Source: a virus (Duplodnaviria; Heunggongvirae; Uroviricota; Caudoviricetes). From it: DNA of 64,000 bases. The DNA lies in the IMG/VR virus record IMGVR_UViG_3300019458_000004, positions 1 to 64,000 of that record; one strand, given 5' to 3'. Of this stretch, positions 1 to 64,000 are shown piece after piece; positions within the stretch are counted from its first letter, which is position 1, and each line of letters begins with the position of its first letter. Below the pieces are notes generated by a model, which did not search any database, was not told the DNA's origin, and saw only the letters and a program-made list of their open reading frames with translations. The translations under genes and the position numbers were made by a program.

Positions 1-132
1 GGACCAGATCTTCAAGGTATTGCAGAAAATTTAGCTTCTGAAGTACCACAAAAACGTAATGCGGCGATCTTTTCTATTTTACAATTACCAAAGGCTAAAG
101 ATATTTTAGGAATTGAATCCGACGATAAATAA
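1..132 (+). CDS. 3' end of a plus-strand gene (partial), unknown function
   Basis: Frame 1 is open from the window edge to TAA at 130-132 (..GPDLQGIAENLASEVPQKRNAAIFSILQLPKAKDILGIESDDK*). Confidence 0.4.
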   Translation, partial: GPDLQGIAENLASEVPQKRNAAIFSILQLPKAKDILGIESDDK

Positions 133-141
133 AAAGTTAAT

Positions 142-405
142 ATGGATTACGAGAAGGAATTGTTGCATGAAATGTCTAAGGCTTTAGAAAGATTAGATAA
201 ATCTGTTGATGGGATTAATATTACTATTGCTAAACAAGAGGTTCATTTAGCTGAGCATATTCGTCGTACTTCTTTACTTGAAGAAGAAATGAAACCAATT
301 CGTGATCATGTCAATCGTGTTAATGCTTTAATTTTACTTCTTGGTGGGATTTTGGCTCTTCTCGGTGCTGTTAAGGCTGTTATTGAGATTGTTCAACTCT
401 TCTAA
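142..405 (+). CDS. hypothetical small protein, coiled-coil N-terminus and C-terminal TM helix
   Basis: 87-aa ORF with a hydrophobic C-terminus (ALILLLGGILALLGAVKAVIEIV). It overlaps the 3' end of the convergent minus ORF. Confidence 0.35.
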   Translation: MDYEKELLHEMSKALERLDKSVDGINITIAKQEVHLAEHIRRTSLLEEEMKPIRDHVNRVNALILLLGGILALLGAVKAVIEIVQLF

Positions 406-735
406 TTCTCTTTCTTCCGTTCGTATCATTAATTCTTCCGGGTTTAATTGTGAAATATCTTTAACCGCGTTTAAATTTTCTATATTACCAATAGCTTTAT
501 TTTTTGTGAGTATACAACGGTTCCGAGCGTTATTTCTATCATAACAAGCTTTTCGTTGTTTCTTTGTTTTATTTAATGGGTTCGAATGTTTAAAGCTTGC
601 GTTGACTTCTTCTTCAACGAACTTGTTCAGCCACGCTTTTACTTTATCGTTTAATTTGTGTAAATAATCCATATCAATCATCTCTTGTCTTGATATCAAA
701 TTATATTTTTTTTCTAAAGCCGGGAATTTACTCAT
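334..735 (-). CDS. hypothetical Lys/Arg-rich basic protein
   Basis: ORF 334..840. Start moved to the internal Met (MSKFPALEKKY) so it does not overlap the upstream homing endonuclease. Confidence 0.3.
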   Translation of the reverse strand: MSKFPALEKKYNLISRQEMIDMDYLHKLNDKVKAWLNKFVEEEVNASFKHSNPLNKTKKQRKACYDRNNARNRCILTKNKAIGNIENLNAVKDISQLNPEELMIRTEERELEELNNLNNSLNSTEKSQNPTKK

Positions 736-754
736 GCTACGTCTACTACGTTTT

Positions 755-1618
755 TTATTCCCAATTAATTTTTTGGTACGTGGTGTTCTTTTTTTCTGCT
801 TTTTTAATTTCTTTTTCTTTCCATTCTTGGAATACTTCATATTTTCTTTTTAGTTTATAATTTAGATTAGGGATGTTATATATTTTATTTAAAAACTGAA
901 ACACAGCTTGTTTTCGAAAAAATATTAAAGTTTTATTTCGATTGTCATTTTTGGCAATATTATTAAAAAGAGCGTTAAATTGATTTCTTAGATTATCAGA
1001 ATAACTAGAAATAATGACTTGACACGTGGGTCGAGTTGTTTTACTTATATGACCATCCCCTTCAAAAAAACCTCTTGCAAACGCCATTTGTTGTTCATAA
1101 GAATCAAACGTTGGAATTTGAACAATTCGGTCTTTTGCACCTTGTTTAATTTTAAGTAATTCACAGATCTTATTAACCAAATGCTTTGAACAAAAATAAA
1201 TTCCAATTAAATTTGTATTCTTCTTTCTTTTTTTAACAGCATCTCCTATTTGTTCAATAAAAAAATCTAGTATGTGTTCATCTCTTTTATTTAACCATAT
1301 TTGTAAGGTATTTCCGGCTAAAGACCCGTCGCTTGCAATCCATCCCAATAAATATGCTTGTTCAACGGTTTTTATGTCGTCAAAATAAGAAGCATTAACT
1401 TTATGTTTATAATTGGGATTATTTACTCCAGATGTTTTAAGTTGCTTAGAACAATTAATACAAATAATACGGTTATTATTTCGGCGTTTGGTAGCATTTA
1501 TTACCGGTTCAAAGGATTCAAAAATACCACGGCATTCATTACTAATTTTAAAATCACATTCAACCTTAAATAGATATTTACCACAAGGGTGTTTTAAAAG
1601 TTTTTGTAAAATACTCAT
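755..1618 (-). CDS. free-standing LAGLIDADG homing endonuclease (two motifs)
   Basis: Two LAGLIDADG motifs, LLGWIASDGSL and ARGFFEGDGHI. N-terminal Cys-rich region. Confidence 0.7.
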   Translation of the reverse strand: MSILQKLLKHPCGKYLFKVECDFKISNECRGIFESFEPVINATKRRNNNRIICINCSKQLKTSGVNNPNYKHKVNASYFDDIKTVEQAYLLGWIASDGSLAGNTLQIWLNKRDEHILDFFIEQIGDAVKKRKKNTNLIGIYFCSKHLVNKICELLKIKQGAKDRIVQIPTFDSYEQQMAFARGFFEGDGHISKTTRPTCQVIISSYSDNLRNQFNALFNNIAKNDNRNKTLIFFRKQAVFQFLNKIYNIPNLNYKLKRKYEVFQEWKEKEIKKAEKKNTTYQKINWE

Positions 1619-1678
1619 ACATTAGTTGTTAAATCTAAGTCGATAGATTCTCTCTTTTTGACAACTTTTAACTTGCGT

Positions 1679-2305
1679 TTAAGGGTTTTCTTGACAAGCT
1701 TTCGCTTTAGTTTCTTTCGGGGCATTAATAACTTTCTTGTTGACAGCAACCTCTAACGGATTTCCTTTAATATCCAGATAGAGCCTACAAAACCCTTCAA
1801 AATTCTTCATTCCAAGTGGGTTTTTTTTATATTTAGTTTTAATCCAGGCAAGGTAGGTAGTACGGAGATCTGAAACAGAAACCCAGTCACTCCCTTTCAC
1901 TATATTACACGATTTTAAAAAAGTTTCAAAGTGTTTTTTGTAATAGTGTGTATTTTGTTTGTTTTTTTTCTTATCTTTAATGAGTTTATAGATATCTTCA
2001 GTGATTTTAATGGTTGTGGCATTAAGAAGCCAGCACATTTTACCCTCTATTTCTTGTTTATTTGGCAATAGAAGGTTCATTTGCCGATAGAATGCCTCTT
2101 CGGCCATCTTTTGCTTGGACCATAGCTTATAGAGCCGATAAACGAGTTTTACGGGTATTTTAAGTTCCCCTTCTTCTAATCCAAAGATTGAAATGAATAG
2201 AGGTAGGTTATTTTCGGCCTGGGGCAACTGTCCGGAATCTCCGGATTGTTGGATTATTTCAAGAAGTTCCTGGTCTGAAAGTTTAGAAGACATTTCAATT
2301 ATCAA
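1679..2305 (-). CDS. hypothetical protein
   Basis: 208-aa ORF in the minus-strand tandem array; no motif recognised. Confidence 0.45.
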   Translation of the reverse strand: MIIEMSSKLSDQELLEIIQQSGDSGQLPQAENNLPLFISIFGLEEGELKIPVKLVYRLYKLWSKQKMAEEAFYRQMNLLLPNKQEIEGKMCWLLNATTIKITEDIYKLIKDKKKNKQNTHYYKKHFETFLKSCNIVKGSDWVSVSDLRTTYLAWIKTKYKKNPLGMKNFEGFCRLYLDIKGNPLEVAVNKKVINAPKETKAKACQENP

Positions 2306-2496
2306 TCGAACTGTTCGGTATCACCTAATAGTTGCCAATCTCTTTCTCTTAATTTCTCTAATTCATCAAGAATTGGTTGAATTTTAGCATTAGCCATGTC
2401 TGCGCAGATTTTGGCAGCTTCAAATCCCATATCCAAATAAATACCTTCTTGAATAGGATCTTGAAAATCTTCGGCTGTAAAATAAGGGGTTTTCAC
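2302..2496 (-). CDS. hypothetical protein, paralog of 25704..26060
   Basis: AKICADMANAKIQPILDELEKLRERDWQ is similar to AAMANEKIQPLLAELQRLQELCQ in ORF 25704..26060. ATGA-type overlap with the upstream gene. Confidence 0.45.
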   Translation of the reverse strand: MKTPYFTAEDFQDPIQEGIYLDMGFEAAKICADMANAKIQPILDELEKLRERDWQLLGDTEQFD

Positions 2497-2711
2497 TTTT
2501 CCTGACGCGGCGTATTAATAATTTCAAAGTCTTTTAATTCAATAGCCGTTTTAAACCCATCTTTAATAACGGTATTTTTAACTTTGTATTCACAGGTTAA
2601 ATTTACAATGTATTTATCAACGTAATAGTTGTATGGTTCAATTACATATCCCGTACAACCTAAATAAAATCCAGCTATTACCTTAATTGTAGTTCCGTAA
2701 ATTGGCAGCAT
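2493..2711 (-). CDS. hypothetical protein
   Basis: 72-aa ORF, 4-nt overlap with the downstream gene. Confidence 0.4.
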   Translation of the reverse strand: MLPIYGTTIKVIAGFYLGCTGYVIEPYNYYVDKYIVNLTCEYKVKNTVIKDGFKTAIELKDFEIINTPRQEK

Positions 2712-2946
2712 ATTTTCTTTAAATTTAATCGAAGGCCCGGATTTGTTACACCGGGCTGTACACTGTTTCTATAACCGTGAATCATCGGTAACAAAAGTAC
2801 TTAATGTCCGGGACCAGACTGGTCATCAACCGGGTTTCGAACCCCATCCCTGCGTGTCCCTATCCACGCCGCTTCGATAATATCGCTAGTCCGACACAAT
2901 AGGACTTGTCGGTTGTAGTTTATTATAGTCCCTGTAGCAATAAAAA
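2712..2946 (-). ncRNA. candidate structured ncRNA in a GC-enriched intergenic region (possible second Y-RNA-like element)
   Basis: The 235-bp intergenic region is visibly more GC-rich than its flanks. Several stem-loops: GCCCGG..CCGGGC, AGTCC..GGACT, GACC-AGUCU-GGUC. Contains a T-loop-like GGGGTTCGAAACCC on the minus strand and the repeated 13-mer GTCTGGTCCCGGA. Confidence 0.3.
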
Positions 2947-3336
2947 CTATTGTCCGGCCTTTTTGATTGCGATTCCCGCGCCAACAGTAGCCGCAATCCC
3001 CAAGACAAACAGTCCAAACTTTTCCCAATTATTAAGACTTTGCGAATCATTCAATCGTTGAGCTAATTTGTCATTTTGTTCTAAAAGAAGGTTAATTTTA
3101 TTCTGCTGTAGTTGATCATTTGATTTATACAAGTCAATTGATTTATTCAAGGATTCATTAAGCTTGGTTTGAGTATCTAGGTCGATTAACCGATCTCTTA
3201 TTTCCTTTGTTTTTTTGCTGGAAAATACCCAAGCATCCTTTTGTAAAATTGTTCCTTTTTCGCCAAAAAAAGGATCTGTTTCATCGGCATTTGAAACAAA
3301 ACAAAACAACATTAAGTATACGATGTATTTTTTCAT
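2947..3336 (-). CDS. secreted/membrane-anchored coiled-coil protein
   Basis: N-terminal signal peptide MKKYIVYLMLFCFVSNA, central coiled-coil, C-terminal TM helix FGLFVLGIAATVGAGIAI. Confidence 0.45.
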   Translation of the reverse strand: MKKYIVYLMLFCFVSNADETDPFFGEKGTILQKDAWVFSSKKTKEIRDRLIDLDTQTKLNESLNKSIDLYKSNDQLQQNKINLLLEQNDKLAQRLNDSQSLNNWEKFGLFVLGIAATVGAGIAIKKAGQ

Positions 3337-3950
3337 TTATTATTCCTATATTTCATATCGCTTTGAATTTTCATCAAATTATCCTTAGCCCATAATGGTC
3401 TTAAATTTGTAAAATGGTTTAATTGATTTAATTCTTCAGTTGTATTAGCTGAACAACAAGGAATAATGTGGTCAATGTGCCATTTTCCATAATTTTCCCA
3501 AGTCATATCTTTTTGGAATTGGTTTTCTAGATGGATTTTAAATTCTTCCAATGAACACCCTAATATATCTTTAAAGTGACCTTTTTTAGTAAATTTTTTT
3601 CTATATAAACATTCATTTAATCGTTTTCGTAAATTACATGCTATATTAAATAATAAATCGGTTTTTCGTTTATTTTTATACCAATCATTGAATTTTTTTC
3701 GTCTTTTTTGTTTATATAGCTTCCATTTATCTTTATTATTTTGATAATAAATTTTTAATTTCTCTTTATTTTTTCTTGCCCACTCTCTAGCAATCTTTTT
3801 ACGTTTTTCTGGGTTATTTTTTCTCCACTTTTTAGCGGCTTTAAGGTTTTTACCTTTATTTTTTAAATAATGCGAATGTTTATAATGTTTTAAGCAAAGA
3901 TTTTTAGCTGAAACAAAAGAAACACAACCTATTATTGAACAAATATTCAT
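3333..3950 (-). CDS. HNH homing endonuclease
   Basis: HNH motif WHIDHIIP...NLRPLWAKDN with a Lys-rich N-terminus. Paralog of 19950..20621. Confidence 0.7.
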   Translation of the reverse strand: MNICSIIGCVSFVSAKNLCLKHYKHSHYLKNKGKNLKAAKKWRKNNPEKRKKIAREWARKNKEKLKIYYQNNKDKWKLYKQKRRKKFNDWYKNKRKTDLLFNIACNLRKRLNECLYRKKFTKKGHFKDILGCSLEEFKIHLENQFQKDMTWENYGKWHIDHIIPCCSANTTEELNQLNHFTNLRPLWAKDNLMKIQSDMKYRNNK

Positions 3951-3988
3951 ATAATAAGTTGTTAATTTATCAAAATCAATTAACTAAT

Positions 3989-4177
3989 TTATTCATCTTG
4001 ACCCATTCCATTAATATTAAAAATATCATTATTCATAACTTTTAATTCATCTCGGAAATGCTTCCTGAAGCGTTCTAGAGTTTCTAAAAATACCTTAGTT
4101 TCTTCGGAATAAAGTTCTCGGGCAATTTTTAATTCGCCAGGAGTTAATTTATCTTCTAAAAAAGTTAATAAATCCAT
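3989..4177 (-). CDS. hypothetical protein
   Basis: 62-aa ORF in the array. Confidence 0.35.
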   Translation of the reverse strand: MDLLTFLEDKLTPGELKIARELYSEETKVFLETLERFRKHFRDELKVMNNDIFNINGMGQDE

Positions 4178-4358
4178 TCCAAAACTTCCTTAGTCTAAAT
4201 GGCCAGGATCTTTGTTCTTCTTGGTCGATTTCTGATTTGATTTTATCCAAACCAGCGTTAATATCATTAAACTCCTTAAGATCAATAGCGTTGAAATTAA
4301 AAAGAGCCCTAACAACATTACGTTGGAACTCGATAGATTTTCGGAATTCATCATACAT
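4149..4358 (-). CDS. hypothetical protein
   Basis: 69-aa ORF in the array. Confidence 0.35.
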   Translation of the reverse strand: MYDEFRKSIEFQRNVVRALFNFNAIDLKEFNDINAGLDKIKSEIDQEEQRSWPFRLRKFWNGFINFFRR

Positions 4359-4648
4359 TATTTTAAAGCCTTTTCAACTTCTTCCAAAAGCCGAGTTGAA
4401 TAATGAAATTCTTTATGATCAATAACACCTAGTTGTACTTGGTCTTTTAATGCTCTTTCTTTCTTATAGAAAAACTGTTGATTTTTCTCTTGAGCATCTA
4501 AAATTTGATGTTCGAGCTTAGAAATCTTCTCTTCTAGCCTAGCTAATTCTCGATTAAGGGTTCCTTGTATTAAAAGAACATCTTCACGAGCCTTCTTTTC
4601 AGCTTCTAACAGTTTTAACCAAGTTGATTTTAATTTAATCGTAACCAT
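4358..4648 (-). CDS. hypothetical coiled-coil protein
   Basis: 96-aa ORF; 1-nt overlap with its neighbours. Confidence 0.4.
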   Translation of the reverse strand: MVTIKLKSTWLKLLEAEKKAREDVLLIQGTLNRELARLEEKISKLEHQILDAQEKNQQFFYKKERALKDQVQLGVIDHKEFHYSTRLLEEVEKALK

Positions 4649-4887
4649 TAAAAATCCGTTTGATCTACAGGCTTATTCTTTCTTTCATCAGCATCTTGTT
4701 GCAAATCTGCTCGCTTTTTTTCTTCGGTTCCAAGAAGACCATCATTTTGAGCTTTATTCTTATCTTGCTCGTTTAGCTTCGATTTAACCGCATTATTTTC
4801 AAGAAGCGCTTCTGCGCTACGCCTCTTTACCCAATTCCACCCCAATGCGCCTAAAAGTAAACCAAATAATGCTATAATATATTCCAT
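4648..4887 (-). CDS. hypothetical membrane protein
   Basis: N-terminal TM helix MEYIIALFGLLLGALGWNWV. Confidence 0.4.
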   Translation of the reverse strand: MEYIIALFGLLLGALGWNWVKRRSAEALLENNAVKSKLNEQDKNKAQNDGLLGTEEKKRADLQQDADERKNKPVDQTDF

Positions 4888-5090
4888 TACTTTCCCTTAA
4901 TTTGCTGATCGTACCAATTCGGATAAGTCTTTATAATTTCACCCCGCACAATACAATCAACCCAATCATCTGGATACTTACCCGCATTTAACCTTTCATG
5001 ACAATTTGCCCAAGCAATTGCTGCTTTCTTATTCTTAAATTGTTTAACTTTTGGCGAGGCATTTTCACTATAAAAAACAATATATCCCAT
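4887..5090 (-). CDS. hypothetical protein
   Basis: ORF 4887..5165 trimmed to Met26 (MGYIVFY). This gives a TAATG overlap with the upstream gene instead of a 76-nt overlap. Confidence 0.4.
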   Translation of the reverse strand: MGYIVFYSENASPKVKQFKNKKAAIAWANCHERLNAGKYPDDWVDCIVRGEIIKTYPNWYDQQIKGK

Positions 5091-5365
5091 TATTCTTCCT
5101 TCTTTTCTAAGGTAACGCCTTTTTTCGTTCCTTGCATTTTGCGGCCAAGATATGCGCCTAAACAAATCATAAACAAATAATTGGCTTGTGTCAAGTCCAC
5201 GTCACCTAAAAAGTTAGAAACTTTGCCTAATTGGCCTAAAAAAGCTGTATTAAAAGCAATGAACGTCATTGTTCCGGTAAAGGTTGGTTTTCCATCAATA
5301 CGAATCATTGGGAGCGGAACCCCTGCCTCATTTAATCTATTAATAAGTTCTTTAATTTTTTCCAT
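5090..5365 (-). CDS. hypothetical protein with a hydrophobic segment
   Basis: 91-aa ORF; hydrophobic stretch YLFMICLGAYLG. Confidence 0.4.
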   Translation of the reverse strand: MEKIKELINRLNEAGVPLPMIRIDGKPTFTGTMTFIAFNTAFLGQLGKVSNFLGDVDLTQANYLFMICLGAYLGRKMQGTKKGVTLEKKEE

Positions 5366-5697
5366 TATTCAACTTTCTCTGAAATAATCTTAACAATTTC
5401 TTCGGCATTTTGACAAACATAAGTCTTGCTATCCTTAACTACAATAAAACTGTTTTCCGCTTGTTCAACTGACACCCAAGGACGGGGTTGATAGTAAGTT
5501 GGATACAAACTTGGATACAAACTTGGATACAAACTTGGATACAAACTTGGATAATTGTCGTATGACCAACAAGCTGTGGTCACGCTAGAATTCACAATTC
5601 CATTAGCACGACCAATCGTTAGCGGACTAACGCCGCTATTAGTATTAATAAGTAATGGTTGTGGGAGGTTATTTGGATCAGATTCAATAACATTCAT
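5365..5697 (-). CDS. hypothetical protein with (YPSL)n repeat
   Basis: ORF 5365..5829 trimmed to Met45. Encodes YPSLYPSLYPSLYPSLYP from the 12-bp tandem DNA repeat ggatacaaactt x4.5 at about 5495-5550. Confidence 0.4.
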   Translation of the reverse strand: MNVIESDPNNLPQPLLINTNSGVSPLTIGRANGIVNSSVTTACWSYDNYPSLYPSLYPSLYPSLYPTYYQPRPWVSVEQAENSFIVVKDSKTYVCQNAEEIVKIISEKVE

Positions 5698-5701
5698 CTG
5701 A

Positions 5702-6097
5702 TTACTTAAGTTTTTTTCCATTCTTTCCTTTCGCTTCTTGTTTATAAAATTCGCGCATTTGGTCTTCACAAGCGGTTTTACTCGCATGGCATGCAATGCA
5801 CAGCACTTGGTACTTTTCTGGACCGACAAATAACCGATCTATATACAAATTAAAATCCACTCTTTTAGGATCGTCTTTTCGTCTGTTCCCCCCGTTAATT
5901 GGAACTACCGAATCGATATGATCTAAATGATATGCGCCTTTTTTAAATTTCCCTTCACACATCGCACATTTGTATAGTCCTCGTTCAACTCGTGCGGCTT
6001 GCAGAGCTTTAGTGCGACCAGGCCACATTAAACTAGCTCTTCGAAGTTTTATTGTCACCCAATTATCCAGATTTGGAAGTTTCTTCGGTTTTTTCAT
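5702..6097 (-). CDS. HNH endonuclease
   Basis: Cys/His motifs CAMCEG...HLDHIDSVVP...VLCIACHASK. Confidence 0.6.
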   Translation of the reverse strand: MKKPKKLPNLDNWVTIKLRRASLMWPGRTKALQAARVERGLYKCAMCEGKFKKGAYHLDHIDSVVPINGGNRRKDDPKRVDFNLYIDRLFVGPEKYQVLCIACHASKTACEDQMREFYKQEAKGKNGKKLK

Positions 6098-6275
6098 CTA
6101 TATCTAACAAATTTCCAGATTTAGGCCCATAAAAAACCTTACCTGAATCATTATATTTTACTACACGTTTTGAATTATCTTGCAAGGTTCCAAAAAAACC
6201 CCAGTCAGTTTTCATAGTAATTTTGACCGGGATTCCGCTTTTGGTTATGTACGTTTTATTTAATTCGAGTTTCAT
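6063..6275 (-). CDS. hypothetical protein
   Basis: 70-aa ORF overlapping both HNH neighbours. Confidence 0.3.
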   Translation of the reverse strand: MKLELNKTYITKSGIPVKITMKTDWGFFGTLQDNSKRVVKYNDSGKVFYGPKSGNLLDIDEKTEETSKSG

Positions 6276-6918
6276 AATTAAGTATTATTTGTTTTATATG
6301 ATTAATAAAAACCTCAACAATCAAATTAACTTTCATTTTATTACAAATTTTACAACACGGAACGCAATTAGATAAGGAATATCCCATATTATTGTTAACT
6401 CTATCTATTCCATTATAAAATACTTGCTCGCTATGTTTTAATTTTGAATGGCGGCCTATTGGCTTGCTTCCACAATAATAACAGTTTTTAAAAATAAGAT
6501 TCTTGAATTCCTGAAAAGTTAATTCGAATTTGTAGTTCCGTTTTTTTGCGTGTGTTTTATAATCTTTTAAAACCCTTATTGTTAATCTATCATCCGGATT
6601 TAATAAATGAGTTCGTTGATGCTTTTGTAATGTTTTAAAAACATGCTCTATATTTAAACAACCACATGATTGTTTCCTGTTTTTAAGTAAGTCTCTTGAT
6701 GAAGCTCTACAAACCTTTCCACACTTACATAAACATTCCCAAACAGTTGAACAATATATATTGCATCCAAGAAGCTTAATAACTGTTAGTCTACCAAAAA
6801 TTTGGTCCTTTAGATTTTTTCGAATGAATTTAGCTTTGCTAATCGGCGTATTTTCTTGTGCCAAATCCCCTCGACAGTGTTTACGTATATTTTGTTTTTC
6901 CTCTTTTTCCACAAACAT
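6256..6918 (-). CDS. HNH endonuclease (HNH_3-like)
   Basis: YYCGSKP...NGIDRVNNNMGYSLSNCVPCCKICNKMK. Paralogous core in 12539..12901 and 42355..42771. Confidence 0.65.
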   Translation of the reverse strand: MFVEKEEKQNIRKHCRGDLAQENTPISKAKFIRKNLKDQIFGRLTVIKLLGCNIYCSTVWECLCKCGKVCRASSRDLLKNRKQSCGCLNIEHVFKTLQKHQRTHLLNPDDRLTIRVLKDYKTHAKKRNYKFELTFQEFKNLIFKNCYYCGSKPIGRHSKLKHSEQVFYNGIDRVNNNMGYSLSNCVPCCKICNKMKVNLIVEVFINHIKQIILNYETRIK

Positions 6919-7183
6919 TACACAATCTAAAGTATCTTCCGGCGATTTCTATTTTTTTAAATTCACCCTCATTACAATCCCAACAAATCTTCTTGGCTAC
7001 TTCTTTAGCTTCTTCAACCGCTTCTCTTTCTTCCTCTTCTCCTTGAACCGCTAAAAATTTTCGATAGCCGCGATTTAATTTCTTAACTTGTTTTTGAAGA
7101 CTACGGTTCATTTGTTTAAGAGTTCTATTCTCTTCTTGCAATCGTTCTAAAAGTCTATCCTCTCTATCTTGTCGTTTACTCAA
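6881..7183 (-). CDS. hypothetical coiled-coil protein with C-terminal zinc ribbon
   Basis: CWDCNEG...CNVCGKRG. TTG start preceded by GAGGA. Confidence 0.4.
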   Translation of the reverse strand: MSKRQDREDRLLERLQEENRTLKQMNRSLQKQVKKLNRGYRKFLAVQGEEEEREAVEEAKEVAKKICWDCNEGEFKKIEIAGRYFRLCNVCGKRGKTKYT

Positions 7184-7201
7184 TTTTTATTCCTCAAAAA
7201 T

Positions 7202-7228
7202 TAATGGGAATTGGCAACCTTCCCATTA
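7202..7228 (-). terminator. intrinsic terminator/attenuator-like hairpin
   Basis: 9-bp stem TAATGGGAA/TTCCCATTA with a 9-nt loop. On the minus strand it is followed by AUUUUUG, directly upstream of the RBS of the next gene. Confidence 0.35.
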
Positions 7229-7326
7229 GAGGTATAGAAGCAAGCCACGCTCACCACTTCGTTACCCAGGTGACGGGGTTTTTTATTGGCCCGTATGACC
7301 AAACTTATCAAAGGGTATTATAAACT

Positions 7327-7584
7327 TTATTTAATTGCATTTTCACCACGTAAACGCCTAACTTCCGCCATTTTAGCTTCATTAGTAGCCAAACATTGAA
7401 AAGCAATAATAACATGTGGGTTGTCCTCGGTATTTTTTAATAATTGTTGTTTGAGAATACTTAAAATACCGTCAATAGCTTTTAGTTTTTCTTCCGAAGT
7501 AGACTTTGGATTAATTTCACTAATTAAAATTTTTAATTGTGTCATTTTAAAATCCCTTTGTACTTCCGAATCCGCCTTCACCAC
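7327..7584 (-). CDS. hypothetical protein
   Basis: 85-aa ORF. Confidence 0.4.
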   Translation of the reverse strand: MVKADSEVQRDFKMTQLKILISEINPKSTSEEKLKAIDGILSILKQQLLKNTEDNPHVIIAFQCLATNEAKMAEVRRLRGENAIK

Positions 7585-8488
7585 GTTCAGTTTCGCTTAA
7601 TTCTGTGACTTCATCAAAAGAAGTAACTTTGTATTCACTAGGTACAATTTGAGCGAATCTATCACCGACTTTTAACCGTAATGTATTACACCCCTCTGTC
7701 TTATAAAAAATAGCTTGTACTTCTCCTCGATATTGATTATCAATAATACCAACAGAATTTGTTAGGTATAATCCTAATTTATAGATAGACGATCTCGGGT
7801 AAATTTGTAAGTAAACTCCCGGGGGGCATTCAAAAGCTAATCCAGAAAAGACCCTTACTGTCTTTTCATCTTCTTCAATAGACGCAATAGTTAAATCATA
7901 ACCAGCGTCCCCTAATTTAGCTTTAATAGGTAATAAAGCAGTTTTTCTGACTTTTTTACATTTAATATCAAGCGGGGCTTGTTTAATTAGTAATATATGA
8001 CTTAAAAAATTCTTAAATTCTTGCTCCGAAGCATTTCCTTTACTTTTATTCAAAGCATTACAACACCAAACAACGTTCTTTTTGGTGTATCCTAGCGCGC
8101 TATTCTTACGATCTAAAGACATAACATCGAGATCTGCTTGCAACTTGGTATTCCATTCCAAAGTTGTTTTAAATTGAAGAGGTATACTAGAGTAATAGCA
8201 GAGCCCATTTTGAAGATTAAATTGATCAAGTAAATCCTGTTCTGTTAAGGTGAATTCGATTTGTCTCTGTTCGGCAGTATGCTTAATAGCCATAAACTTA
8301 TTATGAAAGAAGGTTTGAATAACATCTTTATTATAAGAGTTAGGATTATTTCTTCCTAAATAAGCAGTCTTTAAATATTCCCCACGACATTTTTTCGAGC
8401 AACAAGCAGTGCCTTTAAGTCGTTTCCAAAACGAAGGTTTTCTATAAACAGAACTATCACAATTTATACATTGACGCGATTGAGCCAT
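7547..8488 (-). CDS. dut: HNH(HNH_3-like)-dUTPase fusion protein
   Basis: N-terminal about 170 aa carry Zn-finger/HNH_3-like LDRKNSALGYTKKNVVWCCNALNKSKG. C-terminal half has dUTPase motifs (GDAGYDL, RSS..K, IDNQYRGE, final GGFGSTKGF). Confidence 0.7.
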   Translation of the reverse strand: MAQSRQCINCDSSVYRKPSFWKRLKGTACCSKKCRGEYLKTAYLGRNNPNSYNKDVIQTFFHNKFMAIKHTAEQRQIEFTLTEQDLLDQFNLQNGLCYYSSIPLQFKTTLEWNTKLQADLDVMSLDRKNSALGYTKKNVVWCCNALNKSKGNASEQEFKNFLSHILLIKQAPLDIKCKKVRKTALLPIKAKLGDAGYDLTIASIEEDEKTVRVFSGLAFECPPGVYLQIYPRSSIYKLGLYLTNSVGIIDNQYRGEVQAIFYKTEGCNTLRLKVGDRFAQIVPSEYKVTSFDEVTELSETERGEGGFGSTKGF

Positions 8489-8595
8489 ATTAATTCCAAC
8501 TTAAAGGGGTAAATCCCCATAGAACAAGTTTATTACCAATTAATAATCCGTAACAGAGCAAATAATCAATATCATCGTATAGATAAGTTAATTGA

Positions 8596-8730
8596 TTAGC
8601 CTTGTACGTTTTCATTTTGAGCTTTATTTTTGAAGGCTTCTTTCTTCCCGGCTTTAACTCTTCGTGCTACACGCCTATCATGAGCATTTCCGCTTGGATT
8701 TCCGGTTGGCCGTTTCTTTGATTTACTCAT
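8596..8730 (-). CDS. small basic protein (44 aa), below the ORF-track threshold
   Basis: MSKSKKRPTGNPSGNAHDRRVARRVKAGKKEAFKNKAQNENVQG. Its ATG overlaps the upstream TGA (ATGA coupling). Confidence 0.3.
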   Translation of the reverse strand: MSKSKKRPTGNPSGNAHDRRVARRVKAGKKEAFKNKAQNENVQG

Positions 8731-9083
8731 TCGTTCTCCGGCTTAGGTTTAGGCGGTGGAAGTAAATTATTCAATTCCGGTGCATATTGTTCATAATACA
8801 CCAAAAAAGCAGCATTTACAAGCATATGCCAAGAATGTGGTAATCCAGATTCATTATCAGTCATTTCGCCTCGACAACGTTTAAAAGAATGTCTAAGCAA
8901 AGAATCCATCGGAACAGAGTGTTCGGCACATTTCTTCCAATTATGATCTGGATACTTTCCACCACCAGCAACCGAAGATTTATACAAAACAGCGGCCATT
9001 GCTTCAATTATTTCGTAGGGAACCCACGAAAAAGGAAGTTTACCTTTGCTATCTCGTAATGCTCCGGTAGGCGATTCATTCAT
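8727..9083 (-). CDS. putative dNTP pyrophosphohydrolase-like phage protein (weak)
   Basis: ORF 8727..9182 trimmed to Met34. The motif ..IEAMAAVLYKSSVAGGGKYPDHNWKK..SLLRH..GE..DNESGLPH resembles phage dATP/dGTP diphosphohydrolase N-domain proteins. Confidence 0.3.
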   Translation of the reverse strand: MNESPTGALRDSKGKLPFSWVPYEIIEAMAAVLYKSSVAGGGKYPDHNWKKCAEHSVPMDSLLRHSFKRCRGEMTDNESGLPHSWHMLVNAAFLVYYEQYAPELNNLLPPPKPKPENE

Positions 9084-9084
9084 A

Positions 9085-9282
9085 TTAGGCAGACTGGGCT
9101 TCGGAAACGGATTGCTCATTTGACACCTCTTGCGGTGCAGCAGACGGTTGTTGTGGACGCAGTTGTGGCGCGGCTTCTTCATTCATACGTTCAAGAATGG
9201 CGGCAACTTCATTATATGGACGAGCAGCTAAATAACGCACAACAGCATCAACTAATTCTTTTGAAAACGATAGGGTAGACAT
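9085..9282 (-). CDS. hypothetical protein
   Basis: 65-aa ORF. Confidence 0.35.
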   Translation of the reverse strand: MSTLSFSKELVDAVVRYLAARPYNEVAAILERMNEEAAPQLRPQQPSAAPQEVSNEQSVSEAQSA

Positions 9283-9292
9283 TTTCTCCTTT

Positions 9293-9481
9293 TTATTGAT
9301 AAATAATAATTACAGAAACTAATTTTTCGGATTCACCCATTTCAGCAGCTTTATACTTCATGGGAACTATTGACATTATATCGAAATCACTTAAAGAGTC
9401 AAGCTTTTCTTTTAATTGTTCGGCATTTTCGAAATTAAAGAGTTCAACTCTAGTTCGAACACCACCTTGTAAGTTTAACAT
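9293..9481 (-). CDS. hypothetical protein
   Basis: 62-aa ORF. Confidence 0.35.
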   Translation of the reverse strand: MLNLQGGVRTRVELFNFENAEQLKEKLDSLSDFDIMSIVPMKYKAAEMGESEKLVSVIIIYQ

Positions 9482-10224
9482 TATCTATACTCCGTTTTAA
9501 ACTTTTCAGAGGTTTTACCTCGACAATATGCTCCACAGTTTTTGCAAACATATCTACGGTACTTACTAGTTGAAGTATATCGATATCCTTTAAATTCCAG
9601 CTTTAAATGTCCACATTTTGGACATCCGTTTGGAACTTCACGCAACAAAGCAATATTTGGGTGGTTTTCCGCAAACGGCCTTAATTTTAAATAAACTTTT
9701 TTAAGTAATACAACGTCCTGTTTATTGTAATCAGCCATTTGCTTCCAAGCTTTTTGATCACCGGCCATACAATCTAACCAAAGGTCGAATCCGCCTGTTT
9801 TTTCTTTACGGCCAACTTCTAGAAGATTTCCAAGATCATCTAAGCTATTAGAATTAAATTTGAAATACTTCTTTGCAATCTTTTTCGTATCGATTTTTTG
9901 ATATGTGGAAACCGGTCCCAACCCATGTTCAATAAACTTAGCATTGGATTTTTTATTATCAAATTCGTCGCCATTATGAGCAATAACAACATCGGCTTCA
10001 TCTAATAAACCATGTAAAAATTGTGTTAAAGATTTATCGGTTTTATCCTTAAAATCCATTCGAGTTTTAACATAGACCTTTTTTTCTCCAAGCCAACTAT
10101 AAGCTACAGAGAGAAGCTCCCATTCTTTTTTAAAGGCAATTACGTTTTGTTCCCATTTTCCCCAAGTATAACTCAAGTTGGGGGAAGTTTCTAAGTCAAA
10201 TAACAAAATCTTAGGTTTAATCAT
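9481..10224 (-). CDS. DEDD-family 3'-5' exonuclease (DnaQ-like)
   Basis: Exo motifs LFDLETS, HNGDEFD, YNKQDV. C-terminal Cys4 ribbon. Confidence 0.6.
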   Translation of the reverse strand: MIKPKILLFDLETSPNLSYTWGKWEQNVIAFKKEWELLSVAYSWLGEKKVYVKTRMDFKDKTDKSLTQFLHGLLDEADVVIAHNGDEFDNKKSNAKFIEHGLGPVSTYQKIDTKKIAKKYFKFNSNSLDDLGNLLEVGRKEKTGGFDLWLDCMAGDQKAWKQMADYNKQDVVLLKKVYLKLRPFAENHPNIALLREVPNGCPKCGHLKLEFKGYRYTSTSKYRRYVCKNCGAYCRGKTSEKFKTEYR

Positions 10225-10537
10225 TTATTCCTTCTAATTTCCTAAAAAAATGCCGGAAATACGGAAAAGCGCTTTCAAGATCTAAAATTTGTTGTTCCGT
10301 TAGTCCAACATTATGTTCTTCTGAAACGGCATGAAAAAACTCATGCCAATACGTTTCCATCATTAATTTAGGTTTTAAGTCACTTTTTAAAATAATTTGT
10401 TTAGGATCAAATCGGGTTTCGCCATAAGTATCTTGTCCGTGGAAATCTTTAATAAACAGAATTTCATATTCAGCTTTTGATCCAGCTTTAATTTTTGTTG
10501 GGATATTCTTGGCTAATTTATTCCAATTCATCTTCAT
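10217..10537 (-). CDS. hypothetical HExxH zinc-metallopeptidase-like protein
   Basis: WHEFFHAV motif. Confidence 0.3.
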   Translation of the reverse strand: MKMNWNKLAKNIPTKIKAGSKAEYEILFIKDFHGQDTYGETRFDPKQIILKSDLKPKLMMETYWHEFFHAVSEEHNVGLTEQQILDLESAFPYFRHFFRKLEGIND

Positions 10538-10769
10538 AAGATTCCAACGATTTCTTAAATTTCTTTATATATACATCTATCATTGCTTTATTATCAATAA
10601 TTGATGAGATAACTTCCTTTACTGGTGTATACTTTTTATATGTTGTTAATCCTTGAAGTGTGACGCTAAAAAGCTTCTGTATAGTTGCTAAATCTGTAAT
10701 AACCTTATTTAGCTTCCTTGCTCTTTTGTATTGTTGTAAATTAGTCGTCATATTCGTTTTTAACGGCAA
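10518..10769 (-). CDS. hypothetical protein
   Basis: 83-aa ORF. Confidence 0.35.
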   Translation of the reverse strand: MPLKTNMTTNLQQYKRARKLNKVITDLATIQKLFSVTLQGLTTYKKYTPVKEVISSIIDNKAMIDVYIKKFKKSLESYEDELE

Positions 10770-11724
10770 TTCCTAATTTAATCTTATTTTGAAATAATTG
10801 ATTAAAATAGTCAATTTCTTCTTGAATCGAGTCAATTGATTCTTTAATAGAAATATCTTCTAAATCTGATCGTAAGAAAATTTCAGAAATATGCGCTGGG
10901 GTAAAGCTATTGTATTTCTTTTGAGCGATTTGTTCTAGAATTTCTTCCGTTGCAACATTATCGGTGTCGTAGAACTTTAGTAGTTGTTGGCGTTCTTTTG
11001 GGGTTGGATAATCGAACTTAATTTTTCGATCTACACGCTTTGGCCGGTTAGCAATGTTTTCAAGCAAATTTTCTGGGTAGTTTGTTGTCGGAATAATAAG
11101 TGTTGGAATACGAAATGCTTTTTCTTGATTATCTAATAGACTTAAAAGCGAACTTTCTGACTTAATACGAACCTGATCAACTTCGACTCCACCAATATCT
11201 TCCGCAATTACAATTAAAAATTTAACTCCTTTATAATCAAAAGTCTTAACAAATTCTTTCACTTCGTATGGATCAATTACATCGGTTTTCCAGAAAATAA
11301 TGGCTGTCGATCCTTCTTTAGCATATTTTAAAGAAATAAGCTTTAGTGCTTCGCTTTTTCCAGTTCCGGCAGGACCATATAAAAGATAAACTCGCTTTGG
11401 AACATCGATCTTTCGTTTGGCATAAACATGTAGTCTATTTTTAAACTTATCTATTAATTCTGTAAGCTGCGCGGTTTTGGCGAATGTTTCAAGAATTTGA
11501 TCGTTATTAAATTCTGTTTCTTGGAGAACTAGCCTTCCCCCACCTTTTTTAATTGTCCAAATACCAGGCTTGACTTTATAAGGTTCGGACTTAGTACTTT
11601 CTTCAACGTATTCTAATTGTACAAACTGATCGCCGGATACGCAAGCAAAATCGCTTTCCGGAAGCTTCTCACCAATTTGCATTTCATGAAGGGTCTTTTT
11701 AGATTTTACACGAAAGTAACCCAA
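10741..11724 (-). CDS. AAA+ ATPase
   Basis: Walker A LYGPAGTGKSE, Walker B FLIVIAEDIGG. AGGAG RBS. Confidence 0.6.
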   Translation of the reverse strand: MGYFRVKSKKTLHEMQIGEKLPESDFACVSGDQFVQLEYVEESTKSEPYKVKPGIWTIKKGGGRLVLQETEFNNDQILETFAKTAQLTELIDKFKNRLHVYAKRKIDVPKRVYLLYGPAGTGKSEALKLISLKYAKEGSTAIIFWKTDVIDPYEVKEFVKTFDYKGVKFLIVIAEDIGGVEVDQVRIKSESSLLSLLDNQEKAFRIPTLIIPTTNYPENLLENIANRPKRVDRKIKFDYPTPKERQQLLKFYDTDNVATEEILEQIAQKKYNSFTPAHISEIFLRSDLEDISIKESIDSIQEEIDYFNQLFQNKIKLGIAVKNEYDD

Positions 11725-11725
11725 T

Positions 11726-11926
11726 TTAAACTCCTAGGATTTCTTTCTTATATTTATCCAATAGATCTTTATTAATAACTTCCTTCTTCGGATTTCCAAA
11801 AGGCGTGAATAATACGTATTCTAACGCGCTTCCAGTCCAATGTACGAGCATCAGCCCGTCGCCGAAATCTCGGAAGTATCCATACCGTTCAAAAAAAGCC
11901 GGTTCTTTTGGGAGATTTAATTTCAT
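11726..11926 (-). CDS. hypothetical protein
   Basis: 66-aa ORF. Confidence 0.35.
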   Translation of the reverse strand: MKLNLPKEPAFFERYGYFRDFGDGLMLVHWTGSALEYVLFTPFGNPKKEVINKDLLDKYKKEILGV

Positions 11927-12126
11927 GAAAGTGATTCCCTTACGACATTAACTTTTTCTTTATTTAAATATACACGTTTTAATTGAAAATTAATAGAAGA
12001 ATAATTTAATGCCGTTTCCATTGCATTGGATTCATTTCGAGCAATAATATGTGTTGGCAGAAATTCGTATTCTTCTTTCGTGGCCGTTGAACTGACTAGT
12101 TCGTATTCTACATTATAAAGATTCAT
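11923..12126 (-). CDS. hypothetical protein
   Basis: 67-aa ORF. Confidence 0.35.
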   Translation of the reverse strand: MNLYNVEYELVSSTATKEEYEFLPTHIIARNESNAMETALNYSSINFQLKRVYLNKEKVNVVRESLS

Positions 12127-12200
12127 ATTCTTCCTTTTTATCTGTTGAAAAATAAACTCTATCGATTCCTAATGATTTTATCATTCGGCAACAAGAATTG

Positions 12201-12593
12201 CTAGATATTTTCTTCAATTATTGCATTCTCAGTACTATAAATGATTTTTTTAATACCGGCTTTTTGTAAAGCCAAAAAACAAATTTTGCAAGGTTTAGAC
12301 ATTCCTTTTTGACCATTTGCTTTTTCTCTATAAATATAAGCGGTTCCTTTATAAGTCTTGTTAAAGTCAACACCAATTAATGCGTCTAGTTCAGCATGTA
12401 TAAAATTTCCCCAAGTCGGACACTTTGGGTGAGTTTTTGTCATATTATTATATCCGGTAGATATAACAATTTTACTTTTATTTAAAATTACACAACCGAT
12501 TTTAAATTTAGAAGGGGATTTTTTTGCTATTTGTTTGACTAAACTAACAATTTTAATCGAAACTGAACTAGATTTGTTAAATGTTTTATCCAC
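12201..12593 (-). CDS. dCMP/cytidine deaminase-fold protein
   Basis: Zinc motifs HAELDALIG and PCKICFLAL. Confidence 0.65.
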   Translation of the reverse strand: MDKTFNKSSSVSIKIVSLVKQIAKKSPSKFKIGCVILNKSKIVISTGYNNMTKTHPKCPTWGNFIHAELDALIGVDFNKTYKGTAYIYREKANGQKGMSKPCKICFLALQKAGIKKIIYSTENAIIEENI

Positions 12594-12901
12594 TCTTCGT
12601 ATTGTAGATTATGTTTACCTAAATTACAAGTTTTACAACAAGGAATTGTATTATTTATTGAGTAACCTTGATTATTGTCTTTCCGATCTAACCCATTATA
12701 GTGTAGTATTTTCTTATGTAGGTTACTTGGGGGTTTGTTGCAGTAGGAACAGTGACTTTTAATTAGGGTTTCAAATTCTTCTCTATATTGTTTTTCAATA
12801 TTAGGATTTGAGTGGTCAATAAAATTATTAGTAACTCCTAGCTTCTTAATAAAGTTTAAATCAAAAGCATTCTCAAGAACTTTTAAAAACATGCTATGCA
12901 T
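12539..12901 (-). CDS. HNH endonuclease (HNH_3-like)
   Basis: CSYCNKPP...YNGLDRKDNNQGYSINNTIPCCKTCNLGK. Confidence 0.6.
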   Translation of the reverse strand: MHSMFLKVLENAFDLNFIKKLGVTNNFIDHSNPNIEKQYREEFETLIKSHCSYCNKPPSNLHKKILHYNGLDRKDNNQGYSINNTIPCCKTCNLGKHNLQYEEWIKHLTNLVQFRLKLLV

Positions 12902-12902
12902 T

Positions 12903-13416
12903 TTACTTCCTTTTATCTAAAAGCTTTTTCGGTGGAGAACCTAGAATTATTTCGGTGTTTCCATCATGACCATGAATTGTTCGAATCTGTTCTAAATTAT
13001 CAAAAATAGACATAGTTTCAAAGCCAATGCTTCGCCATTCAAGGATAGCTCGATGTGATTCTAAAATAATACCTCGCGCAACAACTCCTGTTCCACTAAC
13101 CCCAGAGAGATCCTTCTTTCTTAACAAATAAAATTCCTGAAGTTTCATTTTACCTTCCCACAAATAGTACAAACCTCTTCCATTGTAGCAAATCCTTGGT
13201 ATCTCTAGATCCAAAAGTATCTAGTCCAAAGTAATAAGTCTTTTGTGAAATAATAACACTCATAATATCAACATCATCAATACTATTTTCGTCTGTGCTA
13301 GGCACAAAAGTTCCGTGGCAATGAGAACCCCGATAGGCAGTTAAAATTGCGTGTTGAAAAGTATCTGCGTGTTCTTTTTCTATTTGTTCAAATGGTTTCA
13401 TTTTTAAAGACGCCAA
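12903..13416 (-). pseudogene. nucleotidyltransferase (pol-beta superfamily, YGS..G..SDxD type) split by a frameshift into two overlapping ORFs
   Basis: ORF 13150..13416 has YRGSHCHGTFVPSTDENSIDDVDIMSV (GS...D.D NTase signature). ORF 12903..13214 continues in another frame with a 65-nt overlap. Confidence 0.4.
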
Positions 13417-14774
13417 TCAATTTCTTTTACTCCATTTGCTTTTAAAAATTCATTCGCTTTTGAAAAATACTTTCCCCCGAAGAAATGCTTCTCTGGCTGA
13501 CCTAATGGACTAGGGTGACCACCTTCTAATACTAAAACTTTATCATGTATCTTTAATTCCTGCAATTTATCTTTTGCGTATTTCCCCCATGCTAGTAATG
13601 CAATTGGTGTTTTATAATCCAAAACCCGTTGAATAATCTTGGTGGTAATCTGTTCCCAGCCTAATCCTTTGTGCGCGGCAGATTTCCCCTCTTCTGTCGT
13701 AAGTACAGAATTTAATAGAAGAACCCCTTGCTTCGCCCATGGCTCAAGATTCCCGCTTTTATAGCTCCAAGAATAACCTAAATCATTTCCTAATTCATTA
13801 AAAACATTAATTAGTGAGGGTGGAGGTTTTTTTCCGTGTTCTACAGAAAAAGCCAAACCACAAGCATCTTCCGCATTCAGATACGGATCTTGGCCTATAA
13901 TAATTACTTTTGTTTCCCATGGTTTAAAGTAAGTTAAGGCTCTAAACACTTGACTAGGCTTGGGAAGCGTTGTGGGGGCCTTTATCAACGTTTTAAGGGA
14001 TTCGGGTAGCTGGGCTATGTATTTATCTTCCGGACCCTCTATAAGCGATTTTAACTCATTTGGGGAAGGAATTAAGCCCGGGTTATTAGAATATTTGGCT
14101 AATATCTCGCCGTGGCAGGATTTCGGGGCACACCAACAACCTAATTTTTTCTCTTTTAATTCGGGTAATTGTTTTAACAAATCAAGGTTATTAAGTAAAT
14201 ACTTCTCGTATTCCTCAATAGCTTTTTCGCGCGATTCAACAATTTTTAATCCCTTAGAAGATAAATCTTTTTGATGACTAAATGGATTCCCCCAAATGGA
14301 AGGTCTACCTATATAAATGTCATATTTATCTTTTGTATGGTTTTTTACGTAGTTACTAGGATCTATTTCACAAAGCTGTTTAAAATTTTTCTGAAGAGCG
14401 TAGTTCAAGAGCTTTTCTCGAACCGGATAAATTGCCTCGAAAATTAAGGCCGATTTAAAGAGTTTTTCCAGCAACCCTTTTTTATCGTAATCACCATTAA
14501 AATCTCGTTCCAAACCTAAAGAACGATCTGATTTAAAATAAACTTGTACTTTATCGCCTTCTTGTAATCCTTCAATATTTTTAACAGCATCATACACTTT
14601 TTGTTCATTAGTTCGTTCGGGATTTAAGACAGCGGCAGTAATAGTTTTTTTAGAAGTCCAACGAGAAATATCTTTAATATCACATATTTCTTTAATATAT
14701 TTGTTATAAAGATTTAAAATTTGTTCATCCTTATTTAACATAAGTAAACCATAATTTATTCGTGTGCTTTGCAT
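13404..14774 (-). CDS. ung: multidomain protein: N-terminal unknown domain, DUF4326-like domain, family-1 uracil-DNA glycosylase
   Basis: C-terminus has UDG motifs IIGQDPY..GLAFSV and HPSPLG. Middle has YIGRPSIWGNPF...LGCWCAPKSCHGEIL (DUF4326-like). Confidence 0.7.
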   Translation of the reverse strand: MQSTRINYGLLMLNKDEQILNLYNKYIKEICDIKDISRWTSKKTITAAVLNPERTNEQKVYDAVKNIEGLQEGDKVQVYFKSDRSLGLERDFNGDYDKKGLLEKLFKSALIFEAIYPVREKLLNYALQKNFKQLCEIDPSNYVKNHTKDKYDIYIGRPSIWGNPFSHQKDLSSKGLKIVESREKAIEEYEKYLLNNLDLLKQLPELKEKKLGCWCAPKSCHGEILAKYSNNPGLIPSPNELKSLIEGPEDKYIAQLPESLKTLIKAPTTLPKPSQVFRALTYFKPWETKVIIIGQDPYLNAEDACGLAFSVEHGKKPPPSLINVFNELGNDLGYSWSYKSGNLEPWAKQGVLLLNSVLTTEEGKSAAHKGLGWEQITTKIIQRVLDYKTPIALLAWGKYAKDKLQELKIHDKVLVLEGGHPSPLGQPEKHFFGGKYFSKANEFLKANGVKEIDWRL

Positions 14775-15351
14775 GTCCTTTTAACACTTTCCAAATTAAT
14801 TGTTTGTGGATATTAAGGCATTTCGCCGCTTCACTTATTGAAGGATAAATTTGACCGTTGCTGCATCTAATTTGATGTTTTTTTCTAGTTAACCGAATTT
14901 TATGTTTTGTAATCTCGCTTGAAAACTTTCCTTTATTCCAAGGAATTTGTCCCTTATGACTTAAACTTAGATTTTGTTTATGTTCTTTAGTAAAGGGTTG
15001 CTTTTTTCGATTTTTTAATTTGATACTGATTTTTTGTTTTTGTTCCTCGGATTGTTTTCGACCGAGCATAGGCGCGGTTGCATTTTTTGCAATATTATAA
15101 GACGGGTTTAACTCTGTAAGATAAAATTGTTCGAGGATTAAACACTCTTTAATTGAACATTTATGAATAAAAATAAAATCAAAAACAAATTCTCCATATT
15201 TATTCCATGCTCTTTGTAACTTTATTGAATGATGCTTATTTCTATTAAGCAATGCTTTGTGTTTTTTTAAACGTAGTGGGACATTTTGGCTGCTTCCTAT
15301 ATAACACTTTCCATTGGTTCTATTTAAAATTTTATAAATCCCGGAATTCAT
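14731..15351 (-). CDS. GIY-YIG homing endonuclease (Seg-like)
   Basis: GIYKILNRTNGKCYIGSS...R..H. ATGA overlap with the DNA polymerase C-fragment. Confidence 0.8.
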   Translation of the reverse strand: MNSGIYKILNRTNGKCYIGSSQNVPLRLKKHKALLNRNKHHSIKLQRAWNKYGEFVFDFIFIHKCSIKECLILEQFYLTELNPSYNIAKNATAPMLGRKQSEEQKQKISIKLKNRKKQPFTKEHKQNLSLSHKGQIPWNKGKFSSEITKHKIRLTRKKHQIRCSNGQIYPSISEAAKCLNIHKQLIWKVLKGHAKHTNKLWFTYVK

Positions 15352-15656
15352 AATTCAAGTAAAATTTTAATAAATTCATTCATAAATTCTTGTAAAGCTT
15401 TTTCTTTACCTGTTGCTTTTAAAGCACTGCCTTTAATTTTAATCGTTCCATCTTGATGTTTAATTGCATAATTTTTTGCTTTTAAAGTAGCAATAACAGG
15501 AAAACAACCGTTTAGTTCCCAGATAATTGTTTTAGGATAAAGAGAGTTTAAAGAAAGACGAAGGGCTTCAATCTCTTCTTTAGAGAAAGAAGCCCCGGTC
15601 GGTTTCTTAAAAAATATAGAATCAGTATCGCAGGCTATAATTTCAAAGTTATTCAT
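15348..15656 (-). CDS. family-B DNA polymerase, C-terminal fragment (motif C + KKRY-like)
   Basis: IIACDTDSIFF (YGDTDS motif C) and KAKNYA (KKRYA-like). Motif C is absent from the large upstream ORF. Confidence 0.7.
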   Translation of the reverse strand: MNNFEIIACDTDSIFFKKPTGASFSKEEIEALRLSLNSLYPKTIIWELNGCFPVIATLKAKNYAIKHQDGTIKIKGSALKATGKEKALQEFMNEFIKILLEL

Positions 15657-15837
15657 CTTGTTTTATTGGTTCAGCAATAATTTCATAAATTGGTTCGCCT
15701 AACCAATGCCCCGAATAACCACCAAGTTGTAACTTCCATCCGACTTTTGCGAAATCATTTTTAAACTTAACCAATTGTTCTTCTGTTCCCACAATGGAAA
15801 ATGTTTCTAATATTCTTTTGGGTTCTTGATTATCCAT
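15649..15837 (-). CDS. hypothetical protein (between the DNA polymerase fragments)
   Basis: 62-aa ORF. Confidence 0.35.
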   Translation of the reverse strand: MDNQEPKRILETFSIVGTEEQLVKFKNDFAKVGWKLQLGGYSGHWLGEPIYEIIAEPIKQDE

Positions 15838-15839
15838 AA

Positions 15840-16301
15840 TTATCCAAACAAATATAAAAGAGTCGCAGCATGTAAAAACTGGTCAAATCCTATTGTAACA
15901 TAAAACCAATGGTCTTCCCAGTATTCATAATCCCGAACATAATGTTTGTACCAATTGTTCCGCCAAACTTTAAGCCTCTTGGGGGTTTTACCAGTTTTAG
16001 TTTTGGTAATCAAATGTCCTTTAAACACTTCTTGTTCCATTTCTCTAATATCTTTAAGTGTTGAAAAATGAGCCCGTAGTTTATATAAATTCCAAATATT
16101 TCTATCAATTATTCCATGAAGCAAAGTATTCATAGCAGATAATCGCCAGCCAACAAATGGTAGAAAGACTAAAAATTGAATAGCTAAATGTCCAAAAAGC
16201 CAACGAAAATCAGAAGACTTTTTCTTTCCCATTTCGCGGGGTTGAAGAATAAAATCGGCTAGGAAATGTAGAAAGAATAATTTAATCATACTCTTTCCCA
16301 A
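15840..16301 (-). CDS. hypothetical multi-pass membrane protein (between the DNA polymerase fragments)
   Basis: Several hydrophobic helices (LFFLHFLADFIL, LAIQFLVFLPFVGW, FLHAATLLYLFG). Confidence 0.4.
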   Translation of the reverse strand: MGKSMIKLFFLHFLADFILQPREMGKKKSSDFRWLFGHLAIQFLVFLPFVGWRLSAMNTLLHGIIDRNIWNLYKLRAHFSTLKDIREMEQEVFKGHLITKTKTGKTPKRLKVWRNNWYKHYVRDYEYWEDHWFYVTIGFDQFLHAATLLYLFG

Positions 16302-16492
16302 ATCACTTTTCTCACTTTTTTGTATTTAGTATCTATAGTTCCGATGCCTTTGCAAAAAGGACATGAAATCCATCTAGTATCATATCCATTACTTTCATAC
16401 CCGCTAGATATTTCCTTTTGCCCACTACAATAAAAACAAGTTTCAGTCACTATTTTCGTTTGTGACTTCTTCTTTCGGCTTCCATTCTTCAT
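16286..16492 (-). CDS. hypothetical zinc-ribbon protein
   Basis: CFYCSG...CPFCKG. Confidence 0.35.
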   Translation of the reverse strand: MKNGSRKKKSQTKIVTETCFYCSGQKEISSGYESNGYDTRWISCPFCKGIGTIDTKYKKVRKVIWERV

Positions 16493-19076
16493 AAGTCTTC
16501 CCTGTTGCCCATTTAATAGCTGTTCCTAAAACTTCTCTTCCCCGCCTAGTAACTTCCGAAGCTCCGTGCGGATAATTAAAGTTTAACCCAGAACTTCCTA
16601 AAAAGCCATACATACTATTAATACCAACCTTTTGACTATTCTGCAAATCATCATAATACTTATCTTTTGTATCTTTTGCTAGCTTCTTATTTTTTAATCG
16701 CTCATTGGTAAAATATTCCAAAACTTTAAGAACGTGTTGTTGAGGGTCTTTATGTTTAGGATAGATTTTGTATTCCAGCATTACAGAAGGATAAAGAGAA
16801 GCCACGTCAAACGATAATACATTCTTATGAACTCCTGGAATACCATGAGAGATAGCTCCTTCAAATTCTACTGATTCATCTGCCTTTGGAATACTATGTT
16901 TATTTTGAAGATATGATCGAACAAGCAATGCATTCAATTGCGAACCACTAGCCGATTCTGTCATTAATTGAAAAGGCTTAGGAATGCTTTGTGTAAAATA
17001 AAAGACAGCCGGAATCATTAAATCATATAAATTTAAAGCATCGTCGCCGTCGAAGCAATTATGCGAAATTAAACCATTGCTAATATAGCTGTGTGTTCCT
17101 GTTACCGATATATTATGAACTTTTCCGGAGTATTTTGTTGCTTCAATTTTTTTAATTCTAACGTGTTTTTTGAAAACCTCTTTATTGTGACTTCTTAATA
17201 AATCGGTTCTTTGTTTAATCTTTAAATATTGATTGATTTCTTTTGATGCTTCTGTAAAAAAAGTTAGTTCATAAAATTGATGTTTAGAACGAACCGCTTG
17301 TCCATTAATATAATTTACTTTGCGGTGTGGTCTTGTTCGGAAATTTTGTCGCGTTAAATTTAATTCCATTGATGAAGATAATAAATCAATTATGTTTGCT
17401 AAATGAGGACTTGTTGTACATAAACTTAATTGAAAGCTTTCACCTTGATTTTTAGTTTTTCGAAGATGCCCGTCTCCATCTAGTAAACCTGCTAAAAAAT
17501 TAATGGCTAATCTTGGGTTATTATTTAATATATCAAAACATTCTCTTGATAATCTTTTCTCAGGAGATTTAAATTTTCCATTAGTCCAACGTAAAAATAA
17601 ATCAGCTAATTTATGATTTGAAACAACAATATCTACCGCTTTAGTATTCCCTTTTTTTACAATAGAATATTTATAATTAAGTTTGTCCAGGGTTTGTAAA
17701 ATAGTTTGGCATTGATTTTTATGTTGTGTGATTATTAAACTAAAATAATTTTTATTATTTTTTCTGATATATCCATCAGCTTGATATAAACCAAATAACC
17801 ACATTAAATCATCTCGAAATTTTAATGCTTTTTTAGTTTTTGCTTTTTCTCCTCTAACCAATAAATGATTTATTTTTAAATCTTGTGCTTTAATCCATTC
17901 ATATTTTAATGTTTTTTCATTTAAAACATAAAAAGGATGTTCTGGGGTGACGTTTAATATTTTCCGCCCGCCGTCAATATTAAAACTATACAATAATCCA
18001 TCATAATCTCTTTCAAGTTTCTCAAATACTTGTTGTGGTTTCCCATAACAATCAATAACAGTGTCTCCATTTTCAATATCTTCAATAAACTTCGTGCTAC
18101 CATTTTCAAGAGTAATTAAAGAACTTTTTGGTGCAAAACAAGCGTATTGTTTAATCTTTTCGAACTCTTCTGGGATATGGTATTTATGACGAATTTGTTC
18201 TCCATCATAAAATACACGATCTTTAACTTCTAAATTTTCTTGTTTAATAAGTTGCTTTAGTTTGTATGATTCGTATTTTCTTCCCACGTCATATCTTAAG
18301 GCTACAAAGAATCCATCGATCACGTCCCGACCATAAACATTAACTTTCTTGTATGTGTAGAATTGGGAACCGTCTTTACGAAACTTAGATTCATTTTTAT
18401 TAAACCATAAATCCGATCCGTCGCGGCCAAGAGCTAGGGTAGTTTCTTCGCGGCGGGCAATTGTTTCTAAATAAACGAGGTCAAAGCTATTAATATTATA
18501 TCCTAAAAGAATAGAAGGATTCATTTCCCGAACCCATTTCGTCCAAGCTTCAATCATTGGTTTTTGAGCTTCTGAAACATCTAAAGAATAATCGTTATAC
18601 GCAAAAAGTTTTCGGGTTATCTTTCCTTGTTTTCGAAATGTATTAGCGATAATTAAAACGTTGGCTTTAGGATCGTGAGGATTTAAAGAAGTAGTTTCAA
18701 TATCGAAAGAAAGGATAGACGGTTCATAGCTTTTCATGCCTTTGAAGCAGGTTACGCCGCTTTTGATCATAGCAGCTTCTTTGACATTCCAAATTAAATA
18801 AGAATCCTTGCTGGCAAAATATCGCGCGGCATTATACCATTCTTCTTGAGTATTAAAAAGAAGTGCGTGTTTGTAGTGAAGATTTCCGTTTAGCGGGATG
18901 GACTTGTTGCCGTGGGCGTAGGGAGTAAGTATCCAATGTTGATTTTGTTTGAATTCTGAAACAATGGTGCCATCTTCTTTTTCAATAAACAACTCCAAGT
19001 TGGAACCGTTAACCTCAATATTTGTAATTCGCTGCGTTTTATCTCGGCCATAAATTAATTGCTGAATATCAGACAT
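16443..19076 (-). CDS. family-B DNA polymerase, N-terminal fragment (exonuclease + palm motifs A/B) with a LAGLIDADG intein
   Basis: Exo I FDIETT, Exo II YNINSFD, motif A DVASLYPS, motif B KVGINSMYG. Intein from CFAPKS.. to ..GLISHN|C, with LFGLYQADGYI and LAGLLDGDGHL. The ORF ends about 50 aa after motif B, without motif C. Confidence 0.85.
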   Translation of the reverse strand: MSDIQQLIYGRDKTQRITNIEVNGSNLELFIEKEDGTIVSEFKQNQHWILTPYAHGNKSIPLNGNLHYKHALLFNTQEEWYNAARYFASKDSYLIWNVKEAAMIKSGVTCFKGMKSYEPSILSFDIETTSLNPHDPKANVLIIANTFRKQGKITRKLFAYNDYSLDVSEAQKPMIEAWTKWVREMNPSILLGYNINSFDLVYLETIARREETTLALGRDGSDLWFNKNESKFRKDGSQFYTYKKVNVYGRDVIDGFFVALRYDVGRKYESYKLKQLIKQENLEVKDRVFYDGEQIRHKYHIPEEFEKIKQYACFAPKSSLITLENGSTKFIEDIENGDTVIDCYGKPQQVFEKLERDYDGLLYSFNIDGGRKILNVTPEHPFYVLNEKTLKYEWIKAQDLKINHLLVRGEKAKTKKALKFRDDLMWLFGLYQADGYIRKNNKNYFSLIITQHKNQCQTILQTLDKLNYKYSIVKKGNTKAVDIVVSNHKLADLFLRWTNGKFKSPEKRLSRECFDILNNNPRLAINFLAGLLDGDGHLRKTKNQGESFQLSLCTTSPHLANIIDLLSSSMELNLTRQNFRTRPHRKVNYINGQAVRSKHQFYELTFFTEASKEINQYLKIKQRTDLLRSHNKEVFKKHVRIKKIEATKYSGKVHNISVTGTHSYISNGLISHNCFDGDDALNLYDLMIPAVFYFTQSIPKPFQLMTESASGSQLNALLVRSYLQNKHSIPKADESVEFEGAISHGIPGVHKNVLSFDVASLYPSVMLEYKIYPKHKDPQQHVLKVLEYFTNERLKNKKLAKDTKDKYYDDLQNSQKVGINSMYGFLGSSGLNFNYPHGASEVTRRGREVLGTAIKWATGKTYEEWKPKEEVTNENSD

Positions 19077-19330
19077 TAATTAAGTCTCTTGTAATTTACA
19101 CAAATTCTTGTGCTTTGCGGGAGGATTATTTTTGTCGCAGCATTATAAATAAAAATGACACTCGTTTTTGTTTCTGTGCAATTCCATTCTTTTTTAATTA
19201 GAGTAATTTTTTCACTCGTAATGGCATCCCAAATTGCAAAGGGTAATATGATAAAAGCAATTCCTAATAATCCAAAAGCTAAATACATTAAAAATGTTTC
19301 TATTTTATTTTCCATTTGATTCCTTCCCAC
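19076..19330 (-). CDS. hypothetical membrane protein
   Basis: TM helix YLAFGLLGIAFIILPFAIW. Confidence 0.4.
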   Translation of the reverse strand: MGRNQMENKIETFLMYLAFGLLGIAFIILPFAIWDAITSEKITLIKKEWNCTETKTSVIFIYNAATKIILPQSTRICVNYKRLN

Positions 19331-19562
19331 AAATAACCCAATATGTATTAAATCTTACCTTAATAAACCTTTTCAGGCAAGGAGATTTTGGATAATGAAT
19401 CTTGCATCTTTTTCCAGCGGAAATAAAAGACTTCTGATCCATTTTATTCCAGACTAATTGTGTTCGATTTTCAATAAAAGTATTGGGACAAGACTGGGTG
19501 GTATTGGGACAAAATTGGGACATAATCGGAATAATTAATAAAATTAAAGATATTTTTTCCAT
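19305..19562 (-). CDS. hypothetical secreted Cys-rich protein
   Basis: Signal-like N-terminus MEKISLILLIIPIMS. Confidence 0.35.
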   Translation of the reverse strand: MEKISLILLIIPIMSQFCPNTTQSCPNTFIENRTQLVWNKMDQKSFISAGKRCKIHYPKSPCLKRFIKVRFNTYWVICGKESNGK

Positions 19563-20005
19563 GATTTATAAAACTTTTCCAAATCTTGCATAAAACATTC
19601 TTTTGATTCGGTTGGGTTTTTACCAAGTTCAATCAGTTCCTTTAAACAAGTTATAATCGTGGTTAAATCTTTTTCAAGCTCGTCAACTTTTTTCCAGCGT
19701 CTTTTAAGTTTTAATTTCATCTGACGATAACGTTCTCTAGTAATTGGCTGTAATATCCATTCACTGGGAAATTTAATTTTCTTAATAAGCTTACGACATT
19801 GTTTCGAATGGAAATAAAATACGTTACTTGGTTTCGTTCCCCAATTATCCATTCTAACTAATAATATACCATCTTCACCAATGAACTCAATCATTCCTTT
19901 ATCGGAAGTCACTATATTGGTCATTTGACAAACATCATAAACTCGAATTCTATCTCCTACTTGGAATTTCATATCCACTCGTCCTTGTGCTCTTTTTCGG
20001 CTCAA
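19544..20005 (-). CDS. hypothetical protein
   Basis: 153-aa ORF. Confidence 0.4.
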   Translation of the reverse strand: MSRKRAQGRVDMKFQVGDRIRVYDVCQMTNIVTSDKGMIEFIGEDGILLVRMDNWGTKPSNVFYFHSKQCRKLIKKIKFPSEWILQPITRERYRQMKLKLKRRWKKVDELEKDLTTIITCLKELIELGKNPTESKECFMQDLEKFYKSWKKYL

Positions 20006-20621
20006 TAATTCGACCGCCTTTTTTAATATTATCAGATGCCCATAATGGTTGCAAATTGGAATAATGACAAAGTTTATGCAATTCTTTTTGTGTTTTGGCA
20101 GATGCTAATGGAATTATATGGTCAATATGCCATCCTTTATTATTGTGATTATCCCACGTCATTCCTTTAAGGAATTTAGATTCTAAATAAGTTTTAAAAA
20201 ATTCTACTGAGCATCCTAATAATTTCTCGGTTTTAACCAATTTGGCTAAACCTTTTCGTTTTAGAGCATGATAAATTCGTTTTCTTATAGTTCCTGATAA
20301 TTTAAATAATTGATTAGTTTTTCTTTTATTTAATTCATATTTTCGGATTCTTGGTCTTTGTTCTTTTCTCCATTTCTGGTATTTTTTAAAGTTTATTTTG
20401 TAATATTCCTTATGGTATTTTCGTAGTTTGCTGTGGTTTTTTAACGCCCATTGTTTTTTATACTCACTGGCTTCTTTTTTATGTATTTGATAATAATTTT
20501 TATGATAATTCTTAGTGCATTCTCGACACCAACCGCGATTCTTTTTTGTAAAATAATTGAAATGTTTGTAAATCCTACAAATAGAACAAATTAATTTATA
20601 GCCACTCTTCCGCTTTGGCAT
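19950..20621 (-). CDS. HNH homing endonuclease
   Basis: WHIDHIIPLASA...NLQPLWASDN. Paralog of 3333..3950. Confidence 0.7.
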   Translation of the reverse strand: MPKRKSGYKLICSICRIYKHFNYFTKKNRGWCRECTKNYHKNYYQIHKKEASEYKKQWALKNHSKLRKYHKEYYKINFKKYQKWRKEQRPRIRKYELNKRKTNQLFKLSGTIRKRIYHALKRKGLAKLVKTEKLLGCSVEFFKTYLESKFLKGMTWDNHNNKGWHIDHIIPLASAKTQKELHKLCHYSNLQPLWASDNIKKGGRIIEPKKSTRTSGYEIPSRR

Positions 20622-22518
20622 TTTCTTGTTTCTTCTTTTTTAGTTCAAAAAGTTCCGCCTCTTCTTCCATTGTCAATTCACGAACAATTCCTAAAACACC
20701 GTCCCAATGTAAATCTAACGCAAAAAGTTGCCCCATTCTATTTTTCAAACAAGTGACCGACATAAATTTATCATTTTCTGGGTTTCTAGGGTCATATCCC
20801 GGTCGATTAACTCCTAACATAATACTCAAACTTTGTTCAATAGCCGAACTACCCTTAGCACTTCGATAGCTTGTAATTTCATCTGCGGGCGTTCCAGCAA
20901 TTTTGCTTGGTTGAAGAAGTGTTAATACACAACAATTATGAGTTTTAGCAATTTTTCGAAGATTTTGAGCTACATAAGCGGACGAAGCCGTAGGATCGTT
21001 TTTATCTGTAATGATTAATTCATTATAATCAACAACAATAAATCTAACTTTTTTTCCGGTTTTTTCCTCGGTTGCCATAATGGAATTTTCAATTTGTTCG
21101 ATTGATTGCCCTGCATCAAAACAAAACTCAACATTACCATATTCTTCATTTAAAAGAGTATTGAGATCATTTTCAAACTCCGCATCATCATTTTTAAATG
21201 GATCGAAAAGCTCTTTTTCGGTAACACCTGTGTGTTTTTGTGCGAGTTTTTGATAAACAAGAGATTCATACATATCTAGGGAATAAAAAATGGCTAGTTC
21301 ACCAGCTTTTGAAACAGTGTTAAGTATTTGGACAGCAAGACTGGTTTTGCCAACCCCAGGTCCCGCCACAATTCCAACCGACATTCCAATAGTCATACGA
21401 ATTCTTTCATCAAGTACCGGAATTCCTGTTTTGATGGTTAATTTATCGATATTTTTAGCATAATCTTTAAATCTTTTTCCGGCTTCGGTAATTTTAATAG
21501 TATTACTTCCGGATCTATCTTTAGCACAAGAATGTTCTCCCAAGGATTCACATTTTTCTTGTAACCAAATATCATTTTGACAAGAATATTGTCCGCCTTT
21601 CCAAGACGGGGAATAAATTGACTCTAAAATATTCTCCCAAACCTCATCGGTTGAGAATTCATCTTGTTTTGTGCGCTTGGCTTGCTTTTTAATGGCCGAC
21701 TTAAGCATATAGTATGCTGTTTCTCGGTCATATCCTAATCCTCGGCATGTAGCAGCCAAAACAGTTAAAGCATAATGCCGTTCACTAGCTTCAAAAAGCC
21801 CTTGAAGCAGCGACCATTTACAATTACGCCATTCCTTTGGTTTGTTAACCCAATCAATAGTTGTATTGATTGTTGCTGTCTTAGTTTTTTTCATTGACGA
21901 CGTTATATAGCTTTTTGGTAGTGTAGTTCTAGTAAATTGTAAATTAAGCTCCCTCGGATTCTTAGCAAGTTCTTTAATTTCATTTACAGACATGGTTTGA
22001 ACTTCGTCAATATCAAGCGGAATTTTAAATAGACCGGATTCTGGGTGCTTAGTATTAGGAACTCTAATAATCCTAACCGGATCAGTAATTTTAACATCGA
22101 GGGTTTTAAATGAGGAGCTAAGATTCTTTATAATATCTTTAAATTGTTCGGGCGTAATTCTTTCATTAATGTCAATTTCTAAAGAAAATCCCTTCATGCC
22201 TGAAAAAAAGGCTTGAATGCTTTCAGGATCGACTCCGGTATCGATTAAAACGCCTATTAGGATGCTAGTTTCATACCGGGCAACTTCTACATCCTCTTTA
22301 TTGTCTAAATCGAATACAAGCCTATCTGTCGTGGTATCTTCGATGCCTTTAAAGCTCTTTTTTTCTTCAATAAGCTTTTTATGCAATTCTGTATACTGGA
22401 ATAAACTTCTGTACCAATCTTTATTTGGATCGGTTATGTGTTTTGATAAATCAGTTGGGTATGGTAGAACTTGGGGGGTTCCGGTAATACCTTTTTTTAA
22501 TGCCTGAAATATTCTCAT
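20596..22518 (-). CDS. bifunctional primase (AEP/prim-pol-like N-terminus) - SF4 DnaB-like helicase
   Basis: N-terminal VFDLDNKED, FFSGMKGFSL, D..R motifs. C-terminal Walker A GPGVGKTS in a RecA-fold helicase domain. Confidence 0.75.
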   Translation of the reverse strand: MRIFQALKKGITGTPQVLPYPTDLSKHITDPNKDWYRSLFQYTELHKKLIEEKKSFKGIEDTTTDRLVFDLDNKEDVEVARYETSILIGVLIDTGVDPESIQAFFSGMKGFSLEIDINERITPEQFKDIIKNLSSSFKTLDVKITDPVRIIRVPNTKHPESGLFKIPLDIDEVQTMSVNEIKELAKNPRELNLQFTRTTLPKSYITSSMKKTKTATINTTIDWVNKPKEWRNCKWSLLQGLFEASERHYALTVLAATCRGLGYDRETAYYMLKSAIKKQAKRTKQDEFSTDEVWENILESIYSPSWKGGQYSCQNDIWLQEKCESLGEHSCAKDRSGSNTIKITEAGKRFKDYAKNIDKLTIKTGIPVLDERIRMTIGMSVGIVAGPGVGKTSLAVQILNTVSKAGELAIFYSLDMYESLVYQKLAQKHTGVTEKELFDPFKNDDAEFENDLNTLLNEEYGNVEFCFDAGQSIEQIENSIMATEEKTGKKVRFIVVDYNELIITDKNDPTASSAYVAQNLRKIAKTHNCCVLTLLQPSKIAGTPADEITSYRSAKGSSAIEQSLSIMLGVNRPGYDPRNPENDKFMSVTCLKNRMGQLFALDLHWDGVLGIVRELTMEEEAELFELKKKKQENAKAEEWL

Positions 22519-22823
22519 AATCCTTCTTGTTTAAAAGAAACCCCTAGAATGATTGGCATTTACAGGGGTATTTTGCACTTGATTGGCATTTACTGCGGCC
22601 CGGAAGCGACTCCGGGCTAGTCATTTTTACGGGGCACTAGACTTGTAGGCGCAACGTCACCCCAACTAAGTTCCTCCGGGTTTCCAAATCCCCATTGGTA
22701 TGCGTGTCTCTAGTGAATTGGCTGTCTGTTTGCATCTAAGTGCAATGCCACCAGCCTGCAGGATTTCAGAACATGCAAGTGACACCTGAAATTCACAGCT
22801 TCCCACGCCGCCGCAGTTTAAAT
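22519..22823. other. GC-enriched, highly structured intergenic region with direct repeat TGATTGGCATTTAC x2; candidate replication origin or structured ncRNA
   Basis: Lies between the primase-helicase start and the next gene. Repeats at about 22551 and 22582. Hairpins CCCCT..AGGGG, GCCCGGA..TCCGGGC, CTAGT..ACTAG, ATTTCAG..CTGAAAT. Confidence 0.3.
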
Positions 22824-23096
22824 TTAATTACTCTCTTCTAGTCTTACGCTAACAGTCTCTAGAATAAAATCTGGAATATTCGGAACTGAACCATCTTGCT
22901 TTGGACGGCGAGGATCATTGAAGAAGAGCGCCGGGTTCTTTACAACCGCAATCTTATTTCCTTTCGCATCCTTTACTAAAACTTGAACTTCGAAGTTGTA
23001 TTCGGGCTTCTTTGAATTCTCGCTTCCCAATTGAAGATATTTGGTTCCCTTCTTCGATTTTCGAACTTCACCTACTTTTAGAAATTGATTAGCCAT
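22824..23096 (-). CDS. hypothetical protein
   Basis: 90-aa ORF. Confidence 0.4.
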   Translation of the reverse strand: MANQFLKVGEVRKSKKGTKYLQLGSENSKKPEYNFEVQVLVKDAKGNKIAVVKNPALFFNDPRRPKQDGSVPNIPDFILETVSVRLEESN

Positions 23097-23136
23097 TGAT
23101 TTTTCTCCTATTTATTATCAGTAACGTTAAGAGCCT

Positions 23137-24420
23137 TTAGAACCGCTTTCCCTTATCGGTAGCAGCCAATCCTTCGAGCATTGCACCCATCTTCATTCCA
23201 CCTTCGGATGAAAACAAGTCACGCACATTGGTTAAACCGCTCGTCGGGCTTTCAGTATTAGAAATAATCTTAATCTCAGCCTTTTCAAGTGCCTTAGCTT
23301 GTTCCATACCAACTGCCTGCGTAGCTTCGACTTGACGAATCGTAACAAGATACTTTTGATACGATTCATTTGCGCCGATTTCCTTAGCTAGAACAATCTG
23401 CGCTTCAACAGGCGCTAGTTGCATCGCCTTTTCAGCATTCGCTTTTGCTTCGCCATTAAGGGTAATCGCTTGAGCCTCAAGAGCCTTAGATTCAAGTTGT
23501 CCCTGCGCCACGAGAACCGTGGTTTCCTTTTGCTGTTGTGCATTTACAACGCTTACATCCTTTTGAATCTCCGCCTTACGCACTTCTTGTACTTTAAGAA
23601 CGCTCATTTCCTTATCTTTAGTAATCTTCTCTTGTTCGGCAACCGTTTGTAGGGCTTCTTGATGAGAAATCGTCACTTGTCGGTCAGCCTCAATCGTTCT
23701 TAGTCCAACTGATTGCTTTGCAGATTGCTTTTGAAGATCAACTTCTCGCGTGGCTTCAATTTCAGCAATTTCAGCCGACTTCTTATTCTTAGCAACTTCA
23801 GTTCGTGATTCCATTTCAATCAAGGACTTCTTCTTTTCCATGATGTTCTTAATAACATGGCTTCCAGAACTATCTCGAATATCCATGAGTTCAATATTCT
23901 TTACCGTGCTTACTCCCCAGTTAGCGAGTTGTTCGTCAACCTCTTGAGTAAATTGAGCACCGAACGTTGCGCGACCTTGCATAATCGTTTCAATCTCATT
24001 GCTCGCAAGAATCGTTCGAACTGCACCTTGTACGATAGCTTTTAATTGTTCATGCAATTCCGTGAACGATGCCACACGTTGCGCCGCAACATCACTTTGA
24101 GTAATGCGGAAAAAGGCTTTAACATCAACAACAAAAGGAAGCCGACCTTTATCATAAGCTTCATATGCTTGAAGATCCAAGTCAAATACGCTTACCGGGA
24201 GCTTTATTTTATTAATACCAAGAATCGGCAACCAACTTGGCCATTCGTAATACGTATTACCATTGCCGGTATCTTTACCGTAGCTTAGGGTTCTTTTTTG
24301 ACTTTGAACAATGTGTACTTCATTCGTAGAAACAACACGCCGAAGACTAATAATTTTATAAACAAGGGCAGTTAGTACCAAACCGCCCAATCCCAACGAT
24401 CCTAGCAATACTTCGAACAT
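23137..24420 (-). CDS. SPFH/band-7 (flotillin/YqiK-like) membrane protein
   Basis: N-terminal TM helix, SPFH-like core, then a long coiled-coil (AEIAEIEATREVDLQKQ...). Confidence 0.55.
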   Translation of the reverse strand: MFEVLLGSLGLGGLVLTALVYKIISLRRVVSTNEVHIVQSQKRTLSYGKDTGNGNTYYEWPSWLPILGINKIKLPVSVFDLDLQAYEAYDKGRLPFVVDVKAFFRITQSDVAAQRVASFTELHEQLKAIVQGAVRTILASNEIETIMQGRATFGAQFTQEVDEQLANWGVSTVKNIELMDIRDSSGSHVIKNIMEKKKSLIEMESRTEVAKNKKSAEIAEIEATREVDLQKQSAKQSVGLRTIEADRQVTISHQEALQTVAEQEKITKDKEMSVLKVQEVRKAEIQKDVSVVNAQQQKETTVLVAQGQLESKALEAQAITLNGEAKANAEKAMQLAPVEAQIVLAKEIGANESYQKYLVTIRQVEATQAVGMEQAKALEKAEIKIISNTESPTSGLTNVRDLFSSEGGMKMGAMLEGLAATDKGKRF

Positions 24421-24432
24421 TTATTTATCTCC

Positions 24433-24906
24433 TTATAGTAAAACTTTACAAAAAGCTCTAATTTCAAAATCGCCATTTTCTCTTGCTAGAACAAAACTTC
24501 CTTTATGAGCAGGATGTTCTAGTGTCACTGCTTCAGTTAATTTTAAGTTATTTTCGGTTAGTTTGTAAAGGGTATTTTTAATAGATTTCTTAAGTAGCCA
24601 TTGAAATTTACTAATTTGTGTAAAATCAACGAGCTTTTCAACCATTTCTTTAGTAATTGCATATCGAAGTATAATCATCTTTTCAGTCAACATAAATTGA
24701 CAATTAAAAGTATTTTCTAATTTAATTGGTTCTAGGGTAAAAACTCCTGAATCCGTGTCAGCAATTGTAACTGAAGGGGTAACTTCTTCAATTTGAAGAT
24801 TTAAAACTAAATTCAAATTGATGTCATTAAGATCAATCTCAGAAATAATTTTATTTAGCTGCTTTTGCATTTTTCTTTTCTTCGACAAGTTTATTGATAG
24901 TTTCAA
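24433..24906 (-). CDS. hypothetical protein
   Basis: 157-aa ORF. Confidence 0.4.
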   Translation of the reverse strand: MKLSINLSKKRKMQKQLNKIISEIDLNDINLNLVLNLQIEEVTPSVTIADTDSGVFTLEPIKLENTFNCQFMLTEKMIILRYAITKEMVEKLVDFTQISKFQWLLKKSIKNTLYKLTENNLKLTEAVTLEHPAHKGSFVLARENGDFEIRAFCKVLL

Positions 24907-25147
24907 TAATATGCTTTTCTTGTTCTAAAGCAAGATTTCCGTTCGTTTGGCCACAATACCAACAACTTGGATTATGACTTTCAGTGGTTTCTAATCCGTG
25001 TTTTTTTGCCGCAGAATTAGCAGCAGGATAAGCCGGAGCTTCAAATTCTTTTCGAGTTTTATTACCTTCTTTATCAGAAGTTTCAATAAATAGTTTATTC
25101 CACGGTCTTCGCATCTTGACTTTCTTCCATTTCTTTTTGAACTTCAC
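24851..25147 (-). CDS. hypothetical protein
   Basis: 98-aa ORF. Confidence 0.35.
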   Translation of the reverse strand: MKFKKKWKKVKMRRPWNKLFIETSDKEGNKTRKEFEAPAYPAANSAAKKHGLETTESHNPSCWYCGQTNGNLALEQEKHIIETINKLVEEKKNAKAAK

Positions 25148-25466
25148 CGAAGGTACGATCTAGTTCGGCGCGGGCTCTTTTTACCATATTAGCATAAATT
25201 AAGCGTTCGCCATACATAAAAGCGACTCGTTGTTCATTCGTTAGTTTAAATTTCTTTGCATCAACAAAAGGGAATTGTACCAAAAGAAGCATTAACCGCT
25301 TGGTTTCTTTTCTACTAAGCTTATTTAGTGATTCGTTAAACGCCGGAAGAAGCTGTTCAAGCATTCTTTCAGCTAATTCAAGATTATCAACCGAGGGAGT
25401 TGCTGGTTTAGTTTCTTCTTTTAAAACTTGTTCTGTTAGCTTTTGTTCTTCCATTTTTATTTCCAT
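25095..25466 (-). CDS. hypothetical protein
   Basis: 123-aa ORF. Confidence 0.35.
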   Translation of the reverse strand: MEIKMEEQKLTEQVLKEETKPATPSVDNLELAERMLEQLLPAFNESLNKLSRKETKRLMLLLVQFPFVDAKKFKLTNEQRVAFMYGERLIYANMVKRARAELDRTFGEVQKEMEESQDAKTVE

Positions 25467-25711
25467 TCAATAAACAATATTCTATTCTTCACTTTAACAG
25501 AATATCCGTGCTTTTGCAAGATATCGGTTAAACGCACAATAGTTTCTTGAGTACATTTTTCAAATTGATTTAATAAAATCGTTGTAGAATATTCTCCGTG
25601 GGCTGAAGCATGTTGTACTTTTGGGTAAATGACGGTTTCAAGAAGTCCGGTAACAAACGTTCGTTGTTTGGCATACCAATTGGCTTCTTGTGCTGTAAAA
25701 AGCTTAATCAT
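25457..25711 (-). CDS. hypothetical protein
   Basis: 84-aa ORF. Confidence 0.4.
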   Translation of the reverse strand: MIKLFTAQEANWYAKQRTFVTGLLETVIYPKVQHASAHGEYSTTILLNQFEKCTQETIVRLTDILQKHGYSVKVKNRILFIEWK

Positions 25712-26060
25712 TTTCTTTTTTAAAAAAGTATTCTTGAATTTCTTCTTGAATCAACTTTCCAGCAGTTATGTATTTGTGTTCTGATAAATCTGGATAGGGG
25801 TTTGCCGATCTAATAAATTTAATTAACTTTTCTGCTTTTTTAAGGTCTTCGCTTAGCTGTTTATTTTCTTTAATTATTTCCAATGCAAATTCCATTCCAT
25901 GTTGTTCTTGCGTTTGACATAATTCTTGTAATCGTTGAAGTTCTGCAAGAAGGGGTTGAATTTTTTCATTGGCCATGGCAGCATAATGACGTGGTTCGGG
26001 ATCACGGTTTTGATGACCCTCAATTGTAACATCAAAAATAAAATCTTCTGATTTAAACAT
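25704..26060 (-). CDS. hypothetical protein, paralog of 2302..2496
   Basis: Shared segment AMANEKIQPLLAELQRLQEL. AAGGAG RBS; the 13-mer repeat lies upstream. Confidence 0.45.
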   Translation of the reverse strand: MFKSEDFIFDVTIEGHQNRDPEPRHYAAMANEKIQPLLAELQRLQELCQTQEQHGMEFALEIIKENKQLSEDLKKAEKLIKFIRSANPYPDLSEHKYITAGKLIQEEIQEYFFKKEND

Positions 26061-26129
26061 AAAAAAACTCCTTACCTAGTAGAACTGCTTCACCCAAGCC
26101 GTTGTTTGATCCGGGACCAGACCATGAGA

Positions 26130-26654
26130 TTATACAAATTCATATATTCCTAGATTTCTATTAAACTTAATTTTACCTTGTTTATATAAGTTCATTGCTA
26201 AAGTTTCTAAGCTTTTATGAGCTTTAGTATGATTACTTAAATTAGTAATCCATAAGTTGCATATTTCATTATTAAACTTATTTCCATCTATGTGATGGAC
26301 TATTTCTTCTTTAGTTAACTTTCTATTCAAATGTTCTTCTAAAATTCGTCTACGCACAAATATTCCGCGTTTTTCTCTTTTATATCCTTTATCAATAACA
26401 TATTTATTTTGTGTTCTGTTTCTATCAGTTCGAATTTTTATAACACAGTTTGGGCATTTTAAGTATTTTCTTTTACTTATATTTCTATGTTTTATTTGAA
26501 ATGTATTTTCACAAGAATCACATTTTAATATTTTACCATAGTTTTTATTTTTACAACATTCTTTACATTCTCCAGCATAACCATCTTTTATACATTTATT
26601 TCTATAAAAATGGTTATACGAGAGACTATTTTTACAAGAACTACACCTTTTCAT
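26130..26654 (-). CDS. HNH endonuclease
   Basis: Multiple CxxC, HHIDGNKFNN...NHTKAHK. Start moved to Met13 so it does not overlap the tRNA. Confidence 0.65.
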   Translation of the reverse strand: MKRCSSCKNSLSYNHFYRNKCIKDGYAGECKECCKNKNYGKILKCDSCENTFQIKHRNISKRKYLKCPNCVIKIRTDRNRTQNKYVIDKGYKREKRGIFVRRRILEEHLNRKLTKEEIVHHIDGNKFNNEICNLWITNLSNHTKAHKSLETLAMNLYKQGKIKFNRNLGIYEFV

Positions 26655-26662
26655 TTTAAAAC

Positions 26663-26736
26663 CTGCGGGAACAGGGATTGAACCTGTCATAAGCTCATTA
26701 ACAGTGAGTTGTGTCCACCTTGTTCACCTTCCCGCA
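26663..26736 (-). tRNA. tRNA-Asn (anticodon GUU), no encoded CCA
   Basis: Hand-folded cloverleaf: acceptor TGCGGGA/TCCCGCA (7/7), D-arm GTG-AACAAGGTGGA-CAC, anticodon loop CUGUUAA, T-arm ACAGG-TTCAATC-CCTGT, discriminator G. Confidence 0.8.
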
Positions 26737-26743
26737 AAACTTT

Positions 26744-27280
26744 TTAAAGCCATTCGTCTGACTTAGAACCATTCGCCGGAGTAGTAGCCGGTTTAGCTTC
26801 GGCAGCCTTTTCTTCCTTCTTCTTACGGAATGAAGAAACCTTTGCGCCGGTAACCGCAGGAGCAGCATTTGCTTCCGATGCCGCCGGGGCCGTTTGACGC
26901 GTATCTTGAAGTGGAGAATCGGCTAGGCGAGTTCCTTCATCAAGATCAGCTAGAGCATACTGCGTTCCAAAGCCTAATTGAATCAAAGCGCGTCCAAGAG
27001 CACCGGTTTCAGCTTTTTCCGTATGGTCTGAGAAATCTGACTTCGTTTCACGCTTCGTTCCAGTCGCCTTACGAAGCGCTTGGCCTTGTTCATTTAGAAC
27101 AATAACCGTCACTTGAGCAATCGTTTGATTATCATCAAGAGCTAGAAAATTAGTTGAAATATGGAAATTCGGAACTTCCTCAGTAAACCATTGTAAACGG
27201 TAAGCAACCATTAAATAGTCTTTTCCTTTTAAATTTTGCAGCGGTAAGGTTGTTCCCTTTGGGGTTTTTACAGTCTTCAT
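26744..27280 (-). CDS. putative ssDNA-binding protein (gp2.5-like) with acidic C-terminal tail
   Basis: Gly/Ala/Pro-rich linker and C-terminal ..GSKSDEWL tail typical of phage SSBs; assignment is weak. Confidence 0.35.
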   Translation of the reverse strand: MKTVKTPKGTTLPLQNLKGKDYLMVAYRLQWFTEEVPNFHISTNFLALDDNQTIAQVTVIVLNEQGQALRKATGTKRETKSDFSDHTEKAETGALGRALIQLGFGTQYALADLDEGTRLADSPLQDTRQTAPAASEANAAPAVTGAKVSSFRKKKEEKAAEAKPATTPANGSKSDEWL

Positions 27281-27774
27281 TTTTCTCCTATTGATTTCCA
27301 GATTTTATTTGTTTTAATTTTAAAAATTGTTTGTTTACACACATTAAATTCTTTAGCTAGTATAACTAAAGTTTCTCCCTGTTTCAACCTATTTTTAATT
27401 TTTATAACATCTTTTTCAGAAAGTTTAGCGGTCCAAACTTGAGTTCCTTTTGTTCCATTTCCTTTAGTTACTGAATGAATATTATTTTCTTTAGATGTAA
27501 CCCATTCTAAATTATTAACTGTATTATCTTTTTTATCGGCATTAATATGGTTAACTTGTGGTTTATTTTCAGGATTTGGTAAAAACGTTATAGCAACGAT
27601 TCTATGTAAAAGACAAAAAGATGACTTACCATTTTTAGAAAGGTTTATAGACCAATAACCACCATTTCCTTTGGTTGGTTTTTTGACTCTATTAAATTTT
27701 TTATTATAAACATTACCTAAATTACTAATTAGGTAATTTTCAAAACCAGGGATAGATTTCCAAATTTCTTGCAT
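27277..27774 (-). CDS. HNH endonuclease (I-HmuI-like, with NUMOD4-type N-terminus)
   Basis: N-terminal IPGFENYLISNLGNVYN, then HRIV...NHINADKKDNTVNNLEWVTSKEN. Confidence 0.65.
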   Translation of the reverse strand: MQEIWKSIPGFENYLISNLGNVYNKKFNRVKKPTKGNGGYWSINLSKNGKSSFCLLHRIVAITFLPNPENKPQVNHINADKKDNTVNNLEWVTSKENNIHSVTKGNGTKGTQVWTAKLSEKDVIKIKNRLKQGETLVILAKEFNVCKQTIFKIKTNKIWKSIGEK

Positions 27775-28005
27775 TTAATTTGTTGGATATAAAACAACAG
27801 CATTAGGCTCAAAAATATAATCAGGATCTTCTTCAGTATAATCTTCAAAATAAACATCGCCAGACCAAGTATTTTCTGGTGCGTAATCAACTTCAACTAA
27901 ATCAGCAGCAGGCGAATAATTATTTCCTTCACCATCTTTTGATAAAATAACTTCAAAATTCTGGTCAAGTTTCTTTAATTGCTTAATAAGTTCTTTTACT
28001 TTCAT
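27775..28005 (-). CDS. hypothetical acidic protein
   Basis: 76-aa ORF. Confidence 0.4.
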   Translation of the reverse strand: MKVKELIKQLKKLDQNFEVILSKDGEGNNYSPAADLVEVDYAPENTWSGDVYFEDYTEEDPDYIFEPNAVVLYPTN

Positions 28006-28232
28006 TCATCACTTTGAATAGTTTCTTGTTCAATTTGAAAACTTGCACCGGCTTTTCCCGCTTCATATGCTAATTTCATTAAATCAGGAATTTTATAACA
28101 ATCATTAAAATTTCTTCCAAGCGTATTATCTTCTGGTTCATTATCCCCAGCTGAAAAAACTTCTTTACCATCAATAAGTATATTCAACCAACTATTATAA
28201 TCGTTTAATACATTTTGAACTTTTATAATCAT
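28002..28232 (-). CDS. hypothetical protein
   Basis: 76-aa ORF. Confidence 0.4.
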   Translation of the reverse strand: MIIKVQNVLNDYNSWLNILIDGKEVFSAGDNEPEDNTLGRNFNDCYKIPDLMKLAYEAGKAGASFQIEQETIQSDE

Positions 28233-28364
28233 TTATTTTTTCCCAGATAATATAGCAAATCCTATTAATAAAAATGTAAATGCAAACATTCCCAGCGTAA
28301 AACATAACTGTTCTTCAAAACTTAGATCTCGCATTAAATAAAATGCTAAAAATCCACCACCCAT
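28233..28364 (-). CDS. small membrane protein (43 aa), below the ORF-track threshold
   Basis: MGGGFLAFYLMRDLSFEEQLCFTLGMFAFTFLLIGFAILSGKK. TAATG overlap with the upstream gene. Confidence 0.3.
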   Translation of the reverse strand: MGGGFLAFYLMRDLSFEEQLCFTLGMFAFTFLLIGFAILSGKK

Positions 28365-28672
28365 TATTCAGCCTTTGAAATAAAATTTAAATCGATATAC
28401 TGATCCAACTGTTCCCGCATTTCATATTCAGCATCGGTCATAGATCCAGATTGAACTTGCAATTCAGGAGTTCCAACATCCCCCGTTAAGGGGTTATATT
28501 GAATCTTTACAATAACATTCTGTCCATTTGGGAGCTTAGACAAACCGAACGCGGTATCCGTTAAAGCTCCAAGATTAACAGGGTTATAATCAGCGTTGGG
28601 ATCTGGTTTTCTAGGGCGTCCTGCTTTTTTCTCGCTCATCTTTCTCCTAAACAAATTTATCATATCACCCAA
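28364..28672 (-). CDS. hypothetical protein
   Basis: 102-aa ORF. Confidence 0.4.
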   Translation of the reverse strand: MGDMINLFRRKMSEKKAGRPRKPDPNADYNPVNLGALTDTAFGLSKLPNGQNVIVKIQYNPLTGDVGTPELQVQSGSMTDAEYEMREQLDQYIDLNFISKAE

Positions 28673-29385
28673 TTCTTTTCTTGTAAAGCTTGAATTGCTA
28701 TTGGGCAGATATTTTCTTTAATAACTTCGTCTAACATCTTTTTAGCAACTTCTCTAATTTCAGGTTGCGCGTGGTCTGAATTTCTGAGCTTTTGAAAATT
28801 CGCAAAAGAACGTAAATTCATAATCGTTGTTCGTTCCGTCATTCCAGCCGTTGGAAGTTGGCCCCTTAAAATTTCCCGGCATCTTTTGTATTCCTGATTA
28901 GTAATTTCTCCTTGTTTTTCATAATGCTTTAATTTATCAATGCTTAATTTATAATTGTTTGTCGCTATTTCACAGGATTCATAATACGCCTCAAAAATAT
29001 TCCACTCAGGATTAGGGGATTTTGGGGTTGGGAAGATATTAGGCAGTTTATCAACTTTTTGAATAATATCATCAATATCGTCGGGAAGTTCATAGTAATC
29101 TGTGGGCATGGTCCTATATCTTCCGGAAAGTCCTGAGTGGCTTGCTATTCTATGTGTCATGATTTGACGGTCGGTAAAAATAGGAATTCGCATCCAAAAA
29201 CGAAATACAACTGATTCAAAAGGGGTGGAATGTCCATCCTTTGCTAAACGTTTAACAAGATCGGCTATTTGTTCTTCTGTTTTTGTCTCACGCTTTGATT
29301 TATCGAAGCTAGAAGTCCAAGCAGAATTTGCAACACTTTTATCGTTTCCCATTGATTCTTGAAGTTCTACAAGAATTTGATTCAT
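28660..29385 (-). CDS. thyX: flavin-dependent thymidylate synthase ThyX
   Basis: FESVVFRFWMRIPIFTDRQIMTHRIASHSGLSGRY matches the ThyX core with an (R/T)HRx7S-type motif. Start moved to Met20, with GAGGA RBS, so it clears the upstream RNA elements. Confidence 0.6.
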   Translation of the reverse strand: MNQILVELQESMGNDKSVANSAWTSSFDKSKRETKTEEQIADLVKRLAKDGHSTPFESVVFRFWMRIPIFTDRQIMTHRIASHSGLSGRYRTMPTDYYELPDDIDDIIQKVDKLPNIFPTPKSPNPEWNIFEAYYESCEIATNNYKLSIDKLKHYEKQGEITNQEYKRCREILRGQLPTAGMTERTTIMNLRSFANFQKLRNSDHAQPEIREVAKKMLDEVIKENICPIAIQALQEKNWVI

Positions 29386-29414
29386 AAAAATCCTCGGATA
29401 AAAAACGCCAAACG

Positions 29415-29484
29415 GATTAAACGAGAAGAGTCGAACTTCCATCTCTTGAAGTTAATCAAGCGCTTACCAACTAAGCTACGTCTC
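29415..29484 (-). ncRNA. tRNA-like element with non-canonical 6-nt anticodon loop (possible second Y-RNA/tRNA mimic or degenerate tRNA)
   Basis: Acceptor TGAGACG/CGTTTAA (one mismatch, one GU), D-arm GCTT-AGTTGGT-AAGC, stem CTTGA/TCAAG enclosing the 6-nt loop TTAACT, T-arm GGAAG-TTCGACT-CTTCT. Followed by GGCGUUUUUU. Confidence 0.4.
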
Positions 29485-29527
29485 ATACAGGTTGAGATAA
29501 CCGTTCAACTTTCGACCCGAATTTTAA

Positions 29528-29672
29528 AAATTTTCTGGATAAAAGGCGTCATGGGAAACCCCTTTCGGGAATGATTTGCTCTACCAACTGAGCTACAATC
29601 ATCTTTCGATGATTGACGGGATTCGAACCCGCGACCCAATCTCCATATAACCCATTAACTACGACCCAGAAA
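29528..29672 (-). ncRNA. Y-RNA-like ncRNA (YrlA-type) with permuted tRNA-like module, immediately downstream of the Ro60 orthologue
   Basis: On the minus strand: T-arm GCGGG-TTCGAAT-CCCGT, helix CAATCATC-GAAA-GATGATTG (acceptor-like stem closed by a GNRA tetraloop), D-arm GCTC-AGTTGGTA-GAGC, possible terminal stem UUUCUGG/CCAGAAA, then a U-run. The 5' end overlaps the last codons of the vWA ORF. Confidence 0.45.
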
Positions 29673-31218
29673 TAAACCTATTAATAACCTCAGTAACCGT
29701 AGAATCAAATCCCACAATTCGAAGAACGTTCTTATCGTTCATTTCAAAGTTTGAATATCCCCCAGCAACCATACCAACCTCAATAACCTTTACATCAAGA
29801 TTAATTTTACGATACAAAGCCAATTCTTGTACTGAGTGTGAATTACCAGCCCAAGTCTCGTTATCCGTTAGAATAACAATCACATCATACTTATTCTTAG
29901 TATGAAGAGCATACTTAATAGCTAGAGAACAGTCAGTTCCACCACCATTTGGCGTTCCACGAAGAATTTCATCAAGAGAATGCCTTCGACCAATTTGAGG
30001 CACCATAACCTTGGTATCAAACCAAATAAGCTCTGCATTAGCTTCAGAACGCATAATAGCCATTGAAAGAGCAGCCGATACATCCTTCGGAGTAAGTCTA
30101 GATTTATTAATCGTAGCCGAACTCATGCTGCCCGAAACGTCCACCGCCAAGAGAATACTCTTTCAAGTCGGCACAAGCACTTCTAAAGCCGCGTAATATG
30201 CGTTATTTAGGGCGTCATTGATGTTTTGATTGGGCGTCCACATCTTATTACCCAAATCGCCATGACCGCTGCTATAAACGCGTAGAGCATTTAATAGGGT
30301 CACAGAATGAACTTTAGATTTCTTAATGTTTTCAGCACTTAGCTTATTAACAATAGCCTTAGTCGTTTCACTGTTTCCAACCGTCATTCCGTTGCTAGCA
30401 AAACGGTTAAGATTACGAAGAAGAGCAAAAACTGGCATATTAACCAACAATGCATCAAGAATAGCCGGGGTATTCAATTGTTCATTAGGAATCATTTTCC
30501 AGGTCAAACGATATTCCTTAATGAATTCGGCAAGATCCTTGCCTTCCATCATTTGAGCTTTTTCAAAGGCAGCTAGAAGGTTATCTTCCGGAGCCGTTCC
30601 TTCTTCTTGAGTTAGATACTGGAAAATGTAATTATGTTCCGCCGAAGAAGCATGAGAAAGACGAAGAACGTCACGATGCTGAAAACCTTCACGATTTCGG
30701 TACTTTACAACTTGATACTCAACGTCCTTTGGCGTTTTAAGAGTATACCATTTAGAAACAGCAGTTCGAAGACCGCGTGACCAGCCACGAAGATTTTGCA
30801 CATTCGCTAGAAACATGAAAAGCTGAGTAGCGGTATTAAGAACACCAGGCATAGGAATTGCCGCATAAACCGCCTTTTTAACTTCCGCAGTTCCATGGGC
30901 AGCCAAAAGAGCCAATACAAATACAGAAGGATCAACCTTTGGAGCCTTCTTATTCTTCAAAACGTCAACAACAGTGCTAAGAACCTTAAACCCATCTTCC
31001 TTAATGTAATTAATTACAGCATTAGCATTTTCAACCGTTAAAGTCTGCTTATCAACATAATACGTTCCTTCTTCGGAACCAATAAGAAGAAATCGTTCAA
31101 GAAGTTCTTGATTGGTCACAGCAAAACTATAACCACCAGCATTATTCTTAACCATGGTTTTACCAGGAATAGGTTGTGTTTGATGCGTCTTTGAAATCAT
31201 TTTTGAGTAATTTCCCAT
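29659..31218 (-). CDS. rsr: Ro60/Rsr orthologue (TROVE domain + C-terminal vWA/MIDAS), interrupted by one in-frame TGA (30163-30165)
   Basis: ORF 30163..31218 is TROVE-like. ORF 29659..30150 has vWA MIDAS LAVDVSGSM..TDN. They are in the same frame and separated only by TGA: ..EVLVPT*KSILLAVDVSGSM. Confidence 0.7.
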
Positions 31219-31232
31219 TGTATTGTTCCTTT

Positions 31233-31448
31233 TTAATAATACGGATAAATAAATGTAAACCAGGGGTATTTTCCGATAAATAACCGGACTCCGTTCAAAA
31301 ACTCATCTGGTGTTTCCCAATCATCTTTTTTAGAAGAAAATAAAGCCTTTAGATTAGTATTAGGCTCCGGGGGATTATTAATTGTTTTATTAAACAATTC
31401 CCAGTCTTTTTCACTTAAAACGACTTTTTCTGTTTTTTCATCACTCAT
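31233..31448 (-). CDS. hypothetical protein
   Basis: 71-aa ORF. Confidence 0.35.
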   Translation of the reverse strand: MSDEKTEKVVLSEKDWELFNKTINNPPEPNTNLKALFSSKKDDWETPDEFLNGVRLFIGKYPWFTFIYPYY

Positions 31449-31627
31449 AAAAGCTCATCGAACCATTCCATTTCGTCTTTACCATTATCTTTTAATCGAT
31501 AATGACTAGCTTTTGTCTTAATATCCACAAATTCTACTGAATGCCTTTTATATGAATAATTTACCAAAATTGCAACTGTAGGTTGTCCGTTTTCACATTC
31601 GTAAATATCTTTAACTTCATAATCTAA

Positions 31628-32023
31628 TCAAGTATATTTTATATGCGCTAAAAGTTCAGTTAAATCATTAAAAAAGAAATCAAGTGCATTTCGAGCATCT
31701 CTTTGAGTTTTAATTGTTTCATGATTTTCTCGTTTCATACAACGATTAAAACAAGTTTCAAATGATTCATGAAGAACAACTATTCTAGTCTTATATCCGG
31801 CTTCTTTAGCTGGAATAAGGTATCGATTTCTTTGTTCTTTAGAGAAATTCATACGATCAACAATAATCGGTAATTCACTTTTAACCGATTCTAGAAAAAG
31901 CTTTTGATGCCCCTCTTTTCCTTGTAAATCTTGATTAATATAAACGGAATCATTTAATTCGCCTAAAGCTTTCGTACTTTTTCCGCTTCCGGGCGGTCCA
32001 ACGAGTAAAATGAGTTCTTTCAT
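31628..32023 (-). CDS. P-loop kinase (polynucleotide-kinase/AAA_33-like)
   Basis: Trimmed to MKELILLVGPPGSGKST. IIVDRMNFSKEQR motif. ATGA overlap with the upstream gene. Confidence 0.5.
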   Translation of the reverse strand: MKELILLVGPPGSGKSTKALGELNDSVYINQDLQGKEGHQKLFLESVKSELPIIVDRMNFSKEQRNRYLIPAKEAGYKTRIVVLHESFETCFNRCMKRENHETIKTQRDARNALDFFFNDLTELLAHIKYT

Positions 32024-32208
32024 CCGTAAATTCTCCAAAGGATAAAACCAAAACAAAGTAATCCTTTTAAAAATCTCTTTCCTAAAATGGCCCAAACTTT
32101 ATCAGCATGAGTTTTGAAAAGAATTTCATCTGTAGCAATAAATCCTATAATAAATTGAAATAAATAAAATATTCCAACTATTAATATGATCCAGTCAAGT
32201 GGTTTCAT
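32020..32208 (-). CDS. hypothetical small membrane protein
   Basis: Two hydrophobic helices. Confidence 0.35.
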   Translation of the reverse strand: MKPLDWIILIVGIFYLFQFIIGFIATDEILFKTHADKVWAILGKRFLKGLLCFGFILWRIYG

Positions 32209-32377
32209 TTAATCACCACCATTTTTATAACATGATCTAGATTAATAATTGAATGATCTCCAACATTAACAAATCGCAAAGCGCTGTTAAAGAATGTTCG
32301 AACTTCGTCAATATAATTAAATTCTTGAAATTCAAGTGTATTTTTAGTTCCATCAATTAATGTAAATTCTAATTTTA

Positions 32378-32632
32378 TCATAACTCATTTTCTAATTTAT
32401 ATAGAAGCTCTAGAATTTCATCTATTTCCCAGATCGGTGCTGGGGTAAGTTCCACGCTAACACCTAAAGTGTATTTTAAATTCTGTAGCTTTTCAATAAC
32501 TGAGGAAAGAAGCTGCTTATTCGCCGATATTTCTGGTTCATAAATTACAGTTTTTTGTGCTCCAATTGCGCATTGATGAATAACATTATTTCCCCAATCT
32601 GCTCTGCAATAATTACAAACAATCTTTCTCAT
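32378..32632 (-). CDS. hypothetical protein
   Basis: 84-aa ORF. Confidence 0.35.
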   Translation of the reverse strand: MRKIVCNYCRADWGNNVIHQCAIGAQKTVIYEPEISANKQLLSSVIEKLQNLKYTLGVSVELTPAPIWEIDEILELLYKLENEL

Positions 32633-33096
32633 TATTTCTTCTCCGGTAAAACCATCAAATCATCATCTTGTTTAATCCATTTAATATATTCAAAAACTTT
32701 ATAAGCTATTTCTATACTTTCTTTAAGATGTCCTACCGCTAAATTACAACCATTACACAATAATGCTCTTATTTTACCAGTTTCATGACAATGATCTACC
32801 GATAAACCATATTTTTTCCCTTTAATTAAATTTTCAGAATTTCCACAAGCTTTACATTTATTGTTCTGTTTTAACAACATATCTTGATATTGTTCAGGAG
32901 TAATATTATAACGACGTTTGCGAAGGTTATCAGTTATAATTTTTTTATGCTTCTCTTTATTTTTTTCGTATCGCGCTCTACATAAAGCATTTCTTTTATC
33001 TTTATGTTTAAGATGCCTAAGTCGATCATAATGGATTATGCAAAGCCCCTTGACTTTCAACATTTGATCACAATTTTGAAAAGAACACTTTTTCAT
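32632..33096 (-). CDS. recombination endonuclease VII (T4 gp49-like Holliday junction resolvase)
   Basis: VDHCHETGKIRALLCNGCNLAVG (EndoVII signature) with an N-terminal zinc finger. Confidence 0.75.
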   Translation of the reverse strand: MKKCSFQNCDQMLKVKGLCIIHYDRLRHLKHKDKRNALCRARYEKNKEKHKKIITDNLRKRRYNITPEQYQDMLLKQNNKCKACGNSENLIKGKKYGLSVDHCHETGKIRALLCNGCNLAVGHLKESIEIAYKVFEYIKWIKQDDDLMVLPEKK

Positions 33097-34301
33097 TTGT
33101 CTTTTAATTCAATTAAATCAGAATCATCGTTTTTCCAACATTTATTAAAAAATGGACAGCGATATTCCGAATTAGCGGAACCACAGGCATTAAGATTTGG
33201 TACAAACGATGCTTTTTTAATACCTTCAGCCGATAAATCAAATGTATCCATTACAAGAGCTTCTGCTGCTTCCGTAACATCATTTAATATTACATCATAA
33301 CGGCCTTCCGGTGCAATAGTCTCGTTCCATTCTCCATTACAACGTTGTGTATAGCCGCCTAATGTTCCGGTTGTTCCATCTGATAATTTTGAAACAACAT
33401 CAGGATGAGTAATTTCATTAGGACAAGTTTTATGCCGTCCACCAGAGCCATCATATTCGCATTTTGAACACAACTTCTTCTTATTCTTATTTAATTGTTT
33501 ATAAAGAACAATAAACCCAACCCCCGTTGCTTTGTATGCTTCTTTTTCAGCATGGTAATACAAAATAAGCTGTGGGCTCGTTGTAGCGGCATCACTTTCA
33601 TATTCCATAGAAGAGGTTTTATGATCAAGAATATAAATCTTGTCGTCTTCCATTTCAGCAATTAAATCGATATAACCAGTAATTTCATCGCCTTCGACGT
33701 TCTTAATTGAAATACGTTTTTGTTGAACAAGAACTTTCTTAATACGGGGGAGAATATGTTGGTTATATCCTTCGAGCATGATACAACCTTTATTGAACAT
33801 ACAAATCCAATGCCCATAATTATAGACTAGTTTTTGTTCTTCGGTTAGCCCAGCATGTCCTTTTTCTTTTTTTAATTCACGATAAAAAGCGGTAAGTTGT
33901 TTTAAGGATTTATCTGTTTGGATATTATGTCGTTTCTTAACTTCTTCAAATTTCTGTTCATCCTTTTCAAAGATTAAATCACCATCATAATCTTTTTGAG
34001 CATAAACTACTTTTGTAGTCCAAGGAAGAGTAGTTAATTCACCATTGATTTCTTGTAAAGTCCAAATCTTAGCAAGCTGTTCTTTTGCTTTATTAATATC
34101 TCTTGTATCGAGGAGTGTTCCTAAAGCTTTGTCTAGTGCAGAACCAAAAAGAAGTGCTCCGGAAATAACTTTAGATCTTAAGCGTAGTAAATAATGAAAT
34201 TTATAACGTAAGCCGCATTCAGAATAAGTACGAATTGAACTATGTGAAATTCTAAGCGACATATGGCTCCAAAATTTCCTCTGTTGGCCATTCGTCAACA
34301 A
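33093..34301 (-). CDS. PD-(D/E)XK-family nuclease (RecB/Cas4-like) with C-terminal Cys cluster
   Basis: GYIDLIAEMEDDKIYILDHKTS (D..E/D-x-K). Downstream cysteines C..C...C..C. Confidence 0.4.
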   Translation of the reverse strand: MLTNGQQRKFWSHMSLRISHSSIRTYSECGLRYKFHYLLRLRSKVISGALLFGSALDKALGTLLDTRDINKAKEQLAKIWTLQEINGELTTLPWTTKVVYAQKDYDGDLIFEKDEQKFEEVKKRHNIQTDKSLKQLTAFYRELKKEKGHAGLTEEQKLVYNYGHWICMFNKGCIMLEGYNQHILPRIKKVLVQQKRISIKNVEGDEITGYIDLIAEMEDDKIYILDHKTSSMEYESDAATTSPQLILYYHAEKEAYKATGVGFIVLYKQLNKNKKKLCSKCEYDGSGGRHKTCPNEITHPDVVSKLSDGTTGTLGGYTQRCNGEWNETIAPEGRYDVILNDVTEAAEALVMDTFDLSAEGIKKASFVPNLNACGSANSEYRCPFFNKCWKNDDSDLIELKDK

Positions 34302-34539
34302 ATTTAATCATTTCTAATTGAATTACTTGGGTAGTCCCATCAGTTAATTTAACCAAAGCACCAGTAGATTTCAATTGATAATAAGCTGGTCCAAATCCTG
34401 AATTATATCGAGTTTCAATATAATCAGCGTATTCAATAAATTCAACCGGAATAAAAGGATGTTTCCAGCAAGCTTTATTTGGATGATGCTGCTTGGGAAA
34501 AATTATAATCGCTTTTTTCATCTTTTTTAAGTATAGCAA
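34252..34539 (-). CDS. hypothetical protein
   Basis: 95-aa ORF. Confidence 0.35.
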   Translation of the reverse strand: MLYLKKMKKAIIIFPKQHHPNKACWKHPFIPVEFIEYADYIETRYNSGFGPAYYQLKSTGALVKLTDGTTQVIQLEMIKFVDEWPTEEILEPYVA

Positions 34540-34858
34540 TTAATTCTTTATCCCACAACTTATAAATGCGTTTTCTTCTACCGCGAAGTTTTTTCTTTCG
34601 TCCTTTCTTTTTTCGCTTTTTAGGACCATATAGACATTTTTCAGAACACCAAACTTCTCCATAACCCCAAGGAATTGAATGATGTCCCCAAGCTCTATTA
34701 TATTTACAATGTTTTCCACATTTTTCGCATTTAGATAGTTTAACTGTTATTTTAGCGGCGTAATATTGACAAGAAGCATCCCAAGCTTCTTCGTCAGAAA
34801 GATTCCTTGATTTGGGATTCGGGAACCATTTTTGAAGGGGTACTGGATAAATACTCAT
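34475..34858 (-). CDS. hypothetical zinc-finger protein with basic tail
   Basis: CEKCGKHC...CSEKC, then KKRKKKGRKKKLRGRRKR. Confidence 0.35.
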   Translation of the reverse strand: MSIYPVPLQKWFPNPKSRNLSDEEAWDASCQYYAAKITVKLSKCEKCGKHCKYNRAWGHHSIPWGYGEVWCSEKCLYGPKKRKKKGRKKKLRGRRKRIYKLWDKELIAILKKDEKSDYNFSQAASSK

Positions 34859-35076
34859 TCTTTATCCTTAATTTTAACAACCGGAAATAGATTATACCCA
34901 TCACTTGTTAAATATTGAGAACGTAATCCGCATTGTTTTGATACAGCTTTAAAATAACCTGTTTGATCTGGTTTATAAATATCTCCACAAGTTGAAATAT
35001 TATCTAGTAAATCCCATAATTTATGAGCTATTTCTTCCCAAGACATTTCTTTTAGATTATTCGAATTATTATTCAT
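34855..35076 (-). CDS. hypothetical protein
   Basis: 73-aa ORF. Confidence 0.35.
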   Translation of the reverse strand: MNNNSNNLKEMSWEEIAHKLWDLLDNISTCGDIYKPDQTGYFKAVSKQCGLRSQYLTSDGYNLFPVVKIKDKE

Positions 35077-35522
35077 TTCTTAATCTTTCCAGTCAAAAGA
35101 TCGAGTGTAACCATTTTATAATTACTACATTCATTATAGCTAACCTTGGTATAATCTTTTCCACCGTCTATAGCGACTTGTTCTACCACACAATCACATC
35201 CATTATAATGATGACGATTTACTGAGTAAACAACCATATTACAATTTAAACAATGAATAGCATCTTGATAACGCCATTTATTAATTTCTTTTTGAGTCAT
35301 GCCTCGAACCAGTACATAACCATTATTAGAATCAAGTTGTAAAAGCATGTACTTTTTGTGACCTTTTTCTTTGTTAGGAGATTTTGCTTTATAAACAGCC
35401 ACAGGAGAATATTCATCATTTGCACAAAAATCGGCGCAATAAGAAAGGTTGCCTTCAAATTTTTTTGCAACAGCTTTATGATTAAATCCATACCAGTTAA
35501 CTTGTTTAACTTTTGGTTTCAT
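35073..35522 (-). CDS. hypothetical Cys-rich protein
   Basis: 149-aa ORF. Confidence 0.4.
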   Translation of the reverse strand: MKPKVKQVNWYGFNHKAVAKKFEGNLSYCADFCANDEYSPVAVYKAKSPNKEKGHKKYMLLQLDSNNGYVLVRGMTQKEINKWRYQDAIHCLNCNMVVYSVNRHHYNGCDCVVEQVAIDGGKDYTKVSYNECSNYKMVTLDLLTGKIKK

Positions 35523-35767
35523 GGAGTTAACTCTTCCCAGTTAGCATATCTTAAACAAGGAATAACATCGGTTGTATATAGCCAATTTGAAATATCTTCG
35601 TGCTTAATTTCAATATAATCTTTAATAGTTAATGGCCAGCTAGCATCATACCCCATATTCCAACATTCGGCTTTGTATTTAATATATCCCGTTCCACCAT
35701 AAGTTGCAAGAACGCGCCAACAAATATCTCGGTATTGTTTGTGCTTTATAAAAAATAAATTATGCAT
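35519..35767 (-). CDS. hypothetical protein
   Basis: 82-aa ORF. Confidence 0.35.
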   Translation of the reverse strand: MHNLFFIKHKQYRDICWRVLATYGGTGYIKYKAECWNMGYDASWPLTIKDYIEIKHEDISNWLYTTDVIPCLRYANWEELTP

Positions 35768-36122
35768 AAAAAGGATCGTGTAAAGGAACCAAAGTTAAAG
35801 GCAGTTGTAAAAGCTTAGTTAATCTTTCAAGAACTTGTTCTGAAGTATGCCCATCCCATTTATAGTTATCATCTCTTGGAATTCTTTGCTCAATTAAGGG
35901 TAAATATTTTTCTTCAAAATGGTAGCTAATTTGTCCGGCAGTTGTTTCAATAAAAAGAACCGGCCATCCAGGATAATGAGGCTTCCAAGCTTTTTGGCCC
36001 GGAAAATTTAAAACAAGATTTAAATACAATAAAATTCTATGTTGATAAAGTTCTTCAAAAGTATGGTATCCATCAGAAACTTTCCGTGTTTCTTCAACGG
36101 ATAATGGAATAATAACACTCAT
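35760..36122 (-). CDS. hypothetical protein
   Basis: 120-aa ORF. Confidence 0.4.
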   Translation of the reverse strand: MSVIIPLSVEETRKVSDGYHTFEELYQHRILLYLNLVLNFPGQKAWKPHYPGWPVLFIETTAGQISYHFEEKYLPLIEQRIPRDDNYKWDGHTSEQVLERLTKLLQLPLTLVPLHDPFYA

Positions 36123-37720
36123 TGATCTTTCTCCACTTTACAAATAGCACAGTTTTTACCATCATATGAAATTCTATTTGATTGTATCTCTTCTCGGTGT
36201 TTATCGCAACCGGGAATTGCTGCAAAATATTCACTTATAATTTCAGGGTAATCAGCCCCATCAATAATTTCTTCTTTAATAAGAGGCCATTTTTTAAATG
36301 CTAATTCATAAGCCCGACGATATATCCACATTTGATATCGAACAGTTAGAGGATTAAAAATCCGCACAATTTTTGAAAGATAATCAATATCAAAACACCA
36401 TAACCATTTTGGATATCTTGAATAGACATATCCTGGATGAGTTATTGAATGAAGTTGATACCATCCAAACCCACAATAAACTCGGGCGGTATTACCGCAC
36501 CAAACCGGCTTACCTTTTCTTCTAATTAATAATAACTGATTTGGTATACTAACACAATAGACCTTTCCGTCATAATCAACAATACTTTCTTTATTTTTTT
36601 GAAGATCATGGGAATTGTACAATTCGAATTCGTTGCTTTTTTTAAGCCAATTAACCGTTATCTCGGGGTAATTATGTTTAATTATTCGATTATTAATCAT
36701 TGTCGGATTTTGGGATCTAGTTCTAGTAGATGTCCGAAATGAGTAACCCGCCTTCATTAATAAAAGACTAACGTCTTGTTCGAGCCGTGCTGAGACAGTT
36801 GATATTATATTAGTTGTTTTAGTTTTCCAACCATCACCTAGATAAAGATTAATTAAAAATTCTTCAATTAATCGGGAAGCTAACCCATGAATAAATTCTG
36901 GCACTTTTTTGTTTTCGGCTAAATGCCCGCAATTATTTAACAACCAAATACCAAGTTGTTTTGAATAAATCGTAATAATATAAGCTGAATCTCGCTTAGT
37001 AGTCTTGTACTCAAATGGTAGTTCTTTTAGGATATTTTCGACACAGTGCTTCTCTTCTTCAATTGTACCATTTAAACATAGAACAATTTGACTTTCCTTT
37101 GACACGTACCCTTCGGCTACGAACCAACCTAAAAATCGAAGCCACGGAATTATAGAAAGTTTGAGTTCTTCCGCATAAAAAATTCTTGTCGAATTTTCAA
37201 TATTATTCCATTCATTTTGATATCTAGGTAAGTTAAAATATTTCGGATCGGTCCCTTTCCAACGAAATGACTTTAAAAACTTTTTCGGTTTAAAGAATAG
37301 TTCTTGGTAGGTTTGTAGCTCATAGGGGTAGCTCTTACCGTGACAATTGCTTTGCCCGCCGTAGGTCGATCCCTTAGCAATATATAACTTATGATCCAAA
37401 GTCACTTTTAAATCAACACCACGACTTTTAATTGAGTACAGTTTTTTATGGTCACTTTGCTCGTGATATTTTATTGCTTGTTGATAAATTAAGTAGTTGT
37501 CTTTGTCTAAAGTGGCGAATAAATCTCGATTAATGTCAATGTTTTTAAAAAGTTTCCAGCCATTATTTGTCAAAACCTCGGTTTGGTCATCATAGCATCC
37601 GTATTTTTCTTTCGTTTGTGTAACTCCGATTCTTCCATATTTACGGCAATAATCTCCAATAAATTGTGCAGCTCTTCCAACATCTCCAAAATATTTGAAA
37701 TCTCCTGACCAATCGTGCAT
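36119..37720 (-). CDS. unknown protein carrying a LAGLIDADG intein
   Basis: Intein block A CYDDQTEVLT, block B VTLDHK, LAGLIDADG-like WFVAEGYV and LYLGDGW, C-terminus ..VWCGN|T. Exteins (about 40 aa + about 150 aa) not recognised. Confidence 0.6.
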   Translation of the reverse strand: MHDWSGDFKYFGDVGRAAQFIGDYCRKYGRIGVTQTKEKYGCYDDQTEVLTNNGWKLFKNIDINRDLFATLDKDNYLIYQQAIKYHEQSDHKKLYSIKSRGVDLKVTLDHKLYIAKGSTYGGQSNCHGKSYPYELQTYQELFFKPKKFLKSFRWKGTDPKYFNLPRYQNEWNNIENSTRIFYAEELKLSIIPWLRFLGWFVAEGYVSKESQIVLCLNGTIEEEKHCVENILKELPFEYKTTKRDSAYIITIYSKQLGIWLLNNCGHLAENKKVPEFIHGLASRLIEEFLINLYLGDGWKTKTTNIISTVSARLEQDVSLLLMKAGYSFRTSTRTRSQNPTMINNRIIKHNYPEITVNWLKKSNEFELYNSHDLQKNKESIVDYDGKVYCVSIPNQLLLIRRKGKPVWCGNTARVYCGFGWYQLHSITHPGYVYSRYPKWLWCFDIDYLSKIVRIFNPLTVRYQMWIYRRAYELAFKKWPLIKEEIIDGADYPEIISEYFAAIPGCDKHREEIQSNRISYDGKNCAICKVEKDQ

Positions 37721-38316
37721 TAGTCTTCCTTTTTAAATTTAGGACAATAAGCTGAATGTTTTGAACTGCCAACTGCTTCGGAACCGCATTCACATTTTTT
37801 AGCTAAGTCAGTCATAGTTTTTCTTGGCGGCGCAGCTTCATCAACATAGTAATATGGATAATTTGGAATAGTGATTTCAACCGTTTGATCTTCTGGACAA
37901 TTGGGTTTATGAGAATTAATTTTCCCACCACAAGAACAAGTAGTAGCCAACGCATCCAATCCACCTATTTTAATTAAATCAAGAGCTTGTGTTGGTGTAA
38001 TAAGTTGGGCTTTAATTAAATTGATTGCAATATTTTGTTTTTCAATAGAAATCAATTCTCTCGGGTAATTAAACCAATGTTCTGGGCCTAATGGAACCGG
38101 GATAGTCCAAGGATCTGGCCATTCAGCAACAATGTCTAAGTCATTATCACCAATTGTAAGATAAAGACCTTCAGGAGACCATTTATTGATCATCCATCCC
38201 CAATCATCAGACAATACCGCACCGTGGATTGAATAAAAACCTCGACCATTCAAAGTATAAATACGAACTTTTCGTCCGTTTCTCGTTTTATAAAATTTAC
38301 CGAATTCAATCTTCAT
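37720..38316 (-). CDS. hypothetical protein
   Basis: 198-aa ORF with C-terminal Cys pairs. Confidence 0.4.
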   Translation of the reverse strand: MKIEFGKFYKTRNGRKVRIYTLNGRGFYSIHGAVLSDDWGWMINKWSPEGLYLTIGDNDLDIVAEWPDPWTIPVPLGPEHWFNYPRELISIEKQNIAINLIKAQLITPTQALDLIKIGGLDALATTCSCGGKINSHKPNCPEDQTVEITIPNYPYYYVDEAAPPRKTMTDLAKKCECGSEAVGSSKHSAYCPKFKKED

Positions 38317-39230
38317 TAATCCTCAATTTTTAAAGCCATCCATTCAGACTTACGCGCTTCTTTATATGCATCTAAAGCACTCTTTTCATTTGGGATAATG
38401 GTGTCTGCTGTGACTACAAATTCCCCAGAATGCGTAGCATTACTAATATGATTCTTATCAACCGTTATTTTAGATACAATCCCATATCCCTTTTCCTGCC
38501 CAGAAACTACTGCCTTTAAAGTCTTAGCCTTTTTCGTTCTAATTACAAGAGAAGAGCTAAAATAGATGCCATCGCCTCCATATGGCACAACGGTAGTCGG
38601 ACCCCCTGGAAACTGCGGCGGCTGCTTATAAGCGTGATTAACGAAAACTAGACCTACTGAGAAGGGGCTTGTCGTCTTTCTGGTATTATTAATCTTATGG
38701 CTAAATACCCGCATCTTTTCTCGGATAACCTTAGCAGCTTTCATCATTGCGCCGCCCATTTCAACCGTACCGTCCTTATTTTCGGTCACCGAATCTACTG
38801 ATACCGTATTACCAATAGAATCTACAAAGATCATGATATTCATGGGAAGCTTACCCATTACAACATCTGAAGTAACCCGGTCAATTTTCGTAAAGATATC
38901 CTCAAGATATTGAGCATGTTCCACAATACAATTATCAACATCAACTCCCATAGCCTTGGCTCGATCCCAAGATACCTTATTTTCGGTAATAATGAATACT
39001 GGTAGAATACCTTGAGCCTGGGCTTGGGCCGCTGCATGGAAAACGAGCGACGTTTTGCCGCTATCTGATAATCCAAATAACTGAGTGATATGTCCAAGAG
39101 GCAATCCTGGTAAACCTAAAACCGATTGCAAAGCAGTATTTAATTGAACATATAAATCCATTTTTAAGGGCGTATCTGCTACTTGAATAGACTTTTTATA
39201 TTCCGAAAGATCGAATCCCTTCTTTTTCAT
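38316..39230 (-). CDS. RecA-family recombinase (UvsX/Sak4-like)
   Basis: Walker A GLSDSGKTS. RecA-fold layout. Confidence 0.55.
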   Translation of the reverse strand: MKKKGFDLSEYKKSIQVADTPLKMDLYVQLNTALQSVLGLPGLPLGHITQLFGLSDSGKTSLVFHAAAQAQAQGILPVFIITENKVSWDRAKAMGVDVDNCIVEHAQYLEDIFTKIDRVTSDVVMGKLPMNIMIFVDSIGNTVSVDSVTENKDGTVEMGGAMMKAAKVIREKMRVFSHKINNTRKTTSPFSVGLVFVNHAYKQPPQFPGGPTTVVPYGGDGIYFSSSLVIRTKKAKTLKAVVSGQEKGYGIVSKITVDKNHISNATHSGEFVVTADTIIPNEKSALDAYKEARKSEWMALKIED

Positions 39231-39388
39231 TTCACAACCTTAATAATCCAAAGTATAAAATCCGCCAACAAAACACCTAAAGCGACAACAATAATGTCAA
39301 TAGTAGTTCCTAAACTAAAGAGTTTCTTTTTATAGCTCCGCCTTTGAGCTTTGGTTGGGAACTTAATTACATTTTTGAATCGTTCCAT
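39227..39388 (-). CDS. small membrane protein (53 aa), below the ORF-track threshold
   Basis: MERFKNVIKFPTKAQRRSYKKKLFSLGTTIDIIVVALGVLLADFILWIIKVVK. ATGA overlaps at both ends. Confidence 0.35.
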   Translation of the reverse strand: MERFKNVIKFPTKAQRRSYKKKLFSLGTTIDIIVVALGVLLADFILWIIKVVK

Positions 39389-39882
39389 CACAATCCTAAA
39401 ATTCTCAGTGCTGCTCGGCGCTCATTTCTTGATACGCGGTCAGTAAAAAAGATTCCTTGTAAGTGATCAAATTCATGCTGAAAACAAATTGCTTCAATTT
39501 CATTCAAAATTCCTTCTCTAAGATTACCATATCGATCCTGGTATTGTACATAGATTTCTTCATGTCTTGGAATTGTAAGGAAAACTCCCGGTGCTGAAAG
39601 ACACCCTTCGTTAATATTAATGTATTCTTTTGATTTTTCTAGTATTTTTGGATTAATGAATTCTAGTGTTTCACTTTGCCCGTCTTTAAAACGGGCTTGG
39701 GATTTCATTATAAATACTGATTTTCGTTCATTAACTTGGTTGGCGGATAGGCCAATACCACGTTCGGTAATCATTATTTGCCGCATTTCATCTAATAAAG
39801 AACGAAGATTATCATCAAAAGCAATAACTTCTGTGGTTTTTTGAGTTAAAATAAAATTTGGATATTTAACAATTTTTCGCAT
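39388..39882 (-). CDS. def: peptide deformylase
   Basis: Three PDF motifs: GIGLSANQ, EGCLS, QHEFDHLQG. Confidence 0.85.
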   Translation of the reverse strand: MRKIVKYPNFILTQKTTEVIAFDDNLRSLLDEMRQIMITERGIGLSANQVNERKSVFIMKSQARFKDGQSETLEFINPKILEKSKEYININEGCLSAPGVFLTIPRHEEIYVQYQDRYGNLREGILNEIEAICFQHEFDHLQGIFFTDRVSRNERRAALRILGL

Positions 39883-40011
39883 CTTTTATTTTTTGTTTAA
39901 TTAATTTGTTAGCATGCTTAATAATTGGGGTAAAATCAATAAAAAGATTACCTTTTTTATCCTTATCAATTTTTAGTTTAACGCCTGTAAATTCTTTAAT
40001 TTCGAGTTTAA

Positions 40012-40356
40012 TCATAGTAATTTTAATTCCTTGGTAATTTGATCAATTAGTTCTGCTTCTGCTGGCCCAATTGCTACGGCGGTGTATGTTGGTTCTTTAA
40101 ATTCTGTTTTCCCAATATCGAGAACTAGGTAAGCCGGTAACCCCTCCATTTTGGCAAAATGATAAGCATCTGTGAGTTCTTTTTCAGAATCAACGCCAAC
40201 ACAAATCTTTACGCCGTTAAACCCATTTCTCCAAGTATCAATATCTTTTTGAGGAGTTAATAAAAAAGCACCAATAGATGCATGAGCGCCTTGGGCAACC
40301 ATTTTGCCCTTTCTCATATTTAAATCTTTTCGAAGAATTATTACTTGCTTCATCAT
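40012..40356 (-). CDS. pth2: peptidyl-tRNA hydrolase, PTH2 family
   Basis: KQVIILRKDLNMRKGKMVAQGAHAS matches the PTH2 signature (VVR.DL.M..GK.AAQ..HA). Confidence 0.7.
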   Translation of the reverse strand: MMKQVIILRKDLNMRKGKMVAQGAHASIGAFLLTPQKDIDTWRNGFNGVKICVGVDSEKELTDAYHFAKMEGLPAYLVLDIGKTEFKEPTYTAVAIGPAEAELIDQITKELKLL

Positions 40357-40601
40357 TCCGTTTTATAAAGTTTAGTAGTTACTCGAACTTCTGGTGTAAT
40401 TCCTTTATCAGAAATATATAAAAAGACTTTACAAGCTTTTTGTTGTTTGTCCATGAATGATAGAGTAAGTGCTGCTCCGCCTTGTTCTTCATCAAATTCT
40501 AAATATTCAGACAATCCATTCTTCTGAACATATTCCACAGCCAATTGTAGGTCTTTTAATTTAATTCTTAGCATTGTTAAATCTTTTATTAAGAGAAACA
40601 A
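40353..40601 (-). CDS. hypothetical protein
   Basis: 82-aa ORF. Confidence 0.35.
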   Translation of the reverse strand: MFLLIKDLTMLRIKLKDLQLAVEYVQKNGLSEYLEFDEEQGGAALTLSFMDKQQKACKVFLYISDKGITPEVRVTTKLYKTE

Positions 40602-40854
40602 TTACATCACTTGCGTGTTCTAAAGCTAATCGCTTGTATTTTAGTTCGCGGTTTAAGGAAAACGGGGATTCTCTTAGTTGAGAAAAAGCAGCCTCTAATA
40701 CAAATACTGTAAGATAATAACTGTCAAAAGCTTGCACATACGTTTGAATATTAGTAAACATTTCTTCGTAAAATACTCGCCCTTTTGGGCACTCAATACG
40801 CGCTACAATATATTTTTTATGGGCATCGAGAGATTTTAAAACAAGATCTTTCAT
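40561..40854 (-). CDS. hypothetical protein
   Basis: 97-aa ORF. Confidence 0.35.
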   Translation of the reverse strand: MKDLVLKSLDAHKKYIVARIECPKGRVFYEEMFTNIQTYVQAFDSYYLTVFVLEAAFSQLRESPFSLNRELKYKRLALEHASDVIVSLNKRFNNAKN

Positions 40855-41543
40855 TTCTTACCCACCAATTCTCTAGTCATTATAGCCGCACTTTGGGAGC
40901 TTCCGCTCATTATGATCCCAAAGCCTTCTACATCTTTCCCATCTCGCCAATCAGTAACAACGGGTCCATAATTAGAAAACTTGTGCTTCTTATCTTCTGA
41001 CACACCATTTCCAATTACACGAAAATACTGGCTTTGGAAATTATAACACGAGGGATAATAATTACAATTCCCTTTTTCTAATTTTGTATTCCAATTACCT
41101 GAAGCAGTTATAAAGTATATCTTGTGTTTTAAAAGTTTTTCAATTATTTGTTTTTCGAGAAAATCGGTTCTATCTCCACCGGAACTAAAATTTACATGTG
41201 TGGCCTTTTCTTTTAGTGCTATTTTTAATCCTTTAACTTCTGTTTCAGCGGAACCGGAAAAGTGGTAATACTTAATAATTAATAAACAGAATTGGTTGGT
41301 ATCAATTTGTTTAGCAATAATGCCGGCTATATTTGTTCCGTGGCCATGCCAATCTTCAATGCCTTTCCCAGTAATATCGTAATGTTTTCCATAACATAAA
41401 TACTTCTTAGTTTTTTCGTTAACTTCAATGCCGGTATCAATAACAGCGATTTTATTTCTATATTCAATTGCCTTAGTATTATAGAAATCCGGTGCTGGGT
41501 AGTTTAAAAGAAGACTACCAAATAAATAATAAAAGAAGTTCAA
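40851..41543 (-). CDS. subtilisin-like (S8) serine peptidase
   Basis: Asp VIDTGI, His HGHGT, Ser GSSQSAA in canonical order. Confidence 0.55.
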   Translation of the reverse strand: MNFFYYLFGSLLLNYPAPDFYNTKAIEYRNKIAVIDTGIEVNEKTKKYLCYGKHYDITGKGIEDWHGHGTNIAGIIAKQIDTNQFCLLIIKYYHFSGSAETEVKGLKIALKEKATHVNFSSGGDRTDFLEKQIIEKLLKHKIYFITASGNWNTKLEKGNCNYYPSCYNFQSQYFRVIGNGVSEDKKHKFSNYGPVVTDWRDGKDVEGFGIIMSGSSQSAAIMTRELVGKK

Positions 41544-41689
41544 TTACCACCAATTTAAAATACGTCCATAAAGAGGTAAATAAAAAGCAAGGGCTGCTAA
41601 TTGGGCAAAAATAGAATCCCTTTTCCTTTCTCCTAAAACGATTCCAAGAGCCATAATTTGCAACCCTAGCAAAAAATATACATAGTAGT

Positions 41690-41902
41690 TCACTTTATTT
41701 CCTTTCGTGGTCGGCCTCTTTTACGCTTAGTCGGTAAAACATCTAAACTACGAACAGAAGCAGCTTCAACCAACACAGGTCTAGTATTATCTCCGGTTAA
41801 AATAACATATAGTTCTTTAGAATTTAAAACAGCAAAAACATATCCTTCAATCTCTTTACCATTTGGCATTGAAACAACAACTTTTTCACGAAATTGATAC
41901 AT
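41690..41902 (-). CDS. hypothetical protein with AT-hook-like tail
   Basis: KRKRGRPRK at the C-terminus. Confidence 0.35.
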   Translation of the reverse strand: MYQFREKVVVSMPNGKEIEGYVFAVLNSKELYVILTGDNTRPVLVEAASVRSLDVLPTKRKRGRPRKEIK

Positions 41903-41926
41903 GGTTTAATGATACCAAATAATACA

Positions 41927-42367
41927 TTAAAAGCAACTTTTTAATTGTTGAAAGTATCTATCCCAATCGGCTTGTGTATAATCTTTAATATTATGAGCAC
42001 TTTCGTACATTATGTCTTTTTCATTAGGGGTATGGTCTAATCCAAAGCAATGTCCGATTTCGTGATGCACAACCGGTTTAAAGTATTCCTTCTCAATAAA
42101 GATAATTGGGCTTAATTCAATAAAACAATCAAAATATTGTTCTGTGGCTTGGCCTAGAATGTATTCCCCTAATTCGACTTTCTTAAATAAAAAAGATTTA
42201 TTTTTATATTGATTAGTATCTTGAAGAATTGTGCTTATTTCTTCAGTTTCTTCTTTAGTAAATCCTTGAAAACTTGGTACAATTTGTTGCGTTGGAGGGA
42301 TTTTAGCGGCCCAAACAAGAATAATTAAAGTAAGAACATTATATGGGTTTAAAACTAACTGCCGCAA
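41927..42367 (-). CDS. secreted metzincin-type zinc metallopeptidase
   Basis: Signal/TM N-terminus. HEIGHCFGLDH (HExxHxxGxxH). Confidence 0.55.
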   Translation of the reverse strand: MRQLVLNPYNVLTLIILVWAAKIPPTQQIVPSFQGFTKEETEEISTILQDTNQYKNKSFLFKKVELGEYILGQATEQYFDCFIELSPIIFIEKEYFKPVVHHEIGHCFGLDHTPNEKDIMYESAHNIKDYTQADWDRYFQQLKSCF

Positions 42368-42771
42368 GAAGATTTCTTTCTTTGTCTATAAATAATTTTT
42401 AAAGCTTGCCCGATTATCTTAAATTCTTCACTAGTAAAATTATTGCTCCTTAATTTATCGCAGAAAATACAAGAAACGACTAAATTATTTTTTTCATACC
42501 CGATATTATTATCTAATCTATCGAGATTATAAGCTCTAGAAATAAATTTACCTTTTATGGTTCCATAAGGAACCCAATTAATTTTTTTGTCACAATAGTA
42601 ACAATTTTGGGTTTGAGTAAATATTAAAAATTCCTCGTAAGTTAATTCAACTTTTGTTTTTCGATGATCTCTTTTTATTCCTTCATAAATCGATTCAAAT
42701 GGTTTTTTTCTACGGCTACAAATCCTACAAATTTGTTTTCTCGATTTTAGTTCTGAACTTCTAATTTTCAA
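42355..42771 (-). CDS. HNH endonuclease (HNH_3-like)
   Basis: CYYCDKK...YNLDRLDNNIGYEKNNLVVSCIFCDKLR. Confidence 0.6.
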   Translation of the reverse strand: MKIRSSELKSRKQICRICSRRKKPFESIYEGIKRDHRKTKVELTYEEFLIFTQTQNCYYCDKKINWVPYGTIKGKFISRAYNLDRLDNNIGYEKNNLVVSCIFCDKLRSNNFTSEEFKIIGQALKIIYRQRKKSSCGS

Positions 42772-42872
42772 TTGATTTTTTTGACAAATTTGACATATAA
42801 AAATATAAACAGTTCTCGGTCAACCGTTTTTTCTAGGCTGCTTTAATATTTGAATCGCTTCATTTTTATCAA

Positions 42873-44768
42873 TCATTTAATTGGACACACCCCTGTTTGA
42901 CATTCAAACTCGTCTAATAAGTCGGTTTCTTTTAACTCACAAGATATAATTGGTTTAGTTTTTTCTTTAAGTTCTAAATATCTTTCCTCAGAGATAGCTT
43001 CATAAGGAGCTTGGGAAAATCCATGATCTTTATGTAGTAAAAAACTAACAGTTTTAACTGAATCATTGTAATTCTTTTTTAACCACGCTTTAATTTCAGC
43101 CAACTCTTCTTTTTTATAATAAATTGTACAAGAAACAGAGTTATCTGACCAATCGGTTTGTAATCGTTTTACATATTCGAGTTGCTCTATAGCTTTAATA
43201 TCTGATGCAAATATAGTGCCTTCTGGGTAACTGCATGGAAATTCAATAACTACTGTATTGTGATCGTCAGTTCCATCGAAATTCTTTTGAAATTCAGCAA
43301 AATAACCGTGTTCTCTGCATACTTTTACCAATTTAGAATTAGCAGCCATTCGAATTCTTCTTATAAAAAATTGAGAAAATCCTGGGTGTATCCCAGGTGT
43401 TACTCCTGGAAGCAATGAAAGTGTTCCAGAAGGTTTACAGGTTGTCAATTTAATAGACCTAGGCCATTTCATTTTTTTTGAATATTGTTTGTCAAACTCT
43501 CTTAAATAATCATAAGTTTCGGATAACCAGCTTTTCTTTTCCTCAGAACTCTGTAAATATCCAGTAACTCCGATGCCCATTCGAAAGTTTTTATGAACAA
43601 TTTTTTCAGTTTCCTCATGATGAGCAGGAAGAGCTAAACTATGTTTACATATTCTATATAAAAAACAAGTTATTTCTTTTAACTCTTCCTTATTTTGTAC
43701 ATTGGGTAAAAAGATCTCTGCTAGACAACAGGTTTCTTTATCATTAAGTCCTTGTTCGGCACACGGATTATATCCAATAATTTCAAGATCTTTATATTTT
43801 TTCTGTCCTAATCTACCACAAGAACGTGAAAGTTCAAGATTAACTAACCCATATGGCTCTCCTTGTCCGCCATATCCCGACCAGAACTGTTCAGGAAGTT
43901 TATTAATGTCATTACAAACTACAGAATTGTTAGAAAATGCGCGCCAATTAGGAATATTACCTAAATCCCACCTTTTGGCATTTAAAAATTGTAAGTCATC
44001 CATATCCCCTAAAGCCAATTGTGCAGATCTTCTAACATTTCCAGCAACAACAATATAAGCAATAATATTCATTATATCTAAAGCATCAATTGGTCTTAAC
44101 TTTTTTCCAGAACGACTATTTAATAACTTACTAATTTCACCAATACCCCAACACAATTCATTTGGTCCAGAAGCTACCCCTCCAAATCCTTTAATAGATT
44201 CACCCTTTCCTCGCACAAGAATGGTTGAATATGAAAAAGACTTTCCAGTATAAAAGTGACTCTCTAATGTTTTTTCTAACAAACGAACCCATCCTGTTCT
44301 AGAATCTGGAACAATAAAATCAGCGTCTTTGGTATCGTTTCGAATGATCTCTGCTTTTTTTATTTTAGGTAACTCGTAAACGTACTCTCTTTGGATATTA
44401 TAACCGACGCCGCATCCCAACATTAAAGCGTCCATTGTCCAAACAAATGGACGAATTGGGTGATTAACCAACGTCGCTGCACAGTTTTGAAGTGACATTA
44501 GCCCAAGTTGTTCTACAGTTTTTGTTCCAAGTTGCCATTTAAACCTTCCCGCAACGGAGCATTTTAATTTAAGAAAATATTCTCTAAGTTTTTTTAATTC
44601 TTCATTATTAAATCCAGTATTTAATTGAGTTTGGCAGGCATTTAAAATACGATCAATATTTTGAGGGTACTCTTCAGTTAGTGAATCATTATTTTCATCT
44701 AATCTTCGGGCATAAGTTCTTTTATATGTGATATAACCTAATGGCCCCCATGGGATTTCAAAAGACAT
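42873..44768 (-). CDS. ribonucleotide reductase-like protein (class II, B12-dependent type)
   Basis: GYNPCAEQGL...ETCCLAEIFL resembles the class II NPCGE active-site motif. C-terminal Cys cluster. Confidence 0.5.
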   Translation of the reverse strand: MSFEIPWGPLGYITYKRTYARRLDENNDSLTEEYPQNIDRILNACQTQLNTGFNNEELKKLREYFLKLKCSVAGRFKWQLGTKTVEQLGLMSLQNCAATLVNHPIRPFVWTMDALMLGCGVGYNIQREYVYELPKIKKAEIIRNDTKDADFIVPDSRTGWVRLLEKTLESHFYTGKSFSYSTILVRGKGESIKGFGGVASGPNELCWGIGEISKLLNSRSGKKLRPIDALDIMNIIAYIVVAGNVRRSAQLALGDMDDLQFLNAKRWDLGNIPNWRAFSNNSVVCNDINKLPEQFWSGYGGQGEPYGLVNLELSRSCGRLGQKKYKDLEIIGYNPCAEQGLNDKETCCLAEIFLPNVQNKEELKEITCFLYRICKHSLALPAHHEETEKIVHKNFRMGIGVTGYLQSSEEKKSWLSETYDYLREFDKQYSKKMKWPRSIKLTTCKPSGTLSLLPGVTPGIHPGFSQFFIRRIRMAANSKLVKVCREHGYFAEFQKNFDGTDDHNTVVIEFPCSYPEGTIFASDIKAIEQLEYVKRLQTDWSDNSVSCTIYYKKEELAEIKAWLKKNYNDSVKTVSFLLHKDHGFSQAPYEAISEERYLELKEKTKPIISCELKETDLLDEFECQTGVCPIK

Positions 44769-44785
44769 AAATCCTTTTTTTTTAA

Positions 44786-45001
44786 TTAAACTTTCTTAAG
44801 AATATTATTAAGGGTTTCAGAGCGGTCAATCATTTCTTCTTTTTCAATATCATTATCAAAAACATTTGATTCAATTAAAGAATCATAATGATCTTTAATA
44901 TCTTCAAGCTCTTCAGTAATAACTTGCTTTTCTTTTGGACTGAAAGGACTATTCATATTCTTCCTCATCAGATACTTCAAAAGGTTCGACAGCCAAGTCA
45001 A
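44786..45001 (-). CDS. hypothetical protein
   Basis: 71-aa ORF. Confidence 0.35.
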   Translation of the reverse strand: MTWLSNLLKYLMRKNMNSPFSPKEKQVITEELEDIKDHYDSLIESNVFDNDIEKEEMIDRSETLNNILKKV

Positions 45002-45081
45002 AAGCAGCCGGAAGCTGAAATTCTAACTCCCTTGCCATATCTTCGGCAGCATCTAAAGTTTTATAGATACTATGAATTGTT

Positions 45082-45396
45082 TCACTCCGAAGCGGATTTT
45101 CTTGAATTATCATCAAAACATAAACTGTCATCGGCCAAATACTCCTCAATTCCGGACGATTCTAACACTTCAAATATGATATCAATTGGCATACCAAAAT
45201 GTCTGCTAATTTCTTCACCAATTAAAGCTTTCACTCTAGCCTTATATTGAATATTTATTTCTTCGTAGAATTTTGGCTCAAGTTGCATCATTGATTTCTT
45301 TTCTTCTCTCAAAGAAAAGAGAATATCATCAATCGTTCGGGTATTATCAAATAACCAATCCAAGATTTCATCTCGAATTTGTGTGTAGCTAGTCAT
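45082..45396 (-). CDS. hypothetical protein
   Basis: 104-aa ORF. Confidence 0.35.
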   Translation of the reverse strand: MTSYTQIRDEILDWLFDNTRTIDDILFSLREEKKSMMQLEPKFYEEINIQYKARVKALIGEEISRHFGMPIDIIFEVLESSGIEEYLADDSLCFDDNSRKSASE

Positions 45397-45605
45397 AGTT
45401 TAAAAGGCAAAGCAAATAGGATTTCTTCGTCGGTTAATTGGATTTTCCAAATCGTTTTCTTTCCGATTTTTAGGATGTTAATAAACTTAATTAACCCAAT
45501 ATTAAAGTAAACTTCTTCAACTTGATGAAAGTCAACTTTATTTTGAATTTGTCCACGATCATAGAATTGTGCTTCTGTTCCTAGTAGCTTGATCTTTTTA
45601 ATCAT
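45393..45605 (-). CDS. hypothetical protein
   Basis: 70-aa ORF. Confidence 0.35.
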   Translation of the reverse strand: MIKKIKLLGTEAQFYDRGQIQNKVDFHQVEEVYFNIGLIKFINILKIGKKTIWKIQLTDEEILFALPFKL

Positions 45606-45889
45606 CCGGCTTTTGCTGCTTTCTTAGACTTTTTAACTTCAACTTCCAAAGGAACACCAAGTTCCAAAAGAGTAGAACGAACAAGCTTTTTAAGATTCAT
45701 AAGATTATTAGCAGTTCCCTTGGAAATAGTGTGTGAATTATTGGTGTCAACAAATTGGTAAGTATTAGTTGTTGTATTAAGAAGAACTTTAATTAAGTTA
45801 CCACTCGGTAGTAAAATATTAATATTTGAAATAAGAACCTCGGGACTAGCTTTATGTTGGCTATAACGGATACGAGTTACGTTGATCAT
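45602..45889 (-). CDS. hypothetical protein
   Basis: 95-aa ORF. Confidence 0.35.
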   Translation of the reverse strand: MINVTRIRYSQHKASPEVLISNINILLPSGNLIKVLLNTTTNTYQFVDTNNSHTISKGTANNLMNLKKLVRSTLLELGVPLEVEVKKSKKAAKAG

Positions 45890-45901
45890 TTATTTCTCCT
45901 T

Positions 45902-46105
45902 TTAATTATAGTTTTCAGCAATTGGAAGCGCAGCACCCAGTTGTTGTAAAACCTGGATCTGCTGCAGCGGGCTTAGCTGCACCCACTCAAAGATTACTTC
46001 TCCAAGTTTAACTTTAATATCTAAAAATTCAAATCCATTAGAGTGGTATAAAAATGTTGCTGGAAAACCATCCAATGTTCCGCTTAATTTCATATTTTTA
46101 ATCAC
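45902..46105 (-). CDS. hypothetical protein
   Basis: 67-aa ORF. Confidence 0.35.
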   Translation of the reverse strand: MIKNMKLSGTLDGFPATFLYHSNGFEFLDIKVKLGEVIFEWVQLSPLQQIQVLQQLGAALPIAENYN

Positions 46106-46240
46106 GAAATAACCAAATAAAAATTACGAATAAATACCAGTGATCCTTGAGAAACCGACAAATACTCAAAAAGCTTAACGTAATGTACTCTAACCACACT
46201 ATTACAATATGCAACGCTATAATAAAACCGATTAGCCAAA

Positions 46241-46798
46241 TCATTCAACGCTCCTAGGTTGAAGCTTAGTATACCAGTTGTATTGCCATTCGGCAAGCTT
46301 AATGTTCTGTCTTTTGGTCAGAATATTTCTCATCTTATCAACATAAAATTGATAAACACAATTCGTAAGTTGCTGGTAGTGACCTTTTTTGTCATCGGAC
46401 CAATATCTTAAGGGTACCATTTCTGGTACTAGAGGCATCGCAATCTCAACAAATGTTGATGGGTTATTTTGGTCTGATATAACTCGAATGATGTATTTAG
46501 CTCGTAAATTATGAGGAAGCAGTCCTTGAATAAATTTAACCCCATTAGGAACTGAATTAACTTCTGGACGATTATTAAACTTATAAACAGATCCTAATTC
46601 AGAAATAAAAGCAGGTATTCCTATATTACAATAAGTTCTATTAACTTCCGCTTCTTTTATTGCTTCCTTTTTGCTTTGTCCTACTCCGCACCCTTGACTA
46701 AATTTATTAACAACCCAAATATTTTTATTCATTAATTCATAACGAATAATTGTTTCATCCTCGGTTTGTTTAATCAAATACTCAGACATTTGGACCAT
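46241..46798 (-). CDS. hypothetical protein
   Basis: 185-aa ORF. Confidence 0.4.
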   Translation of the reverse strand: MVQMSEYLIKQTEDETIIRYELMNKNIWVVNKFSQGCGVGQSKKEAIKEAEVNRTYCNIGIPAFISELGSVYKFNNRPEVNSVPNGVKFIQGLLPHNLRAKYIIRVISDQNNPSTFVEIAMPLVPEMVPLRYWSDDKKGHYQQLTNCVYQFYVDKMRNILTKRQNIKLAEWQYNWYTKLQPRSVE

Positions 46799-46979
46799 AT
46801 GTTTGTTCTAAATAATTTTGAACGTTAGCTAAAGAATTAAAGCTCCCGCCTTTCTGTACAAATTGATCAGTTTCTCTATCATAAATTTCTAGTTCGTAAT
46901 GTGAACTATACTCAGCGGAGATATAAGAAATCCGGTATGGTTTGCCGTTTTGATTCCCGCTCGTCACAATTGTTTTCAT
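46782..46979 (-). CDS. hypothetical protein
   Basis: 65-aa ORF. Confidence 0.35.
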
Positions 46980-47407
46980 TTACAAACTCTTGGTCCAGGA
47001 ACTAAGTGACAAACTAAATGTCCAACACATTTTTTGTGGCAATGTTTGTGACATTTCTTATGGCATTGTTTAATTTTCGTTTCCTTACACTTCGGCTTTG
47101 GAGTAGCTGTAGGCTTTGGAGGGCAAGGGGTCGGTGAAGGCTTGGGGGTCGGCGGCAGAGTAGGATTATGCGTGGGGCTTGGCGACGGTTTAGGCGGACA
47201 GGGAGTAGGACTTGGAGTAGGGCTTGGGGTAGGCTTCGGCGGACAGGGGGTAGCCGAAGGGGACGGCGAAACACTCGGGCTCGGCAAAGGATACGGTTTC
47301 TTAGTTTCATGTTCAGATTCAGATACAAGACTGCTTGTTCCACAATCTTCACATTTACCACAAGAAAGAACTGCAATAAGTGCAAGAATATAAATAATAT
47401 TTTTCAT
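46976..47407 (-). CDS. lipoprotein with Pro/Ser/Thr-rich repeats and His/Cys-rich C-terminus
   Basis: Lipobox [18 protein letters not shown] repeats. C-terminus [20 protein letters not shown]. Confidence 0.55.
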
Positions 47408-47418
47408 ATATCTTCTAA

Positions 47419-47919
47419 TTAAAATTCAAACTCCAAACCACCAGTATACAATCTATTTGAAAAGGCTTGGCCAGTTAACCAAACCGGGCCTAGAACACGA
47501 ATCGAAACAGATCCACCAATTACAAGATCATTTCTTAAATCATAACGATAAGAATTCGAAGATACTTCAGTGCGTTTAACTCCAACAGGACCGCATCCCG
47601 CGTGTAAACCAAGCTTGAATCGAGAACGCGCGGCTGATGCTAATCGAGCCGCTAATCGATAATGATCCTGATTGTGAACATGGACATTCACAGTTTGACG
47701 TTGATTCTGATGTTGTTCATTATCTTGGTCTTGATATTGCTTTTGTTGTGGCTCCCGTTCTTTCGGAAAGCTAAGTCTATGAACAGCCGGGACCTTGGGT
47801 TTAGGCTTCGGCGGGCATGGACAATTCTTTTGTGGTTCAGATGAATTAGAAATAACCGTCTCTTCTCCGCCTGCCACGGCAATATTTGCCAACATTAAAA
47901 ATGTTAGAATAATTTTCAT
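47419..47919 (-). CDS. secreted outer-membrane beta-barrel-like protein
   Basis: Signal peptide [25 protein letters not shown] linker. C-terminal ..YTGGLEFEF ends in Phe as in OMP barrels. Confidence 0.45.
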
Positions 47920-47995
47920 AATTTTCTCTTCAATAATATTAAACCGATTTACATTTTAATGCAACTACAATTTTTTTCGATAATATCAGCATCCT

Positions 47996-48208
47996 TTAAT
48001 AAGTATATTCAGATCTATACAAATCAATTCCACGAAGAATCTCATCATTGGGTTTAACTTCTTGTGGAATAATATCAGCCTGCAATACAACCAATACTCC
48101 CAATTCCGTTGTGGTCATTGAAATTATTTGGCATCCTTCCTGGATAAATCCATTCAAAGTTTTCTCAGCTATTTCAACTGGAATAGTTTTGACAAATTGA
48201 GTAATCAT
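47996..48208 (-). CDS. hypothetical protein
   Basis: 70-aa ORF. Confidence 0.35.
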   Translation of the reverse strand: MITQFVKTIPVEIAEKTLNGFIQEGCQIISMTTTELGVLVVLQADIIPQEVKPNDEILRGIDLYRSEYTY

Positions 48209-48489
48209 TTCATTCCTCCATACTTCTGATTCATTTTCATTTGCCGGTAATCTTCAAGATAATAAACTTTTCCAATTGGATGTCTCTCTTGTTCTAATTT
48301 AGCAGAAAATTTAATAACAATTGCGTTTTTATTTAAAAGTGATTCAGCTTCAATTTGTTTTTCATCTTTATGGATATTTTGAATTTCATAAAGAAACTCT
48401 TGAATTGTTTCTTCAAAGTGAAGCCGAACAATTTCCCATTGACCTCGATCTCGAAACTCAAGAATGTCACCAACTAAAAACAATTGCAT
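48205..48489 (-). CDS. hypothetical protein
   Basis: 94-aa ORF. Confidence 0.35.
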   Translation of the reverse strand: MQLFLVGDILEFRDRGQWEIVRLHFEETIQEFLYEIQNIHKDEKQIEAESLLNKNAIVIKFSAKLEQERHPIGKVYYLEDYRQMKMNQKYGGMK

Positions 48490-48490
48490 A

Positions 48491-48721
48491 TTATTCTCCG
48501 TATTTCATAAAGTCTTTAGCTTGATCATAGGCTCTTGATGCCATATCTTCGTAAGCGGCTTGATAAAGCTCGGATTGATAAGTATTAGTTAGTTCTTCTA
48601 GTTCAGCTTCAGTAAGATCCTGCCCATTATCGACATATTCGGCAGCAATAACCCAAACTCCTTCTCCTGACTCAAAATCAATATCGATAATACCAACTTC
48701 ACGATCATTTAGAGTATACAT
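48491..48721 (-). CDS. hypothetical acidic protein
   Basis: 76-aa ORF. Confidence 0.35.
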   Translation of the reverse strand: MYTLNDREVGIIDIDFESGEGVWVIAAEYVDNGQDLTEAELEELTNTYQSELYQAAYEDMASRAYDQAKDFMKYGE

Positions 48722-48736
48722 AATTAATTCTCCCTA

Positions 48737-48765
48737 TTGACATTTGGTTTAAAATATGATAAAAT
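48737..48765 (+). promoter_or_regulatory. sigma70-like promoter (TTGACA-17-TAAAAT) on the plus strand, antisense to flanking genes
   Basis: TTGACA at 48737-48742, 17-nt spacer, TAAAAT at 48760-48765. Confidence 0.3.
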
Positions 48766-48928
48766 AAAAACTGGTCTTGAACATTACAAAGCAATAAATT
48801 TGAAGTTAGTGATTGATAGGAGCAGTGTGTCTTGAATAAACTATAAGACATTATGCACCACAAAGTTTGTAAAACATAGTATAAAATCTATTGAATAAAC
48901 GAGAACTAGGTATTTGTAGTTACTCACT

Positions 48929-49225
48929 TTATTTTCCTCCGCATTGGCAGCCTGAAACCAACAAAACCTTATAAAAATCACAAAAACAAGTTTTAGATTC
49001 TTCTATTTCATTTTCAAACCAATCAATAAGCTCAAAGTTTTCAGGTAGAATTGATTCTAAATCATTTGGAAAAATAGAAATGTCAGAACAACTTTTAAAA
49101 AGATCTGTTACTTCAAAACCATCAGAAGTAAACATATTACAAAATAAGTTTTCATTATTACCTACGTAAAAAACAAATGGTTTATCATATCCAGTCACAG
49201 AAATTAGATCTCCAATAGTTTTCAT
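48929..49225 (-). CDS. hypothetical protein
   Basis: 98-aa ORF. Confidence 0.35.
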   Translation of the reverse strand: MKTIGDLISVTGYDKPFVFYVGNNENLFCNMFTSDGFEVTDLFKSCSDISIFPNDLESILPENFELIDWFENEIEESKTCFCDFYKVLLVSGCQCGGK

Positions 49226-49506
49226 CTTTTACCTCTAAAAAATTTCTTAACATCTGATAAAAACGTTGGCAGCAACCGCATTGCGATATCAAGATTGGGT
49301 TCTTGAATTGCTTTCTCCATTGATTCTGCTTCAATTCTGATAAAATCTTCAGTGTTATCAATATCTTTCACAACTTCCATTCTTTGAAGAATTTCAATGT
49401 TACGAATTGCTTTTTCAATATCCAGGGTATTCTTATTCTTCCTAAGACGTTCTAAATCTTCAGGAAGAATGAAAGTTATGTTTTCATTTTTGCGTTCAGC
49501 ACTCAT
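49222..49506 (-). CDS. hypothetical protein
   Basis: 94-aa ORF; a TTGACA-17-TTATTA promoter-like element lies upstream on the minus strand at about 49545-49582. Confidence 0.35.
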   Translation of the reverse strand: MSAERKNENITFILPEDLERLRKNKNTLDIEKAIRNIEILQRMEVVKDIDNTEDFIRIEAESMEKAIQEPNLDIAMRLLPTFLSDVKKFFRGKR

Positions 49507-49693
49507 GCCCTTATTAAATGCAAACGGTTTGCCAAAGCTAAGTATTTGATTTTTAATAACCCCTTAATTATGTGAATGTCAAAAAACTAAGTAGGTTTTA
49601 GGATAAGCCAATAAATACAAAGATGTTATGTTTTTATACAATGTCAAAACTATTTACATTGCATCTTAATACTAAACCAGTTAATATGGTTAT

Positions 49694-50257
49694 ATGATAA
49701 CGGCGATTTATTTAAGAGTGTCCACCCAAGATCAATCTACTGATTCACAACGTGCTGAAATTGATTTATTTATTAAAGCAAAAGGCTATACAAACTTTCG
49801 GGTTTATGAGGATAAAGCAACCGGCACTAATAACAATAGGCCAATGCTTAAGAAGTTATTGCAAGACTGCCACGCTGGGCAGGTTAGCATTGTAATATGC
49901 TACAAATTAGACAGATTCTTCCGTTCTCTTAAAGATCTAATTAATACGCTGCAGCAATTAGACGAATTAAAGATTGCTTTTATTTCATTACGTGACAACG
50001 TAGATCTTTCAACCCCTTCTGGTCGCCTAATGATGCATATGATCGGCGCATTCGCTGAATTCGAAGCAAGCCTTATTCAGGAACGCGTTAAAAGCGGTTT
50101 AAAGGCAGCCAAACAGCGAGGGGTTGTCTTGGGTCGGCCCAAGCTTCACGAACCCTCTATAGCCCGTTTAATGCGAAAACAAGGGCATTCTATAAGAGAG
50201 ATCAGCCGAAAGTTAAACATTCCGAAGAGCACAGTTAACGAATTAATTAGAACATAG
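49694..50257 (+). CDS. small serine recombinase (resolvase/DNA-invertase family, Hin/Gin-like)
   Basis: IYLRVSTQDQ (catalytic Ser), DRFFRS, C-terminal HTH IREISRKLNIPKSTV. 187 aa; the only plus-strand gene inside the minus block. Confidence 0.85.
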   Translation: MITAIYLRVSTQDQSTDSQRAEIDLFIKAKGYTNFRVYEDKATGTNNNRPMLKKLLQDCHAGQVSIVICYKLDRFFRSLKDLINTLQQLDELKIAFISLRDNVDLSTPSGRLMMHMIGAFAEFEASLIQERVKSGLKAAKQRGVVLGRPKLHEPSIARLMRKQGHSIREISRKLNIPKSTVNELIRT

Positions 50258-50583
50258 CCCATTGACGATTTAGATGATATCTGAAATAAGAGTTTTCAAG
50301 TACAACATTTTTACCATCAAACCAATAAACATCTTTTCTATGAATTAAACCGTCAACCCAATAATGGGCATATAGATTCTTATTCAATCGACGTGTTTTA
50401 TCCTGTGGACGTACTTCTATATCCTCAGAATGAATTTCAACTTATCAGTTAAATCTTTATCATCTTTAGATAAAGTAAACTTAAAATTATAACTATTTCC
50501 ACACGCCGTGTTAGGTAAACAAATCATCTCAACAAAATTAGGCAGTTCGCCTCTTACTTGATATTTAAAACTACTTCCAGATC

Positions 50584-50889
50584 TTAATCATAACACTGTT
50601 CCATATTCAAATATTTTAAATGAACATAATAAACAGTACTTGAAACAGTAATACCTTTTGGCGAAACTGAGAATTCTAAATTTTTGCGTCTGAAATAAGA
50701 ATTCCCATCTTCACCTATTTCAACTGCAATTTCATATTGTTTACGTCGTCGATCACTAACGGTTTCAACTTTGTAAGTTTGTTTTAAAGATTGAACAATT
50801 TCATTTAAGAATTCAGCATTACGTTTTAATGTTTCCAGATTGGACACAACTTCATTCGAGATCAATTTTTGAAACATACAATACCTCAT
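50584..50889 (-). CDS. hypothetical protein
   Basis: 101-aa ORF. Confidence 0.35.
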   Translation of the reverse strand: MRYCMFQKLISNEVVSNLETLKRNAEFLNEIVQSLKQTYKVETVSDRRRKQYEIAVEIGEDGNSYFRRKNLEFSVSPKGITVSSTVYYVHLKYLNMEQCYD

Positions 50890-51320
50890 TTTAAAATTAG
50901 TTTAAAAATATTCGCTTCGGCATTCCTTAAATATTCTAATACCTCATTCGAGGTTCCAGAAAAGGTATTAAGATCCTTAGCACGTTGTTTATACGTTTCC
51001 AAACGGGTTAGATGCCCTTTGGAGATCGGTTTTCCCTCACGTTTGGTATAACGCTCGGAAACGGTTTCCGCTGATTCAATTATGAATACAGGATTGACCT
51101 TGAAACCCGCCCTTGTTAACGGGTCAACTAATTCAGACACACTAAAAGGCGTTTCAATTAGAATAGGTTTGGTTGCAATACTACCAAGTTCTAGAATTGT
51201 AGCTAAGTATGTTTTCTTATATTGATCGTGCGCGAAATACTCATATTGATCTTTTAATTGATTACATATTGTGGTTTTCCCCGATCCGGGGACGCCGACA
51301 ACTAGGTATATTGGTTGCAT
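50886..51320 (-). CDS. P-loop NTPase/kinase
   Basis: Walker A VVGVPGSGKTT. Confidence 0.45.
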   Translation of the reverse strand: MQPIYLVVGVPGSGKTTICNQLKDQYEYFAHDQYKKTYLATILELGSIATKPILIETPFSVSELVDPLTRAGFKVNPVFIIESAETVSERYTKREGKPISKGHLTRLETYKQRAKDLNTFSGTSNEVLEYLRNAEANIFKLILK

Positions 51321-51362
51321 TAGCTATTCCTTTCATCTTACTTAATTATAGTGCGAGAATGC

Positions 51363-51647
51363 TCATTCTCTACTCATTCTAATATAACGCTCTAAAACAT
51401 TCCCGATGTGCGTCAATGTTTCGGTTGAATAGGTTGAAATTATTTCAGTGAATATACTTTCAAGATCAACTTCTTTTAGGCTTGGGCTTGGTTTAAATTC
51501 CCAATGATCTGGAATAACAGCATTCCGCAGATATAGTGTTTCCGCTATATCAAACCAAAAATTCATAGCGGTTGATATATCGTCGGAACCGTCTAAGAAC
51601 ATATTTAATTCTTGTTTTAATTCTATATATTCACGCGTTTGTTTCAT
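51363..51647 (-). CDS. hypothetical protein
   Basis: 94-aa ORF. Confidence 0.35.
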   Translation of the reverse strand: MKQTREYIELKQELNMFLDGSDDISTAMNFWFDIAETLYLRNAVIPDHWEFKPSPSLKEVDLESIFTEIISTYSTETLTHIGNVLERYIRMSRE

Positions 51648-51650
51648 AAT

Positions 51651-51959
51651 TTACCTCACTCGAATTGATGCATAATAATATACATCCTGACTATAACACT
51701 CTTCGTCGTCACAATCAGTATGTGTTTCCTCGGTTTCCGTTGAATTAGGTAAAGAATCAACTTCAACTTCCAAGGCATTCGAGATCTCATAGCCTTGCTG
51801 CACCAATCCTTCCATTGCATCATTCAAGGCTTCAACTAAGTTGTTTCCAATGCCGGTTGAAACCGTTTCAAACCTAGTATAGGAAAAACCACACCCTTGA
51901 AAATATTGTTCGTGTTCAATACCATGATCTACAATTTCATATTCCTGTATTGTTTTCAT
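51651..51959 (-). CDS. hypothetical acidic protein
   Basis: 102-aa ORF. Confidence 0.35.
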   Translation of the reverse strand: MKTIQEYEIVDHGIEHEQYFQGCGFSYTRFETVSTGIGNNLVEALNDAMEGLVQQGYEISNALEVEVDSLPNSTETEETHTDCDDEECYSQDVYYYASIRVR

Positions 51960-52009
51960 AGTTCAACCCTTCCTTTTCATTTTTCATATTTAGGCACACA
52001 CAACTCTTA

Positions 52010-52651
52010 TTATTTAGGTAAAAATACTTCGCCGATAACTTTCAATCTTTTAACCCTTACTTTTCCGCCAGCGCACCCGATAATATTTTTTATATGTACT
52101 TTAACGGCTATAAGTGTATCCCCTTCATTCCAGAAGTTAGGTGTTGAAACATGTAAACCATTAGAACACGACACGATTGAATTCTCATTGTATTCTTTAC
52201 AGAGTGCAATTTCGCCATCGCGGTAAATAAATTCCGAATCATGTAAACTTCGATATTCACCGTCCTTAATTTTATTAACTTTTTTATAGAATATATAAGT
52301 ATTTTTAATTGGAATTATATCCAAAGCACACCCGATCAATGTTTTAATGCAGTCTTTTAAATCAATTTTAAAGACACCGAATTTAAGCCAAATTTCACCG
52401 TAAACCTGCGCATCGCCGTAAACCTGCGCATCGCCGTAAACCCGCGCATCGCCGTAAACCCGCGCATTGCCGTAAACCCGCGCATCGCCGTAAACCCACG
52501 CATTGCCGTAAACACTCAAATTTTTTTCAGATTCAATATATCCACCAATTTCACCTTTTTTAACAAACCCGAATGCTGTAATACATTCGATTCTGAAAAG
52601 TTTTCGACCAAAAATATCAACCGATAAATCTGTTCGTAATTTATATTTCAT
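52010..52651 (-). CDS. hexapeptide-repeat (VYGDAR)n protein, possible beta-helix
   Basis: VYGNAW-VYGDAR-VYGNAR-VYGDAR-VYGDAQ-VYGDAQ-VYGE, encoded by an 18-bp tandem DNA repeat at about 52375-52500. Confidence 0.45.
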   Translation of the reverse strand: MKYKLRTDLSVDIFGRKLFRIECITAFGFVKKGEIGGYIESEKNLSVYGNAWVYGDARVYGNARVYGDARVYGDAQVYGDAQVYGEIWLKFGVFKIDLKDCIKTLIGCALDIIPIKNTYIFYKKVNKIKDGEYRSLHDSEFIYRDGEIALCKEYNENSIVSCSNGLHVSTPNFWNEGDTLIAVKVHIKNIIGCAGGKVRVKRLKVIGEVFLPK

Positions 52652-52700
52652 AACTTCCTCCGTTTTTCATTTTAAAGTTTAATTGTGTCGGAATTATGTT

Positions 52701-53123
52701 CTATTTTAACACAATCGTTTGGAATGTTTTCGGCGCACCGCATGCATGGAATTCAAACCCTAAACAACGTGCCGCATTCTCATTCTTAAAGAAATAGATA
52801 AACTCCATTGGTTTGATCCCATTTCGCGAGCTCTTTGATCCTTTAGAGTCAATGAACGGGTTATATGCAGGTATATGTCGATTGAAACCTTGTACAGCGG
52901 CATTGACATCCAACACCAAACTAGACAAGTCACGCCGTGCTTCAGATCTTCCAAACAAAGTTGATTTCGCAGGCGTCGTAACAGGCAGTTTGGCATACTT
53001 CTTAGAATCAATGTCAATGTTCACCACGACCTTGAAAGGATACCCGCCGTAACTCGTATCGTGAATCGAAGCCACAATTGATTTAATTGTAAACATAGTA
53101 TTCCTTTCAATGCCTAAACCCAA
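52701..53123 (-). CDS. hypothetical protein
   Basis: 140-aa ORF (possibly starting at Met10). Last gene of the minus block. Confidence 0.4.
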   Translation of the reverse strand: MGLGIERNTMFTIKSIVASIHDTSYGGYPFKVVVNIDIDSKKYAKLPVTTPAKSTLFGRSEARRDLSSLVLDVNAAVQGFNRHIPAYNPFIDSKGSKSSRNGIKPMEFIYFFKNENAARCLGFEFHACGAPKTFQTIVLK

Positions 53124-53640
53124 GGTCGCGCTACGATAACCTTGGGCGGCATGCTAAATAGTCAATTTATAAATCAGAGAAAACAGAACAATTGAATACG
53201 CAAACAATATAGCTTTGTATTCTTGCTTCATTGTATCCTCCTAATTTAGGAATTCAATTAAAAGAAAACCGATCACTGCGTCAGTCCAGCCCGCAACGGA
53301 ATACCCTAACAACGTAGGCTGCAACGCTTATTATATACACCTCATCCTTTCTTGCAACGCTTGATGCGTCGCACTAATTAAATAATACAGGAAGCATGCC
53401 AAACGAATTCTCTTTTAAATACAACGAGCGCCTATTTTTTTGCGCATAACAATTATACAGAAAACAGAATACTATAAGGAATATATAGCTGTTAAGAATC
53501 TATATAGTGTATATTAGTTTAACATATAGCCGATATAACAATCCTGGGTTGTTATTTTAGTGTGTAAAGTAAACTTTATACCCGATAAGGTATAAGTTAA
53601 AATTAATGAGTTTAAACAGAACGTGTATTAGGGATAAGAG
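53124..53640. promoter_or_regulatory. AT-rich non-coding region with iteron-like repeats (candidate origin or divergent control region)
   Basis: No ORF. Repeats TGCAACGCTT x2 and (A/C)TATATAG(C/T) x3. Hairpin CCCAAGGT..ACCTTGGG. Sits at the minus/plus strand switch. Confidence 0.3.
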
Positions 53641-53977
53641 TGTATGTAATACCCGTCTTGACTAAGCGAGAGCCCGGACATGAGCGCGTGCCCGAGGGGC
53701 CGTGAAGCGGGGTGCCCGCGCGTACCAAGGGATGATCGGGCGAAAGCTCCGCGCCGAAGTAGATCCCTTCCTTCTGGTCGGGACGGCCAGAGGTTAGCTC
53801 CTGGCCCACCGGAAAGTAGCCCCGCCACGCGCGATTGGCGCGCGACATGGCGATCTTCATTTTCGTGGCGAGGTCGAGAGCGAAAAAATGACGGCTGACC
53901 GCCTCGAGATATTGCTCGAGTTGGGGATCAATGCCGTGATGGGTGACGTCGAGGACAAGCGGACGAATGGGCTTCAT
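53612..53977 (-). pseudogene. fragment of a high-GC 2OG-Fe(II) oxygenase (isopenicillin-N-synthase-like), central part
   Basis: ..[76 protein letters not shown]. Lies in a high-GC island unlike the rest of the genome. Confidence 0.5.
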
Positions 53978-54039
53978 GGGGATGACGTTACCAGCAGGCC
54001 GGCGGAATTGACAGCGCCCGGAACCCGTTGGATTCTGGG

Positions 54040-54165
54040 GCTCCAGTGGTTCTCGTCATCGATATCTCACCGTTACTCAAGCCCGGCCTAGACGCTAGCC
54101 CGACCGCCTCCGCGTTGGGCCAGGCCTGTCGGGAGCACGGCTTTTTCTACGTCACCCACCGCGTG
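54040..54165 (+). pseudogene. N-terminal fragment of the same 2OG-Fe(II) oxygenase in inverted orientation
   Basis: Plus-strand frame gives [38 protein letters not shown], then diverges. It shares the 10-bp ACGTCACCCA with the minus-strand fragment. Confidence 0.4.
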
Positions 54166-54424
54166 TTGGAGCTTCCCCGCACGCCGGATCGCCCCCGACG
54201 AACTTGAAGCGATCCTTACCCGTCTTCGCATCAAACACGTGAGTCGTGCCGTCTCGGTAGCCGCCGTGGACCCAGAAATACTTGCAGTCGGGACTGAAGA
54301 TCGCGAGGCCCCCGTCGGGGATTGCTCGCGCCGGCTTCTTGCCCTCGATAAAACAAAGCTCCCACGAATACTCGCTCGTCGCGACGAAGAAGAGCTCGCT
54401 CCCCTCGCAATGGCGCCCGAGCAT
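54152..54424 (-). pseudogene. fragment of a WD40/TolB-like beta-propeller protein (high-GC origin)
   Basis: IFSPDCKYFWVHGGYRDGTTHVFDAKTGK resembles a propeller blade. Confidence 0.3.
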
Positions 54425-54572
54425 ACAATCCTCTCGTAGCTATGTCCGGTATACTGTGCCACCCCCAGGGGGTAGGTACTTCAAGAAGGACGGCACGCAC
54501 TTGTAGGTTAACACGCATAATTTTTCTATTTTTTGCTGGTCATATTTCATACCTAAATTAACAACTTATAGT

Positions 54573-55226
54573 ATGGAATATAAAATATGTAAAATTTGTG
54601 AGATAAAAAAACCCTACTTTTTTAAAAAATTAAGCTCAAATAGAGTAAAAATTGCTAAAGACGGTGAAGGTCATAATTGGCACGGAAATACTTGCTGGGA
54701 GTGCGTAAAAAAATCTAAAAGAAAGCCAGAAAAATTTTATACTTGTTTTATTTGTAACAAAGATTTTGCTTCTGCAAGAAGCGGGATAAAATTTTGCTCT
54801 TCTGGTTGCGCTAAAAAGGTTCATAGTGGGTATAAAAGAAAAGTTCCTATTTCAAAAGAATGTTTGGTTTGTAAGTTCATTTTTTCTTCGGCTCAGCCTA
54901 AAAAGCTTTATTGTGGAATAAAATGTCATAAAAAAGGCCAAAAACAAACAGAATGGTTTAAGGCTTATAAAAAAGGCCAAAAAAGGATAGAAAGACGAAC
55001 AAAGCGTAAAGCCAAGCTAAAAGGTGTTAGTTGGTTAGATATTGAGGTAGTTTATAAACTATGTCCGCCAGGCCGGGAAGTAGATCATATTATTCCTCTC
55101 AGACATAAACTTGTTTGTGGTTTACATGTTCCTTGGAATTTACAATATTTATCAAAAACCGATAATAGCAAGAAATCTAATCTATTTGATGGCACTTCAG
55201 AAAATCTTAGTTGGAAAAAATCCTAG
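54573..55226 (+). CDS. HNH endonuclease with N-terminal zinc fingers
   Basis: Multiple CxxC pairs, then [11 protein letters not shown]...[10 protein letters not shown]. First gene of the plus block. Confidence 0.65.
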
Positions 55227-55510
55227 TTACATTTTTAAGCTTAACTATATCCCAGGCTCAATATGATTCTAGTTACAAGAATCACTTGTCCCCACTCGGT
55301 TACAAAACACTCTTTATAGGCTTGTTTTTATAGAAATGTCCCCGAACGGTTACAGCGGGATAATGTTTACCATTACGTAATAAGATACTAACAAGATAGT
55401 ATAGTTTTGTAGTTATCTTAGTGTGTGTATTATGCGCGAAAGGGTAGGAGTTGAATGGCAGAATAAAAGGGTCTTATTTTGTGTTTATTTGGCTTATAGG
55501 AGCTTCTCAA

Positions 55511-55762
55511 CTATTCGGCAGGGGGTTCAGAGGGGGCTCCTGCAATTTGGCTTATAGCGTCAAGGAATTGGCCTATTTTAAGTTTAACACACTCGTTAAT
55601 CGCTTCTTCTGAGGCTTCTGGTAACTCTTTTCGGCAGACTGGTTCAAAATAGGCGGTCATTGCAATCTGATCTACAGTAATTTGAAAATTCACAGTTCCA
55701 CTATGCTCTTGCTTCATGGCACAGGCACTGAAAAAGAACAATAAAAGGATTAGGTATTTCAT
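55511..55762 (-). CDS. putative lipoprotein
   Basis: MKYLILLLFFFSACAM with a lipobox-like FSAC. AGGAG RBS. Confidence 0.4.
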   Translation of the reverse strand: MKYLILLLFFFSACAMKQEHSGTVNFQITVDQIAMTAYFEPVCRKELPEASEEAINECVKLKIGQFLDAISQIAGAPSEPPAE

Positions 55763-55794
55763 ACAACTCCTAGCTTTATATTAGGCACAAAATA

Positions 55795-55824
55795 AGTATA
55801 TCATATTACTTTTCCTATGTCAAA
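55795..55824 (-). promoter_or_regulatory. sigma70-like promoter (TTGACA-18-TATACT) for the lipoprotein gene
   Basis: On the minus strand: TTGACA at 55824-55819, 18-nt spacer, TATACT at 55800-55795. Confidence 0.35.
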
Positions 55825-56152
55825 ATGAATATTATGCCGGTTTTGACAATTCTAGTTACGGAAAAGTCTTCAATTTGAGAGTCAGTAAGAGTTGTTGATT
55901 TTTAGAAATCTGTGCGAAAAATGTCATGAAATATGGGTATTTTTTGTGGCTAGTGGATTTGGTTTTTGGGCATTTATTTTGAAAAACCCGTTAATTTATG
56001 ACGTTTTTAAAAAATTCGATCCCATTTTTTGGGATTTTATTTTTCGAGGGTTCTAAAGGGCTCCTAGTTAGGGAGATAATTTAGGGATGAGATCATAATA
56101 ATATTAACAACTAATTCTAGTAACACATACTTTTTCGGGATTTTAGAGGATT

Positions 56153-56719
56153 ATGAAAAAGGCAGTTTTTTTAAATAAAGAGCTTAATAAATTCCTAGTT
56201 ACAAGTTCTTGTCCGGGGGTTTTTGGGTTCATAAATTTTATTGAGAAAAAGGTGTGGTTAAGCTACTCAGAAAACGTCACCGAAGCGTTAGCAAGGAATA
56301 TAAAATTGATTGAAACCCGCCAACATTCGATTAAGAATTTAGAGTATTGGGATATATGCGTTTTTGAGAAAAGCGCCAGTAAACAAGAAGCCAAGAATAA
56401 CTTCCGACTTTATTGTCAAAGCTACCGGAAAAAGGGGCTTCAAATCTTAAATCGAGAGTTTAAGTATAGGGTATGGGGGGGTATAGAAGAAGACTTTCGG
56501 GATAAAACCCGCTTTTTGTATTATATTTGGATAGGCACGAAAACTAAGAAGCTAGCTATTCTAGGAATATTTGATAAGGCGGTTGAAGGCGAGCGGTATT
56601 TAAAAGAGTTTCAAGAAGGCAACGCTGTTGAATTTCCTCCAAGTTCTAAGAGATTAGTGATAGAATATAAAGGAACAGACTTAAACCAAAAAGAATTTAA
56701 GCAAATTTTTAAGCCATGA
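56153..56719 (+). CDS. GIY-YIG-like nuclease (weak)
   Basis: PGVFGFINFIEKKVWLSYSENVTEALARN fits the GIY-x10-YIG..R spacing. Confidence 0.4.
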   Translation: MKKAVFLNKELNKFLVTSSCPGVFGFINFIEKKVWLSYSENVTEALARNIKLIETRQHSIKNLEYWDICVFEKSASKQEAKNNFRLYCQSYRKKGLQILNREFKYRVWGGIEEDFRDKTRFLYYIWIGTKTKKLAILGIFDKAVEGERYLKEFQEGNAVEFPPSSKRLVIEYKGTDLNQKEFKQIFKP

Positions 56720-56934
56720 AACTCTATTCAAAACACGATAGGCTATTAAACAATAGCTGTGAATTAAATAATAATGATGTCTTTGTAAGAGTACGTTTTA
56801 ATGAGGTATATAAAAAATGTGGGTGGGGGTATGATAGTAAATCTTACAGGCTTAGGAATCAATTTTGGCTTGACATTAAAAGTTTAGGTAAAAATTATTT
56901 TAATCAACCATTCATTTTAAAACCAAAGAAATGA
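56716..56934 (+). CDS. hypothetical protein
   Basis: 72-aa ORF, ATGA overlap. Confidence 0.35.
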   Translation: MKLYSKHDRLLNNSCELNNNDVFVRVRFNEVYKKCGWGYDSKSYRLRNQFWLDIKSLGKNYFNQPFILKPKK

Positions 56935-56935
56935 T

Positions 56936-57151
56936 ATGTGGGATCGTTTTAATGATAGAATTGACCGTTTTAATCTTCGGAAAAGTTTAATATCGGGCTG
57001 GGGGAGCAGCCTACATAAAAATCCATCAAACGGTTTAAATAAAGGACTTTGGGTGGATTACGGTCTTACAGATCATTGTATTTCAGTAACCAATATAAAA
57101 TATAAGGAATTTCAATATTTTCAACTTCCAAGGCCAATAAAAGATAAGTAA
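56936..57151 (+). CDS. hypothetical protein
   Basis: 71-aa ORF. Confidence 0.35.
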   Translation: MWDRFNDRIDRFNLRKSLISGWGSSLHKNPSNGLNKGLWVDYGLTDHCISVTNIKYKEFQYFQLPRPIKDK

Positions 57152-57186
57152 CTAGACTTTTATTTATTTTATGTTATAATTGTTTC

Positions 57187-57567
57187 ATGTCGAAAAGAAA
57201 ATTTAAGATTGTACCAAGTAAGTCGGTTTTTTCAGATGTAGATGATACCTTAATTATGTGGGAGCCAGAAGGCGGTAATTTTAAAAACCACCCCGAAGCA
57301 ATTGAAATCGATATGTTCGGCACCAAGAAGCTTTTTCTTCCAATGTGGGACAACATCCAAAAACTTAAAATATTCTATGAACGTGGTTATGAAGTAGTAG
57401 TTTGGAGTTTAAGTTCAAAAGAATGGGCCGATAAAGTCGTGGATGCTTTAGGTATTAGAGAATGGGTTGATTATTGTGTGTCGAAGCCAGATTTTTATCT
57501 AGACGATAGAGAAGTTGACCATTTTATGCTACCGGAGAAACGTATTTATTATCCGCATAAGCCCTAA
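57187..57567 (+). CDS. HAD-superfamily phosphatase (small, nucleotidase-like)
   Basis: Motif I FSDVDDTL, motif II VVWSLSS, motif III/IV K...DD(RE). Confidence 0.55.
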   Translation: MSKRKFKIVPSKSVFSDVDDTLIMWEPEGGNFKNHPEAIEIDMFGTKKLFLPMWDNIQKLKIFYERGYEVVVWSLSSKEWADKVVDALGIREWVDYCVSKPDFYLDDREVDHFMLPEKRIYYPHKP

Positions 57568-57755
57568 TGAAAAACTTCCGCGCTCTTCTTCGATATGCAC
57601 TCTATTACCCTAACGCCGAGCTTCATTTAATTTATCGGATTAAATATAATAAATCGGCCTGCATAACCTATACTAAAAATAAACTATGGGTTAAAAAGCT
57701 AAAGTCTAGCAAAATTTTTACTGTAAAACGAATTCTTATTTGTAGAATTCACTAA
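57567..57755 (+). CDS. hypothetical protein
   Basis: 62-aa ORF. Confidence 0.3.
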   Translation: MKNFRALLRYALYYPNAELHLIYRIKYNKSACITYTKNKLWVKKLKSSKIFTVKRILICRIH

Positions 57756-57763
57756 GGAGTTAT

Positions 57764-57961
57764 ATGAAATTAGATAAACGTGTTTGTAAAAAATGTATGA
57801 AATTACATGCTAGAGCTTATTCTGGAAAAAAGGGTAAAAACACTTTTTGGCGCGACGAACACGGTTTGCTTTGGAATGGGAAGATCTGCGGCGGCTGTAA
57901 TCGTGAGCGTATTCGTGAAGCTGTAGCGAAACACCGGATTAAGAAGTTAAGTGGTCAATAA
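57764..57961 (+). CDS. hypothetical zinc-ribbon protein
   Basis: CKKCMKLH...CGGCN. Confidence 0.35.
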   Translation: MKLDKRVCKKCMKLHARAYSGKKGKNTFWRDEHGLLWNGKICGGCNRERIREAVAKHRIKKLSGQ

Positions 57962-58269
57962 TGGATTTAACCGATCAAATAGAGTCGTATCTTTATGAGG
58001 CCGATTTATGCAGTAATATTATTCAATGGTCGAATTATGTTATTGATAAATTAGAGGGTCGCCCAGATCTTCAAGAAGTTTATATTGATGAACTCAAACC
58101 AATAATTGAGGAATACCTTCAAACGATAAAAGCCTTACAATTCTTATTTGAGGAATACTTTGTTTGGGAAAGAAAGATACAGTCTACTAGGAATTTACGT
58201 TATAGAAGATTGTATAAATTAATTTTGAAGGATTTGGCTAAGCCGGTTCCACCAACTTTAAGTTTTTAG
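57961..58269 (+). CDS. hypothetical protein
   Basis: 102-aa ORF. Confidence 0.35.
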   Translation: MDLTDQIESYLYEADLCSNIIQWSNYVIDKLEGRPDLQEVYIDELKPIIEEYLQTIKALQFLFEEYFVWERKIQSTRNLRYRRLYKLILKDLAKPVPPTLSF

Positions 58270-58804
58270 TTTTCCAATCTGCAACTTCACAATGCGGTAA
58301 TTCATAGAAAGCACTTCCCGGCGCTCCATACCATTTTATCTTAAAATCAGCAGCAGCATTATGTGCATCTATTGCCGGTTTGACAACGGTATTAAACCAA
58401 TCTTTAGGCCATTCTGCACCATTTATATGTAATTTAAAAATATCGAGTCCCGCACCAAAATTATGGGAGCTTTGCCCATAATGAGCTTTGGAAGTGCCTT
58501 TTTTAAAATATTCTTCTTGTGCTAATTTTCCCCTTCCAGCATCGCTAATATGGGCTTCCGGATGACTGGCTTGCAATTGTACAAACCACGCTTTTAGACC
58601 TTCGTGAAATCCAGGATAACGATTAAATATAAGTTCACACTTGGAACATTTACCGTCGTTGGCGTGTTTGGCCGGTTTTTGTGCAGGTATTTTCAAGGCT
58701 TCCGGTTTAATTAGAGAATCTTCTTTTTTAGGCTGAGAAGCCGCGCCAGAACTATCATCGGATTTAAAAAATAACGATAAAAGAAGTTTAATTAAATTAA
58801 CCAT
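58238..58804 (-). CDS. peptidase M15 (VanY/L-Ala-D-Glu peptidase-like) endolysin with N-terminal signal/SAR-like segment
   Basis: SSHNFGAGLD (SxHxxGxAxD) and downstream ELPHCE. N-terminal hydrophobic MVNLIKLLLSLFF. Confidence 0.55.
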   Translation of the reverse strand: MVNLIKLLLSLFFKSDDSSGAASQPKKEDSLIKPEALKIPAQKPAKHANDGKCSKCELIFNRYPGFHEGLKAWFVQLQASHPEAHISDAGRGKLAQEEYFKKGTSKAHYGQSSHNFGAGLDIFKLHINGAEWPKDWFNTVVKPAIDAHNAAADFKIKWYGAPGSAFYELPHCEVADWKTKNLKLVEPA

Positions 58805-58929
58805 AACAAGATATTTAAAGTTGTTAACTTAACAACTTATATAAAGAAACTCACGACTAACAGCCATTCCTATGGCAATACAAAAGCGCAAGTAGTGAGT
58901 AGTTTCTTTTTATTTTTATAAGGAGTTAT

Positions 58930-59202
58930 ATGTTAAAATATCGAAACGGGTTTCTTTTATTTTTATTTTCTATGGGTTTCGGAAAAACCCTTTTTTATCC
59001 AGCCTCTTTTGTTGATGCAGCAATTTTATTAATTACCGGAGTCGTTTTTGCTTATCTCGAAGCCAAAACTCAAGATAAAAAAATTGCTGAATTTGAACAA
59101 ATGTTTCTCAAGCATCAAGCCGAATTTTCACTTTTAAACGATAAAATTTCTTCTTTTAAAGTAATTCAACAAGCTAAGCCCGGAGCATTAACTTTTAGAT
59201 AA
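58930..59202 (+). CDS. holin-like small membrane protein
   Basis: Two TM helices (FLLFLFSMGFG, AAILLITGVVFAYL). Located next to the endolysin and terminase genes. Confidence 0.35.
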   Translation: MLKYRNGFLLFLFSMGFGKTLFYPASFVDAAILLITGVVFAYLEAKTQDKKIAEFEQMFLKHQAEFSLLNDKISSFKVIQQAKPGALTFR

Positions 59203-59208
59203 TAAAAT

Positions 59209-59643
59209 ATGTCAGATAATATTGATCAACTTGCACAAAACTTTAAAACCCTAAAAGAATTACGTCAATATTGTGATAGTCAATATCGGGTGATTGTTCA
59301 ATTAAATAAAAAAATTGTTTCATTAGAAGAAGAAAATAAACATTTAAAAGAAATGCTCACCAAATCTACCCCAATTCTTGAAGAAGAAAACGAAACAATT
59401 GCCATCTATAAAGATATTACTGATGAACTTGCTGTTTGTCTAATGCAAATTAAACTTCTTCGTGATCGTTGTTCAAACGGAATGACCGAATTAACTTTCG
59501 AAGAAGCAAAAAAGTTAGATATTTACACAAAACTCCTTATTCAATTAAAAACCGGAGAAAAGCCAGAAGAAAGTCTTACGAAAACATTATCAGATGAAGA
59601 ACTTTTAAAGCTTTTAAACGAAGAAATTTCTAAAAATGGATAA
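59209..59643 (+). CDS. putative terminase small subunit (positional)
   Basis: 144-aa coiled-coil protein directly upstream of and overlapping the large terminase. Confidence 0.35.
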   Translation: MSDNIDQLAQNFKTLKELRQYCDSQYRVIVQLNKKIVSLEEENKHLKEMLTKSTPILEEENETIAIYKDITDELAVCLMQIKLLRDRCSNGMTELTFEEAKKLDIYTKLLIQLKTGEKPEESLTKTLSDEELLKLLNEEISKNG

Positions 59644-61096
59644 GAAGCTTATCAGTAAAAGAGCAGCAACAGATGAATTATGGCGTCGAGGTGCTTTATC
59701 TTTATTTAAACTAGACGAAGCCCAAAAAGATTTCTCTGAAAAAATTAAAGCTTCTCCTGATAAAATCATTATTATTCTTTCCTCGCGGCGTATTGGTAAA
59801 ACTTTTGGCGCCCTCGTTCTGGCGGCGGAAACCTGCTTAAAAAAATCCGGAGCCGTAGTTAAGTTTCTAGCCCCAACTAAAATAATGATTAATGACATTG
59901 TTGAAAAAACAATGCCCCTTATTTTTGAAGATTGTCCTGAAGAATTAAAGCCACAACAGTTAAAAAGTAAATATACTTATAAATTTCAAAATGATTCACG
60001 ATTAGAACTCGCCGGAGCCGATTCCGGCCATGCCGAAAAACTTCGTGGTAGTTTTGCCGATCTTTGTATTGTAGATGAAGCGGGATTTTGTAACGACTTA
60101 ACGAATACTGTGCGTAGTGTTCTTATTCCGACCACAACTAATACCAAAGGAAAAATTATTCTTTTGAGCACTCCGCCAACTGATCCTGAGCATGATTTTA
60201 TGAAATTTGTCGAGGAAGCGGATCTAAAAGGGACATTGATAAAAAAGACGATTTATGATAATCCACGTATTAAACCGGATGAAATTGCTGAAATTCTAGC
60301 AGCCTATCCTGGTGGTGCCAATCACCCAGACTTTAAGCGCGAATACCTTTGTATTGTACAAAAGAACTTAGAATATGCGGCTGTTCCAGAATTCACTGAT
60401 GAATTAGAAAAAGAAATTGTGGTTAATTGGGAAAGACCTCCCCACTTTGATTACTACGAATCTATGGATTTAGGTGGGAAAGATTTAACCGTTGTTTTAT
60501 TTGCTTATTTTGATTTTCGAAAAGCTGTAATTGTGATTGAAGACGAATTGGTTATGAACTTTCAAGAGAAAGATAATCATATTGGTCTTTTAGTAAGACA
60601 GATTAAAGAAAAAGAAGCCCAACATTTCTCCGATGTCCTTGTTCATGAGGTTAAACTGCCTTTTTTGAGGGTTTCAGATATCGATTATATTGCTTTGGGC
60701 GAGATTCGAAAACATAGTAATAATACTATTGATTTCAAGCTAGCTAAGAAAGACGACAAGCCTGCGGCAGTTAACAACTTACGTATAATGCTTTCGAACA
60801 AACGGATTATGATTAATCCGCGTTGTAAGACATTAATTAAGCACCTTAGAAACGTTAAGTGGTCTAAGAGCAACCGTAATGTGTTTGACCGGTCGGTGGA
60901 CATGGGACACTACGATGCCGTGGACGCGTTAATTTACCTTACCCGCTCCATAGTATTTAGTAAAAATCCATATCCGGCTAATTTCGGTTTAAATCAAACA
61001 GACTTAATATTTCTAGGTGATTCGAACAAACCCCGAGAATCGGCGGTTGATGTTTTTAAGACTATTTTTAAAGTAGGGAAAAAATATGGCCGATAA
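59636..61096 (+). CDS. terL: terminase large subunit
   Basis: Walker A-like ILSSRRIGKTF, Walker B LCIVDEAGF, C-terminal nuclease-like domain. Confidence 0.8.
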   Translation: MDKKLISKRAATDELWRRGALSLFKLDEAQKDFSEKIKASPDKIIIILSSRRIGKTFGALVLAAETCLKKSGAVVKFLAPTKIMINDIVEKTMPLIFEDCPEELKPQQLKSKYTYKFQNDSRLELAGADSGHAEKLRGSFADLCIVDEAGFCNDLTNTVRSVLIPTTTNTKGKIILLSTPPTDPEHDFMKFVEEADLKGTLIKKTIYDNPRIKPDEIAEILAAYPGGANHPDFKREYLCIVQKNLEYAAVPEFTDELEKEIVVNWERPPHFDYYESMDLGGKDLTVVLFAYFDFRKAVIVIEDELVMNFQEKDNHIGLLVRQIKEKEAQHFSDVLVHEVKLPFLRVSDIDYIALGEIRKHSNNTIDFKLAKKDDKPAAVNNLRIMLSNKRIMINPRCKTLIKHLRNVKWSKSNRNVFDRSVDMGHYDAVDALIYLTRSIVFSKNPYPANFGLNQTDLIFLGDSNKPRESAVDVFKTIFKVGKKYGR

Positions 61097-63113
61097 TAAG
61101 CGCGGAGATAAATCAGTTTATTTTGCTAATCGAGAACCCAACGAATTAGCCGCAGATCTTTTATACAGAGCAAAAAGTTTTTATAGTTTTCTTAATAAAA
61201 ACGATTACTTAGTTAAAGTTGCCGATAACTGGCGTTTTTATTACGGTCTTTTCCGTGACAGTCTTTATCTAGGTCATAAAGTCAGTTATACCGGTGAACA
61301 AGGTGAATTAGTTTCCCTTCCTGTAAACGAATTCCGAAATATTGCTCAACATATTTACGTAATGATTACGGCTAATCGTCCGACGATGGAAGCTCGTGCG
61401 ATTAATACTGATGCTAAGTCGCTTTCCCAAGCTTATCTCGCAAACGGCATTCTTGATTACTATATGCGTGAACGTAATCTTGAAGACGCATTAAAAGCAT
61501 GCACAGAAATGGCGGTCGTTCTTGGTTCTGGTTTCATTAAAATGGAATGGAACGCTATGGCTGGTGAACCATATGATTTTGATCCCGAAACCGGTGCTTA
61601 CAATTATCAAGGAGAAGTTGAATTTACTAATCTTTCTCCATTTGATGTTGTATATGATGGCACGCGCGAACAATACGATCCAGACTGGGTTTTAGTACGT
61701 AGTTTTAAAAACCGTTACGATTTGATGGCTAAATACCCAGAACTAGCTGAAAAAATTCATACTGTTTCTACTAAAGACGACGGGCGACAATATAGGCTTT
61801 CAGTTTGGTCAAATGATGATACGGATGATATTGCGGTTTATGAATTTTTCCATAAAAGAACAGAATCTGTCCCGGAAGGCAAGTATTCATTATTTGTTGC
61901 TGAAGATATTACTCTAATGACCGTCCCACTTCCTTATAGGGCTCTACCGGTCTTTAGAATGACCCCAGGCAACATCATGGGAACCCCCTATGGTTACACT
62001 CCTCTTTTCGATATCTTCCCGCTCCAAGAGGCTTTAAACTCATTATTCAGCACTTTTATGACGAACTTGAACGCTTTTGGTGTTCAAAGTATTTACGTGC
62101 CTCGCGGGGCCGATATTTCTATCGCTTCGCTTGAAGGCGGAATGAATGTTATTCAAGGTAATGAAAAGCCAGAACCTATTCAATTATCCTCTACTCCTCC
62201 TGAATTATTTGAGGCCATTAAGCTTATTCGTGAAGAAATTGAAACCATTTCGGGTATTAGTAGCGTAACTCGTGGACAGCCAGAAGCGTCTCTTAAATCT
62301 GGCAACGCTTTAGCGCTTGTACAGTCAATGTCATTACAATTTATTTCTGGTCTTCAACAAAGTTATATAAAGCTTATTGAATCAGTTGGAACGCAACTTA
62401 TCAATAATCTTAAGGATTTTGCTAAAGCACCTCGTATTGCGGCAATCGTCGGTAAATACAATAAAACCCTTCTAAAAGAATTTACTGGCGAAGATTTGTC
62501 GGCCATTAATCGTGTAGTTGTAGATGTGGGCAATCCTCTCAGTAAAACTACAGCCGGGCGTGTACAAATGGCTGAACAAATGCTCCAAATGAATCTTTTA
62601 AAAACACCACAAGAATATTTTCAAGTTATTAAAACCGGTGAACTGGATTCAGCTTTCGAAGGCGATCTTCATGAACTCTTTTTAATTAAACAAGAAAACG
62701 AAAAAATGATGGAAGGGTTCTCACCTCTTGTTTCGCCAATTGATCAACATCGAACACATATTAATGAACATCGCGGGGTATTAGCCGATTCAGATATTCG
62801 TGAAAATCCTGAATTAGTCCGTGTAGTTATGGATCATATTGCACGACATATGGATGCTCTAAGAAATACCGACCCTGAATTACTACAACTTGTTGGCGAA
62901 CAACCTTTAAATCCAATTCCGCAACCTCTTGGAACTTCTCAAGCCCCTCAAGGACCACAAGGAAGTTATTCAGCTTCTGAAACTATGGCTCCACAAGGCG
63001 GTTTACCTCAAAGTGGTGAAAAATTAAATACGGGTGAAACTTTACCAAAACCTGCTTCCCCTCCTCCGCCCTTTGAATCATTACCAACTAATCCAGGAGA
63101 TATTCCACAGTAA
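61086..63113 (+). CDS. putative portal protein
   Basis: 675-aa ORF immediately after terL with a Pro/Gln-rich C-terminal tail; assignment by size and position. Confidence 0.5.
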   Translation: MADNKRGDKSVYFANREPNELAADLLYRAKSFYSFLNKNDYLVKVADNWRFYYGLFRDSLYLGHKVSYTGEQGELVSLPVNEFRNIAQHIYVMITANRPTMEARAINTDAKSLSQAYLANGILDYYMRERNLEDALKACTEMAVVLGSGFIKMEWNAMAGEPYDFDPETGAYNYQGEVEFTNLSPFDVVYDGTREQYDPDWVLVRSFKNRYDLMAKYPELAEKIHTVSTKDDGRQYRLSVWSNDDTDDIAVYEFFHKRTESVPEGKYSLFVAEDITLMTVPLPYRALPVFRMTPGNIMGTPYGYTPLFDIFPLQEALNSLFSTFMTNLNAFGVQSIYVPRGADISIASLEGGMNVIQGNEKPEPIQLSSTPPELFEAIKLIREEIETISGISSVTRGQPEASLKSGNALALVQSMSLQFISGLQQSYIKLIESVGTQLINNLKDFAKAPRIAAIVGKYNKTLLKEFTGEDLSAINRVVVDVGNPLSKTTAGRVQMAEQMLQMNLLKTPQEYFQVIKTGELDSAFEGDLHELFLIKQENEKMMEGFSPLVSPIDQHRTHINEHRGVLADSDIRENPELVRVVMDHIARHMDALRNTDPELLQLVGEQPLNPIPQPLGTSQAPQGPQGSYSASETMAPQGGLPQSGEKLNTGETLPKPASPPPPFESLPTNPGDIPQ

Positions 63114-63119
63114 GTTTTT

Positions 63120-63353
63120 ATGGGAAATTGGCAAGAAAAAAATCTAAAGAACTCTTCTGATGTTTGGTTCGTTGCTTTTTTACTGCATAAGAATTGTTCA
63201 ATTATTAAGTACGATATCATGGAGCGTGGTCGCGTTCGGTGTTATTTTGCGCTTAATGACAAAGAATGGCAAGATTATAAGCTCGAATTTAATAATAGTG
63301 AGATTATCAAATATAAAGCTACAATCGAAAGAATTAAAGACCTCGGATATTAG
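63120..63353 (+). CDS. hypothetical protein
   Basis: 77-aa ORF. Confidence 0.35.
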   Translation: MGNWQEKNLKNSSDVWFVAFLLHKNCSIIKYDIMERGRVRCYFALNDKEWQDYKLEFNNSEIIKYKATIERIKDLGY

Positions 63354-63397
63354 TTATTTAACAATATAAATGTGTTTTGTTACGTTAAAGGTTAAAA

Positions 63398-64000
63398 ATG
63401 GCTCCTCAAATATATCCCGTTACACTGCTTGATTCTAATCAAGTCATTCAATATGTATACGACGAAGATACCCAATCACTTCGTACCACAGCTACTGCAA
63501 CAATTATTGGCGGGGATTTAACCGTTGATATTGATGGTATTTATGCGCTATTAACAAATCCAGATCCAGATAACATTGGTTTAATTGGGCATATCCGAGC
63601 GGCGTCACCAAGCGATTCAGATCAAACCAACCGCTTAACTTCTATAACCAATGGAATTATACACGCGTTAGATGTTTCTATACATAACTCTGATGGCGCT
63701 CCTATTGATGTAACGAATCCTATTTTTGTTGATACAAGTTCAACCGCTTCAATTCCGACAACTTTTAACGTTTCAGCGGCAGTAGCCGGAACGGAATACT
63801 CACAAGTAATTCCGATTGGAACTAAACGATTTATGGCTAAAATTCGATCAGGCGATGCTAAAACTCAATTTGCTTATGTATCTGGCCAAAGTGGAACGAA
63901 TTACACGACAATTCGAACCGGTTGTTTTTATGAAGAAATTAATTTAAATCTAACCTCCGCTATAACTTTTTATTTTCAGACCAATCAAGCAGGTCAAACA
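63398..64000 (+). CDS. structural-module protein, 5' partial (runs off the window)
   Basis: Open frame from ATG 63398 to the window end (MAPQIYPVTLLDSNQ...), not in the supplied track because it has no stop. Confidence 0.4.
   Translation, partial: MAPQIYPVTLLDSNQVIQYVYDEDTQSLRTTATATIIGGDLTVDIDGIYALLTNPDPDNIGLIGHIRAASPSDSDQTNRLTSITNGIIHALDVSIHNSDGAPIDVTNPIFVDTSSTASIPTTFNVSAAVAGTEYSQVIPIGTKRFMAKIRSGDAKTQFAYVSGQSGTNYTTIRTGCFYEEINLNLTSAITFYFQTNQAGQT

Follow-up and report, generated by a model that had tools for sequence, protein, structure and literature searches.

In the Aeromonas phages 44RR and 25 the polymerase gp43 is split into gp43A and gp43B, which are reported to be encoded by adjacent cistrons of one operon (Petrov, Ratnayaka & Karam 2010, as summarised in PMC2988022 and PMC2677866). 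According to a review, the T4-like Aeromonas gp43A and gp43B co-purify and are active (PMC2988022), and for phage 25 a free-standing GIY-YIG (seg-like) endonuclease gene has been described between 43A and 43B (PMC2988022, PMC2677866). In the reports on nrdA-mobE of Aeh1 (PMC3045599) and on the fractured genes of Dassa et al. (2009, PMC2677866) a homing endonuclease gene (HEG) precisely divides an essential gene of DNA metabolism within one operon. A two-subunit family-B DNA polymerase (PolB) of Methanobacteriales (Kelman et al. 1999) and a split-intein PolB of Nanoarchaeum equitans (Choi et al. 2006) are both cited in PMC4104785. Furthermore, the poxvirus E9-A20-D4/E4 holoenzyme is described as coupling a uracil-DNA glycosylase (UDG) to the polymerase (PMC5682278), and phage PolA enzymes with an N-terminal UDG domain have been reported (bioRxiv 10.1101/2025.03.26.645540; PMC10201439).

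Here we analysed a window of 64,000 nucleotides from a virus of the Caudoviricetes (IMG/VR record IMGVR_UViG_3300019458_000004, positions 1 to 64,000). Its minus strand between 13404 and 19076 probably encodes the phage replicative PolB as three polypeptides from one operon. Cut 1 separates pieces 1 and 2, cut 2 separates pieces 2 and 3. As with gp43A/43B, a replicative PolB is distributed over separate adjacent cistrons with several mobile elements converging on polB, and the locus belongs with the HEG-split PolBs like T4-like 43A/43B; the cut sites differ. The 43A of 44RR, 498 aa long, stops between motifs A and B, and KILINSLYG lies behind the start of 43B, whereas cut 1 of the window comes between motifs B and C, 10 aa short of the latter, and cut 2 falls within the thumb. 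The T4-like cut position was rejected, as piece 1 of the window holds both motifs A and B. Three polypeptides, an intein and a C-terminal UNG in the window contrast with two polypeptides and a group I intron in the T4-like phages, and the two PolBs are only distantly related.

In the reported divided genes the HEG runs with its 3' end 6-69 bp into the downstream half; in the window the overlap is 11 or 44 nt. However, most fractured genes carry split-intein halves religating the protein, of which the window has none, and the Aeh1 case concerns a ribonucleotide reductase, not a polymerase. The archaeal split PolBs pair a large N-terminal with a small C-terminal polypeptide, as do the two-piece relatives of this phage group, and the C-terminal part of the Methanobacteriales PolB, with ~220 aa, is close in size to the 220-270-aa C-subunits of the group. 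Yet the PolBs of Methanobacteriales and N. equitans are cellular, archaeal, in two pieces and without UNG, and that of N. equitans is trans-spliced. As in the poxvirus and PolA cases, a UDG is predicted in the window to be tied physically to the replicative polymerase of a virus. The UDG of poxviruses and herpesviruses is a protein of its own that binds in trans, while the UNG of the window is covalently fused, and the known phage UDG fusions are N-terminal on family-A enzymes, in contrast to a UNG C-terminal to a family-B thumb.

Results

Composition of the locus

The initial annotation had described a PolB split over several minus-strand ORFs, and their positions were confirmed. The features are:

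16443..19076, minus strand: predicted PolB subunit 1 precursor, 877 aa; Pfam DNA_pol_B_exo1 (5.9e-15), DNA_pol_B and the intein families Intein_splicing (5e-14), LAGLIDADG_3 (4e-10) and Hom_end (9e-6)
17058..18140, minus strand: LAGLIDADG intein, 361 aa, precursor aa 313-673; Pfam and motif blocks
16286..16492, minus strand: 68-aa CxxC...CxxC Zn-ribbon ORF (weak); Pfam
15840..16301, minus strand: DUF3307 membrane-like protein, 153 aa; Pfam
15649..15837, minus strand: 62-aa open reading frame
15348..15656, minus strand: predicted PolB subunit 2, 102 aa; sub-threshold Pfam DNA_pol_B match, profile positions 222-313
14731..15351, minus strand: predicted free-standing GIY-YIG/NUMOD homing-endonuclease gene, 206 aa; Pfam GIY-YIG (3.8e-10), NUMOD3, NUMOD1, I-HmuI_NUMOD-like
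13404..14774, minus strand: 456-aa ORF; Pfam DUF4326 (aa 143-227) and UDG (aa 282-445)
14355..14741, minus strand: PolB thumb, i.e. predicted subunit 3, residues ~12-140 of the 456-aa ORF; alignment to relatives
14094..14348, minus strand: DUF4326 domain, aa 143-227, in frame between thumb and UNG; Pfam (E 9.8e-23)
13404..14039, minus strand: predicted family-1 uracil-DNA glycosylase domain, C-terminus of subunit 3; Pfam and the motifs GQDPY, LLLNSVLT and GHPSPL

Piece 1 and its intein

ORF 16443..19076 comprises an N-terminal domain and a 3'-5' exonuclease with Exo I FDIET, Exo II NINSFD and Exo III YA/CFD, the slash marking the intein. After conceptual removal of the intein these agree with the family-B patterns DxE, Nx2-3FD and Yx3D, and their columns were invariant in an alignment with relatives (A1). 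Palm motif A (DVASLYPS) and fingers motif B (KVGINSMYG) follow. Homology to contiguous PolBs stops at ...WATGKTY, after which there is a 17-aa acidic tail. Exonuclease motifs, motifs A and B and the intein had all been proposed for this ORF and were borne out by Pfam and motifs; its end, put at about 50 aa after motif B, was measured at 53 aa, and the gap to the motif-C ORF, put at about 800 bp, at 787 nt.

The intein sits inside Exo III (QYA/C...HN/CFDGDD), leaving an extein of 516 aa. It starts with Cys1 (CFAPK...), has a TPEH block B in keeping with TxxH, two LAGLIDADG motifs and a terminal HN (...SHN/C) followed by a +1 Cys, and is in frame in a conserved motif. At the +1 position, relatives lacking the intein have Q, E, S, I or T. 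The related locus L005 carries an intein at the same site that is 84.5% identical, while the upstream extein is only 64% identical. The intact blocks suggest that the intein is capable of splicing.

Piece 2 and the GIY-YIG gene

ORF 15348..15656 contains motif C (CDTDS) and the KxY motif (KAKNYAI) and represents the C-terminal palm and, beyond motif C, the first thumb helices; it ends with ...EFIKILLEL. The motifs A (DxxSLYPS), B (Kx3NSxYG), C (DTDS) and KxY are all present, with A and B in piece 1 and C and KxY in piece 2. The initial annotation had judged the 102-aa fragment too short for a full thumb and followed by GIY-YIG, which holds, since only the first thumb helices are there; a complete thumb inside this region, which it had named as a possible outcome, did not emerge from the C-terminal palm and first helices that we found.

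The GIY-YIG gene fills cut 2 exactly. Its ATG overlaps the stop of subunit 2 (ATGA), and at its 3' end it shares 44 nt with subunit 3, or 11 nt if translation of the latter begins at Met12. The gene is inserted codon-clean, stop and start being coupled. A GIY-YIG catalytic domain at the N-terminus, NUMOD modules and the absence of an interruption from the host gene in nine related protein clusters (P0121-P0129) point to a free-standing homing endonuclease. No close homologue of the gene was found, the next best being 49% identical; thus the insertion could be very recent. A recognisable Shine-Dalgarno sequence was absent ahead of pieces 1 and 2.

Piece 3

The speculation that the N-terminal ~150 aa of the DUF4326-UDG ORF supply the missing thumb proved correct: residues ~12-140 align gap-free with the thumb of contiguous relatives, up to their C-termini, and also with the C-terminal half of two-piece relatives. 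A complete thumb is made up by the end of the 102-aa piece and aa 12-140 of ORF 13404..14774. The true start of piece 3 may be Met12 (14741), overlapping the GIY-YIG stop. In an AF2 model, residues 20-110 of this part had a pLDDT >80.

The UNG domain aligned over its full length with the B. subtilis UDG 3ZOQ (E 3.7e-46) including all three motifs, and its best Foldseek matches were UNGs with 35-43% identity. Its catalytic motifs are intact, namely the GQDPY water-activating loop with Asp, the Asn of LLLN(T/S)VLT and the His of the HPSP(L/F)S loop, so that the C-terminus of subunit 3 is predicted to be a family-1 UNG. In P0121-P0129 motif C, thumb and UNG are contiguous (432-465 aa, 46-70% identity; genomic contexts L051-L053). 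The DUF4326 domain, present between thumb and UNG in the window, is lacking there. Judged from these sequences the thumb-UNG fusion is conserved within a subclade, a point not mentioned in the initial annotation.

Reassembled polymerase sequence

Joining of the 516-aa extein, the 102 aa of piece 2 and the N-terminal 150 aa of the 456-aa ORF gave a concatenate of 768 aa. Contiguous PolBs of 710-740 aa covered 95-98% of it with up to 56% identity, the latter with the 725-aa P0008. The junctions in A1 were clean and no segment was missing. The A1 profile matched the Thermococcales PolB KOD (1WNS) with an E of 5.6e-36, on which cut 1 corresponds to approximately residue 530 and cut 2 to approximately residue 633. 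The AF2 model of the concatenate was poor (mean pLDDT 59, TM-score ~0.33); in Foldseek it still aligned full-length with the KOD, 9N and Tgo polymerases. The AF2 models, being of low confidence (pLDDT 59 and 63), gave no structural support for an interface, and dedicated interaction domains were not evident in the PolB pieces, short tails aside.

Recurrence of the cuts

At one and the same position, ~10 aa ahead of motif C, cut 1 is present in 20 of the 45 IMG/VR loci as well as in L001, L005, L052 and L054. In relatives it takes the form of a stop/start overlap of 8-20 nt or of gaps up to 2.5 kb; the C-part of L027 is located 8 kb upstream. Among the best 150 representative clusters matched by the 102-aa piece there were ~100 stand-alone C-subunits of 200-300 aa. 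Cut 1 is an old and widespread polymorphism of the whole phage group, not specific to this genome, which the initial annotation had not mentioned.

Cut 2, 45 aa inside the thumb, is found again in two further lineages. One (L054/55/56) has an N-part of 575 aa, two ORFs, a piece 2 of 105 aa, a 76-aa HNH remnant and a thumb of 158 aa; its piece-2 protein recurs unchanged on 5 contigs, of which 3, from 3 JGI samples, were read and all had the three-piece layout. In the other (L057) a 104-aa piece 2 ends at the same place as in the window and a different GIY-YIG gene follows. Between window and L052 the identities of N-part, piece 2 and piece 3 were 72.7, 67.3 and 60.0%; between L001 and L052, a control pair with unsplit C-part, they were 70.8, 61.6 and 55.7%. 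By this comparison pieces 2 and 3 appear to have undergone no extra decay.

Discussion

The fragmentation could also mean that a very recent GIY-YIG insertion, possibly with DUF4326, inactivated the C-subunit, leaving a defective or helper-dependent variant whose pieces are as yet undecayed. The exact three-piece layout with DUF4326 was found in this genome only, the HEG has no close relative, and sequence conservation is unable to separate a recent inactivation from a functional gene. Because L004, 100% identical to the window over 20.6 kb, is the same genome rather than an independent relative, there is no divergent sister for measuring selection after cut 2. On the other hand, two further lineages have their cut at this very residue with different endonucleases, one of which has already degenerated to the 76-aa HNH remnant, in the lineage whose piece-2 protein is on 5 contigs; this argues that cut 2 is tolerated over time. 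The codon-clean insertion with coupled stop and start, the integrity of all catalytic residues and an 89-kb contig with a full replication and packaging gene set likewise speak against inactivation, which we regard as unlikely. Decay of the polymerase gene, considered in the initial annotation, is unlikely as well, because no catalytic motif is damaged, pieces 2 and 3 reach the conservation of the control pair and both cuts recur in independent lineages.

Alternatively, the pieces might be joined after transcription or translation by a group I intron with a GIY-YIG ORF, by split-intein trans-splicing or by ribosomal bypassing. As a precedent, gene 43B of phage 25 reportedly holds a self-splicing group I intron adjoining a free-standing HEG (work attributed to Petrov, 2010). 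Fractured genes with an HEG between split-intein halves have also been described (PMC2677866). Yet an Rfam scan of 12000-21000 at E<=1 yielded no intron family, group I or II, the 621-nt insert consists of the HEG ORF alone, lacking non-coding flanks, and three ORFs occupy gap 1, both gaps being coding throughout with stops and starts that overlap, so the intron-containing gene that had been proposed found no support. With no ribozyme core, no non-coding flank and an own ATG and stop for every piece, a group I intron carrying the GIY-YIG ORF was rejected. A fractured gene in the sense of Dassa 2009 was rejected for its short junction tails (0-17 aa) and lack of HINT blocks: the extensions of 17, 0 and <=13 aa compare with ~100 aa required for IntN and ~35 aa for IntC. 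Moreover, the gap in relatives ranges from stop/start overlap to kilobases, with one reversed gene order. Joining is thus very improbable. Still less credible is an assembly or sequencing artefact, i.e. a chimeric contig or frameshift errors. The data are metagenomic, and L040 shows a lone frame change at another site, perhaps an error; but identical proteins are on record from JGI, Logan and ENA, the interruptions are whole inserted genes, not frameshifts, and dozens of independent contigs show the same cut positions.

Thus we favor a split multi-subunit polymerase that arose by homing-endonuclease invasion, as the initial annotation had offered among its options; recurring cuts and intact motifs argue for it. 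The three pieces most likely assemble into a working enzyme, because both cut points recur in many related phages. Subunit 1 would be translated with its intein, which must splice out to restore Exo III, and the spliced 516 aa would provide the N-terminal domain, exonuclease, palm motif A and fingers motif B. Subunit 2 would contribute the motif-C aspartates, the KxY motif and the thumb base, and subunit 3 the remaining thumb, covalently continued by DUF4326 and the family-1 UNG. Assembly would be non-covalent, since split-intein halves and an intron are lacking, and the complex presumably has polymerase activity, with putative roles for DUF4326 and for the UNG, the latter in repair or processivity. 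If so, uracil excision would be tethered to the polymerase via subunit 3. Cut 2 would represent a clean insertion of the free-standing GIY-YIG gene into a pre-existing C-subunit::UNG fusion gene, giving piece 2 its stop and piece 3 a translationally coupled start.

The same contig is on record in ENA, JGI and Logan assemblies. It measures 89 kb and carries a full replication and packaging gene set; a search of all window ORFs of 280 aa or more, covering 64 of the 89 kb, revealed no second DNA polymerase.

Cut 1 appears to be an old, recurrent polymorphism in an uncultured group of ~55-105-kb phages, and its gap behaves like a hot-spot at which homing endonucleases and unrelated accessory genes insert. 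The Zn-ribbon, membrane-like and 62-aa ORFs that had been placed between the pieces are present, the Zn-ribbon as a weak match and the membrane-like protein as DUF3307. The Zn-ribbon ORF overlaps with its start the tail of subunit 1 by 50 nt, and none of the related loci had a homologue of it in the gap. The 62-aa ORF matched no Pfam family, and the DUF3307 homologue of L005 (47% identical) is located elsewhere, upstream of the primase-helicase. The cargo of gap 1 is unrelated from genome to genome, and the three intervening ORFs are interchangeable cargo, again a point beyond the initial annotation. In L036, L039, L049 and L053 the gap is occupied by GIY-YIG relatives, and in L001 it holds NMNAT-Nudix and NAMPT.

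Organization of the polymerase operon

The seven ORFs named in the initial annotation were all present on the minus strand of the window, with unchanged coordinates.

Genes of the split family-B DNA polymerase (PolB) and its neighbours
16443..19076, minus strand: PolB piece 1, 877 aa; Pfam DNA_pol_B_exo1, DNA_pol_B, Intein_splicing, LAGLIDADG_3 and Hom_end
16286..16492, minus strand: CxxC Zn-ribbon ORF (weak), 68 aa
15840..16301, minus strand: DUF3307 ORF (Pfam), 153 aa
15649..15837, minus strand: ORF of 62 aa, no Pfam match
15348..15656, minus strand: PolB piece 2, 102 aa; sub-threshold DNA_pol_B match at profile positions 222-313
14731..15351, minus strand: GIY-YIG homing-endonuclease gene (HEG), 206 aa; Pfam GIY-YIG and NUMOD3/NUMOD1
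13404..14774, minus strand: PolB piece 3, 456 aa; Pfam DUF4326 (aa 143-227) and uracil-DNA glycosylase, UDG (aa 282-445)

The intein of piece 1 comprises residues 313-673 of the 877-aa ORF (window 17058..18140). It is located inside Exo III, with its boundaries between QYA and CFAPK and between SHN and CFDGDD, and its removal leaves an extein of 516 aa. CDTDS and KAKNYAI are both within the 102-aa ORF. There is an overlap of 50 nt between the start of the Zn-ribbon ORF and the tail of the polymerase ORF and one of 44 nt between the HEG and the 456-aa ORF, and an ATGA is common to the HEG and piece 2. Scans for promoter-like and terminator-like sites at the operon gave no more than expected by chance. 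Because all genes abut or overlap and such sites are not above chance, the polymerase region reads as one operon.

The three pieces make up one polymerase

A 768-aa concatenate, built from the 516-aa extein, all of the 102-aa ORF and residues 1-150 of the 456-aa ORF, served as query and found about 2,000 homologues. The nearest full-length matches were contiguous PolBs of 700-740 aa that covered 95-98% of the query; the contiguous PolB P0008 (725 aa) was 56% identical to the concatenate. Highest identity (67-89%) was seen with proteins of 508-522 aa, which covered only the first 66% of the concatenate and are N-parts without an intein.

In an alignment of the joined pieces with PolBs the homology of piece 1 stopped at ...WATGKTY; the remaining 17 aa are an acidic tail. 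Piece 2 began with (M)NNFEIIACDTDS and finished with ...FIKILLEL, and piece 3 picked up at (M)LNKDEQILNLYNKY and extended to ...LLNYALQKNFKQL, the end of the contiguous enzymes. Because nothing was absent and nothing was doubled across the three pieces, the earlier guess that the start of the DUF4326-UDG ORF supplies the missing thumb is correct. This thumb assignment rests on metagenomic homologues; with residues 1-150 of the 456-aa ORF as query, phmmer gave no significant match in the PDB.

The best match of the alignment profile was the Thermococcales PolB (KOD, 1WNS; E 5.6e-36). Cut 1, between pieces 1 and 2, corresponds to about KOD residue 530, roughly 10 residues ahead of the motif-C aspartates. 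Cut 2, between pieces 2 and 3, is at about residue 633, some 45 residues inside the thumb by the domain limits of KOD. AlphaFold2 models of the concatenate (pLDDT 59, worst at both junction tails) and of the 456-aa protein (pLDDT 63) were used for coarse fold assignment only. The low-confidence model of the concatenate still aligned over its full length with KOD, 9N and Tgo polymerases in Foldseek.

Cut 1 in related loci

In locus L001, the N-part of which is 82% identical to that of the window, the N-part is followed by genes for NMNAT-Nudix and NAMPT and then by a single C-part of 270 aa with motif C and thumb. The intein-containing L005 has two small ORFs in the gap ahead of a 236-aa C-part, L052 has two small ORFs and a 436-aa C-part, and PolB is contiguous in L003, the source of P0008. 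An IMG/VR scan with a single sequence returned no loci. An alignment-based scan yielded 45 loci on contigs of up to about 105 kb, and tblastn with ORF tracing located exactly the same cut 1 in 20 of them. At the consensus cut the N-part ends with ...WA(T/S)GK.. and a short, often acidic tail, and the C-part starts with M..(H/Y)NF.(I/L)....DTDS. Nine of the 20 loci have a stop-start overlap of 8-20 nt; in the others the stop and start are 86-707 nt apart. In L027 the C-subunit gene (254..910) precedes the N-subunit gene (9043..10569) by about 8 kb on the same strand, so the halves have become uncoupled.

An exhaustive HMMER search of 1.84 billion cluster representatives with the 102-aa piece gave 310 matches. 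Among the best 150 were about 100 stand-alone proteins of 200-300 aa, in which the match began at residue 1-20, and about 34 contiguous PolBs. Cut 1 is thus old, widespread and recurrent. A neighbour-joining tree of N-parts, which is rough, carries no support values and is indicative only, intersperses split and contiguous states and thereby suggests repeated fission and/or re-fusion.

The cargo of the gap differs between genomes and its sequences are unrelated. Since the L001 gap (10602..13125) holds the NAD+ salvage genes NMNAT-Nudix and NAMPT, we regard the polB cut site as a hot-spot of cargo insertion. GIY-YIG relatives of the window HEG (35-41% identity) are found in the first gap of three loci (L036, L039, L049), and L053 has a NUMOD remnant ahead of its C-part. 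That the three gap ORFs of the window are conserved accessory subunits was considered and rejected: none is homologous to an ORF in the gap of L001, L005, L051 or L052, and the L005 homologue of the DUF3307 ORF is located elsewhere, outside the gap.

Cut 2 and its endonucleases

Several of the representatives matched by the 102-aa piece were 104-118 aa long and ended at the identical place. One of these short proteins, P0365 (105 aa), is present as an identical copy on five contigs. Three of them, from three JGI samples (L054, L055 and L056; one of 79 kb), were read. They have the order N-part of 575 aa, ORFs of 89 and 81 aa, piece 2 of 105 aa (...KIVEILIEED-stop), a 76-aa HNH remnant and a 158-aa thumb ORF (MVSQKKMDKLLDLYNEYIKE...). 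In L057 piece 2 has 104 aa, ends with ...ACILNHED-stop and is overlapped by an ORF beginning with MRTNYKVYKITAPSGKVYIGIT, which is a different GIY-YIG enzyme. Different endonucleases have thus cut PolB at one and the same residue in three lineages, whose PolBs are about 48% identical. One of these endonucleases has already decayed, and we argue from this that the three-chain state is viable.

A search for homologues of the window HEG gave no copy above 49% identity, so no donor allele was identified. The piece-2-like P0405 (about 106 aa) had no record in the contig index. Another such protein, P0367 (145 aa), runs in frame past cut 2, from ...HLLNDD into CYDKMIFECFIDNHGFF... and an unrelated sequence starting with Cys; this extension at the cut-2 hot-spot could represent an intein or else an endonuclease fusion. 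Two ORFs with HNH motifs, 19950..20621 and 12539..12901 (both minus strand; HIDHIIPL...N and CCKTCN), flank the polymerase operon, neither with a Pfam match. The C-terminus of ORF 19950..20621 is 49% identical to the HNH remnant in cut 2 of L054.

The thumb is fused to a uracil-DNA glycosylase

Nine protein clusters (P0121-P0129; 432-465 aa) were 46-70% identical to the 456-aa protein in a search and an alignment, and each consists of a contiguous motif-C palm, thumb and UDG. Loci L051-L053 have this type of fusion at the position of the C-subunit. The window adds the GIY-YIG gene after ...ILLE and DUF4326 between thumb and UDG. The thumb-UNG fusion is conserved, and DUF4326 is an additional insertion. 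The UDG domain represents family-1 UNG over its full length, with GQDPY, LLLNSVLT and GHPSPL (E 3.7e-46 with B. subtilis UDG 3ZOQ), and UNGs were its top Foldseek matches. DUF4326, modelled with a pLDDT below 50 within the 456-aa protein, has been proposed as a rhodanese-phosphatase-type domain acting on phosphates of ADP-ribose derivatives (PMC9503650).

The UNG of another protein, P0130 (329 aa), is 71% identical to that of the window and carries, in place of the polymerase thumb, a different N-terminal FxSVEGFW-type domain of about 150 aa without Pfam match. This phage UNG has therefore joined several partners. ORF 13150..13416 (minus strand, 88 aa), which adjoins the fusion at its DUF4326-UNG end, matches only the N-terminus of RlaP (PF10127, E 0.002). 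In L001 and L005 the corresponding place behind the polymerase C-part is occupied by a full RlaP of 257-258 aa; the window copy appears to be truncated.

Working enzyme, spliced gene or inactivated gene

The initial annotation had allowed for an intron-containing gene. An Rfam scan (E-value) of 12000-21000 on both strands gave two chance-level matches and no intron family, and both gaps are taken up by ORFs: the first by three, the second by the HEG, which fills all 621 nt without non-coding flanks. We therefore dismissed an intron at either site. Split-intein halves would not fit into the junction extensions, which measure 17, 0 and at most 13 aa, so polB does not qualify as a "fractured gene" as described by Dassa et al. 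(PMC2677866) either. In fractured genes the 3' end of the HEG overlaps the downstream piece by 6-69 bp (PMC2677866), and the window HEG is alike in overlapping its downstream piece.

A recent insertion may instead have inactivated the polymerase, which we consider unlikely. The window is 72.7% (N-part), 67.3% (piece 2) and 60.0% (piece 3) identical to L052, and is thus as conserved as the control pair L001/L052, in which both C-subunits are uncut (70.8%, 61.6% and 55.7%). Catalytic motifs are all intact in the three pieces and in UNG, and no other DNA polymerase was found among the window ORFs of at least 280 aa, which likewise speaks against inactivation. L004, which at first looked like a 98%-identical relative, proved to be this very contig (100% identity across 20,634 nt) and not an independent genome. 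We thus favor a working three-subunit PolB as the probable state, in which assembly and activity are inferred; the multi-subunit enzyme split by homing-endonuclease invasion, as first named in the initial annotation, holds to this extent.

More tentatively, the replicative PolB of this large group of uncultured phages could be naturally modular and tolerate fission at two defined points, one ahead of motif C and the other 45 aa inside the thumb. Different homing endonucleases would have struck both points repeatedly, and accessory or anti-defence cargo, such as the genes of NAD+ salvage, would settle in the first gap. Within one subclade a family-1 UNG would have been captured by the subunit that bears the thumb, and in the window also DUF4326 as a putative ADP-ribose-phosphate-processing domain. 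The product would be a covalent PolB-UNG replisome component active as three chains, a bacterial-virus counterpart of poxvirus E9-A20-D4.

Comparison with known systems

Replicative polymerases made as separately encoded chains are rare, and a three-chain PolB core is not known to have been described. No counterpart of the 5.7-kb region was found by megablast among 50,697 phage records, and the closest PolBs of cultured phages, those of Salinibacter phages, were only about 28% identical (tblastn); hence there is no annotated reference genome. The closest precedent are the T4-like Aeromonas phages 44RR and 25 with gene 43 split into 43A and 43B, accompanied in phage 25 by a seg-like GIY-YIG gene. 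The subunits of such split T4-like polymerases are reported to co-purify and to be active (reviewed in PMC2988022). With both cistrons of 44RR translated, 43A (498 aa) stops after motif A and 43B starts ahead of motif B (KILINSLYG), which places the T4-like cut in the fingers, at a site that differs from both cuts of the window. The split PolBs of Methanobacteriales and N. equitans are cellular analogues (PMC4104785).

A literature search outside subscription journals found neither a family-B thumb-UNG fusion nor a split PolB of this phage group. Herpesviruses couple polymerase and UDG in trans. So does poxvirus E9/A20/D4 (PMC5682278), and phage PolA can carry N-terminal UDG domains (bioRxiv 10.1101/2025.03.26.645540). 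While a phage PolB split by a HEG is already known, new here are the different, recurrent cut sites, the combination of three chains with an intein, and the conserved C-terminal UNG fusion.

If active, the enzyme defines two sites at which the family-B fold can be split, both of natural origin and tested by evolution; such sites would help in designing split polymerases and in working out how palm and thumb assemble. The recurrent cuts with different endonucleases are a clear natural case of homing endonucleases reshaping an essential gene; successive stages are represented by a fresh insertion in the window, a decayed HEG in L054, and cistrons that have become adjacent or dispersed in L031 and L027. 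The thumb-UNG fusion widens polymerase-UDG coupling to family-B phage polymerases and predicts replication-coupled uracil excision. C-subunits of this group have no Pfam match; annotation pipelines will label these polymerases truncated or overlook the C-subunits.

Further mobile and accessory genes

The PolB intein is 84.5% identical to that of L005 (9922..11004), and extein identity of the two is 64% upstream and 92% downstream of the intein. Such a pattern resembles the outcome of intein homing between diverged phages in which co-conversion affected one side only. A second LAGLIDADG intein appears to lie in ORF 36119..37720 (minus strand, 533 aa; LAGLIDADG_3 E 5.8e-6), bounded by KEKYG and CYDDQTEVL and by VWCGN and TARVY, and ORF 755..1618 (minus strand, 287 aa) is a free-standing LAGLIDADG_3 protein (E 7e-9). 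The homing-endonuclease load of the window genome is unusually high.

The dUTPase ORF 7547..8488 (minus strand) encodes 313 aa compared with 141-148 aa in relatives. Its N-terminal part of about 170 aa has Cys clusters and an HNH-like ...NVVWCCNALNKSKG motif, and the protein may be an in-frame endonuclease fusion. Adjoining it is a dGTP_diPhyd_N gene (PF18909, MazZ-like; 8727..9119, minus strand, identical with L004 18958..19350), and the dCMP deaminase gene (12201..12593) belongs to the same replication module. ThyX (Thy1) genes were seen only in the relatives L001, L005 and L052. The window further encodes a TROVE (Ro60-like) protein (30163..31218, minus strand; E 1e-29). Together with RtcB, RNA ligase and RlaP in relatives, it hints at a module of RNA repair or anti-defence.

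What the first reader, a model, noticed from the sequence alone, without database searches (positions are those of the whole stretch)
29386..31218. Phage-encoded Ro60/Rsr with an in-frame UGA, followed by a Y-RNA-like RNA whose tRNA module is circularly permuted
ORF 30163..31218 (TROVE) and ORF 29659..30150 (vWA MIDAS LAVDVSGSM) are one reading frame separated only by TGA: ..EVLVPT*KSILLAVDVSGSM. Ro60 orthologues are single TROVE+vWA proteins, so expression needs UGA readthrough or recoding; otherwise the gene is a fresh pseudogene. The minus-strand RNA directly downstream carries a canonical T-arm (GCGGG-UUCGAAU-CCCGU), then an 8-bp helix closed by a GAAA tetraloop (CAAUCAUC-GAAA-GAUGAUUG), then a canonical D-arm (GCUC-AGUUGGUA-GAGC). 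That is tRNA topology with the acceptor ends joined and the anticodon side open, which is the architecture reported for bacterial YrlA-type Y RNAs that partner Rsr. A candidate outer stem UUUCUGG/CCAGAAA and a U-run bracket the element, and a second tRNA-like element follows, resembling the rsr-yrlB-yrlA operon layout. A phage carrying its own Ro60-Y RNA module, possibly under stop-codon control, would be a tool for reprogramming host RNA turnover.
Basis: partly seen in the sequence, partly recalled or inferred. Interest (0 to 1): 0.85.

Follow-up and report, generated by a model that had tools for sequence, protein, structure and literature searches.

The report
Phage Ro60 gene with Y RNAs
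This is a phage copy of the already known Ro60 (Rsr) plus Y-RNA cassette, in which the Ro60 gene is cut by what looks like a recent Gly-to-stop point mutation rather than a programmed stop, followed by two well-supported Y RNAs, one with the usual YrlA layout and one holding a tRNA-like cloverleaf in normal tRNA order.

Summary
The sequence observations are correct. The TROVE ORF (30166..31218, minus strand) and the vWA_Ro60 ORF (29659..30162) share one frame and are separated only by TGA at 30163-30165.

The "permuted tRNA" RNA is real. Its layout is the defining architecture of YrlA Y RNAs, described in 2014 for 254 bacteria and 22 phages. A phage Ro60-Y RNA-PNPase complex was characterised in 2025.

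The UGA interpretation is not supported:
- The closest relative (91% identical, intact 519 aa) has GGA (Gly) at that codon.
- All 117 full-length homologues compared have a sense codon there.
- TGA is an ordinary stop elsewhere in this phage, with 25 ATGA-type gene junctions.
- No suppressor tRNA was found in about 73 kb.
- No decay of the vWA part is detectable.

The best reading is a recent GGA->TGA nonsense change. An assembly or variant artefact is not excluded.

Both RNAs share one scaffold: NNNGGGUCG..GGUUAU [module] ..UUUUAUCCNNN followed by a U run.
- E1 (29532..29672) carries T arm, closed acceptor-like stem and D arm. It is supported by strong covariation and scores 109 bits with a model built without it.
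- E2 (29392..29522) carries acceptor, D arm, anticodon-like arm and T arm, the order seen in Deinococcus Yrn1.

Relatives carry arrays of two to six such RNAs. Interest is modest.

The parts
30166..31218 (-). rsr part 1: the TROVE (HEAT-repeat ring) portion of Ro60/Rsr, 351 codons
   Evidence: Pfam TROVE scores 104 bits. The identical 351-aa product is on record from ENA, JGI and Logan assemblies. It is 91% identical to the intact 519-aa P0002.
30163..30165 (-). In-frame TGA at the TROVE/vWA junction. The codon is GGA (Gly) in the closest relative.
   Evidence: The window reads ACT TGA AAG where L001 reads ACC GGA AAG. That column is G in 75, N in 37 and other sense residues in 5 of 117 homologues.
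29659..30162 (-). rsr part 2: the vWA_Ro60 domain with MIDAS residues (DVSGS, GGGTD, LTDNE), 167 codons plus the TAG stop at 29659-29661
   Evidence: Pfam vWA_Ro60 scores 144 bits and covers profile positions 2-165 of 165. dN/dS against L001 is 0.16, with no further stops or frameshifts.
29532..29672 (-). Y RNA E1 (YrlA type). Lower stem at 29664-29672 / 29532-29540. Motif GGGUCGUAG at 29659-29667, overlapping the last rsr codons and the stop. Upper stem at 29651-29659 / 29548-29555. T arm at 29616-29632. Closed acceptor-like stem with GAAA loop at 29596-29615. D arm at 29578-29593. U run at 29526-29531.
   Evidence: Rfam YrlA 38.7 bits, E 3.7e-7. Model R1, built without the window, scores it 109 bits. 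Covariation is shown. The MFE fold recovers the same helices.
29392..29522 (-). Y RNA E2 (tRNA-order, Yrn1-like). Lower stem at 29515-29521 / 29392-29399. Motif GGGUCGAAAG at 29509-29518. Upper stem at 29501-29509 / 29407-29415. Acceptor-like stem at 29479-29483 / 29419-29423. D arm at 29462-29476. Anticodon-like arm (5 bp, 6-nt loop UUAACU) at 29445-29460. T arm at 29424-29440. U run at 29386-29391. The 3' strand GAGGA lies 6 nt before the thyX ATG.
   Evidence: Rfam tRNA 42.6 bits at 29416-29485. ARAGORN calls it tRNA-???. R1 scores it 46.6 bits through the scaffold. The MFE fold gives the scaffold plus three arms. Five homologous elements covary in the scaffold, D arm and AC arm.
28660..29385 (-). 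thyX (flavin-dependent thymidylate synthase), the next gene downstream. It ends in TGA.
   Evidence: Pfam Thy1 scores 125 bits. The alignment to L001 ThyX covers residues 1-242 of 242, including the stop.
31628..32023 (-). Polynucleotide kinase domain only (131 aa). Relatives have a 287-296-aa kinase plus HAD-phosphatase Pnkp, and L001 also has an RNA ligase.
   Evidence: Pfam AAA_33. tblastn matches only residues 1-117 of the L001 Pnkp, and there is no RNA ligase hit in the window.

Best explanation
The locus is a phage-borne Ro60 (Rsr)-Y RNA cassette of the known kind.

What the window contains (shown):
- The window is a tailed-phage genome, with terminase, portal, family-B DNA polymerase, DnaB, RNR and ThyX genes.
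- rsr encodes the Ro60 ring (TROVE) plus the vWA domain.
- Two Y RNAs lie directly downstream on the same strand, with no promoter-like or terminator-like signal above chance in between. Co-transcription with rsr is inferred.
- Both RNAs use one conserved scaffold. A lower stem NNN-GGGU/AUCC-NNN carries the Ro-binding-type motif GUCG(A/U)AG on its 5' strand. Then come an internal loop, an upper stem and a U run.
- The scaffold holds a tRNA-like module. In E1 the module is in YrlA order (T arm, closed acceptor-like stem, D arm). In E2 it is in native tRNA order (acceptor, D arm, anticodon-like arm without an anticodon, T arm).

How it probably works (inferred from Deinococcus, Salmonella and Thermus phage phiLo):
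- Rsr binds the scaffold.
- The tRNA-like module recruits a host partner such as PNPase, giving a RYPER-like machine that redirects RNA decay during infection.

The stop codon:
- In this genome the rsr ORF is interrupted at the TROVE/vWA junction by a single G->T change (GGA Gly to TGA). That the codon is GGA in the nearest relative is shown.
- I infer that it is a recent, lineage-specific nonsense mutation and not a programmed recoding site.
- At most a 351-aa TROVE-only protein, plus trace read-through or reinitiation products, would be made. The Y RNA genes remain intact.
For: Identity of the protein:
- Pfam TROVE and vWA_Ro60 match the two pieces.
- With Gly restored, the protein aligns end to end with the Ro60 and Rsr structures 9nen, 1yvp and 2nvo (E 1e-68 to 1e-78, one stretch covering residues 10-515).
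- 360 phage records carry Ro-like genes.

The stop is lineage-specific:
- P0002 to P0005 (72-91% identical) are intact at 518-520 aa.
- The window has TGA where L001 has GGA.
- 0 of 117 homologues have a stop at that column.

TGA is a real stop in this phage:
- 25 of 49 minus-strand frames that end in TGA have ATGA-type overlaps with the next ORF (example at 35519-35522).
- thyX ends in TGA at the same position as its L001 orthologue.
- There is no suppressor tRNA in the window or in 9 kb beyond it.

The change is recent:
- dN/dS against L001 is 0.12 for TROVE and 0.16 for vWA.
- Window-branch N:S counts are 13:13 in vWA, against 11:14 on the L001 branch.
- There are no other lesions, and only 2 deviations at columns conserved at 95% or more.

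RNAs:
- Arrays of the same scaffold flank rsr in L001, L002 and L004 to L010, and in Gordonia phage Cashline.

Mechanism by analogy comes from PMC4201824 and PMC12135203.
Against: - The stop falls exactly at the domain boundary, 4 codons before vWA strand beta-1, so both pieces are complete domains. That would also suit a split or read-through arrangement.
- The same truncated product is recorded from three assembly sources, so it is not an obvious one-off assembler error. Whether the three are independent samples is unknown.
- The lack of detectable relaxation of the vWA part is equally what continued expression would give.
- No expression, binding or read data are available.
- About 16 kb of the 89-kb contig could not be scanned for tRNAs.
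Confidence: 0.7

Rival explanations
1. Leaky or programmed UGA read-through. The main product is the TROVE-only protein, and a set fraction of ribosomes read UGA (probably as Trp, through a near-cognate tRNA) to give full-length Rsr, so the stop acts as a dosage valve.
For: - The stop is followed by A. From my own knowledge of Poole, Brown and Tate 1995, UGA-A is a relatively weak termination context in E. coli.
- A 5-bp hairpin AAGAG-UAUU-CUCUU starts 1 nt after the stop (read).
- The affected position tolerates G, N, K, L, E and D.
- The vWA part shows no decay.
Against: - No relative has a stop there (0 of 117). The nearest has GGA, so there is no evolutionary conservation of a recoding site.
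- The hairpin is also present in L001, where the codon is sense, so it simply encodes the conserved KSILL.
- No suppressor tRNA was found.
- TGA terminates efficiently enough to serve in 25 coupled gene junctions.
Confidence: 0.08
2. Sequencing, assembly or consensus artefact, or a minority allele. The functional phage population carries GGA and an intact rsr.
For: - It is a single-base difference from the relative's GGA.
- The rest of the gene looks fully constrained.
- The source is a metagenome assembly (MEGAHIT-style contig name).
Against: The identical 351-aa and 155-aa products are on record from ENA, JGI/IMG and Logan, which includes at least two different assembly pipelines. Substitution errors in short-read consensus sequences are rare (own knowledge). 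The point cannot be settled without the reads. Exact-pattern scans for strain variants found nothing.
Confidence: 0.12
3. Functional split gene. Termination at UGA is followed by reinitiation 13 nt downstream at TTG 30150-30152, or at ATG 30126, and the TROVE and vWA polypeptides reassemble non-covalently.
For: - The stop sits exactly at the domain junction.
- TTG lies 4 codons after the stop, with a weak AAGAG purine tract 8 nt upstream.
- Coupled reinitiation is common in this genome.
- A gene caller called a 155-aa vWA ORF.
Against: - A TTG start would remove KSIL, which is half of strand beta-1. The ATG start called by the gene caller removes the DxSxS MIDAS motif altogether.
- There is no canonical GGAG or GAGG Shine-Dalgarno sequence, unlike thyX (GAGGA).
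- Of the 120 best-scoring homologues listed, only one other lacked the vWA domain (P0102, 347 aa), and it looks like a contig-end fragment. So there is no precedent for a split Ro60 in that set.
Confidence: 0.07
4. Alternative genetic code. UGA is read as Gly (code 25, Gracilibacteria/Absconditabacteria) or as Trp (code 4) in the host, so the gene is intact.
For: The codon replaces the majority residue Gly (75 of 117), and GC content is low at 34.6%.
Against: - TGA ends many genes, with immediate ATGA restarts.
- thyX and other conserved genes stop at TGA where their orthologues stop.
- The other same-frame ORF pairs separated by TGA are not continuous genes.
- The late genes are intact under code 11.
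Confidence: 0.02

Closest known systems
YrlA Y RNAs with Rsr (Salmonella, Mycobacterium smegmatis, mycobacteriophages; Rfam RF02553; Chen et al. 2014, PMC4201824)
   Same: - E1 has a terminal stem formed by its 5' and 3' ends.
- A GNCGAA-type motif lies near the 5' end.
- The module runs T arm, closed acceptor-like stem-loop, D arm, with tRNA-invariant T-loop and D-loop bases.
- The RNA is encoded within 4 kb of rsr on the same strand, and more than one Y RNA is present per locus.
   Different: - It scores only 38.7 bits against the Rfam model, whose gathering score is 69.
- The motif is GUCGUAG rather than GNCGAA(N)G.
- The 3' strand of the scaffold (UUUUAUCC) is as conserved as the 5' strand.
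- The 5' end overlaps the rsr stop codon.
- The host phage is an uncultured low-GC phage, not an actinophage.
Deinococcus radiodurans Yrn1 (Chen et al. 2000, 2013, 2014)
   Same: E2 has the D arm before the T arm, with an 'anticodon' arm of 5 bp and a 6-nt loop between them. This is the feature PMC4201824 describes for Yrn1. Both strands of the Ro-binding helix are recognisable.
   Different: - E2 also has an acceptor-like stem and a canonical D arm, and it scores as a tRNA (42.6 bits).
- No sequence-level Rfam hit to a Deinococcus Y RNA family appeared.
- It sits in tandem with a YrlA-type RNA on the same scaffold, and its homologue in L001 has a GAAA tetraloop instead of the 6-nt loop.
Thermus phage phiLo Ro60 with Yrl1 and Yrl2 (PMC12135203, structures 9KOP and 9L5Y)
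   Same: It is a phage-encoded Ro60 with two adjacent Y-like RNAs that carry a CGAA-type motif. A complex with host PNPase has been shown, which is the functional model adopted here.
   Different: - The protein is only distantly related (E 4e-7).
- The phiLo RNAs lie upstream of the gene. The paper mentions tRNA only twice in its text and does not use the term YrlA, so a tRNA-like domain is evidently not a feature it discusses.
- The phiLo gene is intact.
Salmonella rsr-yrlBA-rtcBA RNA repair operon (PMC7790460)
   Same: Ro60 and Y RNAs are clustered with RNA end-healing and sealing enzymes. The relatives L001 and L004 have Pnkp, and L001 also has an RNA ligase, just upstream of rsr.
   Different: The phage enzymes are of the T4 Pnkp and Rnl type, not RtcA and RtcB. 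In the window only the kinase domain remains and there is no ligase.

Membership tests
Ro60/Rsr | TROVE (HEAT-repeat ring) domain | tested here: met
   Pfam PF05731 scores 104 bits. The protein aligns over its whole length to 9nen, 1yvp and 2nvo.
Ro60/Rsr | C-terminal Ro60-type vWA domain with MIDAS residues | tested here: met
   PF25045 scores 144 bits across the whole profile. DVSGS, GGGTD and LTDNE are visible and invariant in alignment A1.
Ro60/Rsr | Both domains in one uninterrupted polypeptide | tested here: not met
   There is a TGA at 30163-30165. All 117 homologues compared have a sense codon at that position.
Ro60/Rsr | Binds Y RNA and the 3' ends of misfolded RNA | not testable with these tools
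   This needs RNA immunoprecipitation or EMSA.
YrlA (Rfam RF02553) | Score at or above the Rfam gathering threshold | tested here: not met
   38.7 bits against a threshold of 69, with E 3.7e-7 in a 401-nt search. Relatives score 30-43 bits.
YrlA (Rfam RF02553) | Order T arm, acceptor-like stem-loop, D arm, inside a stem formed by the 5' and 3' ends | tested here: met
   Met for E1. All five helices are supported by covariation, with 94.9% of cells paired and 20 of 28 pairs showing double changes. The MFE fold agrees. E2 does not have this order.
YrlA (Rfam RF02553) | GNCGAAN0-1G motif near the 5' end (PMC4201824) | tested here: inconclusive
   E2 has GUCGAAAG, an exact match. E1 has GUCGUAG, with one mismatch, and that variant is the majority form in this phage clade.
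YrlA (Rfam RF02553) | Encoded within 4 kb of rsr on the same strand | tested here: met
   E1 overlaps the rsr stop codon and E2 follows 10 nt later, both on the minus strand. They are the only two hits of model R1 in the 64 kb.
YrlA (Rfam RF02553) | Bound by Rsr, with tRNA-type modifications (pseudouridine 55, dihydrouridine) | not testable with these tools
   This needs an experiment.
tRNA (RF00005), tested for E2 | Cloverleaf score above the gathering threshold | tested here: met
   42.6 bits against a threshold of 29.
tRNA (RF00005), tested for E2 | 7-nt anticodon loop with a readable anticodon, a 7-bp acceptor stem and a free 3' end | tested here: not met
   The loop is 6 nt (UUAACU) and ARAGORN reports 'tRNA-???'. 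The acceptor stem is 5-6 bp and continues into the Y scaffold. The L001 homologue has a GAAA tetraloop in place of the loop.
Programmed stop-codon read-through or recoding | The stop codon is conserved among relatives | tested here: not met
   0 of 117 homologues have it. The nearest relative has GGA.
Programmed stop-codon read-through or recoding | A dedicated suppressor tRNA or genome-wide reassignment of TGA | tested here: not met
   The only tRNA calls are tRNA-Asn and the tRNA-like E2. TGA is used as the stop in 25 coupled junctions. About 16 kb of the contig was not seen.
Programmed stop-codon read-through or recoding | A measurable read-through product | not testable with these tools
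   This needs a reporter assay or proteomics.

The most novel reading that the evidence does not exclude
In this clade of uncultured phages the Ro-binding scaffold may serve as a modular display platform for tRNA mimics. Different modules are swapped into homologous slots of arrays of two to six Y RNAs around rsr: T/acceptor/D, a complete tRNA-order cloverleaf without an anticodon, T arm only, or no module. In the closest relatives the arrays lie next to tRNA-repair enzymes (Pnkp, RNA ligase). The mimics could act as decoys or adaptors aimed at host tRNA-targeting defence nucleases or tRNA-processing enzymes, rather than only as PNPase tethers. The TGA allele of rsr would then be a natural 'RNA-only' or attenuated variant.
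Probability: 0.12. Interest if true: 0.65.

Novelty: new member of a known kind. Interest (0 to 1): 0.3.

Why it matters
As a discovery it adds little. Phage Ro60-Y RNA modules and the YrlA tRNA-mimic layout are established, and the stop codon is most simply a sporadic nonsense allele.

It has three practical uses:
- It shows that Rfam's YrlA model misses a whole clade of phage Y RNAs at its gathering score. A clade-specific model built here finds them at 70-130 bits.
- It shows that 'tRNA-???' or pseudo-tRNA calls next to rsr can be Y RNA modules.
- It documents, with covariation, that YrlA-order and Yrn1-order tRNA-like modules can sit on one shared scaffold in the same locus. This bears on the published suggestion that the two types evolved independently.

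Tried and rejected
- **Alternative code (UGA = Gly or Trp).** Rejected from stop usage, ATGA overlaps and orthologue ends.
- **A second in-frame TGA elsewhere.** The pair 35519..35794 / 35297..35518 is an ATGA junction to a gene in another frame. The 60 codons after the kinase ORF (31449..31627) have no similarity to the phosphatase domain present in relatives, so this is a truncation, not read-through.
- **Suppressor tRNA.** None in the window or in L066.
- **Strain variants at the TGA.** Exact-pattern scans of metagenome contigs and viral contigs found nothing, not even the window itself. The first viral-contig search with the single protein also found nothing.
- **Decay signal in the vWA part.** None detectable.
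- **P0102, a 347-aa TROVE-only hit, as precedent for a split Ro60.** It has no contig on record and ends 7 residues before the window's stop, so it looks like a fragment.
- **Gordonia phage Cashline, whose match touched two annotated genes.** This is only an 11-nt overlap with the next gene, and its Ro gene is intact.
- **Promoter and terminator scan of 28600-32200.** Nothing above the shuffled expectation.
- **Host identification through bacterial genomes.** The best hit was 51% identical on a 4.8-kb MAG contig and all others were 41% or lower, so the host remains unknown.
- **blastn against cultured phages.** No match.
- **Two reviews (PMC10870794, PMC6047535).** Neither is held in the library.
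Full report
**Observation**

On the minus strand the window carries an ATG-initiated ORF at 30163..31218. It is followed, in the same frame and after a single TGA (30163-30165), by 167 further codons down to a TAG at 29659-29661.
- Pfam assigns the first piece to TROVE (104 bits).
- Pfam assigns the second to the Ro60-specific vWA domain (144 bits, covering the whole profile).
- tblastn of the joined sequence against 50,697 phage records gives single alignments that run across the stop (query 10-518). It finds Ro-like genes in 360 records, mostly actinophages.
- With the stop replaced by Gly, the protein aligns end to end with the solved Ro60 and Rsr structures 9nen, 1yvp and 2nvo.

**What the stop codon is**

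A search of 5.8 billion proteins found the exact 351-aa product (P0001) and then intact 518-520-aa relatives at 91, 79, 74 and 72% identity (P0002 to P0005).
- The DNA alignment with the 91% relative (L001) shows ACT TGA AAG in the window against ACC GGA AAG.
- In an alignment of 117 full-length homologues the column is G in 75, N in 37 and K, L, E or D in 5. It is never a stop.

TGA is an ordinary stop in this genome.
- 24 of 88 long ORFs end in it.
- 25 of 49 minus-strand frames ending in TGA overlap the next ORF's start in ATGA fashion, against 1 of 32 on the other strand.
- The neighbouring thyX ends in TGA exactly where its L001 orthologue ends.
- The two other places where a TGA separates same-frame ORFs are not continuous genes.
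- ARAGORN finds only tRNA-Asn and the tRNA-like element in the window, and nothing in 9 kb beyond it.

So the stop is neither a code change nor a conserved recoding site.

The gene otherwise looks healthy.
- dN/dS against L001 is 0.12 for TROVE and 0.16 for vWA.
- Window-branch N:S counts (21:28 in TROVE, 13:13 in vWA) do not differ meaningfully from the L001 branch (24:45 and 11:14).
- There are no other stops or frameshifts.
- Only two residues deviate at columns conserved at 95% or more, E241K and P305S.

The simplest reading is a recent GGA->TGA substitution. The truncated product is recorded from ENA, JGI and Logan assemblies. That argues against a one-off assembler error, but it does not prove that the samples are independent, and read-level data were not available. 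Read-through, reinitiation at TTG 30150 and a minority-allele artefact stay open at low probability each.

**The RNAs**

A simple motif scan showed that every element around rsr, in the window and in relatives, is built on one scaffold: NNNN-GGGUCG, 5-16 nt, GGUUAU, [module], UUUUAUCC-NNNN, then a U run. The flanking Ns are complementary.

*E1 (29532..29672).*
- The scaffold encloses a T arm, an 8-bp stem closed by GAAA, and a D arm.
- Rfam's YrlA model matches it over the full length at 38.7 bits, E 3.7e-7, below the gathering score of 69. Relatives score 30-43 bits.
- In twelve homologous elements from eight contigs, RNAalifold finds five helices.
- 94.9% of cells are paired, against 36-46% with slid partners. 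Twenty of 28 pairs have changes on both sides, and no shuffle in 500 reaches the observed values.
- A covariance model built from the eleven non-window sequences scores E1 109 bits over the full length.
- The same search also scores E2, giving two hits in all in the 64-kb window.
- The 5' strand of E1, with the motif GGGUCGUAG, is also the last four codons and the stop of rsr (ISGS*).

*E2 (29392..29522).*
- It has the same scaffold, with an exact GNCGAA(N)G motif (GUCGAAAG).
- Its module runs acceptor-like stem, D arm, a 5-bp arm with a 6-nt loop, and T arm.
- It scores 42.6 bits as a tRNA, but ARAGORN cannot name an anticodon.
- The MFE fold gives the scaffold plus three arms.
- Five elements of this type from five contigs covary in the scaffold, D arm and anticodon-like arm. 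The L001 homologue closes that arm with a GAAA tetraloop, so no anticodon is conserved.

**Context**

The window is a tailed-phage genome: terminase, portal, family-B polymerase with an intein, DnaB, class II RNR, RecA and ThyX. GC content is 34.6%. There is no DNA-level match to cultured phages and no close bacterial Rsr, so the host is unknown.

Relatives carry larger arrays.
- L001 has one mini Y RNA upstream of rsr and four Y RNAs downstream.
- L002 has three, and L004 and L005 have two plus a mini.
- L006 to L010 have several, of four module types: YrlA order, tRNA order, T arm only, and none.

L001 and L004 have a full Pnkp just upstream of rsr, and L001 also has an RNA ligase. The window keeps only the kinase domain and has no ligase. 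The cassette in the window is therefore a reduced version of the one in its relatives, which fits an accessory region that varies and sometimes decays.

**How it probably works**

The following is inferred from published systems.
- Ro60 contacts mainly the 5' strand motif of the Y RNA stem (PMC4201824).
- In Deinococcus, Salmonella and Thermus phage phiLo the Y RNA tethers Ro60 to PNPase (PMC4201824, PMC12135203).

By analogy, phage Rsr would bind the GGGUCG scaffold of E1 and E2, and the tRNA-like modules would engage host factors. From the TGA allele the main product would be a 351-aa ring-only protein. Whether that protein is active is unknown.

**Comparison with what is known, and novelty**
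- The 'circularly permuted tRNA' is the published defining layout of YrlA.
- Phage Ro60 genes have been known since the first mycobacteriophage genomes. YrlA RNAs were reported in 22 phages in 2014, and a phage Ro60-Y RNA-PNPase complex was solved in 2025.
- E1 is a divergent member of this family that falls below the Rfam threshold.
- E2 has the module order that PMC4201824 describes for Deinococcus Yrn1, including the 5-bp stem and 6-nt loop. Here it sits on the same scaffold as a YrlA-type RNA. I did not find that arrangement described in the papers I could read.

The stop codon gives no evidence of a regulatory device.

**Verdict**

This is a new member of a known kind, and interest is about 0.3.

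Noticed in passing
window 31628..32023 (-), compared with L001 193-1083 and L004 2284-3147: The polynucleotide kinase gene keeps only the kinase domain (131 aa). Relatives encode a 287-296-aa kinase plus HAD-phosphatase Pnkp, and L001 also has an RNA ligase (L001 1668-2858). The window has no ligase.
   Followed up: yes
L001 3915-3981, L004 3917-3984, L005 496-563 and 2272-2337, L007 2419-2480, L009 2120-2184: There are mini Y RNAs of 62-68 nt, consisting of the scaffold and a small loop only, like YrlB or Yrn2. Most lie just upstream of rsr. The window has only a 14-nt gap at that place.
   Followed up: partly
L001 5938-6032 and L002 5784-5878: A third module type sits on the same scaffold: a UUCG hairpin plus a T arm only, with no D arm.
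   Followed up: partly
L001 about 6245-6370 and L002 about 6030-6160: A conserved GC-rich element of about 110 nt (GCCCCCTTCGAG ... AAAAGGGGTACCCGATTT) lies directly upstream of the thyX start. It is absent from the window and has no Rfam hit at E < 0.01. It may be a cis-regulatory RNA.
   Followed up: no
window 16443..19079 (-): The family-B DNA polymerase ORF contains an intein with a LAGLIDADG endonuclease. The Pfam DNA_pol_B match ends at profile position 201 of 453, and the ORFs immediately downstream are not polymerase. The rest of the polymerase domain was not located.
   Followed up: partly
L014 (Gordonia phage Cashline, MW534378.1) 224-363 and 372-506: The covariance model built from the uncultured-phage Y RNAs finds two tandem Y RNAs (70-71 bits) just upstream of the Ro gene of a cultured actinophage. 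The scaffold model therefore generalises beyond this clade.
   Followed up: partly
window 29659-29672 and 29392-29399 (-): The Y RNA ends share sequence with gene signals. The 5' stem and Ro-binding motif of E1 are the last rsr codons and the TAG stop. The 3' stem of E2 (AUCCGAGGA) contains the GAGGA Shine-Dalgarno sequence 6 nt before the thyX ATG.
   Followed up: no
window 31233..31448 (-): This 71-aa ORF corresponds only to the N-terminal TacA1-like part (residues 1-59, 56% identity) of a 204-aa Dam-like protein in L001.
   Followed up: partly
window 14731..15354, 32632..33096, 36119..37732 (-): There are several homing-endonuclease-type genes (GIY-YIG/NUMOD, endonuclease VII, LAGLIDADG), which suggests a heavily invaded, mosaic genome.
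   Followed up: no
window 26662-26737 (-); L002 8617-8691; L004 7743-7818: A tRNA-Asn(GTT) lies a few kb downstream of the rsr cassette and is conserved in two relatives.
   Followed up: no

What the first reader, a model, noticed from the sequence alone, without database searches (positions are those of the whole stretch)
29415..29484. Near-canonical tRNA-like gene with a 6-nt anticodon loop containing UUAA
Acceptor stem (one mismatch), D-arm and T-arm (GGAAG-UUCGACU-CUUCU) are tRNA-like, but the 5-bp anticodon stem CUUGA/UCAAG encloses only UUAACU. It could be a degenerate tRNA, a tRNA mimic partnering Rsr (YrlB-like), or a non-standard decoder. Given the in-frame UGA next door, it needs to be established whether this RNA is aminoacylated.
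Basis: seen in the sequence. Interest (0 to 1): 0.55.

Follow-up and report, generated by a model that had tools for sequence, protein, structure and literature searches.

The report
tRNA-shaped module of a phage Y RNA
The odd "tRNA with a 6-base anticodon loop" is not a tRNA gene: it is the tRNA-shaped middle of a second small Y RNA encoded just after a phage Ro60/Rsr gene, so it is a protein-binding tRNA mimic, built differently from the Y RNAs described so far.

Summary
The sequence features are real. They lie on the minus strand at 29416-29485: D arm, T arm, and a 5-bp "anticodon" stem closing the 6-nt loop UUAACU. They are not a stand-alone tRNA.

The element sits inside a ~130-nt RNA (29392-29521, minus). 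The ends of that RNA form a Y-RNA stem carrying the Rsr-binding motif GUCGAAAG. It follows rsr and a YrlA-type Y RNA directly.

I found the same architecture in 7 other lineages, including Mycobacterium phage Myrna, where GenBank calls it "tRNA Sup TTA". Across them:
- The "anticodon" stem stays 5 bp and covaries at every position.
- Its loop is 3, 4, 6, 6, 6, 7, 7 or 8 nt. The closest relative has a GAAA tetraloop.
- The 5' "acceptor" strand pairs with an upstream strand to form a closed hairpin (5-7 of 7 pairs everywhere).

It is therefore a tRNA mimic tethered to Rsr, not a decoder. It has no UCA anticodon for the neighbouring in-frame UGA. That UGA is one G>T change from the GGA of the nearest relative.

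The arm order (closed acceptor, D, anticodon arm, T) differs from YrlA, and the RNA fails the Rfam models for both YrlA and Deinococcus Yrn1. I rate it a new variant of a known kind, of moderate interest.

The parts
29392..29521 (-). Whole second Y RNA (~130 nt). Order: Y stem 5' strand, closed acceptor hairpin, D arm, 'anticodon' arm, T arm, linker, Y stem 3' strand.
   Evidence: The unconstrained MFE gives exactly this five-branch fold at -36.8 kcal/mol. Covariance model R1 scores it 96.1 bits, E = 1e-22. The homolog in L002 at 5105-5241 scores 112 bits.
29509..29521 (-). Y-stem lower helix 5' strand (UUCGGGU) plus the conserved motif GUCGAAAG, which matches GNCGAAN0-1G, the proposed Rsr-binding site.
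   Evidence: Sequence. The pattern GGGTCG-N-GGTTAT occurs twice in 64 kb against 0.06 expected, both times just 3' of rsr. The motif definition comes from PMC4201824.
29393..29415 (-). Y-stem 3' strand. CCGUUUGGC...UUUU forms the upper helix. AUCCGAG forms the lower helix.
   Evidence: MFE pairing. Across the family the lower helix is 93.7% paired, and 4 of its 7 pairs change on both sides.
29481..29497 (-). Closed acceptor-like hairpin UCUCA-ACCUGUA-UGAGA. The loop starts ACCU.
   Evidence: Pair probability is 0.99. There are two compensatory changes relative to L002 (UCUUC/GAAGA). The family shows 5-7 of 7 pairs in all 8 members, mean 6.25, against 3.04 in cross-pairing controls.
29462..29476 (-). 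D arm: GCUU-AGUUGGU-AAGC, carrying G18 G19.
   Evidence: The D stem is paired in all members.
29445..29460 (-). 'Anticodon' arm: CUUGA-UUAACU-UCAAG. The 6-nt loop is at 29450-29455.
   Evidence: The helix is 97.8% paired across the family, all 5 pairs change on both sides, and loops run from 3 to 8 nt.
29424..29440 (-). T arm: GGAAG-UUCGACU-CUUCU.
29416..29423 (-). Linker CGUUUAAU between the T arm and the Y stem.
   Evidence: Here it can pair with UGAGACG (5 WC + 1 GU). The equivalent downstream strand pairs poorly in the other lineages (1-3 Watson-Crick pairs of 7 in the canonical register; L002 reaches 4 WC + 1 GU only after a 1-nt shift). CCG, not CCA, follows it.
29535..29669 (-). First Y RNA, YrlA-type (T arm, closed acceptor, D arm). 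Its GGGUCGUAG overlaps the rsr stop codon.
   Evidence: Rfam YrlA scores 38.7 bits, E = 4.7e-6, below the gathering score of 69. The same element follows rsr in L002-L005 and L026.
29659..31218 (-). rsr (Ro60 ortholog: TROVE plus vWA_Ro60), interrupted by an in-frame UGA at 30163-30165.
   Evidence: Translation. Pfam gives TROVE 1.1e-29 and vWA_Ro60 6e-41. Relatives at 74-90% identity are intact. The UGA corresponds to GGA in L002.
28660..29385 (-). thyX, the next gene downstream. It sets the 3' limit of the non-coding cassette.
   Evidence: The 241-aa product with a Thy1 domain is called on the source contig. No promoter-like or terminator-like site lies between rsr and thyX.

Best explanation
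The element is the effector module of a second Y RNA in a phage rsr/Y-RNA cassette, ordered rsr, YrlA-type Y RNA, this RNA, thyX, all on the minus strand.

The ~130-nt RNA closes on itself through a long stem made by its 5' and 3' ends. That stem carries the GNCGAAN0-1G motif that Rsr/Ro60 recognises. From the top of the stem four hairpins emerge in this order: a closed acceptor-like hairpin, a D arm, an anticodon-like arm and a T arm. This amounts to a complete tRNA body, circularly permuted at the T-stem/acceptor-stem junction (between positions 65 and 66), with the CCA end replaced by a loop.

Inferred mechanism, by analogy with Yrn1 and YrlA: Rsr binds the stem, and the tRNA-shaped module is displayed to recruit or occupy a tRNA-recognising protein. 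Candidates are an exoribonuclease such as PNPase, tRNA modification or processing enzymes, or RNase P. The module may also shield the RNA from exonucleases. In this way it would tether and gate Rsr during infection. The RNA is not a decoder; the 6-nt loop is simply a hairpin cap.

Shown here: the anatomy, conservation, covariation and genomic linkage. Inferred: Rsr binding, the tether/gate role, and any processing.
For: (1) Context. The element lies 140 nt downstream of a YrlA-type RNA and about 175 nt downstream of rsr, on the same strand. The only two GGGTCG...GGTTAT motifs in 64 kb are these two.

(2) Fold. The unconstrained MFE gives the Y stem plus four hairpins. The same fold is the MFE in L006, L008, L015 and L022.

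(3) Closest relative. In L002 (Rsr 90% identical) the same RNA has the arm CCUUAG-GAAA-CUAAGG, with compensatory changes in both the anticodon-like stem and the upstream acceptor hairpin.

(4) Family. Eight lineages share the architecture: window, L002, L006, L008, L010, L015, L021, and L022 (phage Myrna, with its close relative L024 counted in the same lineage). Model R1 scores members 96-128 bits. The best non-member (L021 625-792) scores 68 bits, other tRNAs with chance flanks 45-62 bits and YrlA-type RNAs 27-53 bits.

(5) Covariation. 88.7% of cells are paired against 70.9% in shuffles. The covariation score is 0.547 against 0.194, with 0 of 500 shuffles as high. Slid controls give at most 0.214. 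All 5 anticodon-stem pairs and 4 of 7 lower Y-stem pairs change on both sides.

(6) Loop lengths are 3, 4, 6, 6, 6, 7, 7 and 8 nt.

(7) Acceptor pairing. The upstream hairpin gives 5-7 of 7 pairs in all members. The canonical downstream strand gives only 1-3 Watson-Crick pairs outside the window. In the window the pair probabilities are 0.99 against 0.0003. The Rfam tRNA model matches five of the six other members scanned only over positions 5/6-65/66 (L006, like the window, matches end to end).

(8) The Levitt pair covaries: G15:C48 in four lineages, A15:U48 in two.

(9) rsr linkage elsewhere. L006 is immediately 5' of rsr and L021 is 3.4 kb from rsr. Myrna encodes Ro as gp227.

(10) Literature. 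Y RNAs are modular, with an Rsr-binding stem plus an effector module that often mimics tRNA. D. radiodurans Yrn1 is modelled with a 5-bp 'anticodon' stem and a 6-nt loop (PMC4201824; bioRxiv 10.1101/312249).
Against: - No experiment shows a transcript, its ends, or Rsr binding.
- rsr in this genome carries an in-frame UGA, so the partner protein may be truncated and the RNA could be a recent relic.
- In this lineage alone the canonical acceptor pairing is formally possible (5 WC + 1 GU), so a processed tRNA-sized species cannot be excluded.
- The family is small: 8 lineages, and window and L002 are close relatives.
- The model-fitted alignment registers the acceptor hairpin poorly (63% paired). 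The 6.25-of-7 figure comes from my manual register.
- In Myrna, L010 and L015 the RNA lies in tRNA arrays rather than next to rsr.
Confidence: 0.8

Rival explanations
1. Nicked, CCA-ended tRNA-like Y RNA. RNase P cuts 5' of the first nucleotide of the closed acceptor hairpin's 3' strand. The upstream piece is trimmed and given CCA, or already encodes it. The result is a two-piece tRNA mimic held together by the Y stem, which might even be aminoacylated. This refines the best explanation rather than replacing it.
For: M. smegmatis YrlA, which has a 7-bp closed acceptor stem, is cleaved by RNase P and receives CCA in vivo (PMC4201824). In this family the acceptor-hairpin loop begins with N-CCA in three lineages: L008 ACCA, L010 GCCA, Myrna GCCA. 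In the window it begins ACCU. L006 and Myrna have full 7-bp hairpins. Three members lie in tRNA arrays, where RNase P acts.
Against: The window's hairpin has only 5 contiguous pairs, and short acceptor stems are described as poor RNase P substrates. L002, L006, L015 and L021 have no CCA in the loop. No identity element such as G3:U70 is present. The sample is small. Nothing was tested experimentally.
Confidence: 0.15
2. Degenerate or pseudo-tRNA. A phage tRNA gene lost one base of its anticodon loop and is decaying. The flanking complementarity is incidental.
For: The tRNA model scores 42.6 bits and ARAGORN detects the element. The D loop is short (7 nt), the variable region has 4 nt, there is a G.A mismatch, and CCG rather than CCA follows. 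A genuine tRNA-Asn lies 2.7 kb away.
Against: The nearest relative keeps both stems through compensatory changes and carries a GAAA tetraloop, not a 7-nt loop. The Y-stem flanks covary across 8 lineages. The same architecture recurs next to rsr in unrelated phages. Six-nt loops occur independently in L006 and Myrna.
Confidence: 0.05
3. Non-standard decoder or suppressor. The RNA is charged and reads codons, for example doublet or frameshift decoding, or UAA/UGA suppression that rescues the interrupted rsr.
For: The loop contains UUA/UAA. The Myrna homolog is annotated 'tRNA Sup TTA'. An in-frame UGA lies in rsr.
Against: No UCA is available for UGA. Loop length and sequence are not conserved, ranging from 3 to 8 nt. 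There is no conserved acceptor stem or CCA. UGA is used as the stop of 28 of 85 long minus-strand ORFs, and treating it as sense gives no specific gain. The UGA is one G>T change from the GGA of L002, and other relatives have Asn there.
Confidence: 0.02
4. Decoy for host tRNA-targeting factors. The exposed anticodon-like arm and tRNA body would soak up anticodon nucleases or other tRNA-directed defence or modification enzymes, with or without Rsr.
For: Unlike YrlA, this architecture leaves an anticodon-like arm free. RNA-repair-type genes flank rsr in relatives: PNKP and RNA ligase in L002, PNKP in L004. The window has an AAA_33 kinase beside rsr.
Against: Loop sequences and lengths vary too much to mimic one particular tRNA substrate. 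There is no experimental link. The context evidence is circumstantial.
Confidence: 0.08

Closest known systems
YrlA-type bacterial and phage Y RNAs (Rfam RF02553; Chen et al. 2014, PMC4201824; Wang et al. 2018, bioRxiv 10.1101/312249)
   Same: Both are encoded beside rsr on the same strand. Both have a long terminal stem with the GNCGAAN0-1G motif, an internal module with tRNA-like D and T arms, and a closed (loop-capped) acceptor stem. The Levitt pair covaries in both. A YrlA-type RNA sits in tandem with this RNA in the window, L006, L008 and Myrna.
   Different: YrlA runs T arm, closed acceptor, D arm. The Rsr-binding stem takes the place of the anticodon stem, so YrlA has no anticodon arm. 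Here the order is closed acceptor, D, anticodon-like arm, T, and the Y stem enters at the T/acceptor junction. The YrlA model gives no hit on 29392-29521 even at E up to 10.
Deinococcus radiodurans Yrn1 (Rfam RF01053)
   Same: Yrn1 is the only described Y RNA whose tRNA-like features run in the D-like, 'anticodon arm', T order. The authors model that arm with a 5-bp stem and a 6-nt loop, as here. It tethers Rsr to PNPase.
   Different: Yrn1 has no full D arm and no variable region. RF01053 does not hit the window element, although it scores 163 bits on a Deinococcus control locus. My model R1 gives that Yrn1 only 12.6 bits. The 2014 authors found no Yrn1 orthologs by BLAST.
Mycobacterium smegmatis YrlA (RNase P-cleaved, CCA-added Y RNA)
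   Same: It has a closed acceptor stem of tRNA length that can be opened by RNase P to give a CCA end. Several members of the present family have 7-bp hairpins and N-CCA at the start of the loop.
   Different: The arm order differs. Processing of the present RNA is untested, and the window copy has only a 5-bp hairpin.
Circularly permuted tRNA genes (Cyanidioschyzon merolae) and two-piece tmRNA from permuted ssrA genes (from my own knowledge; Soma et al. 2007 is cited)
   Same: A tRNA body is encoded in permuted order, with the acceptor 3' strand upstream of the 5' strand.
   Different: Those RNAs are processed into functional, chargeable molecules. Here the permutation point is occupied by an Rsr-binding stem, and the anticodon loop is not conserved.
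Canonical tRNA (Rfam RF00005)
   Same: D arm, T arm, 5-bp anticodon stem, U8, A14, G18G19 and the T-loop UUCGA. The score is above the Rfam gathering threshold.
   Different: The acceptor stem is not conserved and no CCA follows. The element is embedded in a larger structured RNA.

Membership tests
Rsr-associated Y RNA (general class) | Encoded close to rsr/Ro60 and on the same strand | tested here: met
   The RNA lies at 29392-29521 (-). rsr lies at 29659-31218 (-), with one YrlA-type RNA between them.
Rsr-associated Y RNA (general class) | Long stem formed by pairing of the 5' and 3' ends | tested here: met
   The MFE has a 7-bp lower helix and a ~13-bp upper helix. The lower helix is 93.7% paired across 9 sequences, and 4 of 7 pairs change on both sides.
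Rsr-associated Y RNA (general class) | GNCGAAN0-1G motif near the 5' end (proposed Rsr contact) | tested here: met
   GUCGAAAG lies at 29509-29516. The motif is defined in PMC4201824. In the other members the motif is exact in L010 and deviates elsewhere: GUCGCU/GUCGCA/GUCGUG in L002, L006, L008 and L015, and GCCGUG/GCCGAU in L021 and Myrna.
Rsr-associated Y RNA (general class) | Bound and stabilised by Rsr in vivo | not testable with these tools
   This needs Rsr immunoprecipitation or a northern blot. Note also that rsr here carries an in-frame UGA.
YrlA (RF02553) | Module order T arm, closed acceptor stem, D arm, with the Y stem replacing the anticodon stem | tested here: not met
   The order here is closed acceptor, D, anticodon-like arm, T. 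The YrlA architecture is described.
YrlA (RF02553) | Match to the Rfam covariance model | tested here: not met
   There is no RF02553 hit on 29392-29521 at E up to 10. The neighbouring RNA at 29548-29655 scores 38.7 bits.
Deinococcus Yrn1 (RF01053) | Match to the Rfam covariance model | tested here: not met
   No hit in the window. The positive control L030 at 345-470 scores 163.4 bits.
Deinococcus Yrn1 (RF01053) | D-like then 'anticodon arm' (5-bp stem, 6-nt loop) then T arm orientation relative to the 5' end | tested here: met
   The window has D, then CUUGA-UUAACU-UCAAG, then T. The Yrn1 description is in PMC4201824.
tRNA (RF00005) | Covariance-model score above the gathering threshold | tested here: met
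   42.6 bits against 29.
tRNA (RF00005) | 7-nt anticodon loop with U33, a 3-nt anticodon and a purine at 37 | tested here: not met
   The loop is UUAACU, 6 nt. Homologs have loops of 3-8 nt.
tRNA (RF00005) | Acceptor stem formed by the 5' end and the strand after the T arm, followed by a discriminator and CCA (encoded or added) | tested here: not met
   The pairing is possible only in this lineage (5 WC + 1 GU). Its predicted probability is 0.0003, and CCG follows. In other members the downstream strand gives 1-3 Watson-Crick pairs of 7. The tRNA model matches five of the six other members scanned only over positions 5/6-65/66; L006 matches end to end.
tRNA (RF00005) | Aminoacylation and use in translation | not testable with these tools
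   This needs an acid-gel northern blot or charged-tRNA sequencing.

The most novel reading that the evidence does not exclude
This is the founding example of an unrecognised subfamily of Y RNAs that carry a complete four-arm tRNA body, permuted at the T/acceptor junction. RNase P would open the closed acceptor hairpin, whose loop starts with N-CCA in several lineages. That would yield a two-piece, CCA-ended and possibly aminoacylated tRNA mimic that stays tethered to Rsr, linking the phage Ro60 particle to the tRNA charging or processing machinery. Genome annotation currently mislabels such RNAs as suppressor tRNAs.
Probability: 0.08. Interest if true: 0.8.

Novelty: new variant of a known kind. 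Interest (0 to 1): 0.42.

Why it matters
Y RNAs that mimic tRNA are known, but only in the YrlA layout, where Rsr occupies the anticodon end, and in the partial mimic Yrn1. This RNA has a second, independent way of wiring a full tRNA body to the Ro60-binding stem, and it leaves the anticodon arm free. That implies the tRNA shape itself is what selection keeps, and that different faces of it can be presented.

The two layouts occur in tandem in several phages. This gives an experimental handle on what the tRNA module binds.

There is also a practical consequence. tRNA finders report these elements as odd or suppressor tRNAs: ARAGORN calls them 'tRNA-???', and GenBank annotates the one in phage Myrna as 'tRNA Sup TTA'. 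Such calls can mislead inferences about phage recoding or stop-codon suppression. Here they would have wrongly linked the RNA to the in-frame UGA in rsr.

Tried and rejected
Searches that found nothing:
- DNA similarity of the locus to 50,697 phage records, with blastn on 2.2 kb and megablast on 24 kb.
- Rsr peptide patterns and the window's own D-arm/anticodon-arm pattern in IMG/VR. Relatives had to be reached through the protein database.

Pattern scans also returned false positives: ordinary tRNAs with chance upstream matches (L007, L014, L017-L020, L023) and coding sequence (L011-L013, L028). I excluded these by reading them and by R1 score.

Alignment problems:
- MAFFT could not register the acceptor hairpin, because its distance from GGUUA varies by up to 3 nt.
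- As a result the model-fitted alignment shows only 63% pairing in that helix, and I relied on a manual register with a cross-pairing control.

Hypotheses considered and rejected:
- A UGA-to-Gly or UGA-to-Trp genetic code. UGA ends 28 of 85 long minus-strand ORFs, and only rsr merges notably when UGA is read as sense.
- A UGA suppressor. There is no UCA in or near the loop.
- A single-base deletion or assembly error in a normal loop. The nearest relative has a tetraloop, and independent lineages have 6-nt loops.
- An alternative register placing CUUCAAG as a 7-nt loop with a UCA anticodon. The flanking bases (AUUAA and AGAUG) do not pair.

Other dead ends:
- Six further Ro loci of isolated phages (Cashline, FuzzBuster, Comrade, Angela, Atu_ph07, Sixama) contain no further member within 4 kb, only YrlA-type RNAs and ordinary tRNAs.
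- The supplements of Chen et al. 2014 and two reviews (PMC10870794, PMC6047535) are not held. I therefore could not check whether this layout appears in their supplementary figures.
Full report
**1. The observation**

The described features are present, on the minus strand.
- ARAGORN reports a 'tRNA-???' with a two-base anticodon at 29414-29485.
- The Rfam tRNA model scores 42.6 bits (gathering score 29, E = 1.1e-5 for the window) at 29416-29485.
- The RNA reads UGAGACG UA GCUU-AGUUGGU-AAGC G CUUGA-UUAACU-UCAAG AGAU GGAAG-UUCGACU-CUUCU CGUUUAA U.

UGAGACG can pair with CGUUUAA through 5 Watson-Crick pairs, one G-U and one G.A. The sequence after the putative discriminator is CCG, not CCA.

**2. 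Surroundings**

Everything here is on the minus strand.
- Upstream lies a Ro60 ortholog, rsr. Pfam gives TROVE 1.1e-29 and vWA_Ro60 6e-41. The gene is split by one in-frame UGA at 30163-30165.
- Its stop codon is embedded in GGGUCGUAG, the 5' end of a YrlA-type Y RNA (29535-29669; Rfam YrlA 38.7 bits, E = 4.7e-6, below the gathering score).
- Next comes the element in question, then thyX starting at 29385.
- No promoter-like or terminator-like site separates these features.
- The Y-RNA 5' signature GGGTCG-N-GGTTAT occurs exactly twice in the 64 kb against 0.06 expected. One copy heads the YrlA-type RNA. The other lies 12 nt upstream of the 'tRNA'.

**3. The element is embedded in a larger RNA**

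The stretch 29392-29521 folds without constraints into a terminal stem enclosing four hairpins (-36.8 kcal/mol).
- The lower helix is UUCGGGU/AUCCGAG.
- A bulge region carries GUCGAAAG.
- The upper helix is GAAAGUUGAACGG/CCGUUUGGC..UUUU.
- The four hairpins are UCUCA-ACCUGUA-UGAGA, the D arm, the 'anticodon' arm and the T arm.

GUCGAAAG matches GNCGAAN0-1G. Chen et al. identified this motif as common to bacterial Y RNAs and as overlapping the Rsr-binding site (PMC4201824).

Forcing the canonical acceptor instead costs 7 kcal/mol (-29.7). Predicted pair probabilities are 0.99 for the upstream hairpin and 0.0003 for the canonical acceptor.

**4. Relatives**

The window has no DNA-level relative among deposited phages. 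Rsr homologs at 74-90% identity exist on metagenomic contigs, and all of them are intact.

The closest, L002 (90%), has four Y-RNA-like modules after rsr. The last one, just before thyX, is the homolog of our RNA.
- The Y-stem strands are the same.
- The acceptor hairpin is UCUUC-AACAUAUC-GAAGA, with two compensatory changes relative to UCUCA/UGAGA.
- The D arm is the same.
- The 'anticodon' arm is CCUUAG-GAAA-CUAAGG, a GNRA-capped helix with two compensatory changes.

The nearest relative has neither a normal 7-nt loop nor the same loop. Other relatives (L003, L004, L005, L026) have a YrlA-type RNA, a minimal Y RNA, or nothing at this position. The inner module is therefore exchangeable while the Y-stem frame persists.

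**5. A wider family**

I scanned public collections for 'Y-stem 5' motif followed within ~35 nt by a D arm'. This found the same architecture in:
- IMG/VR contigs L006 and L021;
- Mycobacterium phage Myrna (L022) and its close relative L024, which I count as one lineage;
- JGI metagenome contigs L008 and L010;
- Chloroflexia MAGs L015 and L016.

Linkage to rsr and to other RNAs:
- L006 lies immediately 5' of an rsr gene, and L021 lies 3.4 kb from one.
- Myrna encodes Ro as gp227.
- A YrlA-type RNA lies in tandem in the window, L006, L008 and Myrna.

A covariance model built from nine sequences (R1) scores members 96-128 bits. The best non-member (L021 625-792, a minimal Y RNA followed by a tRNA) scores 68 bits, other ordinary tRNAs with chance flanks 45-62 bits, YrlA-type RNAs 27-53 bits, and a Deinococcus Yrn1 12.6 bits.

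Six further Ro loci of isolated phages hold no additional member. The type is recurrent but uncommon.

**6. Structure support**

On the model-fitted alignment:
- 88.7% of cells are paired, against 70.9% in shuffles.
- The covariation score is 0.547 against 0.194, with 0 of 500 shuffles as high.
- Sliding the 3' partners by 1-3 columns drops pairing to 35-50% and covariation to at most 0.214.
- All five 'anticodon'-stem pairs and four of seven lower Y-stem pairs change on both sides.

The acceptor hairpin is poorly registered by MAFFT and Infernal, because its distance from GGUUA varies. That helix shows 63% pairing. In a manual register every member has 5-7 of 7 pairs (mean 6.25), against 3.04 when strands are cross-paired between members, and every position shows several pair types.

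By contrast, the strand after the T arm gives only 1-3 Watson-Crick pairs in the canonical register outside the window. The Rfam tRNA model matches five of the six other members scanned only over positions 5/6-65/66, that is, without an acceptor stem; L006, like the window, matches end to end.

The Levitt pair covaries: G15:C48 in four lineages and A15:U48 in two. This argues for a tRNA-like tertiary fold, as was reported for YrlA.

'Anticodon' loops are UUAACU, GAAA, UUAUAA, UUUGUAA, CGUAAGAA, UUU, UGCAUAG and CUUUAA, that is 3 to 8 nt.

**7. What it is**

It is a Y RNA whose effector module is a complete tRNA body in the order closed acceptor hairpin, D arm, anticodon-like arm, variable region, T arm. 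Topologically this is a tRNA circularly permuted between positions 65 and 66. The Rsr-binding stem is attached at that break, and the CCA end is replaced by a loop.

The 6-nt loop is a hairpin cap under no decoding constraint. tRNA finders detect the element because D, anticodon arm, variable region and T arm are contiguous in native order. In the window lineage the linker CGUUUAA also happens to complement the hairpin strand.

**8. How it probably works**

This section is inference from established Y-RNA biology. Rsr binds the terminal stem. The internal module tethers Rsr to another protein, as Yrn1 does with PNPase, and gates access to the Rsr ring. tRNA-like modules are substrates for tRNA enzymes such as TruB, DusA and RNase P.

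The present layout differs from YrlA in leaving the anticodon-like arm free. It may therefore present a different face of the tRNA shape.

The acceptor-hairpin loop begins with N-CCA in L008, L010 and Myrna, and with ACCU in the window. L006 and Myrna have 7-bp hairpins. [quoted passage not shown] I give that about 15%.

Decoding is very unlikely, at about 2%.

**9. The neighbouring UGA**

The codon is TGA where L002 has GGA (Gly). L003, L004 and L005 have AAC or AAT (Asn). It is therefore a single G>T change at a non-invariant position.
- The truncated 351-aa product is on record from three sources.
- UGA is a normal stop elsewhere in the window: 28 of 85 long minus-strand ORFs.
- The RNA has no UCA.

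I see no functional link between the two. Rsr may be split, read through at low level, or recently inactivated in this phage. The last possibility is the main caveat for function here.

**10. Comparison with known families and novelty**

This is a Y RNA by position, terminal stem, motif and modularity. Rsr binding is untested.

It is not a YrlA: the arm order is wrong and the RF02553 model gives no hit. It is not a Yrn1 by the RF01053 model, which scores 163 bits on a Deinococcus control. It does share with Yrn1 the D, anticodon-arm, T orientation and the 5-bp stem with a 6-nt loop that Chen et al. remarked on.

Chen et al. found no Yrn1 orthologs by BLAST. My full-text searches found no description of this layout.

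GenBank annotates the Myrna copy as 'tRNA-OTHER / tRNA Sup TTA'. ARAGORN calls it 'tRNA-???' and calls the copy in L024, a close relative of Myrna, 'tRNA-Ser'.

**Verdict.** The element is a new variant of a known kind. It is of moderate interest to RNA biologists and useful as a warning for annotation. It is not evidence of recoding.

Noticed in passing
window 30163-30165 (-), inside rsr 29659-31218: There is a single in-frame UGA in the Ro60 ortholog. The nearest relative has GGA (Gly) there and three others have AAY (Asn). The truncated 351-aa product is on record in three sources. UGA is otherwise a normal stop in the window.
   Followed up: yes
window 29535-29669 (-): A YrlA-type Y RNA (T arm, closed acceptor, D arm) has a 5' motif GGGUCGUAG that contains the rsr stop codon. 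This overlap is conserved in L002, L004, L005 and L026.
   Followed up: partly
L025 2557-2628 = Mycobacterium phage Myrna NC_011273.1 94710-94781: This feature is annotated 'tRNA-OTHER, tRNA Sup TTA' inside the tRNA array. It has the same Y-stem plus four-arm architecture (R1 106.9 bits) with a 6-nt loop CUUUAA, so the suppressor annotation is probably wrong. Myrna's Ro gene (gp227) lies 36 kb away.
   Followed up: yes
L002 4938-5038 and L003 4786-4880: A third kind of Y-RNA-like module has the same GGGUCG...GGUUAU / UUAUCC frame. It encloses a hairpin and a T-arm-like GGGGUAUCGAAUCCCC, with no D arm. L005 ~2270-2345 has a minimal Y RNA with no tRNA-like part.
   Followed up: no
L002 ~5245-5370, L003 ~5025-5130, L005 ~2345-2440: A conserved, apparently structured ~100-nt leader lies between the last Y RNA and the next ORF (thyX in L002). 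It is shared between L002 and L003 (…GACGAUUAAAGCG…CGCAAAAGGGGUACCCGAUUU-AUG). It gives no Rfam hit at E up to 0.01 and is absent from the window. It may be a cis-regulatory RNA. L002 4840-4935 and L003 4557-4640 also look structured.
   Followed up: no
L021 2125-2197 (-) (IMG/VR 3300045996_002451, 211 kb): This tRNA-like gene has a normal 8-bp acceptor stem, D arm and T arm. Its anticodon arm is capped by a UACG tetraloop (ARAGORN 'tRNA-???', anticodon 'ac'). It is another non-decoding tRNA mimic, lying between a family member and rsr.
   Followed up: no
L031 ~400-524 (Deinococcus cavernae, upstream of rsr): A tRNA-like RNA has a true acceptor stem (GGAACGG/CCGUUCC followed by ACCA), a D arm and a T arm. 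Its anticodon region is replaced by an insert carrying the Y motif GGGCCGAAUGCGAAAGGUUAUC. This is a third way of joining a tRNA body to a Y-RNA motif.
   Followed up: no
L030 1-1170 (Deinococcus, upstream of rsr): At least five GGGCCGA...GGUUA modules lie in tandem upstream of rsr. They include Yrn1 (345-470; RF01053 163 bits) and a CCA-ended tRNA-like element at 264-335.
   Followed up: no
L008, L010, L022 acceptor-hairpin loops; window 29486-29492: The loop of the closed acceptor hairpin starts with N-CCA in three lineages (ACCA, GCCA, GCCA) and with ACCU in the window. This resembles a remnant or mimic of a tRNA 3' end. The sample is small.
   Followed up: partly
window 26662-26737 (-): This is a genuine tRNA-Asn (GUU). 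A homologous tRNA-Asn occupies the same relative position in L004.
   Followed up: no
window 31628-32095 (-); L002 1-1858; L004 1284-2147: RNA-repair-type genes accompany rsr. The window has an AAA_33 P-loop kinase. Relatives have PNKP (kinase-phosphatase) and an RNA ligase. This echoes the rsr-rtcB association in bacteria.
   Followed up: partly
window 28660-29442 (-): The mechanical ORF list extends thyX upstream to an ATG at 29442, inside the tRNA-like T arm. The start called on the source contig is the ATG at 29385, preceded by GAGGA.
   Followed up: yes
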